Assembly (NCBI GenBank): GCA_001244265.2
Contig: CDLV01000004.1
Coordinates: 1,488,001 to 1,552,000, forward strand
DNA length: 64,000 nucleotides
DNA from: Microbotryum violaceum
Lineage: Eukaryota
Direction of reading: 5' to 3'
Of this stretch, positions 1 through 64,000 are shown in pieces. The notes under the pieces are model-generated. The model saw nothing but the letters and a program-made list of their open reading frames with translations, did not search any database and was not told the DNA's origin. Position numbers and translations under genes: made by a program. Every line of letters begins with the position of its first letter. Position 1 is the stretch's first letter.

Positions 1-427
1 GGACGCGAAGGCACGGAGCATGCCCTGGAAGGCGGGAGTGGGTCCATCAGGTCCGCCAACAAGGTCTTCCCGCGTGATGAGGGTGGGAACAAGTTGGCGG
101 CGAGTCCGGGAGCCAGCGATGATGTTCTGAGTGTCAATTTCACCGTACTTCCCTGGATTGGGACCAACCTTGGCAACATTGCCGTACTCCCAAGTGGGCT
201 TGACTTTGGCGAGTGGAATTGGTTCCGGTGGTGCTGGTTCCGGAGGACGCTGCAGCAGGTGGATCAAAGAAGTGGCATTGTCGTTGAGCAAAGGCGGCTG
301 GGTGGGTTCGACGAGCACGGGAGGTAACGGCGTTGCCGGAGCGTTGGCAGGTGGAGGACGGGGATAGAAACCCGGAACGGAAGGCGGTGTGACGCGGGTG
401 GGAACGGCAACAAAGGGGAACTCGGTT

Positions 428-2806
<2,379 letters not shown>

Positions 2807-2807
2807 C

Positions 2808-2988
2808 TATTAGAACCTAAAGCCGAGGCACGAGATACGTTTAGTACGAGAGCCGAGGATGATAGTAAAAAGAGTTGGAGAAAGAAGAGAAGCGCAGAGT
2901 AGGAGCGCGCAAGGCGACTAATATCAACAACTAGTAACTAATTGTGATTGGTAATAGAAATGGGATGAAACAGCAATATACACTGACA
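2808..2988 (-). repeat. 5' LTR of Copia element (TG...TA, about 181 bp)
   Basis: Minus strand reads TGTCAGTG...TTCTAATA, followed directly by the PBS. The partner LTR is outside the window, so the outer boundary is unconfirmed. Confidence 0.7.
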
Positions 2989-3261
2989 GTTTCAGGCTGC
3001 TTTCCGAAGCTGCCTCCCCAACATTGGTATCCCTCTATGACACAACATTTCCTTATCTTGGATGTTATACATCTTTACTTTGTAATTAGCCCCGTCTTCA
3101 TTCATGCGCAGACATTCACCTTCTAGACCTGGGGACTCCCTCGTCAAGGAAGCCCCTGACTGCGCAGGAGCTTGATCCCAATCTTGCAGCGAGCATTGTC
3201 ATGAGCCTCTTGACCATCAAGAGGGGACTGAAAAAGGGACCGTTGTTGCGCTTAAACGATG

Positions 3262-3370
3262 CCTTACTGAACAGCCTTATAAGTTGCCTCTGAGTAGCTA
3301 GAACTGCAGAGTTCTAGTTACGACTTGCTTTTAGCCTAGTGGTCAAGAACAACAGATTGTATTGTATGCA
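3262..3370. repeat. About 110-bp dispersed repeat with internal hairpin; inverted copy at 57704-57812
   Basis: CCTTACTGAACAGCC...AGCTAGAACT-GCAG-AGTTCTAGTT...TATGCA matches the reverse complement of 57704-57812 with scattered mismatches. Confidence 0.8.
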
Positions 3371-3871
3371 TGTCAGAAGCGAAAACCTTACAGGGGGGGG
3401 AGGGGGCAGGGTGGTCTTTCCTAGGTAGATCATCCGGGGAAGATCTTGTCAGGGAGATTTTTGCTAGATGTATGTTGTGTGTTGGCTGGGTCGGGTCATG
3501 GTGTATTGCCACGCGCCATTGTGGTACACGGGATCCCAAAGTTGTCGTCATTTCATGATATTGTCAGAGTCAACAGCGGTTATGGAGCATTGGTGATTGT
3601 ACCTACCTTCTTTAAACGTTCGAAGACACGGGATTGACAAGGCCACGAACGGCAAGGTCAAGGACCGCGGCAGCGGCGAACGTTTTTATCGCACGGTGGC
3701 AGTAGCAACATCTTATCGAGGGGCGCTTAGAGCTACTGCATGGCTTCGGTGTTTCATCAAATTACTACAACAAGCTCTCCTTGATCGGAAAGCATGACAA
3801 AGCGCCGCCCCCAATGGGCGAAGAAGCGGCGACGGCAGCCTGAAGGACAAAATGGAGGTGAACCATGAGCG

Positions 3872-4086
3872 AATAAGAGACTGGAGAGCATGTAATCCAA
3901 CCGTCAGTTAATTGCAACGAAAGTGGCTGTGAAGCTAAACATGCGTACCTGACGAGCGTGTAATCCAACCGTGGAGAGAAGACAACAGTTGGTGCGCATC
4001 ATCAGGCTTCACTAAACAGGCGAGCGCTTCTAAACAGATTACCAATGAACACGCCATTCCTAGCCCTCATTCCCAACACACCAACT
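3872..4086 (-). repeat. 3' LTR (AGT...ATT)
   Basis: Direct repeat of 7909-8123, preceded on the minus strand by PPT GAAGGGG-TG. Confidence 0.93.
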
Positions 4087-7843
<3,757 letters not shown>

Positions 7844-7908
7844 CTTGGATATGCGCTGCGTCTTTTCTGCGTGCGGATCTGTGCCTTGCGGCAATACAGA
7901 CGCTACCA

Positions 7909-8123
7909 AATAAGAGACTGACGAGCGTGTAATCCAACCGTCGGTTAATTGCAACGAAAGTGGCTGTGAAGCTAAACATGCGTACCTGACGAGCGTGTAA
8001 TTCAACTGTGGAGAGAAGACAACGGTTGGTGCGCATCGTCAGGCTTCACTAAACAGGCGAGCGCTTCTAAACAGATTACCAATGAACGCGCCATTCCTAG
8101 CCCTCATTCCCAACACACCAACT
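7909..8123 (-). repeat. 5' LTR (AGT...ATT), followed by tRNA-iMet-type PBS
   Basis: Direct repeat of 3872-4086. TGGTAGCG follows immediately on the minus strand (7901-7908). Confidence 0.93.
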
Positions 8124-8903
8124 GAGCGTACTCCTCTTTCTTTGCGCCTCGGTGTCTCGGTTAACGGCGAGGAAAAGGGCGGCAGTGCAGGCGGAAGGAC
8201 GGACCGAACGGACGGACGGGATGATGAAGTGAGAGATGGGCGACTAAATGAGTCGCCCAGAAGGAAGGCGGCTAAGTGAGCGGATGAGGCGGTGACGGAA
8301 GGGGAGCGATGAGGAGGAGCCGGTTTGATCCAGCAGGGCGTCTTGTAGGGTTAGTTTGCATCTTGTTCTCAGGGAAGACCAATTCTAGGAACTAATACAG
8401 CATATTTTCCGAGTCTCACTTTCTACATGTTTCGAGTCTCGTTCGGCATCGTTCTCCAGTCTCCAGTCTCGGCATGTCAATCTCGTTCTCAACATCGTTC
8501 TCGGCTCTACCCCCGTCTCTGCGCTCCGCAGCTCTCCCCTGTCTCTCGTCTCTCTCTTTGGGTCTTTCGGCGGCCCTTAGTCACCTCTCGTGCCCTTTCT
8601 TTTCATATCACCCGCTTTCTTATACCATACCATGCCTCAACTGAGTTCGGCATCGGCGGGACACCATCGCCCGAGTTTCGGCAATGGCAACCGCGCTAGC
8701 ACTGCTCTAACGACCGTCCGGTCTCACGCGGTCATCATGCTGACAGCCTCCTCCCGCGACCCAGACGAGACAGAGCTCCGCTTCGTTTCCTAAGAATGAG
8801 ATAGGCATTTGGTAGGTACCGCTTCGTGGATTGTTGATAGTACAAGGCAAATGAACGAACTCGACAGATCGCCCGGGTTTGTGTGACGTGTGATGGAAGG
8901 GCT

Positions 8904-9055
8904 CATCAGCAACTTTGCCACTCGCGCTTGGTGCAATTTGGCGCACCGGAGATTATAGAAAATGAGCTAAATGTCACTAAAAGTGCGCTTTTGGCACTAA
9001 AATGCGCTAAATCGCACTAAATCGCACTAAAGCGCGAGTGGCAAAGTTGCTGATG
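8904..9055. mobile_element. 152-bp MITE (CATCAG... TIR family), copy 1
   Basis: 26-bp TIR CATCAGCAACTTTGCCACTCGCGCTT and internal GCACTAAA repeats. Near-identical copy at 37934-38085. Confidence 0.92.
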
Positions 9056-9106
9056 TCAGGGAGCCCTAGTATTCAGTCGGCCCGGGACGCCGATCTTTTG
9101 GTTCAG

Positions 9107-9494
9107 GGGCGAGCAAGTGGCGGTGAAGTATCACTGCAGCCACCCTTCAAAGGCCCTGGGTATGTCAGGCTCCGTTAGTTGGCATACAAGGTTGACTGTG
9201 TCCCATTAATTAGGTATAACCGATGGGAGAAAAGCCAAGACCCGTTTAGACTGGACACACACCGAACTGCCATCTGCCGCTGAGGCTGCGGATTCGAGGA
9301 ATCGCGCGACCTCACGCTCACTCATCCTGGCTCACGCACCACATAGGAGAGTAATGCAAACGCTAGCATCGCCTTTGGGCGCAGTTTTAGCTCCTTGGAT
9401 TCTCTGACCACCAGTCAGCACCTAGATAAAAGAAAGCTTAAAGTACCTACCTCTTGAGTTGATCACATACGTTTCACGGCCCACTTGCTCGCCC
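9107..9494. mobile_element. Possible MITE with GGGCGAGCAAGTGG terminal inverted repeat
   Basis: 14-bp perfect inverted repeat extending imperfectly to about 28 bp. No clean TSD seen. Confidence 0.45.
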
Positions 9495-9703
9495 TCGGAT
9501 CACTGGTCAACCGCTTCACGATAGCCCTCACTAGTGGGGCCAGACTGTGCTGTGGGCCACCACCAGGTACGAAGTACTGGCATCAAGAAAGATAGTCTTT
9601 GGCATCGAATCCAACCCTTGAGATACTTTACACACCGAGTTGTTTCTGAGAAATACCATAAACAAAACCCTCAGAATAACCTCGGTGACCCGAAGCTCTG
9701 TTC

Positions 9704-10657
9704 TCAGACGACGCCTTCGCCTAATCGTTCCTTGGGTGCCTGCGTCGTATGAAGCGTATAAGAATGCAAAATCGTCAGCTCAGGGTTTTTCTTATGGAAA
9801 GGAGTGCTTATCAGCCTTTGTGTAGACTCACGGATTCGAGTACGGATGGTTTGTCGATGAAGTCGGGGAGTTCGGCCGTCACGTTCGATGGTTGGAGGTA
9901 CGACGGGATCGCTTCCTCCTCTTCGAATTCGTCACCCAGTGCATCCAGTTCTATCCACGTTGAAGGAGAGAATGTCAGAGTGCGGGAAGGACGAAGGTTG
10001 TAGGGTATCGTACGGACCTGCTTCGAGATCAGCTTCGTCTACTTCGTCCGGTACGCCGTAGGTCCGTGACATGGACTCTTGTACCTCGTTCGCTTGTTCG
10101 ATCAGGTCTTCCATCTCGAAACGCATTTGCTGTGGGAGGGAAAAGGATGCATCGGTGTAAGGGTCGACTGACACTCATTCGATCGACGGATCGAGGAAAA
10201 CCGACCTCGATCTTTTCAACGTCCAATTTGCCGTACTCTTTCCTCAACTGCTTGTTGGCGGACTTCATCGCGTCGACGGTTGCCATCGTATTTCGTAAGT
10301 TTTCGGTTGTAAGCGAGGCTTGCTCCATGTTGAAATTCTGTTGTTGAAGTTGGCCAATCTGGGCTTCGTAGAGTTTCTTTTGCTTGAGGACTCGTAAAGC
10401 CCTTTGTTGTACCGCGGACTGAATGAATGGGAACGATCAGCGAATCAAAGGCGGGTAGAGCGCCATGCTCAAGCGTCGCTGCTCACTTTGCCCGCGCCTT
10501 CTTTCATCTTCCTCATCTGATCCCTGTACTTTGTCAGCTCGGCATCGAGCTTGCGGATCTTGACCTCGATGGAGTCGATGCGCAAGTCCGTTGAGGCGAT
10601 CGCGTCCGAGAGGGAGGGTTTGGGTTTCGAGGACGAGGCGCCAAAGAGGCGGTTCAT
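9704..10657 (-). CDS. VPS60: ESCRT-III Snf7-family protein Vps60/CHMP5, multi-exon
   Basis: Spliced reading MNRLFG...KPSLSDAI...RALRVLKQKKLYE...QQNFNMEQ...NEVQESMSRTYGVPDEVDEADLEAELDAL...GVV*, with GT-AG introns. Confidence 0.93.
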
Positions 10658-10802
10658 GATGGGGGATCGAGGCTGGGGAAAGTGGCAGGGGGGAAGAGGG
10701 GAGGAGGGAAGAGGGGAGGAGGGTGCAGGGGGGAAGCAAGTGGGGCGGCAAATAGGCGGGAACGACGGAGGCGAGAGGAGGTGGGGAGAGGTGGGGTGTC
10801 AG

Positions 10803-12000
10803 CAGGGTTCCCCATTAGATGAGATGATCTCGCAGATATTAGATATCTATTCGGGCTCTGGCCCTTATCTATCTATCTCCCATCTTAGTCAGATATCTAA
10901 GATATATGCCTAGATATCTAATAGCTAAGTGGGTTAAGATGAGATATAGATAGATATCTTAGGAGATAAGATGCCAGATATCTTCGCTTGGAGGCGGTCG
11001 ATTGGGACTCGTGGGAGCCTGTTGGGTGGCCAGTACCACAATTTAAGTATCACAAAATGTGGATGAACAGGCAAAGCTGGCTTTATGTTCACTGTTTTCT
11101 GATTCTCTTGTATTGATAAGTGCTAGGAAGACGAATTATTGCTTGGTCAAGCGGGAGAATGCATTGACTCGGAGGCCGATCGTTGTGCTAATCAGTGTCG
11201 TCAGAGTCGTCCGAAATCTCCACCTCCGCTGGGAACGACCGCCATGACGTCTTTGACTTTACTTTCTCAGCTGAACTAGCTAGCTTGCCAACGATCATTT
11301 GCAGAGCCTCCTCTCAGTCGAGAGTAGTAAGTCTGTGCCTCTTCGTTGGTGGCGAATTTTGTACTCGCAAGCTCCTCCTCAGCCGTGGGGAGGTCCGACT
11401 CCAAGCTGCTTTAGCAAAGACTATCGATTACTAGTATAGTCGTTCGGCGAGATGTGAGAGTGCGAGTGTGCGACGAAAGAAGAGAAAACGGCGCGGGTAC
11501 ATTGCGAAGTTCCCCAAATGTCGCAATTGCACCTCCTTTCTTTGTGTGATTTGTGTGATTAGTTGATGAAGCACCCTCTGGCAGCAAAAACGTCTGAAGG
11601 CCTCAGCTCCCAAATTGGCCCGTCGGCAAGCCGTGCCGCCTCACCCGCGGTCAGCGCTTGGGCCAAACCATGCGGCACAAACATGGGCATTGAGCCGAAT
11701 ACGATTTGAAATTGGATGTCCTCGCTAGCTCCTTAGGGAGCAAGAACCGCCTTAAGGGAAACTACACCTTCCAGCGCAACAGGAGTCTACAGCTTCCTTA
11801 AGTTCTTCAGAGAAGTATAATTTGAAGTTAACTCTTTTGCTGTACCAGACACAAAAAAAGTTGAGATATCTAAAGATATCTAAGGAAACCCCCGGGGCTT
11901 TATCTATCTATCTAAGATATTTGGCCCCTAGATCAGATGTCATCTATATCTTAGCGAGATGTGCTAAGATAGATATCTAGACATCTAATGGGGAACCCTG
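10803..12000. mobile_element. Non-autonomous hAT-like DNA transposon (1198 bp)
   Basis: 19-bp TIR CAGGGTTCCCCATTAGATG; 8-bp TSD GGTGTCAG at 10795-10802 and 12001-12008; subterminal AGATAT/ATATCT repeats. Confidence 0.93.
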
Positions 12001-12601
12001 GGTGTCAGCGCAGAGTGCGGGTGTGGGAAAATAGCCTCTGTGTACGGTTTTCTTACTTGCTATCAACACTGTGCGTGGATCGATCGATCGGCAGTCGTAC
12101 GCAGAGAGGCGTGTGGGTGGGGACGAGCGTGACCGGTGCCAGCTTACAAGTGGGTGAGATTGACGAGCTTCGAGTCTAATAGTAGCGGTTGGTTTTTGTG
12201 GTATGGCCGATTCGAATAAGCTGTCGGGTGATGTTGCGACCACATGCGGGTGGGGGCAGAACCCAAGAAACGAAAGACGAATGACTCGGAATGTCTCGAG
12301 CGACGATCACAAATCAGTCACGAGCGATGACGTGTTTCGTCTTGCCTCGTCGCCATTTCATTCAGCTCCTCTCCGCTCTGTCCAGTCTCTCCTCGCCCCC
12401 GGGAAACCTCAACTACCTCGATCCCCTCACGTCAGTTTCCGAGGAAACTTGTCTTGCCACCTCGCATCCCGCTCAGTAGCAAAAGACGTCGCCGAGTGAT
12501 CCCCAGTTTGACCTCGACGCGAGCTCAATCGCCCGAACCGTTCACCGACGCGTTCTCATCTGTGCCTCGTCTCCATGCTCTGATCGAGTCATACACCGAC
12601 C

Positions 12602-14843
12602 ATGTCCTCCTCCGAATCGTCGCGCCCCACACCATACGCACCCACTGCGACCCCTTCCCGCCCTTCTCGAACCCGGGAAAGCTCCTCCTCGACCCATCTC
12701 ACGCGCCAGAAATCGTCCCACGTGCTGCTCCAAACCCCGGCTCCTGCTCGAACAACGACGACCTCGTCCTCGGGTAAGACATCGACCCCGGCCGGTGGGC
12801 CCGTGACGTCCGCTTCCTTCTCCCCTGCGTACCAAACTTCGATCAGGTCAAGGCATTCCCTCTACGGCATCGAGGACCGCATCGTACTCGACCTCGGCTC
12901 ACGAATTTGGAAACTCGGTTTCAGTGGCGAACCTCGTCCGAGGGTTTGTCTCGATGTGACCAGTCTTGTTGAAGAAGAAGGCGAGACGGCCAATGAAGAG
13001 GCAGGGGGTTTGTTGTGGGCTCTGGAAGGGTATCAGGTCGATGAGACGAGGGAACGGATTAGGTACGAGAGGCTCAAGAAGGGGTTGAGGAGGATTTGGT
13101 ACACGTACGCTCCCCACCTTTTTCGTGGTGCTTTTCGTCGGAGAGTTTAGTCATATTTTTTCCTCTTTTGTTGCAGTAACTTGATGACCGACCCGAAACA
13201 ACGCAAGATCATCATCAGCGAGAACCCACTGCTCTCGACTCAGGTCAAGTACATGATCGCCAAAGTGCTCTTTGAGAACCTCCAGGTCAGTAGTCTCGAT
13301 CTTTTCAGCAAGGTCAATACCTGAACGCAAATGACTCATTGTGACTCTATCATAGGTCCCGTCCATCACTTTTGCGTCTGCACCCGTCTTGGCGCTCTTG
13401 GCAACGGGGAACGTAACCGGACTCGTCGTCGACTGCGGTCATCTCGAAACGACCGTTTTACCCGTGCGTTCCACTTCCCTACCTTCCCTTCCCTCCACCC
13501 CCCCCCCCTCTTCTCTCTCGAACTTACATCGTCCCCCTCCCACCCCTCCAGGTCTTCGCCTCCCGACCCTTATTTCCCTCCCTACTGTCCACCCCGCGTG
13601 CCTCCTCCCTTCTTAACGCCCGACTCAAAGCGCTCCTCCTCGAATTCGCTTCTTACGCACCCCCACCTACTTCGTTCAATTCCTCTACGCCACCGACGAT
13701 AGGGAGGGTACCGGAATGTATACTGAGTGAGCAAGTGGTGGAGGAGGTCAAGAATAGGTGTTGTTTCGTTGGGAAGAGGGTGGAGGAGGAGGGGCACGAA
13801 GAGGAGATAGAGGAACGCGAACGTCCTGATCTTGAAGGGTTGGCACTCCAAAAGATGGAAAAGAGGTTCGCGAAACGGACGAAGGCGACGACTTTATCCT
13901 GGAGGTTACCCGTCAGTACAGCCAAAGCAGGTCGGACGACGAGTACCACACCGGGTACTTTGACGGGTCAAGGGTGGTTATTGATCCCCGGGTGGGTGAG
14001 GGAGCGTGCAGCGGAAATCATCTTCGAAAGTGGGGACGGGGGCGAGGATGAAAGAAGTTTACAAGAGGTCGTTTTGGAGGCTTTGTTGAAGGTCAGTGCA
14101 AAGGACGACCTGTCTGGCCAAATTGGAGGGACTGATCTTCTTTTTCTTACCCTTGCCTTGGCCTGTGTCTTTCTCCTCAGTTACCGATCGACTTGAGAAG
14201 GCCGTTGGCGCGGTCGATTCTATGCACGGGAGGTACGACAATGTTACCTGGCTTTATACCACGACTTAGGCACGAGATCGATGAAGTGTTGAGGCTTTCG
14301 CAAACGGCACCTCTGGGGTCCAAGCCGGTTACCCAGGGAAAAGATTCGGCGACGAGACGAGCGTATCGAGCGAGGTTGGACAAGCTACGAACGACACCGA
14401 GGTATGCGTCGTTGACACCGCTGAGGAACCAGATTTCCATCCTCAACGATTCTTCCAACTCGTTCAACAACACCGAGACCGCAGAGGATGGGGAGGGACC
14501 AAGAAGATTGGGTCCTCGATCGGGAAGTGCTCCTGCTTGGAGCGCAAGTCTGTTGAATTGGGTCGGGGGTAGTCTGGCGGGATGCTTGAAGTTGGGGGGT
14601 GTGGAGGAGGTCAAGAGGGAGGGGTGGGACGAAAGACAGATCGAACGGGAGAAGGGGAAGGAGGGGTCTGAGAGGGCGGAGGTAGGGGTGCAGCTCGGGG
14701 AGGAGGCAGAAGAGGAAGAGAGGATGGCGAGGGGTACGGCTCCGCTTGGACCGACGCTGGGGATGGGCGCGGTGGTGAACAAGGTGGAGGAGGGGAGTGA
14801 GGGGCGGTCGAGGGTCAGCCAATGGGTTGGTTTGGAGGCTTGA
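12602..14843 (+). CDS. ARP10: Actin-related protein, dynactin Arp10/Arp11-like, multi-exon
   Basis: Actin-fold motifs IVLDLGSRIWKLGFSGE, IIISENPL, GLVVDCGHLETTVLPV, LPIDLRRPLARSILCTGGTTMLPGF and WVGGSL. Introns restore frame. Confidence 0.85.
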
Positions 14844-15005
14844 TGGCCTCTTCCGGGACTCGGGGACAGTATCTCGCAGTAGAAGATGTGATTTTTGTTA
14901 CAACATACAATATTAATACCCGCATAGCAATCACAAAATACACCAGACAACACTCCGGATCCCTCCTTTCTCCAGCCTAGGTTTCTCAATCGTCGAGCCA
15001 TGTCT

Positions 15006-15929
15006 TCAGGTGACAACCTTGAGCGCTACGGCGGAAATGACGAGTTCATCCAGGGCTTTTGAAGAGGTTCGAGGATTGTTGGAAGCCTGAGCTTTGAGTA
15101 GAAGGGGGTCTTGGTTGAGTTTGTAGAGCTTTGGGAGCGGAGAGGCGCAGACGGGGAGCAAACGTCAAAAAAACGAAGGGTATCGTAAACGAGGTCAGTT
15201 CGGTGCTTTAGAGAGTGGTCGCACAGAGTGCAATAGAACAGCTTGGCCACGAAAGGGGATTATGACCCTACCTTCCTCAGACTCTTCTCATTCACGAAAC
15301 TTCCTTCATGCCCACCCAGTTGATCCAAGCTGAGCAAACTCCCGCCATCTACCAACGCTTGCATCCTTTCCAATACTCGTTTGCCCGCCTCGTTGATGGA
15401 ATTGAGGGATTCGGCGGGAATGGAAGTGACGTGGACTAGGCAGAGGTGTTGGGTCGTGTTCGAGAGGCCAAAATGTTTCAACGAGTCGGAGATCTGCCGG
15501 GGGAAGAAGATGAACTCAGGGCATCAAGAAACCGAACGAAGACGGACTGTGTGTACGTACATTTGTTCCAGGTTCGAGGGAATAGAGTATCTCGGAATGG
15601 ATCGTATGAGTTCTTACGGTGCCATTCGAGCGACTGAGCAACGCTTGCGAGACTGCCGTCAGGAGATGCAGGCGAGAAGTCAACTGGAGGGCAGAGCGGC
15701 GCGGCATCAGCTCCGTGTACAGCTTCATGTGGAACGACCGGGTCGGTGCACTGACCATGGAAGCATCGAGGAATGCAAAGTCGACGGCTTGGCGTTCGCT
15801 CGTACCGTGTTCGTCATCGGGTAAGGTCGACGCAGCGACGAGGCGTTGACGCAGATAGGAGGCGTTGCGGAGGGAGAAGAGTGCGTAGTGCACGACCACA
15901 TTGTCATGTGAGAGTAGGATGGTTTCCAT
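15006..15929 (-). CDS. CGI121: EKC/KEOPS complex subunit Cgi121 (TPRKB), multi-exon
   Basis: DFAFLDASM..TSRLHLLTAVSQA..RTHTIHSEILYSLEPGTNISDSLKHFGLS..; last exon LYKLNQ..VISAVALKVVT*. Confidence 0.88.
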
Positions 15930-16011
15930 TACTGAACTGGGTAGGCCGGGGCAGAGTGAAGCGAGGCGGGAGCCAGTTCGTGGTGAGCTGCAGCTTCCAG
16001 GGGAGCTCAGG

Positions 16012-17473
16012 AGGACCCCAGAAAGCCCAGCCAGAGGCGCATGTGGAAAAACGCCTTTTTTTGGCCTTTTTGTCAAAGTTTTTTTTACCCTATTTTGGCC
16101 CCCAAAATGTCAAAATCTCACATGCGCCTCGGAAAAATTATCAAAATGTGTTCTACATGCTCCAAAAATCGCTCGAAAATCCTCGAAAACGCGCTCCGAG
16201 CGTTTGCGGGCGCGCGGCGGCCGATCGAACGTAGCTTGTGGCGCGCGTCGTTTCGGCTGGTGTCGCGCGCGGCTCCAGGCATCAAGAGGGCCTTCCTTGC
16301 ATTACTGGCGGGCTCGCTACTTCGTTGTCAGACTTACGTTTTCCTGAACTTGAGCCCTTGGTATCCGCGGTGGCAGTTGTGCGGCTTGTAGAGATTCTAC
16401 CGGCGGCATCTCGCGGCCCGGGCACGCTCCGAAGCGCGGCAATCTTTGCTCGGCATGTGTGCACGTGCTGATTATGCGCTCGTCGGGGTAACATGAGGTA
16501 AGATCCCTGTGGGACAGTACGTAATCGTTGGCGGGCCTAATGACTCGATGACCTGTCGAATCAATCATGCAGAACGGCACAGTGCCATCAATGTGAGTGA
16601 AATAGCATGCTTTCTCGATGAGGCGAAGCTCCTATGGACAGCGTTTCTTCTCCATCCGCAGCTGCATGCCACGCACGAGGCCAAAGCAGATCAGAGATCC
16701 GATCTCCAATGGTGTGGCAGTGGTTTCAACTCCGTCTAGCAATCCAAAATGACGATAGCGTTGTGCTAGCGTTCCGTACTGCTTATCGACGCGACGGCCA
16801 ACGGTCGATATCCATTCTTGCGTGCGTTGATCAGAGCATCGGTGGCGAGAAACGCGTCTCTGGTCTGGAGTGTCGGGTAGGGTAGGTCAATTACTGGGTG
16901 GGCTTGTCCTTGGACAACTCGGTGCGAAGAGATGCGTCGGCGGGAGCAACATGATACATCGAAGGCGAGGAGCTCGGCGATTGTCATGTTGATGAGCGGC
17001 GATACTCGATCGAAGTCATCGTCTGTTCAAATAGCAGTCCTGGTCTTCGTCGAGAAATAAGCATGGAATCATGTTGTCGTGCTATGCTTCAATGTCAGAA
17101 CGAAGTGAAGTGGAACGGAACCGGCGCCGCTTCAATCACAGTGGGAACTATTGGTATCTAATCCACAGCAGCCACTGCACTAACAAAGTGATCACAAAAA
17201 TGACTAGTGACCTGTACAAGCGCGAGCATTGCGACGCGCGTCTCGAAGTGAAGGCGAACGGGCCCAAAGTCATGCCGTAGGCTGCTCAGGGTAGGCCAAA
17301 ATTGCGTCGACCCACGGGAAAAATGTCAAAATCTGCAAAGGCGCCTCGGGGGCAAAACCGGCGCTTCGTCCCAAAATGTCAAATTTTTGCAATGCGCCTC
17401 GACAATTTTCAGGATTTTGGGTCCTCAAAATGTCAAAAAAAAATGCGCCTCCGGCTGGGCTTTCTGGGGTCCT
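16012..17473 (-). mobile_element. Internally deleted relative of the 35884-56249 TIR transposon (1462 bp)
   Basis: TIR AGGACCCCAGAAAGCCCAGCC(A/G)GAGGCGCAT; 8-bp TSD AGCTCAGG at 16004-16011 and 17474-17481. Minus-strand remnants PLEIGSLICFGLVRG, GEETLSIG and THIDGT match the large element's C-terminus (PLKIGSLVCFGLKRG, GEEQLSIG, THMIDGT). Confidence 0.92.
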
Positions 17474-17602
17474 AGCTCAGGGAACGGTTCAGCATCACGT
17501 GATCGTGTGTCAAACAAACGCCCCACGTCGCGACGCATGGTCGCGCTTTGTCTTCTCTCATCACCTCCAATCGCGGCCACCCTCACGGAGACTCGCGGTA
17601 GG

Positions 17603-20025
17603 ATGGCACCACATCGCGACTCGTTCACACCAGGACAAGGCTTCCTCGATGATACCACAGTCAGTACACCCATCTCCCGCCGAGGTCAATCTACAGAGTC
17701 ACCGTGCAGAACAGCCACTGATTCTCGGCTTTCCCCGCCTCTGTTCTTTAGAACACCTACCGCCCTTCCGCCTTTTCCTCCTCCTCCTCCTCCTCCTCCT
17801 CCTCCTCCTCCTCAGCCTCTCGAAACAAGTCCTCGACCCAGGCCAGGCTCTTCGGGATGCACAAAGCCGCGATCATCACACCTCGAGCAACATCGGCCGC
17901 AGCCTCGGGGAGCTCGTCGCGCTCGCGTACTGCTTCGACCAAGTCAATGGGTTTGGTCGATGCTTTTAGTCGACAAGCTAGTCAGAGTACCAGCTCGGCA
18001 TCCAAGACCAGGGCTAGTCAGTCACGACGACGCGTAGAGCGGGCACAACCGGATGCTCGATCGCCAGCCAGTGGCGATGACGAAGACGACGATGACGAAG
18101 ACGAGCGCGACGAGGCGCGTGGACCTAACTCGAGCCATCAGTGGCGAAACGGAGGACGCGATGATCCATCTTCCTCGCGCCACTCTGAAGATACCTTCTC
18201 CGGCGTAGGCAAAAAAAATCTTGCCCAATCCCGTCGCCACTCTTCCGAAAGCGAAAGCCATCTACCCCCCCCTACCTCGAATACTTTCGCTCGCTCGATC
18301 CTCAACCCCTTGTCTAAACGCCGCGGCCCGCGCCTCTCTTTCGACGACGACCCGCACGAGAATGGCGACGACGACGAGATGATGATGTTGGGCGAAGAGG
18401 CGAGGAGGAAGAAGAATAGGGTCTGGACAGGGAGCAGGGCACAGTTGGATTTGGTGCCGTTGCGGGATTGGGAAGAAGATCAAGCGAGAGAAGAGGAGAG
18501 GGATAAGGGACGGAGTTCGGCGACAGCGGCGGTGGAGGCTGAGAGCAAGGGAAAGAAGCCACTCGAGATGTTGGGTGACGAGGAAAACGTCGAGATCCGA
18601 CACCGTGTGCAACAGTCTACACAGTCTCGACTCGACCACCCGTTGTCCGCCTCACCTTCCGACCTGGAGACCGAAAACGACGAGCCGTTCCCTCTGTCCG
18701 CGCAATCAAAGCCTCGGATGATCGAATCCCAACCTTCCTTTGCCGACTCGAGCGAATCCGACGCTGGGGAATACCTGCAACAATGTCTTGTAGGAGGAAG
18801 AGGGGACGAGTTTGTCCTGTCCTCGAGTGCGGATGCGGAGGTTCTCGTTTGCGATTCCGACGAAGAAACGCTCGATCGATTGGCGTATCAATTTGGGAGG
18901 GGAGGCGTTGACGATTCGGCCTTTGCGGAGTACAATGATGATGAGGAGGAAGATGGGGGATGTGAAGAACGGGGAGATGTGGGGATGATCCTCCCGAGTT
19001 TCCAACCCCGGTCGGACGAGGTGACCATCTTGGAATCGGAGAAGAGGAAGGCCGTGGGGTTGGAGAGAAGCGAGTCGTCGATACTTATGCCGCCCCCTCC
19101 GGTACCGATTCGTCAACAAGCTCGACAAGTCATCAAAGTGGAGGAAGTACCGCAACCTCAAGCCAGGGATCAAGTTTCTTTCGACGAGATCGAAACGCAG
19201 TGGGCTGTTCACTCGCCGATCAAGTCCCGACCCAACACAACGCTCGAGACAATTCCTAGTCGACCCTCAACATGGTCCTCTCTCGACGCAGCATGGCAAG
19301 GAGCACGGCCCCTGACACCTCCTCCGCCCCCTGAACCAAGGCAAGCGAATTTGCTCGAGTTTTTCCCTAAGACTCACGAAGCGAGAGCGGACGAAGGGGA
19401 GGAGGATCAAGAGAACTGGATTATTGAGGACTCACAACCTGGTTCGTCGATACCTTTGGGTCAGCATTTCCATGAAATGAGGGCTTTCCAAGCTGCATTG
19501 ATCACTACGCGTGGGATGGGGAAGAAGAAGATCCGAGGCGGGAACGGATTGGGAGGGATTGAGGAAGAAGAAGATATTGAGGAGGCGGAGGAAGAGGTCG
19601 ATGAGGTCGAGGTGCCCTCTTCGGATCAGGAGGATGGGCCTTGGTCACCTTTGGGATCGCCTGTCAGGATGAGGTTCCCTGGATCGGGGATTGGGAAGGA
19701 AACGGAGATAGTGCAGCTGGATGCCGTGGAAGAGGAGGACAGAGAGGATGTTAGGGGAGACGATGATGCCGAGGCTGTTCCCGAAGCAGAAGAATTAGGA
19801 GACGATTCAATGGATTTCCTCCCCCCTCTCCCCTCGTTCCCGCCATCGAGCCAGATGTCGTCGACTCAGAGGGATCGGATCAAGAGTCGGGAAGGTAGCG
19901 GTGAGATGGAAGAAGCGGAACGGGAGGAGACGCAGTGGGAAAGTTATTGGACGGTGGAAGCGGTCGAACCGTCGCCCTTTCATGCGTTGATGGATGATGA
20001 TGATGAAGAGGACGAGAACGTGTAG
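17603..20025 (+). CDS. Hypothetical acidic/Ser-rich low-complexity protein (one predicted intron, about 17660-17751)
   Basis: A 722-aa ORF joins an upstream ATG through a GTCAGT..CTGAT..TTTAG intron. The (CCT)n tract then reads as poly-Ser. Confidence 0.7.
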
Positions 20026-20238
20026 ATAGGATCATGCGCCTTGGCATTTTGTCGTGATTTTGTTGGGTGACCTTGAAGCAAAGTATGCGAGAAGAGAGCT
20101 TCTCCAAATGTGTTGAAGACCTAGGGTATGCGTACAACATAAATCTATAACTACGGTGAGATAATAGGGTAACTACCTCCAGACAGATAAGAATTGTCAA
20201 AGCTCTATGTATATATCGAGAACCTCTCTGCCATCTAT

Positions 20239-21259
20239 CTAAACTGCTTCCGGAGCCACGATCAACACCGGTTCATCGCCCAAACTCTTGACCCCTTTGA
20301 ACGTCGGCGTTGTCTCCTCCTGAGGCGGCAACGCTCCGACCCTCTGCGCCGAAGCGAGATAAACGGACCAAAGACAACTCGCCACGCTCATGAAGGGTGG
20401 TCGAGCATAGACGGGCATGACGGACATGTTGACGATCTGCGCAGGGAAGAAGAGGCACCACGAGTGCGAAGTCGAGGTCCAGAGGCGGTCTTGGAGACGT
20501 TCGTAAATGCCTTCGATGGGAGGGGGTGACGTTGGGGATGTGGTGGGGATGGGTGCATGGGTTCGCCAGGGTCGACCTTCGAGGAGTCCTTAAGAGGTGT
20601 AGAAAAGGCAGCAGGCGAAGGGGGCGAAGGTCGTGGCGTCGATGATCGCTCGGGTGAAGGCAGCTGTGGAAGGCATAGACAGAGTAGGTCAGATTTATGT
20701 TTCACACAGAAAGAAGGTAATCACTTGGAAGCGGCTTTTACTTTTCAGCTTGCCGCCATGGTTGACTTTGTTCAGTACGGCGTGCCATCTAATAAAGAAT
20801 CGTTGCATGCAATAAGAAGATTAGTGTCAATCATTCTATTTGAAACGCTGTAACTCCGAGCTGAGAGTGCTGCCGGCTAACCTGTTCGCGATGGGTGCCC
20901 AAAACAGACCACCGTAGATCATCATCCTCTTCGTGCGGTAAAACTGCATCGGATCCAGCCAAGGGTCAGCCAGTCACTCTGCCAGATTACGGGTCCACGG
21001 GCGCGCACGGACCTCGTGATTTTTCCAACCGACTTTCTCAAAGGCTTGTTGATATATGACATCACCTAGACCGCTGGTGAAAGTGCTTGTAGCCATTTGT
21101 GTCGGTAGGGTGTAGCGTTGCAAAAGCGAGACTGGAACAGAAGAGCAAATTAGTCAATTTGTCTGGCTTCCAATCACGTCCAGGGGAGACGGCTTCAGGG
21201 ACTGAGTGTGCATTCCACCAGGACACTACCTTACCATAACCTTGAAATATGAATGCCAT
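20239..21259 (-). pseudogene. SYM1: Mpv17/PMP22-family (SYM1-like) gene with an in-frame TAA at 20590-20592
   Basis: Spliced reading MAFIFQGY..LGDVIYQQ..RTKRMMIYGGLFWAP..WHAVL..DATTFAP..FYTS*GLLEG..WCLFFPAQIVNMSVMPVYARPPF..WSVYLA. Confidence 0.8.
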
Positions 21260-21658
21260 GATTCCCAGTGTATTTTGATACAATCGCCAGATGGCCGAGC
21301 CGCTTCAAGCTGACCGAGTCCACGGCGATCCAAGTCCCTTCCGCGGTTGCGAAATTGTCCGTCCGGCCGCGGTCGTGATGTCTAGCAGCTCTTGTAAGGA
21401 TCTGTTCCTCCTTTGGACCAGCTTGAGATGTGGCCGATATCAGCTGCTAAGCTCTCTTGAATCGAACGGGGTACGAGCTGGGCCGCGACGAACGCGACCT
21501 TCCTTTGGGGTGTGTCACAGGATGCTGAATAATGTCTGTTCAGCTTTAGCGGTAAGAGATCCACGCCCATCGTTCAAGCGCGCATCCGTGCATTCTAGTC
21601 CTGACTCAGCGTCAGCCGATCCTAGCTTCTCAGGAGCGCTCAGCGTATTTTCCTAGCC

Positions 21659-21924
21659 TGTAAGGCCGGTGGCCTTACAGAAGGATCGCGAGTACTGGGC
21701 CGATCGACTCGTCGTATTCGTTGTCCTTGAAGAGGTATTGTAGACTGTATTCTGGTTTCAGGATCGGTTCGAATGAATGTGTTCCTCCAAGAGGGAGAGA
21801 GAGGACCGAGACTGAACTACACAAAAGGGGGAAACCGGCCAATAATGGTCCAATATTCGGTTAACCGGGTTTCGGCCAGATTCAGTCGTTGGTCATGCGC
21901 GTGCGAGGCCGCTCGGGCCTCACA
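21659..21924 (-). repeat. 3' LTR of Gypsy element
   Basis: Direct repeat of 35588-35853 with 5 visible substitutions; PPT adjacent. Confidence 0.95.
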
Positions 21925-23325
21925 TCCTCCTTCCCAAATCCAATTTGATTGGATTTTCTTCAGTACGGGTGGCTCCTGCCTTTGCCTTTTGACCTGGGCA
22001 AGAGTTCGCGTCGTTCCGTGTCGATCTGTGTTGTCGCGAGCTTCGCCGCGGCTGTTCTCGTCCGGATTTCTTCGAGCTTGAGGAGAGCTTCGTTGATTTC
22101 GTCTGAGATGTCGAGCATGCTGCAATCGTGTCGCACGCGTTGCTGTTTTCCTTCGACCTCTTGGTCCCGTAGTTGTCGACGGTTGAGATGACCCGTTTCA
22201 GCGAGCTCTGCGCGTTTTCGTTCCTATTCAATGAGGTGTTCATACTCATCTGGTCAGTCGCGTCCACGTTTGTTTTCGCCGCGACTGCATGTTCCTCCTG
22301 TCTCACAAGAGCCTCGAAAAGCGTGATTTCGTTGACTGCCATGTGCATGTCCAACCATCGATTGAGTGGCGTCTTGTAACCGGCGTGGTATGCGTCCCAT
22401 AGGTCGCGGACCATATCGTCCGTCGTTTGCAGAGTGTCGCTGCGTTCGTTTTTGTTGTCGCTATACTTGACATGGTATCGGAGGCCGGTCCCGTTTCGGG
22501 AAATGTTAATCACGTTCTTGATACGTGGAGGGGGGTTGCGCTCCCGAGGCCGGACTTGGCCGGGGCTTGACGGTGGTGAAGGCGTAAGATTTCGCTCCAT
22601 TCTTCACGGTTCTTGAGTGAAGCCACGGTGATGGATTTGTCATAGCTAGGTTCATCGAAGTCGGGCAAGGGACTCCGTTGGATGGGAGCCGTCACCTGTT
22701 GTTCTGGTTTGTTGGCAATTGTTTCAGTCACGGGTGCTGGTGCCGCTTGGACCGCTTCCGCTGGCGCAGGTGTCGGCTGTGTTGCACTCGAAGTGACGTC
22801 TTCCCCGATGAGGTCTCCGTATTTGCCGTATGGGCCGTATTCGATGTCGTCTCGGTTTTCAACTTCCATTTGTTGATCTGTCTGGATGTTGTCCGTCATT
22901 GTGACGCCGTCGATCGGAAATAGTGGTTTGGGGTTGAAAAGGCGGTTGGGGAACCGGTTTTTGTCTGTGGCGACCCACTTCTTTACTTGACTTGCGTGAA
23001 AGCGGGGGTGGAGTCGTCGTTGGGCGTAGCGTGGAGAGAGTTCCAACGTATACGTCGATGTGACCGGAGTGAATGCCACACATTTAAATGGGCCAGCCCA
23101 AGGGGGGGTCCATTTGCGTGATCGGTCAGGTGCACAAGCGAAGTTCGCTGTGCGCACTAAAAACAATTCTCCTATTGCGGTCTGAGGCTGTGCGTCAGGT
23201 TTCCGCTTTCGGTTGGCAATGACTGCCTGGTCACCACGTGCTTTCAAGATATTGTCTCTAGCGCGTGATCGTTGTTGCATCGCTCGGTCAATCAATTCGC
23301 CGGCGGCAGTGCCGTCGGGAGGCCG
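21925..23325 (-). pseudogene. Gypsy integrase C-terminal region with a possible chromodomain-like tail
   Basis: ARDNILKAR..ANRKRK..KWTPPWAGPFK..YTLEL..LHPRFHASQVK (GPF/Y module), followed by RYHVKY. Confidence 0.8.
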
Positions 23326-25342
23326 TGTTGTGGATTTGGACTTGGAGTACCAATGAATGAATGAAGATTTGCTGTAGCTACATGGCGTTGATAGATGACC
23401 TATTGTGAGATAGAGTATCGCCAAGGTCAATCAACTTGTAGCAGGCAAATGGGCGAGATAGATATCGAGTGTGTGTTAAAGAAGAAGGAGAGAGTGAACG
23501 AGACCAGAGCCTTAGATAGTATCCGCGTGCAAGCCACCTCTGAGTCCAATCAATACACCACATTGCCATCTGCCTCCATCCGGTGCCGCGCCACGCGCGC
23601 GCCAACTTCCCAATGCCACAAGTCCCTCTGGACCGCTGACCCTTTTAATTTCCCACAACACTCCCACTGGTCAAGGCTCCAAGGGATACCATCCCCAATC
23701 CATCACAATGAAGTTCGAACAAGTTGCGAGCGAGCGGCTTGGTGAGAAGATCCGCAGTCATGGCTCCTGTCTTGCAATACTTGATTTGAATGTCGCCAGT
23801 CGTAACTCGCTCGCGAATGTAGAAGTGATGCACACTGTAGTGCTTCGTCCTACCATGATGAGCTGGGTTCTGTGTGATTGCGATCACCGCCTGATTGTCC
23901 TCCCAGAGAAGTGTAGATCCAGGCTGTTGAATCTTGAGATCCGCAGCCAGGCGTCAAAGCCACATGGCCTCCTTTGCTGTTGCGGAAGCAGCCAAGATCT
24001 CGGCCTCAGTAGTTGAAGTCGCAACCATCGATTGCTGCTTACTCTGCCAAGAAATTGCTGCGCCTGCCATGATCAAGACGAACGCTCCTATCGACTTGCC
24101 AGTCAACATGTCGTCTCCCCACAAGGCATCTGAGTAGAGTTCGAACACAGTCGAACCCTCGAGGTTGTACTTGAGTCCCCAGTCAATGGTACCTTGCAAG
24201 TAGCGGATGATCCTCTTCACCGCGATCCAGTCGGCCTGGGTAGGAGCTGAAACCTTGGAAGCTGCTGCACGAACCGAAGTGACGATGTTGGGACGAGCAC
24301 AATGCGCAGCATACTGCAAAGCTCCCACTGCTGACTGGTAGAGTGCAATGTCGTTGAACAGCTCCGCCGAGTGTTCCATGTTCAACCTGGGCTCCATCGG
24401 GACCTTCGCTGGGTGCTTCGATCCGTGATCTCCGCCATACGTAGCAACAAGGCTCCTGATGTACTTGGACTGGTGCACGAAGATGAACTTGGACGAGCGC
24501 AGGAATTCGAGACCGAGAAACACCTTCACAGAACCAAGTTGTTTGAGTTGGTACACCTTGTTGAAAGCTTGGATCTCCAAATCCAGAAACGTCTGATCGT
24601 TCGAGGCAGCGAGTCCATCATTGACGTAAAGAGTAATGTAGATGAACATCTCCTCGACACGCTTGACGTAAAGACATGAATCAGCGTCAGATCGCGAGTA
24701 ACCACAAGCGACCATGAGTTTGTTGACTGCCGAGTTCCATTCTCGAGGAGCTTGCTTCGTTCCATACATTGATTTGACAAGACGAAGGACTTGGCCAAGC
24801 TGAGCACGATCCCAACCCTTGGGATACTTCATGTAGACCATCTCCGTCATTGTTCCGTTCAGAAACGCTGAGTCGTAATCGAATTGTTCGAGGCACAGTC
24901 CTTGGGATGCAGCAATGGCGATGAGAAAGAGAATCGTCGTAGAGCGAGCAACAGGAGCGAAAGTCTCATTGTAGTCAATGCCAGATCGCTGTGCAAAACC
25001 TTGCGCGACCAATCGAGCCTTGTAACGACTGACTTCTCCTTGAGCATTCTCCTTACGAGCGAAAACCCACTTCGACCGAGAGCGTGAGCACCGTGGGGAA
25101 GATCCGAGTCTGCAAGGACTTGATGACGATCCATCGCATTGAGTTCGTCCTGGATAGCTTCCTTCCACTTGTCCGCTTCGACATTATTCATCGCTTCTTT
25201 GTAGCTGCTGGGTACGGCCGGTCAATCCGTGCTGATCATCGCATAGCCAGACATGATGGGTGGTTTGGGATCGAGTTTGGGTATATCTGTGACAAAGAGA
25301 CCTTGTTGTTCCGCGATGCGTCTTTGGCCACGAGTACGCTGA
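23326..25342 (-). mobile_element. Copia 3' half (RT-RNaseH, PPT, 335-bp 3' LTR TGTTGTGG...CCACAACA) inserted in the Gypsy integrase
   Basis: [33 protein letters not shown] and HGRTKH motifs. The LTR at 23326-23660 has an 8-bp terminal IR. Confidence 0.9.
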
Positions 25343-27959
25343 GGACACCAACCTCGGCGATTTCCTCCAGGGCATCACGGACAAGGTCGATCAACTCGAA
25401 GATCTCGGCCAAAAGTTCAAGGATGAAGCCATCGTCGCGTTTATGCTTCAAGCTCTACCTCCCTCATACGAGATGCTCAAGCAAGCTATAAAGCTCAGCG
25501 ATAAGTGCTCGGTTGACTACGCCGTCAATCGACTTACCGACGAGTACAGTGAACGCAAGCTCACTGGCAAGTACGACAAATTACTCAAGAACGCGGGAGC
25601 GTTAGCGGTTCGCGAAGGCACACAAGTCAAGCGTGATCCGAACTGCATTTGTCGTGGTTGCAAGGGAACCGGTCATTACCAAATCGATCCGGAATGTCCA
25701 AAGTACGATCCGAACGCCAAACGCGGTCGTAACAAGAACCACAGCAACAAGAAGAAGAAGCAACATAAGCATTCCAAGGGATCTGCGGATTCGGAGGAGT
25801 CGGCTTCTTTTGCGTTGGTGGTCAAGTCTCTCGAGGAGAGCCATTCGCTTCACATCAACGTCGCGAATAGGGTGTCACAGAACGACCAGAGTGAGATCTG
25901 GATCCTGGACACCGGTGCGAGTCAGCACTACGTCGGCAACGCAAGTCTGCTTACCGACCGTCAACATGGAAGTCTGAACGTTCAAACCGCAAGCGGTCAG
26001 GTAGTACATTGCGACACGTATAGTACGGTACTGTTCAAGTTGAGAAGCGGGGCCTCGCTCTCACTTTCGAACGTCTACCATCTCCCAGGCGCTCCGGTGA
26101 ACCTCGTCTCGACTCGTGCCTCTATACCGATCAGGAGCTAGTTGCGGATGGGAAGATGGCAGGGATGTCATGACGATCAAGATCAAAGGGCTTACCGTAG
26201 CAAAGACGCTGAACGGTACCGGTTACACCCTCGACTTTACGCGCATTGTTAAGGACCAAGCTCATGTTGCAACTCGTGCGACAGTGGGAGCGCCTTTGAT
26301 GGAATGGCATTGTCGCTACGGCCACATCGCCGTGAGCTCGCTCAAGGAGCTCGTCAAGTCAGGCGCTGTAGATGGACTAGTTCTCGCCGACGAGAAGGTC
26401 CACGACTGCGAGCCCTGCATCAGTTCCAAGTCTCGCGTATCGAAGTTCTCCGAGTCGGTTACTCATGTCACCGACGTCCTTCAACGCGTATTCATGGACA
26501 TCGGATTCGTCGCAGAAGATCAAGTCAATTTTCAAGGTCGAAAGGCGTACCTGGCTATTGCAGACCAGTACTCGACTGCCAAGTGGACATTTTCGTTGAA
26601 GACCAAGTCGGCCAAAGAAGTCACTCGCGTATGGATCGCATTTCGACAAGGTGTCGAGAAGATGACTGGTCGCAAAATCAAGCGCGTTCGCACGGACAAT
26701 GGCAACAAGTTCACCAACAAGCTCATCGGCACAGATTTCCAAAGTCAAGGAATTCTACATGAGACCTCAGCACCGTACACCCCACAACAGAATGGAACGG
26801 TCGAACACTTCAATGGCTCGTTGATGGCGATCGTTCGTGCGGTCCTTGCAGCCTCCAAGCTGTCTTGGAAGTACTGGTCTTATGCGATGGAGTACGCCAC
26901 GTTTGTCGCGAATCGGGTCCTACACTCCAAGTTGGATGGCAAGACGGCTTACGAAGTTTTCTACGGAAAGAAGCCCAAGGTCTCGCACTTTCGTCCGTTT
27001 GAATTGACCGTCTTCGCGCAAGTCCCCAAGTCGAAACGCTCTAAGCTCGAGCCGACTTTAGTCAGGGGATCGTTCGTCGGGTATGACAACGAGTACAACT
27101 ATCGCGTGCTTGTAGACTCCGATTCGGAACACAAGGTGGTCATCACACGCAACATTGCGGTCTTGAACCTACAACCAGAGGAGGTCCGTGCACCGGAGGT
27201 CACGACTTTGCTCGAGGGGCCAGATGAAGATGTGGGTCCCGTCTTGGAAGGCAACGACGCCGGAGACGAACTTCAGGATGGGGTTGCTGTAGAGCAGATA
27301 GCCCCTGCTCGTCCGAACCGTCCTTGTTGGGAATACGGAGATCCCGCGGTTAGGGGTCGAAACCCAGGCAGGTTTGAGGAGATCGACACAGGCAACAAGA
27401 TTCATCAGCGTACTCGTGGCCAAAGACGCATCGCGGAACAACAAGGTCTCTTTGTCACAGATATACCCGAACTCGATCCCAAACCACCCATCATGTCTGG
27501 CTATGCGATGATCAGCACGGATCGACCGGCCGTACCCAGCAGCTACAAAGAAGCGATGAATAATGTCGAAGCGGACAAGTGGAAGGAAGCTATCCAGGAC
27601 GAACTCAATGCGATGGATCGTCATCAAGTCCTTGCAGACTCGGATCTTCCCCACGGTGCTCACGCTCTCGGGTCGAAGTGGGTTTTCGCTCGTAAGGAGA
27701 ATGCTCAAGGAGAAGTCAGTCGTTACAAGGCTCGATTGGTCGTGCAAGGTTTTGCACAGCGATCTGGCATTGACTACAATGAGACTTTCGCTCCTGTTGC
27801 TCGCTCTACGACGATTCTCTTTCTCATCGCCATTGCTGCATCCCAAGGACTGTGCCTCGAACAATTCGATTACGACTCAGCGTTTCTGAACGGAACAATG
27901 ACGGAGATGGTCTACATGAAGTATCCCAAGGGTTGGGATCGTGCTCAGCTTGGCCAAGT
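25343..27959 (+). mobile_element. Copia gag(partial)-PR-IN-RT(partial) of the same family, inverted orientation
   Basis: CRGCKGTGH knuckle, [24 protein letters not shown] and YTPQQNG motifs. 27405-27959 is the reverse complement of about 24789-25342. Confidence 0.9.
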
Positions 27960-28350
27960 ACAGCTTGGAGATGCGATTGTAGTACTTTGTCGTCTCCTTC
28001 GATCGACTGGGTTCATCACCTGCCAAACGACCGTTGGTGCGCCTGATCGCGAGCTGGTTCTGTTGTTCCTGCGTCGCGATCTTTTGCAACGAAGCGAAGA
28101 GCGTCCATGTGCTGACGACAAAGTTTCTACTATACGAAGATGATGACGATGCCGTCTGCCCAGCCGAGGTCGAGGCTCCTTGGGAAGCATAGTAGAGGAG
28201 CTGTGGCTGCGGAGTGCTAGCGGCTGGGGTCGCACCACTCTTGGGCGTGGGCACGAGCACGAGTTGGTTCGGCGAGAGCGGGTTCCATGCCGATTGCAAG
28301 GTCGTGTGCGCCGGCGCTGGAGGTTGAAGTTGTACTCGCCGGGAGGTCAT
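27960..28350 (-). pseudogene. 5' fragment of an unidentified gene divergent from APS2, truncated at the Copia junction
   Basis: ORF MTSRRVQLQ...[12 protein letters not shown] runs into Copia sequence. No recognisable domain. Confidence 0.35.
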
Positions 28351-28583
28351 CGTCGTCCGCCGGTTGATGTGCAGCGCGGTGCACGGCAAGAGGGAGCGCG
28401 AAGAGCCAGCCTGCGACGCGCTTGTACGACGTTTGGTTAAGTTTGGCCACGAATTCGGTGACCGGACGAATGACGCGCCTTGGCTCGCTCAGCCACGCTC
28501 AGCCACGCTCAGCCACGCTTTTGTCACCTCCTTTCCCCACCTCGGGCTCCCCACCGGTACGACGTCGTACGACCTACCTCAAC

Positions 28584-29516
28584 ATAATCCGCTTTATTCT
28601 CGTTCAGGTCAGTCGAGCATACCCTCACCTTCACTGGCATCTGAGCCGACAGCTGAAGCTGCTTCGCCCGCCCATCTCATCGTCATCATCGGCCACTCCG
28701 TCGTACGACCTACTGACCTCCTATTCTCCACTTGTTACTACCGACGCAATCGCTCCATCCAGAACCGGCACGGAAAGACACGGTTATCAAAGTGGTGTAA
28801 GCAGTGGTCACACTCTATCTCGAGTCCCGTGGTCTCCTTTCCCCCCACCTCAGCTCGTGTACGACCTTCAATTCCAGAGCCCCTGTGGCCGCGAGGATGG
28901 AGTCTGCAGGATCTCTTCATCCTGAACTAAAGCTGACCACCAACTAATCTGTCAGATGTTCCCCTGGACGACCAAGAGAAACAATCGATGCGGGGCGAGA
29001 TCCACCGTCTGATCGCGCCGAGGGACCAAAAGTACCAATCCAATTTTGCCGAAGTAAGGACCCAATCCACCTTCTGTTTCCCCCACAACGTTCTTTTTTT
29101 CTTCCTACTGACCTCTCCACTCTTTTTCCCTTTTTCATTCCGACTCATAGTTCCGGAACCACAAGATCGTGTACCGTCGCTACGCGGGTCTCTTTTTCAC
29201 CTTCTGCGTCGACGCGAACGACAACGAACTCGTATGGCTCGAGGCGATTCATCTCTTCGTCGAAGTACTAGGTACGCCCTCCCCATCGATCGAGATATAC
29301 TTCCCCCAAGTCGTGTAACTAATCCTTCCCCCTCCTCTGACTCACCCGACGTCCGAACCAGACGCTTTTTTCGGCAACGTCTGTGAACTCGACCTCGTCT
29401 TTCACTTTTACAAAGTCTACGCCATCTTGGACGAGATCTTCCTGGCTGGAGAAGTGGAGGAGACGAGTAAGGCCGTCATTTTGGATCGGTTGGATTATTT
29501 GGACAAGTTGGAGTGA
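28584..29516 (+). CDS. APS2: AP-2 complex sigma subunit, 5 exons; start position reads ATA instead of ATG
   Basis: (M)[89 protein letters not shown]. Confidence 0.92.
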
Positions 29517-29754
29517 GCGAGGCGAGGCACCTCATCCCTGGAAGGGAGTAGAAACGTTCGGTGTAGGTTCGTAAGGTGTATGGCAGTGCATGTATGTATA
29601 TGTAATAGCAAGCATTACCAAGGCCAATAACCCAAAGATGGCCCTATACCGACCCCTCTCTCGCAAGTTTTTCAGTTCAAAACCGAGAAGCTGATCAAGA
29701 ATTGCAAAATTACCCCCTACCAAGATACCTCATCCCACACCCCTCAACCTCCCT

Positions 29755-31133
29755 CTAATTCTTCGCCTCCCCCTCCTCTCCAAAATACTCCGGCAAGATA
29801 TACCTATACTTATCCAAGTCCTCCTGCTTGACAAAGTCATGCCTCGTCATCAAGCTCCACTTCATCCCTCCCCTAGCACTCTCAATCTCCCCATTACTAA
29901 GAGCATCATGAACCTTTCCCAAAATCTCCGCCGTAATATGTTTGCTCAACGAAGCGTTGCTCGAAAGTATTTTCATCACTTCTTCAACGGTGACGGGTGC
30001 GTGGCCAACTCGCCAGGCGTCATAATCCGTCGAAGTACAAACGAGCGCGTAGCTATGAGAAAGACAAAGGATCAATGACCGCCGTGTTCACCCACCTGAA
30101 GTCCCACACAAAAAACCACATTCTCAATCACTCACTTCAACTCTGCCTCCCTAGCCAATTTCGCCTCGGGAATCGTCGACATGTTAATAATATCCCCACC
30201 CCACATACGATAAACGTTGCTCTCGGCCCGGGTCGAGAATTGTGGACCTTCCATCACGATCAACGTCTTTTCCGAGTGTAGACGTGGTTTCGAATCACCG
30301 TCTTGAACGTTGGAAGAGAACGAGTCGATCGCGGCTTCGATATGGGGAACGAGGAATTGGGACAGAGCCACGGAGAAGGGTTCGCCGAACATGGCGTGGC
30401 CGACTAGAGAAGAGTCAAAGAAGGTTGAGGGGCGGATTCCCTGAAGGGATGTGGAAGGGAGGAAAGAGTCAGATGAAGTAGTCAAGGATGGACGAAAACT
30501 GGAACCGGACCTTGGTTCGATCGATGATCTGATCGGGCACGACCAAATCTCCACTAGGGAATCCAACCCAACCAGAGCGAGATCGTCAGCATTTCAAAAC
30601 GCGGGTCGACCATCCTTCTGACCTTACCAACAGACTCACGGCCTAACCTCCTCCCTCAAGCTCCCAACAGCAGAAAAAGCGACGATGGCCTGCACGCCCA
30701 AATGCTTCAACGCGGCAATGTTAGCCCTCGCAGGGACGTGACTAGGCATGATGGAATGGGTGGGCGAATGACGAGCGATGAAGGCGACCGAGACGTCTTG
30801 GCCGGGTTGATCGGGCCGCGAGAGGGTCGCGATGGTGATGGGGGACGATGGCTTGCCCCACGGCTGTTGCGGGAGGGAATATACGAGCATCAGCTCTCAT
30901 TCAGCAATCATGGGTTCCACGGTCTAGTGAGCTTCACCACACAGTATCAACATCGATCGTCTGCTGGATCGTAAAGTTATCGAGCTTGTACAAGCCCGAT
31001 CCACCGATAACACCTGCCAGAATCCAAGCCAAATCAGTTTTCTGAGCTCCGCAAGCCGTCTCCGTCCAGGATTCGGCTACGGACCAACCAAAGGCGGGTT
31101 CTCCATCAACTTGGGGTAGTTGGCGTAGACCAT
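29755..31133 (-). CDS. MEU1: S-methyl-5'-thioadenosine phosphorylase (MTAP), multi-exon
   Basis: [77 protein letters not shown] and STDYDAW motifs. Confidence 0.95.
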
Positions 31134-31564
31134 GTTGGGCGAGAAGGAGTGACGGAAGAGGCTGGAGGGAAGGAGTGGACGACGAGCGAGTCGCATTCAC
31201 GAGAGAAGGAAAGCCGGAGAGCAGCCCGGGCCGCGCGCGCACGTTTACTGTTTCCGCTCTCAAGAAAATCGCGAGCGCGCCGGCGGATGACAAATGACAT
31301 TATCGCACGACAACTACACTCGCGCAGATAGGGGTTCATGAGTCGGGAGCAATCAGCGCCTTTCACAGCGGAGCGACCCCATGTACCATAAAGAGTCTAG
31401 ATTGCATAAGGCAACGGAATCCTTCCAATTTGAAAAAAAGAAACACAATCTATCAAGCCCCCTTCTTCCATCCCCTCCGGCGCCGAAAAAATGATCGGCC
31501 GACCGAGTTGAGAAGAGAGGAAAGCCGAAGCGACCCAAGTCCCGCCAGACAGCTCCGCGCTCAC

Positions 31565-32800
31565 TTTTCACCAGACCACTCTAGATTGACCATCTTCAGG
31601 TTTACATCATGACGGCATACGCAGGCAACGAGTCCGGTGTCGACTACTCGTAACGAGGTTGAGCCAGCTCCATCGTCGGCAACCTTCCCTCTGTGCACGC
31701 CTACGAGGGTGAGGAGGTGTAGAGGTAAGCGATCCCATTAAGGCAAATGCAAAGCGCGGCATTACTCACTATTCTGGTCGGCCGCACCGAAGTTTCAACC
31801 TCGGCCTTGATCGCCTGAACTTGTTCCTCACCCAAGAAAATGTCTGGAACGATTCCTTGGACGTCGTGCTTCGAGTCTTTCTCACGCGTTTGCTGAAAGT
31901 TGCCGTCGCATGCAAGCACGCAATCCAATGTGACGTCGTGACAAGGTTGATTTTGTCGTATTGGCCCGAAGCACGCGGGACACTTGTCGGAATACGAATC
32001 GATGGTGCCTACGAGAAGGTCGCCGCTGTTCTTCTCGCATGTTTCAAGAGCGCGGTACTCGTCAATCGCCCTTTGCAGTTGCTTCCAAAGGTCTTTGTCC
32101 TGCATGCGCGGGAAGGCAGGCTTTAAGCATGTGCCCCTGAAACGATGGCGCCGTCCAAAACTCACCCAAGGATGTCCCGTGTAGTGACCTCGACCCCACC
32201 CACAACGGGAGTAATACTCTTTGAGGGAGTCCGCATAGCCGGTGAGAGCGCAGGGGTTGACCTTCCAGCTCGCGTGGGCCTGCTCGACCAGTCGAAATGA
32301 GAAGGCGGTCATCGGCATTGAAGCGGTCGAAGAGATGAACCCTAGTTGGGCCAAGCGCTCGACGTCCGTAGCACACCGCGACTCGGAGGCACAGAATCTG
32401 ACCTGCAGTTTGTAGACTGAAGGCACAGGTAAAGAGGGAGACACGCATCAGTGCTCGGTTCGTGACTGAAACTCCGAGACAGTGAAGCTGAGCTGCCTTG
32501 TCACGTACATGCCGTCACATCGTACAAGATAATCTCACGAGTGAGTATGCAATTGCACGCACATGGCGGCGGAGCATTGTGGTCATCAAGATTGTCTTCC
32601 GATACGAGCGGTCGTAGATGGAGCTTGCTGTGGTGGCGGAACTCGAGGAAGCGCCCAAACAGCTTGGGACGTTGAGGCTTCAAGTGGTGGCCAGCGAGGA
32701 TGTCTTTCAGCTTTGCTGCATTGAACTTTGAGTCCGTGATGTAGTATGTTTTCATCGCATCCCGGTCTTCGGAATGCAAGTGGGTCCATGGTGAAGGATT
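31565..32800 (-). pseudogene. KDZ (Kyakuja-Dileera-Zisupton) transposase fragment with CxC-type domain
   Basis: CACNC..LAQLGFISST..P.TAFSFRL, CPACFG, ACDGNFQQ and DTGLVACVCRHD..GEK. Truncated at both ends; right boundary approximate. Confidence 0.82.
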
Positions 32801-34432
32801 GTCTGGGGATCCTTTCCGATCAAGTACCGTGGCATGCTCAGGCTTACTTGGGTCTGTTTGCGCAACAAGTGGCGTCGCAGCCTCCTTGCGCAATTGTTTG
32901 GTGCATCGGGCATGGACGCCCATGATCTGCAGGGCCGGTTCTGACTGGCTTGCTGCTGAATCAGTGTCTGAATCAATCGTCATCATTCCCAGTTTGGGAG
33001 CTCCGGGGCATTTGCGAGCAATGTGTCCTTGCGTTCCGCATCTGAAGCAGATGCCTTTTTTCATCTGTCCTTCCCGGAGGGCAGCCTGCGCCGCATTGTC
33101 AGGGGCTTTTTCCTTCGAAGTGTTGTGCTTCGATCCTTGTTTCTGATGTTGCTTTGAGCCTTGAGATGCTCCCTGATTCGTTTTTTCCGCATTAAAATGC
33201 TTTTTCGGGTCAGAATGCTTGCCGCCTGAAGCAGCAGAAGCACTTGCTTTCCCATCCCGGGTGTCTGCTTTCCTGGTCGCTTTTCGCAATCGTCGGTTCA
33301 TGGCTAGACCGCTTGTCGCTGCTTCGTAATTGGGTATACGTTCATGCGGCGGTAGCTCGGATGCCATGACACTGTTCTGTTGGATGTTGAAGAGTACTTT
33401 GGCTTCTCGCACAATCGCGCGCATTCTGGTCCACATCACTCTGTCGGGATCTCCCCTGAAGTGCTGAACATGCACAATCAGACGAGGATCCAGAGCGTCG
33501 TAGAGTTTGCGGGTCATGTCTCGTTCGCTCGTAGACGAACGCTCTTGCGAGACTTGCGTGATTTCACGGATGACCTCAGCCGTCAGTCGAAGACTGCCAT
33601 CTGGCCGTTCTTGATGAATGTTTCGCCACCTGGTTTCCGCTTCTCTGTGCGCAGTCGGTGACACGAAAGTCTTTTCAAACTTCCGCGTCACCCTGCTGAG
33701 TGGGTATGGGCAGGTTTTGCGACCTTCACCACGACTTGGCCAATCTTTGTTCATCCGTTCTCGCCATTCGGCGTAGGTTTGCTTTGCTAGCCCTTCCAAG
33801 CACATTTGAATGTATGGAATGGCAGCGTATGTCTCGGGATCAATTCGCATCGTGTGCAAAAATGTTTCGACGTCGCGTGTCCAGTTTCTCAAGGTAATTG
33901 GGCGATGGTCTGATCCGCTGTACTTCGTCGGAGTCTCGGTTTTCGGGCGCGGGGCACGTTCTTCTCGCTCATAGCGATCAGATGACTCGTGACGGTCACG
34001 AGCATGCCTTCGCGGTCTCGATGCTCCTTCCCGACGGGATCTTCGGGGTTCGTCATCTGACGACGACTCGCTGTCTGATGATTCGGGGTCGCGCGGTTTG
34101 CGCGCCTTTCGTTTGCTCCTTCGCGATCGTCGATCATGACGGTCGTAGCCCGACTCGCTTTCTTCCGAGGACGACGATGATGAGTCGTCATCTGAGGGGG
34201 GTTTAATGAACGCGCCTCTGCGTGGTGTGTAAGCAGCTTGAGAAGCGGCTTTCCGTCTGGCTTTGCGATCATTGCTCGGGGTCTTGGGGTCTGGGTGAGC
34301 CGGCTGCTTGCCGCGACTCGGCTTCGATTCGTTTCGGAGGGGGCGCCTCCTGACTTGCGTGTTGGGCAAGGTTCTGAGTCGGGGCTGCTTCTGATGCGGC
34401 CTCTCGTCGTTCTCCCTGGTATCGATCTTCAC
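32801..34432 (-). CDS. Gypsy Gag with CCHC knuckle; the ORF continues in frame into the KDZ fragment
   Basis: 643-aa ORF 32501-34432 contains PTKYSG..W..VE, CLEGLAK and CFRCGTQGHIARKC. The true start may lie further upstream. Confidence 0.8.
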
Positions 34433-35587
34433 TTGAACGTGAGACCGATCTGGGTTCGTTCGTTTTCACGGATTTTTTCTCCAATTCTGTGCGAAAGGCA
34501 GTGGTGTGATCCGGTTCGTCATACGAATTCAAATTCATTTCGTATGATCCTCCATAATAGGAGGGGTTATCCAACCTGACTTTTCTCTCTCTAAGATTGT
34601 GCAGGTTGATATCACCCAACGAATAGCGTCTCGGCCGGTTGGGTGTCAGGTATCTCTTCAGCAAGGTGTCTGTGTTTGCTTGCGAAGTCGGGTTCGTACC
34701 TCGGTAGAAGGTCTGTGATGTCTCCTGAGATGTTTCTCTGGCTAGGCCAGTGGGTTCGTGCGCGATAATTGTGGAGTCACTTCCATCAATCGAGCGGTCA
34801 TCGGAGCCTGAGTCACCAGGCTCGGTCTGTGAGGCTGAATCAACAACCTCTTTCTGATTTTTTCAACTCTGGAGTCAGCAGCATCCTTGATGTCAAGGAC
34901 TTTCGTGCTGCTACTGGCTTCCATCCTGAGATGGGGGTACCCGCCAGTTCGTTCTCGGTTTGGCATCGGCACCGAAACACGTCGGGTTTCTCGGGCGAGG
35001 TCATCAGCCCGTGTCGACATTGGTAGCCGTGGCATCGCTGCTCGGGCACCAATTAGTGATGGTGAATCATCACTTCGTGCCACACCCTTGTCTTTTTTTG
35101 GGTGCAGCTAGGGTCTCATCTTTCGAGGTAGTTGAGTGAGAGGTAGCTAACCTCATGCTCGGGTTTCGTAGCGAAGTGGTAAACACATGTTTGCTTCTGT
35201 TGTCGGCCATGGTATCTTCAAGTATACGAGGGTTAATTACGTCCTCTACTTAAAGCAGTTACTTCGTCCAGTGAAGCAACGTGGTTGTTCTCAAAAAGAG
35301 AGGTCTGTGCCTTTCCACTCAGGAGTAAAAATTGACACGTCTCGCTACTCACGCCAACACTAGGTCGACGCTTTCGCAAGGGTGGGTTCGTTGCAAGCAA
35401 CGGGGTTTCCTGTCTGTTTCCAGAGCAGATACCTTTTTCAAGGCAGACCGCCTTCTTCAGGGGATCAGTCCAAGAGGTACTATGCGGAGTATCTTGAGAC
35501 TGCTGGTTGTAAAGGTTGTCAATTGGCTTGTCCTCCAGCGATGGTTCGGTGTCGAGTTCGGGGTTGCTGAAGTCCAATAAAAAAAGA

Positions 35588-35853
35588 TGTAAGGCCGGTG
35601 GCCTTACAGAAGGATTGCGAGTACTGGGCCGATCGACTCGTTGTATTCGTTGTCCTTGAAGAGGTATTGTAGACTGTATTCTGGTTTCAGGATCGGTTTG
35701 AATGAATATGTTCCTCCAAGAGGGAGAGAGAGGACCGAGACTGAACTACACAAAAGGGGGAAACCGGCCAATAATGGTCCAATATTTGGTTAACCGGGTT
35801 TCGGCCAGATTCAGTCGTTGGTCATGCGCGTGCGAGGCCGCTCGGGCCTCACA
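35588..35853 (-). repeat. 5' LTR of Gypsy element, followed by a T-run instead of a tRNA PBS
   Basis: Direct repeat of 21659-21924; the minus strand continues TCTTTTTTTATTGG. Confidence 0.95.
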
Positions 35854-37068
35854 TAGCCTCTCCAGAGCGCTCAGCGTCCTAGGAGGACCCCCGAGAGCCC
35901 AGCCGGAGGCGCGTATTGCCCGACTGGACAAATTTTGGGCCTCAGATGGGTCAAAATCGCCAAGGCGCGTACACATGCGCGCGCAAAAATTATGGAGGGC
36001 ATAAGGCAGCTTTTGCCCTATGAGGCCCGTAGGGCAAGTTTCGGGATTCCATAAGGCATTTTGTAATGCCTCGATAAGAATAAAATCCTTAAGGCCTCCG
36101 TAGGGCTTCCCTAGCGCCTCCCTACGGCGGGGCCATAAGGATTGCCCCCTAGCGCGCGCATACCACCGTAGTGCTTTCATACGGCGGCCATCGGAAAAAT
36201 CCTTCAGGCATCGGGGTTGGGGAGCCCTATGGCGGCCGTCGTGCAGCCATATGGGACCGATAGGGATCGTTTTATGGCTCTATAAGGACGGGCCATATGG
36301 CACACACAGGGATGCCGTATGGGCTCGATGAGGTCACACTACAGTAGAATAAATCTGCTGCCATACGGAAGCCATGGTTGTCTGCCCAAGAGTCGCGTTC
36401 GGTCGCAGATAGTACTTCGGTCTACAGGGCTGATCATTGTACAGTGGGTTTCCACCCTTGTCACACAACTATGTTTTCTTGCATTCTCAAGCTCAACATC
36501 GCGTACGAGGCCGAGCAGCCTCCGAGGGGCCACTCGGCCACTGGGTGCTTGTCTGCGGCTTGCGAGTGGCTCCGGCCGTGCCCGGGGGCGGGGGCTGAGA
36601 CCGACCGGTTGTGAGAGAGGAGGCGAGAGGAGGCGAGAGGAGCCAGCTGGAGCGGCCCTGGCGGCTTCGGGGAGCCCCACCCTCTCTTTTGTTTGCCCAT
36701 TTGACAATCTTGGGCACAACACACCTCTCGACAGTGAACACCATGTCCGTTCAGTTGAGGGACTTGGAACAAGTCATGGAGAATGGTGGGTGCTGATCAA
36801 CTCAATATTTATTTATTGATGCTCAAGGTCGTAGCTTGAGAGTGTCTTTCCCGCACAAAATTGGGTTAATTGCACAAATAACCTTAACCGTACGTATTAA
36901 GGTCAACGAGCAGCGAAGTTTATTTAATTATTTAGATTTAAACGTTCAACAACTAAACACTAACGACGTCATGGTTCCTGGCCAACCTGGGTGGTAGCGA
37001 CTCTTTGCGGCACTCGGACCCATGCCCGGCCGTTGGCTCGCAGTCGCGTTGACGTGAACACTTTCATC

Positions 37069-39620
37069 ATGTCATCATCCTCATTGCCATCATCCACAGA
37101 CTTTGTTCTGGAATGGTCCTCTCAGCGAGCTTCTGCCGGCTATGTGTGCCGGTACTGTGGTGGCGAGCGCATGTGGTATCGTCGCGCCGTTCGACACGCC
37201 GCAACCAAGAAGCACCTCGACGCGTACAACAATCGAGCCAATCCCGCTGTCAATTGGACCAACCGGTTACTGCAACCCACGCCTCAGGCGCTCTCGAGCA
37301 GCGACGAGGCGGACTTGGTCGATTCCAATCAAAATCCGGCAGAGACCGGAACAGTAGGCCACTCTCTGCTTGCTGTCGCTGGCGAGATCATCAAGTCGTC
37401 TGAAAGCGTGCCTGCTTCCAGTCCGTCCCCGCCAAGTGATCACGAGGATTCCGTTCTCGACCACGCCCTCTTCCTTCCAGAAGGCAATTGCTCGCCCTAT
37501 TCCCAGGGCACTGGCTCCAAGTCCGACAGTGAGGTCGAGATCGATGGCGGGGCGGAGGAAGAAGAGTCGGATGACTGGGTTAAGACTTGGGCCACTGCGG
37601 GCTCCACCAGTGAGTGGGAACGAGCAATGATGCAATGCCCCTCGTAATTTGTCCACTAACGCAAGTATTGCCCAACTTCTGGGCTGTAGCTGTGGTGACA
37701 GGCAGCCCCGCGATGCCCACACGGCTGGGCATGCGCAACTACACAAGCGTACCTGATTTGTCGCATCCCTGGTATCCCTTCCCCAGTCAGAATGTGCGCC
37801 AATCTACTTTCTTTGCTCCGGAATCACGTGATTGGCCAGAGCTGACCCCCTTTGCGAACATAGATGATGATCATCGTCGTGTTTCTCAGATCCCACAAAC
37901 GCCGGATCGGCGTGCAAGAGCTGGACAACATGACATCAGCAACTTTGCCACTCGCGCTTGGTGCAATTTGGCGCACCGGAGATTATAGAAAACGAGCTAA
38001 ATGTCACTAAAAGTGCGCTTTTGGCACTAAAATGCGCTAAATGGCACTAAATTGCACTAAAGCGCGAGTGGCAAAGTTGCTGATGATGCTTGCATTTGCC
38101 AAGGCCTTCGACGCGCAGGGTCTTCCTGCGGCGTCTTCCGTCAAAAAGTTTCTGGCCAACTTGGAAAAAGAGATTCCCCTCTTCAAGCCCCGCCAGTATA
38201 CGAAGGAGGACGGACGCTCTCTTCACGTGGTGTCGCCTCGCGATTATGTTGCTGCGGTAGGTCCCTGCCATTCCGTGTCAATGGTCAAATGCCTTTGACT
38301 GAACCGTTTCCGGGAACGAACAATTCTGCACAGCATTTTGCAACACCTTCATTGGCCCCTCTTGTGCAGCATTATCCCGAGTTTCAGCCTTCTCAAGTCG
38401 ATTCCGCCTATCACACTCGCCGCTGGCTCACTGACCCTCCTCCCAGATTTTCGGCCCCCACGGCCCGCGTCAGGGGCGATGACTGCTTTGTTGACGAGAT
38501 CATCAAGCTCAGGGGTGTTGATGATATGCACTGGTTCGTCGGCCGCTTCGTTTCCTTCGAAAGCAAGGTGCACGCTTTCGTTTGCTTTGCAGCCATCAAG
38601 TCTATCTTTCGGGTTGAGGTCAAGCTGCCCGCTGCTGGGCGTCAACTCATAAAGTGGCCACAAATGTCCCCTTTGCGATGGTGCCTGGTACCTGTCGAGC
38701 AGTTCGATCATCACCCGCAGTTGGTCTTGACGAAAAGCGGCCTTGTCCCGACCGAAGCGTACAACAAGAACCTCCCGTTCCGCCACAACCTGCTTTCAAA
38801 CATTCCGGCTCTGTTGGTGCAGGGTCGTAGTGATCTCCTCCGACATGTGAGCGGTGTCTTGTGGTCTCCTAGCGGTCCTGACAAAATTGAAACTCTTCCC
38901 AGATCCATGAATCCCAAAAAGATAAAGCTACTCTAGGTCGTACCATCAATTAATGGTACAAAGGCCAACAGGTTGCCATCACGGAAGGGCACGTGACCTG
39001 GTGGAGTATACTGGTGCGTATATATGAAGAGCCCGCCTCCACCCTTGATCCTGACCCGCGCTTGTAATCACCATACCAGTGGCAGGCGATGAAGGCGCCG
39101 AACACTTCGAACCTTAACGATTCCAAGGCCAACAGCTTCGCGAACAAGCTCAAGCGTTATGGTGACAGCCTCGCCGAAGACGCCGCAAACGCACTCCACG
39201 CGGGCCGCTACAAGAGGAATGGGGGGTTCGATCATCAAGCGTGGTGAGCTTCATGCTTCATGGTGAGATACATGGCATAATCGAATATTCTGACACTTGG
39301 TGACTTTTTGGGCGCGTACAGGGTTTCTCTTTGACACAGTCACGGCAAAGATGAAGCGACACTCCGGCATCCGGACGGCCCCTCAAAACACACTCGGTGA
39401 CCACGCGCTACAAGCCGTCTGCTCAGAATTCATCAAGGACTCGGTGAACAACCTCAGCTTTTCCAGCCAAGTAGCCGTGAATGGCGCCCTCAATCCACCA
39501 CATGCCGAACTTGGACTGACGAACGATCCCCCGGATCGAACACAGGACGCAGTCCAGGAGATGGGTGAAAATTTGGGAAAGGCAAGGAAGAAAAGGAGGA
39601 CGGAAGACCACCAAAGATGA
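37069..39620 (+). pseudogene. Transposase-like gene of the EnSpm-like element, interrupted by a MITE
   Basis: Zn-finger-like CRYC..H..H, WYPFPS and FATP..L..HYPE..W..P..FVDE segments, recalled as typical of basidiomycete CMC-type transposase N-termini. The catalytic core was not seen. Confidence 0.55.
37934..38085. mobile_element. 152-bp MITE, copy 2
   Basis: Near-identical to 8904-9055; interrupts the reading ELDNM|MLAFAKAF. Confidence 0.92.
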
Positions 39621-40482
39621 GGAGCACATCAAGGACGGGCAACCCTAAGCAAATTGAACAAGCTCTCTGGAGCATTTGAGGTGTGCAAGGGGACTCGGGC
39701 GCGACTTGGGGTGGAGTCGGGTGGACCATGGGTGGGGCTTTCTGAGACATATAACGGGGTTTTTTAGACTTGTATCAACATGTTTTTAGTGTTTGCAATG
39801 AGTGTTGCTTCGTGTGATAAGTCTAAAGGAGCCAGAAGACAATATCTACCTACAGCACCTGGTCCAGCATTTACTACAGCGTCCACCTGGTCTCCTTATT
39901 GATGCCCTACGTGTACCACATTGCGTCCATGCTTCTACATTAGGGCCACCCTATCGTCCCACTATGGCTTCCTTCGGGAGTCTATATCAAGCCGCCCTAT
40001 GGCTCGCACGTGTTCATGCCCTATGGGCTGGCTATATATGGGCCATAGGGCTATTTGCCTAAATGATTAGGAAGGCCGTATGCCATGCCAAGGCCATATG
40101 GAGCCATAGGGATGCCTTAAGGGTGCCATAATTTTCGCGCGCGCATGTGTAGTCGGGGGTGGACAAATCAGGGTGCGCCGGTGCGGGTGGGGGGCCTAGG
40201 CCCGTAGGTGCCAGTGGACAAATCTCGGCCGATTTCAGCCACATTCGGCTTGGTGCGGCAAAGTTTGCCGACCCTCAAGAGCGCGCGGGAGCGCGCGCGA
40301 TTTTTTATTTTATTTTTATTTGAGAGTTCATTAACAGCATAATTATATTAATACCTAGAAATCTTCGGAAAAGAGAAAAGTCGGAGGGAATGCTGTTACA
40401 CACACTGGCAGAAGCCAGCAGTGTAGGACTCATTGACCCTGAACCAGGATCAACCATACCCACTAAAACCCCCTTTGGTGTC

Positions 40483-43129
40483 TTACAGAGACACTAGGCG
40501 ACCCTTGGACTCCTGGATAGAGGCTCGAAGCCCCTCGAACTCCGTTTTGGTGATTGGTTCCAAAAGATCCGACGAGAATTGACGACGGCGACAGAGCTTC
40601 CAGATCGAGTGAAAGAAGAGGACTCGTAGTTCGACAAGTTGGCGTTCCGAGCAAAACACGGCCGGGCATACAAAGTCCACAAAGACTGGGTGGGGGTTGG
40701 GGACAGAGCAGACCAGAGGCGCCGGGCAAATGGGCAGCCGACCGCGAGGTGAACCAGGCACTTGGGTGCTTCCGAGAGGCACATCACACAGGAGGTAGAT
40801 CGATTGTTGGGATGTGGGCTGGTTGGGGAGGCGACTTGGCTTCCCGGATGGAGGGACCCCAGGGAGAGAAGGTGGCCGGTATCCTCGGCATCCGAGTGAA
40901 CCCGGCGAACCTTGCGCAAAGTGTTCCACCAAGCGTTCCAGCGTTGCTCAGGCAGATCAAATACCTTCTGGCGTCCCTTGGGGGAGATAGGAGGGAAGAT
41001 GAAGACTTGGTGGTGTTTGGACGCGTTCACAAACGAAGACGGGGTCATCACCTCACCATCGGGCCCTCGAAAAAGCGTCGGGTTGACCGAGAGTCGTATT
41101 CTGTGGCCCGCTGGGAAGTAGAGTACGTGCGTCGCCATTGCTCGAAGTTCCGGCTCTTGGAGAGTTCCGGGGGATTGAGCGTGGTCACCGAAGCCCAGGC
41201 TTCGAAGTATCGGACCCAACGAGCAGGAAGAAGTTTTGTCGTTTTTCTCACCGCATGGTCCCACTTTGGGGGAGGATGGCAAAAGTAAGCCCACCAGATC
41301 CAGATCCAAGGGCGACGATGCTGGTTGGGGGCCGGTCTGGACAAGGTGAAAGGGGTTGGTTCGTTCGGTGCCTGGAGGCGGATGCGGATGTCGAAGAGGT
41401 GGCGTGTGAAGCAGCCGTCCGGGGCCCGGAGCTGGAAGACCCACTTCGCGTGATCAATCGCTAGACGTCGAGGCAGATCAATCAAGCCGAAGCCGCCGTG
41501 ATCAAGAGGGGTGCAGAGGCGCGACCGGGAGACCTTCGGACGTCGCTGAGTACCATCCGAAGCTCGACCGTGAATGGCGAGCATGGCGGCCTCCTCGATC
41601 TCCTTGACAACGCTCTTGGGGGCGGGAAGGAATCGGCTGTAGTACAAGATCTTTGTGTAGCAGTAGATGTTGATGATCGAACACTTGGCTGCATATGGGA
41701 GATTGTACATCGGAATCGAGCGTATCCGAGCGATGGTCGAGGCCTTGACATCTTCCCAGCCCGCATCCTCGGCGATCTCCACCCCGACCTGAATACCAAG
41801 GTAGCGAAACTGCGAATCGCTGAGACGCCAGGTCCCGAGATCTGGGGCGCTCGACCGATCCCGAAAATCTCCAAGGGGTAGAGGAAGGATTTGACGTTGC
41901 TGAGCTTGCTGGCACTTGCCCGTTCGTAAAGCTCGATCGCCCGATTGAGGTGTTCGAGGTCCGAGAGGTTGTGGAGTGCGCAGCAAGCGTCGTCGGCAAA
42001 AAGGAGTTCGCGAACGTTTTGGAGTGCGCAGAAAGCGTGGTCGGCAAAGAGGAGTTTTCGAATGTTTTGGAGGCCCGCAATATCGATGCCCTTGACTCTC
42101 AATCGAATCTGACAGGCAAAACCTTCGATCGCCAGAACGAAGAAAGATGGAGCAAGAGGATCACCTTGCCGAACGCCCGACAGGATGTCGAAAGCGGCAC
42201 AGAGCAAACCGTTGAGGAAGATCGAGGCGGATTGGTTGGTGTAGGTCGCTCGTACCATTGGCGGGCTTTGGGGCCGAGGCCAACGGCGCAGAGGACTGCA
42301 TCAAGGTACGGGTGGGAAAGACGATCGTAAGCCTTTTCAAAGTCCATCACCGCTAGCATGCCAGACACGGGTGTTAAGCCCGGAAGTCCAGGGTCCATGA
42401 GACATTGGACCTCAGCGATGTTCGTGCCGATCCAACGGTTCGGAACAAAGCCACGTTGGGTTGGGCCGATCAGGGACTCGAGCAAGGGAGCGAGGCGCTG
42501 GTTGTGGGCTTGCGAGATGATGCGCTCGTCCGCATTGATGAGCAATATGGGGCGTTTGTTCGAAAGCTGATCCCTCTCGCCGCGTTTGTGGATGAGATGA
42601 ATGTGGGCAGTGTTGCGGGGAAGAGGTCCAGGCTGACGGGCCTCGGTGGGGATCGAGTTGATGACGTCTCGAAGAATCGGGCCAGTGGCCGGCCACGTAG
42701 CGCGATAAAACTCAACCGGGAGGCCGTCAGGCCCTGGCGAAGAGTTCGACTTACACGCCGCTTGAGCCTTTGTCATCTCCTCCAACGGGTACGCTTCCTC
42801 GAGCTTGAGTGAGTCCGCGGGGAGAGGCGAGTTGAAGCGAGGCCGTCGATGATTGCCTTCAGGGCCGCGTCATCGATGGGGCGGTCTTCATAGACCCGCT
42901 CGAAGTAGTCGCTGGCCGCTCCAAGCATCGAATCAGGGTCGGAATGAACAACATGGTTGACCGTGAGCGAAGGGATCAGGTCGGATGCTCGCACTTTGCG
43001 CAGGCGGATGAAGATGGAAGAGGGACCCGCCAGAGATGGGTTGAGGCGGGACTGCAGGGCCGTGCCGTAGCGCGAGTGGTCAGCCCTCTCTTGCTCCGAC
43101 CCGCCACGACGGAACCGAGCGAAAGTCCG
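40483..43129 (-). pseudogene. LINE ORF2, reverse transcriptase part (frameshifted)
   Basis: SPGPDGLPVEFY, RPILLIN, DFEKAYD, GVRQGDPL, LLFADD, RYLG, GGFGL and CVMC..HL..C motifs. Confidence 0.92.
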
Positions 43130-46100
43130 TGTAAGGCGCGCGCCTTACTACGGGCCACAGGTATTAGAAATAGTGATCGCGCGCACCTAGCTTCTTCAGT
43201 TCCCTCCCCATCGGGCTGACACCAGAAGCTAGGCGAGTACTGGTGTTCCATATCTCAGCACTCTCGTATATCGGGCTGACACCAGAAGCTAGTTGCAATC
43301 CATATAACTTGCACCTGTCAGCTAGGTCGCCAGTGAGGCTCGAGAGCGATCTCGTGCCTTTCACTTTTTTTTTGACAACGTCGAGTTCATTGGTACCCCG
43401 ACGATACGGCCTACGTTCATCAGGCCCGGCCGTAGTCGAACCATCGAACCCATCGACTAGCCCAGATCGGTCGAGGCAAGCCGATCCCACAACCATAGCA
43501 CGCAGACTCCCAGCTCCAGCACAGCCCAGCCCAGCACTGCCCAGCACGCCCAGCACGCCCAGCAACCCCAGCACGCCCACACACGCACCGCCTTCGCACG
43601 CCTCACCAGCCGACATCGCACTGTCCCGCGCACCATGCCCACGCCCACCGCCCCCAGCCACAGCCCCACGTATAAACCCAATGACCCTCCCCAACTCCAT
43701 AGCACCTCAATGGAGGCCTTGCGCGAATACTTCATGCGCCTGGACTTCTACAACCGTCGCATCGCCCGTACACCCATCACGAGCAACTACGATAAGATCA
43801 AGGGGGCCGGTATGGGGTTGCAGGTCTTTGTGCTCAAGACCTGGTTCACCCAGGGCCTGAGCAAGCACCTTGCAAAGTCATACGCTCAGTCCAAGTCGGA
43901 ACTGATTCGCCGGGCTGTACCAGTGGACTTTGTCTGGACCCAGCTCACCAAACTCCACCGTCTACGCCAAGCCCCAGGTCACGACATCGACGCCTTTCAG
44001 GAATCTCTGATCAGATGCGCTCACTGCAAATGGAGATTGGCTTCTAGGTCGTCTCCAACCAAGAAGTGGCCAAGCTGGTTCTCCTGGGCACCAATCCGGA
44101 ACTCTGCCGGATCCTCCGCACCCACATGGTCTCGTCGCTGGCTGGCTGGTCGGACCTCTTGCTCGAGAAGCTTGCCCTCGACGCTCTGGTGGTCCCTACC
44201 AGTCCGGAGGCCGCTGAGGTTTTTAGTGACGCACACACGGACCAACCTCTCAAGTTTGATTACCAAGTCTTTGAGAGGATTGGTCGCGAGGAATGGAGCG
44301 TCATTGCGCAGCGACGCCAAGCCATTGCGACCCAGGTCAGTGCGCTACAACAGCGCCCCACGTACTCGCGACCCGCTGCAGCCTCGGCTGCACCCCACAT
44401 TGCGACAGCTGCTACCGGCCATTCCCCAATCACGGGTGGCCCCCGCCGCGTTGCCCGACTCACCGTTGACGAGCGCGCATACCTGGACCAGAGCCACGGA
44501 TGCTATTGCTGCCGCACTCTCAACGCTGACCACATCTTGCGCAACTGCCCCCGCTACTTGTCACCCATGGGAGCGTCCGCCACACCGTTGATGCCAACGT
44601 CGACCGCTCCTGCGCCTCGCCCCGGGCCCCATATGGTGGCGGCCATTCGGACCTTCCAAGAAACTGGCGATTCAACCGTGTTCGCCGGCCTCAGCAGCGA
44701 CTCGGAGGACGACAACAATCCTTTGTACGCACCGCATCCCTTTCCCCCCTTACCCGTCTCCCTAGCTGGCGCTCATGGTACTCTCCTTGCCTCCACCCTA
44801 GTCAATTCGGGATTGCCTCAAACATTTCTCAGTGAGGAGCTTGTTCAGCGACGGGGTTTGGAACGGCGCGCCCTGGAACAGCATTCAAAGTACACCCTTG
44901 CAATGCAAAACCAAGCCCCCACTGTCTTCACCTGCACGCACTTTGTTCGAGTCCTGCTCGAGCTGGCCAATGGGCTCTGGGCTGCAGGACCAACGTACGC
45001 CGAGGTAGCGCCCCTTGGGAAGGACCTTGCAATCATCTTGGGAGGCAACTTCATCTATCGGCACAAGATGGAGCTCGGCCTCTTCCCTCAGCCACACCTC
45101 ACCTGCAAAGCCAACCCCATACACGCTATAGACCTGCTGGCGCTGTCGTCCCAGCCGTGCGCTGCCGCGCGGGTTGCCGCAATTGCTCCGGTTTCTGACG
45201 ACGAGAAGCAGCTCCGCCTTGCCGCGCTTGACCATCGCCTCCGAGCGGACTTTGCCAACCGTTTTCCTGCGGATATCCCGCCTGTACACTCGTACCAATC
45301 CCCGGTGCAACACTGTATTGAGCTTGACACTCTGTCCACTGTTGTCAACCTTCGAGGATACCCCATCCCAAAGAAGTATTGCAAGGCATGGTACTTACTA
45401 CTACAGGAACATTTTGCAGCCGGTCGCTTCTGCCCCTCTTGGTTGGCATACTCGTCACCCTCGTTTTTCATCCCAAAGAAGGGCTGCAACGTGGATCCCA
45501 CGATCGCCCCGCGCTGGGTGAACGACTACTGCGAGCTCAACAAGCACACCATCAAAGACCTCACGCCTCTGCCCTTGCCGGACAACGTTCTCTCAACGTG
45601 CTCCAATGCGCAATTCTGGGCCAAGATTGACATGACCAACTCCTTCTTTCAGACCAAGTTGGCGGAGGAAGACATCCATAAGACGGCCGTGTCCACACCT
45701 TGGGGTTTGTACGAATGGACCGTCATGCCCATGGGCCTCTGCAATGCCCCTGCCACCCACCAACGACGTGTCAACAAGGCACTCCAAGGCCTGCTTGGCA
45801 CCATCTGCTTTGTCTACCTCGACGACATCACCATCTTTGCGGACACACTGGAGGAGCACGAGGCCCGTGTTTGCCAAGTCCTGGAAGCGCTGCGCCGTGC
45901 CGAACTCTACTGCTCGCCAACCAAAACCAACCTTGCCACTGCGGAGTGTTCGTTCCTTGGCCACATCATCAACCGCGCCGGCGTGCATGCTGATCCCAAG
46001 AAGATCCAGCGCATAGAAGACTGGGCACTACCCAAGATGGTCAAGGAACTCAGGGGTTTCCTCGGGCTGGTGCAGTATCTTCCGCAAGTTCATCCCTGGC

Positions 46101-47348
46101 CTCGCTGAGCACACCGCCACACTGACTCCCTTGACACGCCAAGGACTCTCATCTATTGCCACACTCTGGACACCCAACGAGGTCCGCCACTTCAAAGCCA
46201 TCAAGGCCATCGTCACCTCACTCGACTGCCTTCGGCCGCCCAACCACTCCGCCAATGCCGCTCCGTTCTGGGTGATGACTGATGCAAGCAATCAGGGAAT
46301 TGGTGGTGTCCTACTCCAGGGTCAGGAGTGGAAGATGGCGCGCCCCATTGCGTACTGGTCCAGGCAATACATACCCGCTGAACGCAACTACCCCACACAC
46401 GAGCAGGAACTCCTTACCATTGTTGAAGCACTCAAGGAATGGCGCATTGACTTGCTTGGCGGCCACTTCCACATCCTCACTGTTCACTCCACACTCGAGC
46501 ACTTCCAGACCCAGCGCACCGTTCTCTCTTGCCGACAAGCCCGTTGGCTGGACACCCTGGCCGAATTTGATTACAACCTTCGATACCTGCCCGGCGAGGA
46601 CAACATTGTAGCCAACACCATGAGTCGATACTCTTTCACCGACCCACTGCCCACCCTAGTGGCCGCTGTCTCCCGCGTCAAGCTTTTGGATGCTGTCAAG
46701 CAGCAGATCCTTGACGCGTACAAGACCGACCCATTCTGCCAGCAAGCCATGTCTAACATTGGCTCGGTCACATCGGACTTCAAGATTGTTGATGCATTGC
46801 TGTATTTACGGGGCCAGCTTATCATTCCATCACTAGCCCCACTCCGTGAGTCAATCCTTCACGATGCTCATGATGCGCAGGGGCACCTAGGTGATATGAA
46901 AACGTACCGAACCGTTCAGCAGGCATACTTCTGGCCCAACATGTCCTGGGATGTCAAGCACTACGTCCAACAATGTGATTCTTGTCAGCGGACCAAGGCT
47001 TGTACCACTCGCATTGCTGGCAAACTCCACTCGCTCCCTGTCCCGACGCGACCCATGGCCGACATTGCCATCGATTTTATTGGACCGCTGCCCGCCAACA
47101 AAGGCTTTGACCGCGTGTTGATAATCATCGACCGCCTGTCGGGATACGTCCATTTGCTCCCTGCCTGCAAAGCTGACACCGCAGCGGAAGTTGCCGCGCG
47201 CTTCCATGAAGGATGGCACCGCTTTTTTGGCCTCCCTCAAAGCATTGTCTCGGACCGGGACAAGCTGTTCACAAGCAAGTTCTGGACTGCCCTGCACAAG
47301 CGCCTGAATATCAAGCTCCAGCTCTCTTCAGCGTTTCACCCGGAGACC

Positions 47349-47689
47349 AGTACTACAATGAAGATCACAATCAAGTGAGCCGATACTTTATCTAGCACCT
47401 GATCGCTTATTATCAAGTAAAGGTAAAGATTGTAGTAAGCTATAACACTCTAACAATGCCTCAATTGCTTCCATTTTATTTTATTAATCAATTATCATTC
47501 ACATTCTTAGTACTAACAACTATGATTTACCTATTTGGTACATATATCTTACCAGTTTTTACTGAATTGTTTGTTACACAAATGTACATTACTAAATTAT
47601 AGTTTTTCTTTTCTTTAGTTTTTTGTCTCTGTTTAGTTTTATTTTTATTTCGAAATAAAAACAGCCCTTTTTTGTCTGTTTTTATTTTA
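47349..47689 (+). other. NUMT: about 340 bp of AT-rich mitochondrial-derived DNA inside the Gypsy integrase
   Basis: An abrupt AT-rich block splits the IN motif FHPET|(DG)RSEKTNK and contains atp8. Confidence 0.92.
47456..47602 (+). pseudogene. atp8: Complete mitochondrial ATP synthase subunit 8 ORF (nuclear copy)
   Basis: 48 aa [48 protein letters not shown], with the MPQL.PFYF.NQ signature. Confidence 0.95.
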
Positions 47690-48033
47690 GTCGCAGCGAG
47701 AAAACGAACAAGACTGCCTTCCAGATTCTTTGAGCGCTCGTCAACAAGGAGCAATCCAACTGGGCGGAGTGCCTTGCTGTCTGTGAGTATGCCATCAACT
47801 CGTCTCTCAATGTCGCTACCAGGAAAACCCCCTTCGAGCTCATGCTTGGCTACACGCCCTCCCCCGCCCCGCTTGCCCGTGTCGACGGTGATGACAACTT
47901 GCCGTCCGTTGAGGAGTTGCTTGCGCTTCGATTCCAAGCCTGCGAAGACGCCTGGGACCAGCTCGCCATTTCCAAGGTTCTGCAGGCAGCACAGTCCAAC
48001 AAGAAGCGCCAGGATGAACCCTCTTGGGCCTTT

Positions 48034-48234
48034 TGAAAGGCACGAGATTGCTCTCGAGCCTCACTGGTTCCGATTCCAAACCGAAAGGATCAAACGGTGT
48101 AATTTGCAGGCAAAGAAAGACTACTAAAAGGACTAAGGTCAAGAGACGCGGCGGCGCCGCGCGCAAGGGCAAGCGTGAGGCCGCAGAGGTCGGCTCGAGG
48201 TCGTCGTGAGGCGTAAGCGGAGCGGCACCTTACA
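48034..48234 (-). mobile_element. Solo LTR (201 bp) of a related Gypsy family inserted antisense in the integrase
   Basis: Minus strand TGTAAGG...CCTTTCA; the last 34 bp match the host LTR 3' end. Flanks are CCTTT/CCGTT, a TSD with one mismatch. Confidence 0.8.
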
Positions 48235-48897
48235 CCGTTGGGGATCTTGTTCTTCTCGACTCAAGTGATCGCCGAAAACGGCTCCACACCCGCAAGCGCC
48301 GCGCAGCCAAGCTCATGGACCGCTTTGACGGTCCCTATCGCATTGTCAAGGCCCAACCGGAAATCTCGTCCTACACCCTGCAACTGAACGGGGATGATGC
48401 AGCGGTACCATTCTTTCACACAGGCAAGCTCAAGGCCTACTGCAAGAACGACACAGCCCTGTTCCCCAACCGTGAACCTGCAAGACTGGGCCCAGTGGAT
48501 GTAGGTGGTGAGCCGGAGTAAATCATTGAAGACATTGTCGACGAGAGGATCCGTGCTGGCAAGCAGCAATACCTCGTCTCGTGGCTCTTGTGGCCGTCAG
48601 ACAGCAATTCATGGGAGCCTGCCAAGGCACTGGAGGATCCGGAGGCATTGGATAGGTGGGAGCGTCGGAACAAGGAGTAGGATTTTTGACCGGAGGAGGG
48701 GATTTGTTTCAAGGCGGGGAGAGTGTAAGGCGCACGCCTTACTACGGGCCACAGGTATTAGAAATAGAGATCGCGCGCACCTAGCTTCTTCAGTTCCCTC
48801 CCCATCGGGCTGACACCAGAAGCTAGTTGCAATCCATATAACTTGCACCTGTCAGCTAGGTCGCCAGTGAGGCTTGAGAGCAATCTCGTGCCTTTCA

Positions 48898-49872
48898 GTC
48901 CGGGCCAGAGCCTGCAGCTTGGGCAGCAGGCGGTGTTTGGTGGACGTCCAAGCTGCTGTTGGATTGTTGGGCATCTGGAGGAGGGCTTTGTTGTAAAGGG
49001 TGCGGACAATGGAGGTGAGGTACTCGCAGGTCGCGTCACCCTCGATCACATGCAAACCCAGCTTGAATTTGCCCGGACCGATGTCAATTGCGCCCGGCAC
49101 TTGGAACCATGCCACAACCATTGAGTGCGTCGATTTGAGGACAGGAGCCCAAATTTTGTGATCATGGAAGAAGTTGACCCAATCAGGCAAGACATAGATG
49201 TGTTCAAGGCGACGGCACGTGCCGGGTGCTGAGTGATTCATTGTGGCTTGTCCTTTGGGATGATGGAGCCGATAGGTGTCAAAAAGATTGTTGGCCGTGG
49301 CAAGGTCGCGCATCTCCTGACCCCCATAATTCGTTCCGTTTTGGTTCTCCGAATCGAGGGGCTGGGACTCAACACAATTCCAGTCCCCCCCGACTAGGAG
49401 CGCAGGCAGCAAGGGTTCATCACATACAACTTGTTGGAGGGCGGTGCTGAGGTGTGAGAGGAAGCATTTTTTGTCTGGCTTGTCGGAGGAAGGCGCGTAT
49501 ATTGATATAACCCGGACTTTTGAATCACCCACACAAAAGGTGGCGTCGGTGACTCAGTCCGGGAAAGAGAAAGAGGCACAAAGAGTGTTTGGAGGCAACT
49601 CAGGATCAAAAGTAATGACCACGGAGTTGCTCTTCCAAAGTATGGCAGTGTTGTTGAAAGGAGTGAAAAGAGCGGAGAGCTTTAAGTCTTGGCACTCCTA
49701 AGTCCACTGGGCCACCCTTTTGGGGGAAGGTCGGCCAGTTTTGCTCAGGAGAAAGACGTCGGCGTTATGGGAGCGGAGATTGGAGAAAAGAGAAGCATGC
49801 TTACAGTCTTCATTGATTGACTGCACATTGGCAGCAACAAAAGACACATTCGGGAGTTTAGTTGTGCTCATC
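48898..49872 (-). pseudogene. LINE ORF2, APE endonuclease part
   Basis: AANVQSI, DVFLLS.T, SIYAPS, LVGGDWN, R.LEHIY and STH.MV motifs. Confidence 0.88.
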
Positions 49873-51264
49873 GTCTTGGTCCATAGCGTCTTCCACGTCC
49901 TTAGGAGGTGCTTCTTGGTCTTCGGCTTCTTTGTTGGCCTCATCGTCGGTGTCAGCGTCATTGGGTTGGGGGGCTTGGCTCGGAGGCTTTGAGGGCAGGC
50001 GCAGTGGGAGGGGCTTCACGAGTGGCTGGCTTGGAGAGGGCGGCAATCAACTTGGATCGAGTTATGATTGACTTTGGCGTGGCCGGAGGAGGGCTTGGGG
50101 ATGGAGAGGTGGTCTCTGAGCTGGGGGACTCGGAGGATTTTTCAAAGAGGGAGTAGGCAATTCCCTGATTGGAGGCAGGCTGGGGGGCAGGAGGAGTGGC
50201 AGTTTTGCAAGGGAAATTGAAGGAGAACTCGGGGCGGGCATTCTTTGACAGAGAATTGGGCTGAGCTCTGTTGGACAGATCTTCAGTCTGGGCAGCCAGA
50301 TCCTGTTCTACTCGACGTTTTTTGGTCGTGCGGTTGTAGGCAGAGGCCGGGGAGATCGACTTGGACACGGCGGCGGGGGCGGCGGTGGTAACGGTGGAGG
50401 CTTGCGGGGCACGTGACATGGGGGGTCCCTGGGGGCTCGACGCATGACAGGCCGGGCAGTGCTGGGTGGCGTGCGAGGTGCTCGCGCAGGACTTGCACGC
50501 CGGGGCGATGGGGCAATCGGGGCGACGGGGCAATCCTTACGGACGTGAGCCGCGGAACGGCAGAAGACGCAGTGGCGCATGCCACCGGTGATCCTCAGTG
50601 GGATTCGCTCAGTGACACCGTCACGAGCAATAGAAAGTGAGGCAGGGGGCAAAACATCTATATCCTTAAGGGCAAGGATAAAGTCGTACACCCCAGAGAT
50701 GTGTTTCGTCTTTCCAATGTATTGGATGCGACGACGGAGGACCGTGCCATAGGCAGCGATCTGCTCATCAAATAGGCAGAGGCCCTCGGGGTCGGAGAAA
50801 AAGCCCGTAAGGGTGCATTGTACAACACCTCCTCTAGTAGAGCTGTACAGCTTCTCGACTTTGCACAGAGTCTTGCCAACAGTGAGGCCGTTGGCCACCA
50901 GGGTGTCGAGATCAGCGGCCTTGGGAAAGCGGAGGCCGCGCTGACCCTTGATGACGCATGGCATTGCGCCGGTAAGGCCAGGGTAGCATTTGTGAAGCGC
51001 GAGGAGGACTTGCTCGACCGAGGTTGAGGGTGGGGTGTTGATGATGGCACAACTCTCGATGTTGTGCATCAGTGGATGGGCAGCGACGGCAGTCGAGACG
51101 TTGGCAGTGGTGTTGCCGTGCTTCGCAGCAGAGCGGGCGCCGACCGCGGCGGAGTATGATTTGGTGGTGGTGGCGGGGGCTTGGCCGGGAGGATCGGGAG
51201 GGTCAGGGCGAAGAGGTGGTATAGCAGCATGGCTGGCGTTGTTGGTGTTGTTGTTGTTGTCCAT
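49858..51264 (-). pseudogene. LINE ORF1 (nucleic-acid-binding, two CCHC knuckles), frameshifted
   Basis: CVFCRSAAHVRKDC and CKSCASTSHATQHC lie in different frames. Confidence 0.82.
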
Positions 51265-52190
51265 CCAATAGGAGTTTCCTTTTTCAAGTCGGCCAAATCG
51301 GCGTGCGAAATTAAGTCACCCCGAAGAGGGGGAGAGGGAAAGGAGAAAGATTTGGACTAAGAGCGTTGGCGTGCATCAACAACGGCAATTTTAAGTAAAA
51401 GGCGTAAGATTGATTTTGTGGTCGATACACCGGCGCGAAACACTGTGGTCTATACCGAATCAACAACAACGGCTCTAATTGTTCAATATTTGCAATGTAA
51501 CCTCTTGGCTGGTTGAACGAAAGGTCCGAGTGCGCACGTCTCTTGCCTCCCCCACCGCGTCGCGTCGTCTGTGCCATCATCGTCATCAACATCCTAGGCT
51601 AGGCTCTCGCTTCAGCCAACTTCGACGAGATGTATCTAGGCAATCCGGATATCGAGCTCCTTGACGATGATTTCGAGCGAATGGCACCCCTCTTGGACGT
51701 GAGGGTGTCTGAGCTTCTCGCCTTCCACTTCGACAACCCGGAGACCTAAATACAGCTTTCGTGGTCGACAGACGAGCTTCTCGAGTTTGATACTCTTCCT
51801 AGGCCGTTCGATGCTTGGAGGGACAAGTTCAAGGATCGTGGAGCAATCAATGCGGCACGAAATCAAGGTTGCCGGTCTATTGCCATCGCTGGGCACCGGC
51901 TGCCTTTCGGTGTCGAAAGGATTTGGCGGCATATAGACTACGCTAAGCGCATGCGTTCGATCGTTATCAGTAGCCAAGAGTGGACGAAAAGTTATCTGGG
52001 TGTCAACATCGAAGATCAGCCTCTCATCGTCAAGGCTCTGGAGGTGCTGCCGTCATTAATCGTTGAGGAGCAATATACTCCCTCAATGATCCTCGGGTGT
52101 AGCGCGTCCTTGCGCACGCTGCTCGATTTCGTCGGTAAGTAGCCATTTTGTTTGCTTGTTCGATCGCGTGATTGACTGGGACTATTTTTC

Positions 52191-55100
52191 GTGCTTTTCC
52201 TAGGGACAACGTGGCTTGGAGAAACTGCGATGGACGTTGCCATCGCCAGCGTACTAGCTTCATCGCGAGTAGAAGCGTCAACAGCACCTGACAAGGTATA
52301 CGGGGCATTCCCATCCGACCTCATGGCGATTTTGGTCGCGTCAAAAAAACATCACCCTGACTCTCCTCAACGTGATGTTCTCGACAAATACACCTTCACA
52401 TCACCACTTGTTCCCTATCGAACTCTCGCCGATCTTCGATCTTTCGTTCGAGCACGCCCTCAATCGATCTGGTTTCTCCTGCTCTGCTTTCGCAATCATT
52501 GGGCAATGGCACGTGTTGATGTTGAACAAAGGACATGGTCGGTTTTCAACTCGCTCTCGAATGTTCGGATCGACGAGATTACTCGTAACTCGGCACTCGC
52601 CTTATTTGACTACCTCGAGCTACGAATTCTCAACACTGAGCCGAAGCAAGACCACATGGTTCAACAGGCTGACAGCTTCTCGTGCGGACCAGCGGCTATC
52701 AATGTCGTCGAAACCGAACTTCTTTTGGTTCCACCTTTTTCTGCCGGTCGCGCTCATATCTCTCGCATTCGCCAGTTTCACCGACTAGCAACATTCGCAA
52801 TCAAATCTCAAGATCTCACCCATGACTTGCCCGCGCCCATTGCCGGCATAGACAAGAACGATTTGGACGTTGGTGTGTTCGAGGGGATGGCCGAGATGGA
52901 GGTTGACGAGGAGACATGGTCCGATATATGCTTCAGCTCAGATTCCGAGACGGACGACGATTGCACCACGGACGACGATTGCACCACAGACGACGAAACT
53001 CCGAAGCCGGGGGAATAATCACAGCACGACGAGCCAGACTAGCCAAGGAGCATCTTAAAGACATCGAATACTCGAAGGCTCTCCCCGCAGCATTTGCTGA
53101 ATTCAAGGCGAAGGTCAAGCAGCTCTGCCCAGGTTCGGACGTGAAGATTGCGAATCCCAGGACGGTACAGTGCGGTCGCTGTCGTACATATCAGAAGATG
53201 AAGACACGGCACGGCGTCACTCGCTTCATGAGGCATATTAATCAAAACCCGCCGTGCACGAACATGCGCAAGATCGACCACTACTTTGCTGTTCGACCGC
53301 CCGCGGGAACGGCTGTCCGGTCGCAAGGCAAAACCCTGGAAGATTCTCCCCCGTGTCCCGGCCTGACAGGCAAGCGGGTAGAGCGATACCTCTCAAAGAG
53401 CTCTGCTCGAGGCGGAGGTGCACCATCTCGGCTAAAGCTCATCAAGAGAAGGTTCCCAAGACTTGGCAAACGTGTGCTGACTCCCTCCGAACACCGTGAG
53501 ATCAATAATCTGGAAGCGAACGAGTGGATGTGGGTGAACGATCATTCAGCACCTCGAGTGAACAGTATCGACTTTACCAAGATCGGAGTGGAGTCTCAAT
53601 GTGGAACAAATCCGCAGCCTTGCGCCAAATGCAAGGCACTGCTTCGCACGAAAGCCTTTCCACAGGCGTTATATCGGCCTCGGGCTGTCGGACCCACAAT
53701 CAAGTTCACGAATAAACGATTGGCTTCCGTCGACGCTCGGATGTCAAAGGTTTTCAAGGAACACCAAGGTCTGGAGGAACTCTTGGGGACCAAGGATGGC
53801 AAGATCTATCTTCGTTACGCCCAAGGTTTAATTGTCGGCGAGCTTGCTGGAGCAAATATTCTGAAAGGTATGGCAAAAGTTGCCGTGATCAAGCATAGGC
53901 GAAACACACAAGGCAAGGACATGAAAGGCTATGTGCGAGACGAAGCTTTGCTCGGCTTTGAACACGCGCTGGCTCTGGCATCTCCCACGGCCTTGCGCGT
54001 GGTGCAAAAAACAATTGGAGGAATCTCGATGCGCACACTTCAGTAAGTTTCAGACCTGAGCTATCCGTCACTCCTTCAAGCTACTGACAATTACAAACCT
54101 CTCAGACAACACCGAGCCACATTTGAAAAGCCCAGGTTCGGCTTAGATGAGCCCCACATGCAGCGCGTTGTCCAAAAGATCCTTTCGGATGGAAAGACCT
54201 TCAACCTGCATGTCGACGACACGAAACTGCGACAAGTAATCAGGACAACACGAATTTATTCGAAGGACAAGGAGGCGGAAGATCGCCTGCGCGGCCAGAA
54301 AATATTTCGTCACGAGCTCATTGGCATGGTTGGCCCGCCAATCGTGTATGAAACCACGCGGGAGCTCGAGGGTATCTTTCGGGGACCGAACCCTCCGATC
54401 GCTGGCACCAAGGTCGGTGACTATGTCTGCGCGGCGCTTTAATTGGTTGCTCATTTGCTGGCGCTTCTGTGAATAGGTTCGAGTGTACATGCTTGCGCCA
54501 AACGATGTCTCTTGCCCAGCCCAATACCTTGCCGCATTCGTGATTGGCGACTCGACGAGCTCATCCGAGGCTGTGAATGAATTGGAATCAGTTATTCAAT
54601 TCCTTTTCAACGCTGGGCTAGGTCATCTTCTTGCCTCCATCTCGGCGGATGGGGCGGCAAGCGAAGGCGTCTTGCAGCGCGTCATGGCAGAGCGACTTGG
54701 CGGCGATGAGGGGTATACCGGAGAGGGGAACCGTCGGCGAGAGCTCGCACATGTCATTCCATCTCCAGGTCCCGACAAAGTCTTCCCAGCCATTCGACTG
54801 GCATCCGTCCAAGTGGGCAACACTCCAACGTGCTTCAATCGGGACGAAACGCACTTGAGCAAAAATCTCCGCAGCGCGTGCGATTCAGGCGCCAGGGCAA
54901 TATACGGCGGCACCGGATGCATCGGATATCGTGACCTGTTGACGCTGCTGGATGTCGAAGAGTCGGCAAGGACCTTGTATCTACGCGATGTGATTGGACG
55001 TGATCGTCAAGATGACAATGCGACGCATCGAGCGTTCTCCGAAGCTACTCTCTCGCTTGCTTGCCGACTTCACGAGGACGGCAAAGTCGATGCCGATGCC

Positions 55101-56002
55101 ATCGTCTTCCTCTTTCTCTGCGGCGAGCTTCATGACGCGATACAAAATAGGTCATTGCAGCCGATTGAACGTATCGAGATGTTATTAACGGTTCGTTATA
55201 CGTTTGCGGGCTGGTTGACCTTCGTGCGCAATCGTCCCGGGTACAACGCGCAGTCCTTTGTAGCCAAGGAGACCCTAGATGGTATGCGAAAGGTCGTCGA
55301 TACAAACATCGCCCTTATTCGGAACTACCGCGACTTTTGACCGGAAGAAGCGTTCATACCTTGGCGACATGGTACGGAGATGGTCGAGCCATGCCTTTGA
55401 AAATCGGCTCTCTTGTCTGCTTCGGATTGAAACGAGGCATCATACCTGTCAGTTGTGACGCCAGCAACATCGGAGAAGAACAATTGTCCATTGGACTTGG
55501 TTTGTGCATCTCACTGTAGCTAGCTTACTGCTTTGCAGAGTGACTGACATCGATTTTACCTCTCGTAGTACGTTACATGTATGCCAAGGCCACGTCAAAT
55601 CATTGTGACAGAGCGGAGACCGACTCCCTCGCATTACTCTCGAATGTCGTCCTCCAAGAATTACGAGTTGTGAGCAAGGGCCGTTATTCAACGCATATGA
55701 TTGACGGCACGACTCGCTTCTTCGGACTCGATGCTCGACAAATTATTCAATCCTTGGAATCATCCTCAACGCCCGCCCTCACTCTCGCACCCCAGGATTC
55801 AGTTGCATACCTCGGGGAGCGTGTCTTCGACTTAAGCCAGCAGGCTGAGGCCAGGTTCTGTTTTCTTCGACGCTACAACGGATTACGGGACGCTTCTGTG
55901 TCCTTGAGTAATCAAATGAAGGGCGTGAAAGATGTAGGGTCAAAAAGGAAGGCAGCAAGTGCAGATGAGGAGCCTTCGGCAAAGCAGAACCGAACCGGCT
56001 GA
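52191..56002 (+). pseudogene. Ulp1/C48-like protease domain followed by P-element/THAP9-like DDE transposase (introns, frameshift, stop)
   Basis: NHWAM..FNSL..QQADSFSCG (protease); HVDDTKL, ISADGA, RDETHLSKNLRS (D-x2-H), DRQDD.A..AFS and HGTEMVE (transposase). TGA at 55338-55340. Confidence 0.72.
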
Positions 56003-57703
56003 CACGCGCGCGGGCTCAGCCGATTCGGCCCGAGCGAAAAACGTCCGGACGGCGTTTTCGCGATTTTTGGAGATGTTTTAGAGCATTTGAAGCAATTCTA
56101 GAGCTATTTTTCGAGGCGCGTAGATGGACTGGACATTTTGGGGACCTTTTTGGCCGAAAATCCCAAAAAATAGTGGACAAATGAGGTCCAAAATCGGCGA
56201 TTTTCCCGGATTTTACCTACGCGCCTCAGGCTGGGCTTTCATGGGTCCTGTCCTAGGTCTCTCCGTGAGTTCCCCAGAGCCCTCAGCCTCTCTGCGAGTG
56301 CCTCGCGTCCGCGCCGCTTACCGTTCCGCACCGTCGACACGTTCTGGGACCAGCTCGCTGCTCCAGCACTGCCACCCTCTGCCAAGGGTCAGTTGGTCCT
56401 CCAACATTGGATCCTCATCCAAGCGATCCGTCGCTCACTCAGCAGTCTCCCTTCATCAGGACCTTACAGCAGCCTGCTGCTCTCCAGAAACCCTCGACGC
56501 ACGCACGCCTGCCACGCGCTCGAGGTAAGTGTTCAGCATACGCTCGGCTAGTTGCACGACGTACTCATAGCTCACTTGCCCTGCAGTAGTTCTCCGCGAC
56601 CTCTCTGTACGATCTCCACCCTTTCCTGGATCGCCCTAGTTGGGCGCACCAAACTAACGCATAGCATCCCATAGGCTACCTCCCGCGGAGTCTATCCGGA
56701 CGCTCGTTCAATTGTGTTGAACGCCTGCGCTACGCCTCGCAAAGGTATGCTACGCCGTGCCTCTGTCATAGCTGCCCTGTTACTTATCATCCCCGATCGC
56801 GACGCCTCGCAAAGCGATCTCTCGGTCCTTTAAGCTTCCCGCCCACCTTCCCTATTTACACTTTAATGTCTCTTTCTTACTTTGATACATTTCAATAGTG
56901 ACCGAGTTGTTAGTTACGACACGGTCCCTTTCGGTTTCTCAAGCCCCGCTGCAACATGACATCACCTCTCGCTAAAAATCACTGTGCAAGCGGCTTTGGA
57001 GAGTTGACGATGACTGACGAGTGCCAGACGTGCCGGGACGGCTGTCTCAAGCTGGCGCAATCGTTCGAAATGCCCGGGCTGTGCTCACTGCTTCGGCGGA
57101 TGATACTGAGAAACAGGTCTGCATGGTTTTGAATTGGAATTCCGGAACATCAAATGAAGATGAATGCATGTCGAAAGGCAGCTTGACATGTCGCAATATT
57201 TTTTCGCACCAAGGCCTTGCACACACTCTGCCCACTTGGCGGCCCTTCTGGTCGAAATTGCTAGGCGCGCCTCGGGAGCTTTATGAAACAGTCCGCCTTT
57301 TCCGAATTGGGCGTCTAGATATTCGCATTTTGCTGATCGGCGGAGAGTCAATAATTAATGTGGGATCCGTACAAGGATGAAAGTCTCAAGATTTTACCCA
57401 CATCCACCCTTAATACACCCTTAATACCTATCTTGGGCACCACACCCACGTAGTGACGGTAGGCCGATTTGCTTCCAAGTGATCATTCGTCACTAGGAAT
57501 AGACATGCCTGCCGGCTCGATGCGAAGCGGAAGGATGACGACCAGTCGCGTGTACCTCGATCGGTTCCATGAATCGACATCGGAAAATGGGTTTATGCCG
57601 CCAGCAAATGGTGCAACTACCAATTACGCGGGCGCGTTTACCCCCGAAGCTTGACGCATCTACCCAGGTAGTAAGGTGCAATGTAAGGTATGCGCCTCTG
57701 ATG

Positions 57704-57812
57704 TGCATAAATTACAATCTGTCATTCTTGACCACCAGACTAAAAGCAAGTCGTAACTAGAACTCGGCAGTTCTAGCTACTCAGAGGCTACTTATAGGGC
57801 TGTTCTGTAAGG
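57704..57812. repeat. Inverted copy of the 3262-3370 hairpin repeat
   Basis: AACTAGAACT-CGGC-AGTTCTAGCT core with matching flanks. Confidence 0.8.
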
Positions 57813-58620
57813 TTTCCCCTTACATGCAAAGTTCACTTACAAATGGTGCATTCTTCGTGCAAGTTTGGTGCGTTTGCTCCGGAAGAAAGGTGCGTTTACC
57901 AATTAAGGGTGGTGCATCTACCACATCAGGAACTTACCACTTGCCGGTGCGCGGCTAAATCTGTTCAGATGACTTTACCGTCTGAATCGTTCTGAATCGT
58001 TCTGAATCGTTCTGGATCGTGTCTAGATCCCCCACTTCGTCACGCTGAAGTAGCAACTTGTGCACTTCGCTGTCACGGTCTTATACACACTAGTCAGAGT
58101 CTTGTACCACACGGCAAGCAGTAGAGCTCACATCCTGATGTAGTCATTGCAAACACAGCCAAATTTTATCCAGCAAGTGCGTGCCATTGATTGCAGTATA
58201 CACATGATATACTGACATTTCAAATGCTATATAGAGGTTCCTTTGTTCGTCGGCCCACCCGCCGCATGTTGCTCCGCATCACAGCTCCCTCAGATCTTTG
58301 AGGATACTGACAAAACTCTCACCAATGCACCGATGCAGTACAGAAAAAGCACTGAAAGAGGTTTTCGGCTTTACATTGTACAGAAAAGCATCGAAAGAAA
58401 ACTGGCCCTCGCGGACCGACTTGAGCGCCATCCGTCACCTTTCGTCCATTGGGAGGCAGAAGACGAAATGGTGATATCAGGTGACAGCTATTGAGTGATT
58501 ATTTCTGGCTAAGAGAGTGTAACAACGTCCAACAGTTTTCGCTCCGCGAGGCCAAGAAGGGTTGGCCGCGCCTGCCTGCGTCGAGCCCGCCCATGTGCGC
58601 GCCTAGGGTGCCTCGTGCTA

Positions 58621-59009
58621 CACATGCGCACGCGAAACTCATGGAGCCCATATGGAAAAACGCCGTATGTCTGCCAAGACCAAAGTTACCTTGCACCGTG
58701 AACAGCTCCCTTCTGATTTCAATCAGCATCGATTGAATTCGTTATTATTTTTGCCAGCCCCTTCACAACTAACTACACGCAAAGTCACCTTGCGCCTTAA
58801 ATGGCTCCCTTCTGATTCCGCATCGTTTGAAATTGCTGGCTTTTTTGGCTGTGTAGTCCAGTTGTGAAGGGGCTGGCAAGAATAATAACGAATTCAATCG
58901 ATGCTGATTGAAATCAGAAGGGAGCTGTTCACGGTGCAAGGTAACTTTGGTCTTGGCAGACATACGGCGTTTTTCCATATGGGCTCCATGAGTTTCGCGC
59001 GCGCATGTG
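58621..59009. mobile_element. 389-bp foldback MITE with about 155-bp TIRs
   Basis: Near-perfect long inverted repeat. CACATGCGC termini and TA flanks match the element at 35972-40149. Confidence 0.92.
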
Positions 59010-60635
59010 TAGGTGCCCGCGTCGACGACTCAGGCCGACTCGTCGTCGACGCGTTCATTCCCGTGCGAAGGTTTTGTTTTTTTCGCGCTTTTCCCTCCTG
59101 GCCTTCACTGTGCTTTTCGCCACCTTCACGCCAGCGTCCCCTACTCGACGCTCTTCTCGATTCTTGTTATCGCCCATCCCCATTCCAACAGGTCACCGAG
59201 ATCATGCCACCACGCAGGGTGGTGAGGAGGATGCTCAAGTGGAGGTTGCAGTCGCCAATGAGGCGGCACAATTGAGCACCTAGTAAGTCGTTCCTATACT
59301 TGTGCCAATAGCCTGCTACTTTTGATAAATGCTCTCAAATAGGCCCGAACGTAAACGCGCTCGCCCCGCCTCGGCTAACTCAGGAGCTCATCCGTTTGTC
59401 GAAGAACCGGCGTATCGCAAGTCGGTTACAGTTACAGCGAGACAGTCTCATTACTTCTCACACTGGCTGGTGGCATCTTGGTCTTGTGACATGTTCTGCA
59501 GTTCCGACTTTACCGCCTCGATCGCTACTACTGCCGCCGCCGTCGAGCCTGATCGGGTGGAACCGCTTGCAGCGATTTCAGGAGTCATATTCACCAGCCG
59601 ACGGCTTCAACGAAACGACTTGTCCGACGAAGACATCAGAATCAATCCTCTCCTACTGTCAGACGAAGAGGATACTGACGAAGAGGCTGCTGTTCGTGAA
59701 GTCTTCAACAAAGGCGTCGACATTGATCATCTCCTACTGTCAGACGGAGACGCTGCTGTTCGCGATGACTTCGACGGCGACGGCGACAACGACGGCGACG
59801 ACGGTGCCCTCGAGTTTGGTGCCGAAGGTGAGTGCGCACATTCACAACGACAATTGATTACAGTCGTGTATCAAGGTAATGCTAAATGCTAGCCTCTGCT
59901 CAATACGTCAATCCAAATTGCGTAGAATTCAAAGAGGACAACACTCGACAGGTTAGATGACCGTACCCCTGAGCTGCTTTGGGCTCACCTGACTGACACA
60001 GTTGTTAACAGATGCAGGTCCCCGCCGCGTCCACGGTTGAAAGCACGTCCAAGCTTGCAAGCACATCCACCGTTGCCACCAACCCGGCCCCTTCTTTGGG
60101 CGGCGGTAACCGCTTCGCTTCTGGCGGCAAACCTTTCCTCGCTCCGCCCTTGGGTCGTGCGCCACGCAGCCGCCGAACCCGCGCGTTGGACGACATGACG
60201 CCCCGATGAGGACAGGGTGGCTGGTATATGGTACAAACACCTGTTTACCCAAAACATCCGCCGCCGATCTGGACTGTGGATCATATCCACTGAAGTCCGT
60301 CAACAACTAGAACAAATCGCTACAAAGCTTCCGATCGCGTCGTTCACCGTCAACGATGTCATCGTGGCCAGGGTAAGTCACAGGTTTGCCCAGAGACTCA
60401 GAATTACCTGACTGATAGCGTCTGGATTGCATAGGTCTGCAAGCGCAATCAGAACGTCTTGACAGCCATGTGGAAGGTGGTGTCCGAGTCAACATTCCTG
60501 CTCGATCACGGAATCGACCAGAAAGCGAAGGGGCCTCTGGTTCAGACTACCGCACAATGGCTGCTTGGGCCTGCTGACACGGACAGTACCGGTTTCCTTG
60601 AATTGCGCTGTGGGAAGCCATTGGTAAGAGAAGAC

Positions 60636-61144
60636 AATTGGAAAACAAAGGAAAGTTTGGCTGAACTGAGAATTGAACTCAGGTCCACTCTATTAATCAG
60701 AGTTGCTCTGACCGCTGAGCTACTCAACCAGTAGGAATAGATGAATATGACGGTGCACCCAAGTCACACCGGCGGTGGTTCTACCACACATTGGGAGCCA
60801 TGGCGGGCGGACTGGTGCACGGTCACATTGACTTCTACTGTCCCCTTCAATTGATTAAACAACTGAAGCCAACCAACTTAATCAATTGTTCAACTCGTGA
60901 CCGATCTTAGTTTGCCTTGCGGCAGTGACAGACGCTACCAAATTGGAAAACAAAGGAAAGTTTGGCTGAACTGAGAATTGAACTCAGGTCCACTCTATTA
61001 ATCAGAGTTGCTCTGACCGCTGAGCTACTCAACCAGTAGGAATAGATGAATATGACGGTGCACCCAAGTCACACCGGCGGTGGTTCTACCACACATTGGG
61101 AGCCATGGCGGGCGGACTGGTGCACGGTCACATTGACTTCTACT
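60636..61144 (-). mobile_element. TRIM (miniature non-coding LTR retrotransposon) with AGT...ATT LTRs
   Basis: 204-bp LTRs at 60636-60839 and 60941-61144, no differences seen; 101-bp interior with PBS TGGTAGCGTC and PPT GAAGGGG; TSD AAGAC at 60631-60635 and 61145-61149. Confidence 0.93.
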
Positions 61145-62455
61145 AAGACAATGTACACTGCAGCTCAATTCGGGTTTTGAGCTGATCGCAGCGCTTGACT
61201 TGACACAGCCGCTGTCGCGAGGTCAACAACCCGAACAGAGGCAAGACCTCTCCAACCCGGTCATTTATGACATTGTCGCGCAAGTCATTTATCGACTGCG
61301 CACTACAGCGCTTGCAACTTTTGAATGGCCTGTGTGCTACGAAAACACGAGCGAGCACCACGCATTGGCATTCTGGCTGATTGCTCATACCTTTGCTGCT
61401 GTGCGTACCTTCTGACTATGCCTGCTGCATTATCCATTCACTCAAGCAAGGGGGGTTCTCTGACATTCCATGCAACTTTGTGCTGACTTTAGATGCGGTG
61501 TGTGCTGGGCAAGTTGCTTCACAAGGCGAACAAGTTCTCTGCCGAGGTCTACGGAAGAGTCTTCTTCAAGATCATGGATCGCTTCTATGATGGTTCTTAT
61601 ACCTCAATAACAGATATGTCATCGCAACGTGTGTGGACTAGCCTCGCGGCTTGGGTTGGGCCCAAGAAGCTTCGTCAATTGTAGGCGATCGGGACCGGTG
61701 CTGCTGGGGCGGCCGAGGCCGCCGCTGAAGCGGCTTTGTTCGGGTTTGATGCCTAACTTGTGCTCTTAGAAGAACGTAGAGTCTAGAAAATTTGTCTGCA
61801 AATGCAATGAGATCATACCATTGCACATAACCCTACCTGAATATGTCATAATTGGTCTAATTGGTCTGAAATGGCACTGGAAATGCTCTGAAATGCTCTG
61901 GAAATGCTCTGGATGCTCTGGAAGCGCACTGAATGTCTGGATTTCCAGACAAAATCTAGAGCAATCTAGCAGCGCAGGGCTGAATGCGCTTTACGCGCTT
62001 TATGCCTGAATTGTTCTAGATCGGCTCTGAATTGCTCTAGATTGTTCTGAAGCGCGCGTGGTAAAGTTCCTGATGCACGTAGCGGGGCAATCCGCTGTAT
62101 CTCGTGTAGTATGCCATGTATCACACTGAATCTTGACGAACCCTCCTACATGATCATCAAGTAGGTCCACCTTCAGTAAGAAGCACTCTCACCAGGACCT
62201 CATGTAGTTGGAAATCGTGCCTGCACCCCAGCCGCGGCCACTGCCATCGTCCGGACCCCGGACCGAGTAATCCCCCTCCCCCCACACCCTAGGCTGCAAT
62301 ACAATGACTAAGACGATCAATCATCTCAAAGCTGCTGGATGTGTCCCTATGGGGTGGGACACCTTGTATAGCATTCCTCGCCGTACTTCCTGCCTCAGCA
62401 ACTCGGACAAGGAAGATCATTGACTGCCTTTCCAAACTTTTTTTTTTTTTTGCTA

Positions 62456-64000
62456 CTAGGTCCCGCGGCGCGCTCCGCGCGCCACCTCACATTTTAAATC
62501 AGCAGTTCTGTTACATTATTGCATATGGCTACGCTTCTACGCTGCTTTCGTCTATGTTTCGGGAGTTCTTGCAGGACTGGACAGAAGTTCCGAGCTTTGT
62601 TCATCGGCAGCCCCACCTTGCCGTCGTTGCAACATGCCCTGAATACTGGAGTGTCCCGTCCTCCCGAGCGTTCAAAGTCCCAGTGGAAGGCGCTACACTT
62701 CCGACACAGAAGATCCATTGCACCTAAGTCGTGTCGAGGGTAGGCTCCCGGCAGTGGACGCAGTGCAATCGGTGACTGTGCGGCGGGTGGATGTCGCCGT
62801 GCGCGAACTGAACGCGCTTCCAGAGGTTCCGGACTGTGAGGTCGTCGCTGCGGGATAGAGTTAACATCGGGCGTTGGCTGGGGTGGAGACGTTTTTCCAA
62901 CGGAATCATCTTGCCCTGATCTCCTGGAGGTGGACTGAGTCGTCGATGTTGACTTGGCAAAGGCATGGTCGGGCGGAAAACTGTGCGGGACCGGAACGGA
63001 ACGCTCTCGCTCAAGCCTTTCCCGTTGACGACGTCTTTGCTGACCTTGAGACCTTCGAGAGATCGCAGCGTTCACAGGCGGTGGATCCATTGGATGAATT
63101 TGATTTTCCGGCAGTGGAAGCAGTGCAATCGGTGACTGTGCGGCGACATCCACCGGGACAGAGTGGACATCGGGCGTTGGCTGGGGTGGAGGCGATTGAT
63201 CGATAGAATCATTTTGCTGCCTTTCCCTGCGTCTCCGCAATTGTTGTGCTCTAGATCTTCTGGCAGCAGAATGATACGTCGATGTTGATGCGGTAGAGGC
63301 AGGGTTCGGCGAAGAGCTGTGTGGGACCGGACCGGAACGCTCTCGCTCGAGCCTTTCCCGTTGACGATGTCGTTGCTGGCCTTCAGACCTCCGAGACGTC
63401 GTGCAACTATCAGTATTCTTGCTGTTGTCCATCTATATGGCTGTAAAGACTCACATTTAGTGTCCCATGAACCCGGAATCTCAACTGTACGAATTCAATT
63501 CTTCCGCTGTGTCACTGATGTCCATTGTCTGTTTTTCATATCAATTACCGTCATGCCTAACCATGTAACCATGTAACCATGTCAAGTCATAACTCACGCA
63601 TGCGAGGGTTGACATTCAAAGAAGACGTGTTGAAGGGAATTGCTGCTTGGTAGTTTCCCATTAGCTCCTGAACAATCCCACACCAAGAGCACAGTTCAAG
63701 AAGTTACTTACTCGAATTCGTAGCTATGTTGCATGCGGCAGGCATTTCTTGATCCCGTATTCGTTGCAGAGCTTCCACGACGACCGCTTCGGATGTCGGG
63801 AGCTCGAGGTGGCGATGGGATGAGGTGCGGTGGGTAAGGCGTGGAGAGCAGGAGGGAGAAAGATGGAGAAGCCACACTCGACTTGGACAGCTTGCTCGCT
63901 CGACGACGTACACACCAATGCCGACACCTCGAGAAGATCAAGTTTAAAGGTGGCGCGCAGAACGTAGCGTCAGATCAACCCTTTGCCCAAACCGAACCGA
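62456..64000 (-). mobile_element. Internally deleted Helitron (3' end plus N-terminal fragment of RepHel); 5' end not located
   Basis: 3' hairpin GGCGCG-CGGAG-CGCGCC then CTAG|T. ORF 62494-63432 has HDLGAM..C..C.A.HW..E..F..CC.DGKV.LP, the Helitron N-terminal Zn motif, and an internal duplication. Confidence 0.85.

Follow-up and report, generated by a model that had tools for sequence, protein, structure and literature searches.

A decayed transposon of Microbotryum violaceum, very probably from a fungal lineage within the P superfamily, that joins an Ulp1-like protease to a DDE transposase

The described transposons that come closest to the locus studied here are P elements, elements that carry an Ulp1 protease, and Kolobok. 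Zisupton is one Ulp1-carrying transposon group. In addition, two papers report Ulp1 in Ginger1, Mutator/MULE and oomycete Cryptons (PMC2836005, PMC3212892). For P elements, a Pfam-based survey counted 11 transposase-bearing elements in fungi (PMC5751038), and Repbase holds rust P elements with an 8-bp target site duplication (TSD), among them P-1_MLP, P-2_MLP and P-1_PSt (PMC3164196). The C/D-x2-H signature is common to five superfamilies (PMC9587614). The THAP domain has been reported as restricted to animals. Here, we analysed a 64-kb window, the whole stretch of M. violaceum DNA presented, and conclude with a probability of about 0.88 that it contains a decayed, ~6.5-kb cut-and-paste transposon that belongs to a P-superfamily branch of fungi, in which one spliced gene encodes a protease, a linker, two zinc modules, a helix-turn-helix (HTH) and a split DDE domain.

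The element is bounded by two 32-bp terminal inverted repeats (TIRs), at 35884..35915 on the + strand and at 56218..56249 on the - strand, which read AGGACCC inward from both ends and are complementary at 28 of 32 positions. The same 8-bp TSD, GTCCTAGG, adjoins them on the left (35876..35883) and on the right (56250..56257), and this 8-mer occurs in the window at these two places only. The imperfect ~30-bp TIRs and exact 8-bp TSD of the preliminary description were borne out, and its ends at 35884 and 56249 hold, but the size that they imply does not: 5,049 of the 20,366 bases are the element's own, and nested insertions make up ~15.3 kb. Uninterrupted copies elsewhere in the genome are 5.7-7.1 kb long; the intact element is about 6.5 kb in size, and the 20.4-kb span is misleading. 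The 5' part consists of two segments on the + strand, 35884..35971, which matches the opening 88 bp of uninterrupted copies in alignment and holds a subterminal GGACAAA motif at 35926, and 40152..40300, with GGACAAA at 40161 and 40216. Two subterminal GGACA motifs near the right end (56131..56181, +) keep the strand of the left end, which makes the ends asymmetric. The first insert is an internally deleted, Plavaka/EnSpm-like TIR element of another family (35972..40149, +), foreign to the P-like element, with CACATG..CATGTG ends and a duplicated TA; within it lies a 152-bp MITE with CATCA..TGATG ends (37934..38085, no strand assigned), a second window copy of which is found at 8904-9055. The other insert is a LINE (40301..51432, -), delimited by its junctions and by Pfam matches (endonuclease, RT, zf-RVT), with an A-rich tail at 40301 and a duplication of ~5 bp, GCGCG; it is interrupted by a Gypsy LTR retrotransposon (43130..48897, +) with TG..CA ends and the 5-bp TSD GTCCG. 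Separately, the window contains a non-autonomous element (16012..17473, -; 1,462 bp) that derives by deletion from sister subfamily B and is flanked by the TSD AGCTCAGG.

The coding region is confined to 51630-56002, with all motifs on the + strand. Exon 1 (51630..52134; putative ATG at 51630) encodes the conserved N-terminal part of the protease module, and removal of the 69-nt GT..AG intron 1 (52135..52203) restores the W-L-x-E/D motif at the protease start; one contig of run X2, which is guessed to be RNA, skips 69 nt at the corresponding position. The Ulp1/C48-like domain (52212..52800) carries His 52497 (in HW), Asn 52548, Gln 52662 and Cys 52683 (Q..SCG, 52662-52688), and is followed by an acidic linker with an 18-nt repeat (52950..53015). 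The CxxC/H clusters (53171-53632) form zinc module 1 (53171..53257), a non-THAP (C/H)xxC..H..C pattern with ligands in 40-42 of 45 homologs, and zinc module 2 (53351..53632), a C..C..CxxC pattern found in rust and Rhizophagus relatives too. A helical region with a P-type HTH comes next (53741..54042), where homologs match PF12017 and the structural alignment begins at model residue 37. The GT..AG introns 2 (54043..54105, 63 nt, in agreement with gene models P0001 and P0002) and 3 (54413..54476, 64 nt), which join the protease to the catalytic core, are predicted from splice signals and gene models alone, and neither is among the joints listed for the contigs of runs X1-X4 (taken as RNA by guess). 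Exon 3 (54106..54412) opens the RNase H fold with the first catalytic Asp (VDDT, 54212-54223), and exon 4 (54477..55388) supplies the second Asp (SADG, 54642), DxxH (DETH, 54843), the P-type helical insertion domain, in which DRQDD (55002) and HDxxQ lie, and Glu at 55377 and 55386. An internal deletion of 1,417 bp has its junction, with a 3-nt overlap, just behind the last catalytic Glu (55387..55389, +), beyond which a C-terminal coding remnant (55390..56002) contains an intron at 55500-55568 and ends with a stop at 56000-56002. The window copy is dead: besides the 1.4-kb deletion, it has a 1-nt frameshift near 53015 and two premature stops, at 51747 and 55338, so that no single open frame spans its protease and transposase. 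All the motifs of the earlier description are present. Its protease frame scores just below the Pfam C48 cut-off (E 9.5e-4; 19.5 bits against 20.7).

The transposase was identified by its fold, using the predicted model of homolog P0002, whose core is 96% identical, in place of the window's own frame. As first proposed from the motifs, the best match was P transposase (6p5a; Z 26.1, rmsd 3.0, 395 of 442 residues), and no other superfamily outranked it, the next matches being Tn5 (Z 10.9), Hermes (Z 8.6, rmsd 7.2) and ISCth4 (Z 8.5). Foldseek gave E 1e-13 for P transposase against 1.3e-4 for Hermes; the structural alignment covers chain residues 137-565 at 14-15% identity, and the named Atlas neighbours are P/THAP9 clusters. 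The features that define the P superfamily are present, namely TIRs with an 8-bp TSD, a P-type HTH ahead of the catalytic domain (PF12017 and structural alignment) and an RNase H DDE core interrupted by a P-type helical insertion domain. The catalytic residues are kept in most homologs (D138/139, the DD of exon 3, in 77-78/80; D261 in 95/97; E507 in 90/95), as is the DxxH found after the second D and before E (D 98/100, H 100/100). Residues that correspond, by spacing only, to D444/N447/D528 of the P GTP site are D423 (92/100), Q426 (at least 90%) and E504 (91/94). Among 58 scanned homologs, the transposase Pfam families found were PF12017 (12 proteins, three over the cut-off) and PF21787 (one). 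PF21788 had no match in the genome and none in the controls, so this null is uninformative. The THAP pattern C-x2-4-C-x35-53-C-x2-H-F is absent from the 58 long homologs, whose conserved ligands form other patterns; for the zinc region, Foldseek returned nothing at E<=0.001, and the best fold match reached Z 4.0 over residues 1-85 only, with THAP structures not among the matches listed. No KDZ/CxC Pfam match was obtained in the window or homologs, the fold matches listed include no identified KDZ chain, and P0037 had no match in a phage collection.

Other assignments were considered against this result. MULEs have TSDs of 9-11 bp, and a MULE assignment was rejected with ISCth4, a match of the Mutator/IS256 type, at Z 8.5 and no exact 9-13 bp duplication among genomic pairs, as was a hAT assignment on the Hermes values (Z 8.6, rmsd 7.2, against Z 26.1, rmsd 3.0 for P). 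Kolobok likewise has the C/DxxH signature and RR..YY termini, a rule to which the AG..CT ends conform, but its TSD is the 4-bp TTAA (PMC9587614), in contrast to the variable, GC-rich 8-mers here. Placement in a superfamily of its own beside P, or in one of Kolobok/Zisupton type, as RR..YY ends, the lack of THAP and a distinct DRQDD pocket might suggest, is very unlikely. The Kolobok-like ends, an 8-bp TSD like that of Zisupton (PMC12730594) and sequence-profile searches of PDB chains, which found neither the P chain nor any other transposase at E<=10, speak for it; yet the TTAA that Kolobok requires is absent from the genomic pairs, P can be superposed on this family over HTH, RNase H and insertion domain alike, some homologs exceed the PF12017 cut-off, and rust elements with 8-bp TSDs have already been classed as P (PMC3164196). 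That the whole 20-kb span is a single large cargo-carrying transposon has a negligible probability: one TIR pair and one TSD do enclose 20,366 bp, but the uninterrupted copies run continuously across the insertion points, and every insert has its own duplication.

The TIR pattern matched 304 times in the 33-Mb genome and never in a reversed control. When TSDs were tabulated at the 34 nearest end pairs, 22 had 8 bp (18 exact and four with one mismatch) and no exact duplication of another length from 4 to 13 bp was found, in line with the 8 bp first noted; a TSD was missing at 12 pairs, two of them explained by inversion. One copy pair bounds a ~47-kb inversion, and copies thus mark chromosome rearrangement. 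The TSD profile SSYNNRSS looks palindromic in part by construction, since each insertion contributed both of its ends to the count. The 136 genomic ends were selected by the AGGACCC pattern, so their termini are not independent evidence; the ends of metagenomic relatives were not chosen in this way, and AGGACCC stands at the expected place in 13/18 left and 12/15 right ends (2 and 1 in controls), which extends the proposed AGG instead of CA termini to the wider fungal lineage. Among ten complete metagenomic elements, four have an exact 8-bp TSD and six have none, and one short element has it too. The excision-footprint pattern occurred at one site against seven in the control, and GGACA motifs are absent in all four subfamily B copies. 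The lineage comprises 706 cluster representatives, the named ones mostly from basidiomycetes, plus Rhizophagus; against 11 surveyed elements, and with 304 matches to the ends in a single genome of 33 Mb, P-type elements look common in basidiomycetes and overlooked. Melampsora and Puccinia proteins have D(R/K)QDD, DxxH, E..EH and zinc module 2 in common with this family, and the rust Repbase elements are therefore probably of the same lineage; no clear zinc module 1 was seen in 20 rust proteins, whose gene models may be short. Since such rust proteins and Repbase elements exist, the family, which had been called poorly characterised, is under-described and not unknown.

The protease recurs in further copies: in L081, L085, L099 and L107, protease, zinc modules and HTH form a single stop-free frame. 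It is present in 53 of the 58 long homologs (11 of the 14 excluded from the profile), with the His/Asp-or-Asn/Cys triad intact in 36/45, and His, Asp/Asn, Gln and Cys follow CE-clan order on an Ulp1-like domain. Its dN/dS is 0.24, compared with 0.10 for the core and 1.38 for the linker, and the protease is under purifying selection. We consider it slightly more likely than not that the target of the tethered protease is SUMO on chromatin or repair factors at the element, or on the transposase, and that its removal relieves silencing or eases the turnover of the transpososome. A target such as ubiquitin, NEDD8 or the element's own polyprotein is possible, though less probable. Bacterial deubiquitinases also have C48-type motifs, and the profile matches them at E 1.7e-6 to 1e-2, the Asp of Ulp1 is replaced by Asn in the Microbotryum copies, and OTU and C19 deubiquitinases are also carried by transposons (PMC2836005). 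Against these points, Ulp1 (E 2e-15) and SENP1 head the profile search, and Ulp1 and SENP1/2/3/5 rank 3 to 9 orders of magnitude above all bacterial CE proteases (1.7e-6 or weaker). It is unlikely that the protease is captured cargo, carried along and unneeded for transposition. The protease was found in none of 20 rust and three Rhizophagus proteins of the transposase clade (rust gene models may be short) and is on that account possibly dispensable, and the triad is not intact in 9/45 long homologs; on the transposase-core tree, which has no outgroup, the rust proteins could reflect either gain or loss of the protease. However, the in-frame fusion spans Microbotryomycetes, Tremellomycetes and Agaricomycetes, dN/dS is low, and a descendant of the protease sits in an unrelated Plavaka-like family of the same genome with His/Asn/Cys still intact.

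From the observed ends, TSD, domain order, fold, conservation and selection, a mechanism modelled on that of P can be sketched. The zinc modules and HTH would contact subterminal sites of the (T)CCGGACAAA type, whose arrangement differs between the left and right ends, and the DDE centre would excise the element and join it across an 8-bp stagger. Canonical animal P elements depend on GTP and have their ends cleaved with a 17-nt stagger; here, a GTP-like cofactor may still position the element end, now a terminal T. Deleted derivatives would be mobilised in trans. We also propose, tentatively, that fungi harbour an extensive P clade, overlooked by surveys based on Pfam, in which P-type chemistry operates on a terminal T and in a remodelled cofactor pocket (DRQDD), and that its tethered SUMO protease is an anti-silencing device useful enough to have moved as a module into an unrelated Plavaka-like transposon of the same host. 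With T as the last base of its ends, this lineage is a natural experiment on whether the contact between GTP and the terminal G in P transposase is general. Likewise, the recurrent presence of Ulp1 in transposons could be probed with relatives that have or lack the protease and with the second family that captured it.

Compared with known systems, Ginger1 also has a C48 domain fused to its transposase, at the C-terminus and not at the N-terminus as here, and Ginger1, MULE, Crypton and Zisupton belong to other transposase superfamilies. Drosophila P (PDB 6P5A/6PE2), vertebrate THAP9 and zebrafish Pdre2 resemble the fungal family in the HTH, split RNase H and helical insertion domain, in DDE with DxxH, ~30-bp TIRs, an 8-bp TSD and a multi-intron gene, and in internal sites placed differently at each end and deleted non-autonomous derivatives. 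Unlike P and THAP9, the fungal family lacks the THAP pattern, has two other zinc modules instead and an N-terminal Ulp1 protease, and measures 6.5 kb; an invariant DRQDD lies near the position of P K400/V401, as placed by spacing only. Its ends, AGGACCC..GGGTCCT with a 3' T, depart from the canonical 5'-CA..TG-3' of animal P elements in being AG..CT, whereas P ends in a 3' G and Pdre2 has CAT..ATG.

The element at window positions 35884-56249 (+) is bounded by terminal inverted repeats (TIRs) of 32 bp (35884-35915 and 56218-56249), which start with AGGACCC and agree at 28/32 positions, and the 8-bp target-site duplication (TSD) GTCCTAGG lies on both sides, with no further occurrence in the window. 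The imperfect TIRs of about 30 bp and the exact 8-bp TSD of the preliminary description were thus confirmed, and every protein motif that it listed was recovered in the window copy. Its reading of the span as one transposon holds for both ends and the TSD, but only 5,049 bp (35884-35971, 40152-40300 and 51438-56249) align to the fetched copies as the element's own sequence. The remainder consists of nested insertions that each carry a duplication of their own, namely a TIR element of 4,178 bp (35972-40149, TA duplicated) and a LINE of 11,132 bp (duplication of about 5 bp) inside the P-like element, and a Gypsy element of 5,768 bp inside the LINE (duplication GTCCG). Among the 40 stretches fetched for comparison because they were thought to contain whole elements, copies with both ends mostly measure 5.7-7.1 kb, and the gap to the nearest copy (L088, 6,466 bp) is a 1,417-bp deletion directly after the final catalytic Glu. 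Named Microbotryum proteins match the catalytic exon at 96-97% identity. The gene of the window copy is interrupted by two stops (51747, 55338) and, near 53015, a frameshift, and the copy is dead.

The genome (33 Mb, 20 contigs) contains 71 matches to the exon of the catalytic core, 75 to the protease region and 304 to the TIR pattern (151 forward, 153 reverse; control 0). The TSD survey covered 136 distinct ends from the fetched loci, a subset, with 100 of the 304 TIR matches listed. Among the matches listed, 22 of the 34 nearest end pairs below 10 kb carry an 8-bp duplication (18 exact, 4 with one mismatch) and 12 carry none, and two longer pairs, the window element and one of 46 kb, have an exact one. 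When exact duplications of 4-13 bp were sought at end pairs among these matches, every one found was of 8 bp. Two of the 12 TSD-less pairs, L100 (G000:C2:2087868-2094422) and L116 (C2:2141354-2147897), are inverted copies with swapped flanks, the signature of an inversion of about 47 kb between them, and they lack matching TSDs because this inversion exchanged their flanks. One of their TSDs is found on both sides of L101 (C1:1375746-1382328).

In four genomic copies, protease, Cys/His clusters and helical region share one stop-free frame (L081, 752 aa; L085, 758; L099, 839; L107, 674), which two predicted GT..AG introns, 63 and 64 nt long, connect to the catalytic exons, and database gene models agree in this splicing. 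These copies support the proposed single intron-containing coding region; the window copy itself is broken by its stops and frameshift. Transcript evidence for the splicing is thin: one contig of sequencing run X2 omits 69 nt where intron 1 lies, with intron-type ends, and contigs of runs X3 and X4 omit about 71 nt within the region deleted from the window; the RNA nature of these runs is a guess.

With the core profile, 706 cluster representatives scored E<=0.001, 186 of them E<=1e-30. Identities were checked for 20 of these; the 19 that had a name all came from basidiomycetes, and further searches brought in Melampsora, Puccinia and Rhizophagus. The catalytic candidates are near-invariant (DD 77-78/80, D 95/97, DxxH 98/100 and 100/100, E 90/95). 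Using an AlphaFold model of the homolog P0002 (mean pLDDT 75.8), Foldseek gave Drosophila P transposase at E 1e-13, Hermes at 1.3e-4 and RAG1 at 8.4e-4, and VIA superposed 395/442 residues on Drosophila P transposase (Z 26.1, rmsd 3.0; next chain Z 10.9). The comparison with P/THAP9 suggested earlier was therefore positive by structure, but sequence-profile searches of PDB chains did not reach the P transposase chain at E<=10, so that the family is overlooked by domain-based surveys. A Pfam scan of 58 homologs found PF12017 (12 proteins, 3 above cut-off) and PF21787 (1) as the sole transposase families, and the named Atlas neighbours are P/THAP9 clusters. With the fold of the P0002 model closest to Drosophila P, the claim of a P-element-like transposase was upheld, and we file the family in the P superfamily as transposase-defined, outside the canonical THAP-bearing family. 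The original observation is real and its interpretation correct, within the known P superfamily.

A metagenome scan, whose profile was built from 12 relatives with a Trametes protein at the head, returned 73 loci, some near-identical and thus not independent. The protease lies upstream of the core in 29 of the 43 loci with most flank and in 26/30 having at least 2.5 kb upstream. The claim of AGG rather than CA termini extends to these relatives, as AGGACCC stands at the expected distance at 13/18 left and 12/15 right ends with enough flank (54 loci; reversed word, 2 and 1). Ten metagenomic elements are complete (6.2-7.3 kb), and an exact 8-bp TSD was found in four (L194, L198, L206, L213) and none in six, as would follow from collapse of copies during assembly. 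An exact 8-bp TSD is present as well at L220, a derivative of 1.3 kb. GGACAAA occurs within 300 bp of 24/36 such AGGACCC ends, a raw count without shuffle control. In subfamily A, all four copies have three GGACAAA at the left end and two at the right on the same strand, and in subfamily B the word is missing in 4/4 copies. Among relatives with deviating ends, L175 (174-7431) has AGGACAC, and at L205 and L207 AGGACCC was not found and subterminal TCCGGAC motifs are present. In metagenome contig L236 (1-4842), inverted arms of about 1.6 kb (95%) flank a transposase fragment, an arrangement that may be a foldback derivative or may reflect misassembly.

Beyond the four genomic frames, the family HMM found the protease in 53/58 proteins 1,300 aa or longer (11/14 of those held out); the other five (1,319-1,448 aa) may be short gene models. 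Pfam C48 was detected in 19/28 long homologs, 14 above cut-off. The domain is present in 16/16 additional Agaricomycete proteins and was not found in 20 rust and 3 Rhizophagus proteins. Rust gene models may begin too late to contain it. In an unrooted core tree, rust and Rhizophagus sequences form one clade next to a protease-bearing Agaricomycete clade (99/98), and the Rhizophagus proteins P0273, P0274 and P0288, from outside Basidiomycota and with no protease detected, join the rust clade (100/99).

The ends, TSD, architecture, fold and conservation are the established part of the mechanism. By analogy with P (PMC7776569), the transposase would bind subterminal sites, pair unlike ends, excise the element and join it across 8 bp, and non-autonomous derivatives such as 16012-17473 would be mobilised in trans. 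For the tethered protease, we favour deSUMOylation, a predicted role to which we give a probability of roughly 55%, because SUMO has ties to heterochromatin in organisms ranging from yeast to mammals and, in flies, to transposon repression (PMC9406493). The family profile matches yeast Ulp1 (2e-15), SENP1 (8e-15) and SENP2 (6e-12), with bacterial CE proteases at 1.7e-6 or weaker. That the enzyme targets ubiquitin or NEDD8, or processes its own product, is a less likely alternative, and a repair role has been proposed for Ginger1 (PMC2836005). The triad is intact in 36/45 sequences, with Asn instead of Asp in Microbotryum, and dN/dS, as point estimates between the consensus sequences of a subgroup of 3 copies and one of 7 (one of them apparently mosaic), is 0.24 for the protease (200 codons), 0.10-0.31 for other domains and 1.38 for the linker, which has just 2 synonymous changes; that the protease is passive cargo seems improbable.

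The same protease occurs in a second family. The nested TIR element at 35972-40149 has longer copies elsewhere (L241-L246) whose transposase has Plavaka clusters as its Atlas neighbours (0.96; 46% of members carry the Plavaka name; recognition score under the bar). With CACATG ends and TA duplication, the family is Plavaka/EnSpm-like and resembles ESTA as described in PMC12730594. Its protease has intact His, Asn and Cys in 5/6 fetched stretches, and neither the zinc modules nor the P-like core was matched in any of the six. In a quick tree drawn without host Ulp1, this protease branches inside the P-like clade of Microbotryum (SH-aLRT 99), and the simplest reading is that the Plavaka-like family captured the module from the P-like family.

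Other features of the window and of related loci were recorded. A non-autonomous element of 1,462 bp at 16012-17473 derives from subfamily B and is flanked by the exact TSD AGCTCAGG. At L084 (1574-8067), contigs from several runs (X1-X4) connect both ends over internal deletions of 3.8-5.0 kb, which we read as more non-autonomous derivatives, in related genomes. A 152-bp MITE with CATCA..TGATG ends (37934-38085 and 8904-9055), termini of the PlavakaB type as described (PMC12730594), showed no clear 2-3 bp TSD at either copy, and a short foldback element with 153-nt arms (58618-59012) has ends like the CACATG family. At 21659-35854, LTR-like direct repeats of 267 nt (98%), 13.9 kb apart, surround Gypsy- and Copia-type frames, and the P-like element is inserted about 30 bp past the right repeat. 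Inverted repeats of about 557 bp (99-100%) at 24789-27959, 2.06 kb apart inside Copia coding sequence, look like a local inverted duplication. An open frame of 757 aa (17752-20025, +), low-complexity and acidic with no Pfam match, is probably a host gene exon.

Among known systems, Ulp1 is carried by Zisupton elements. Carriers of Ulp1 have also been described among Ginger1, Mutator and Crypton elements (PMC2836005, PMC3212892). Repbase received rust P elements with 8-bp TSD in 2011 (PMC3164196), and a Pfam-based survey of fungi reported 17 Repbase P entries and 11 transposase-bearing copies (PMC5751038). The literature searched gave no description of AGGACCC ends or of a fusion between Ulp1 and a P-type transposase, and Repbase, subscription papers and supplements may contain one. 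The THAP domain of animal P/THAP9, reported as confined to animals (PMC7776569), was not found when its pattern was sought in 58 long homologs; the family instead has two other Cys/His modules, (C/H)xxC..H..C and C..C..CxxC, with every ligand kept in 39-42/45 sequences. A fold search with these modules gave no clear match (best Z 4.0). P transposase holds a GTP, bonded to the terminal G, through D528, K385, K400, V401, S409, F443, D444 and N447 (PMC7776569). Placed by spacing alone, D423, Q426 and E504 of the family fit D444, N447 and D528 of P, and its invariant DRQDD falls near K400/V401. The 3' terminal base is G in P and T in the P-like family, and since T too gives an imino donor to the GTP carbonyl, base chemistry suggests that the GTP contact with the terminal base could persist.
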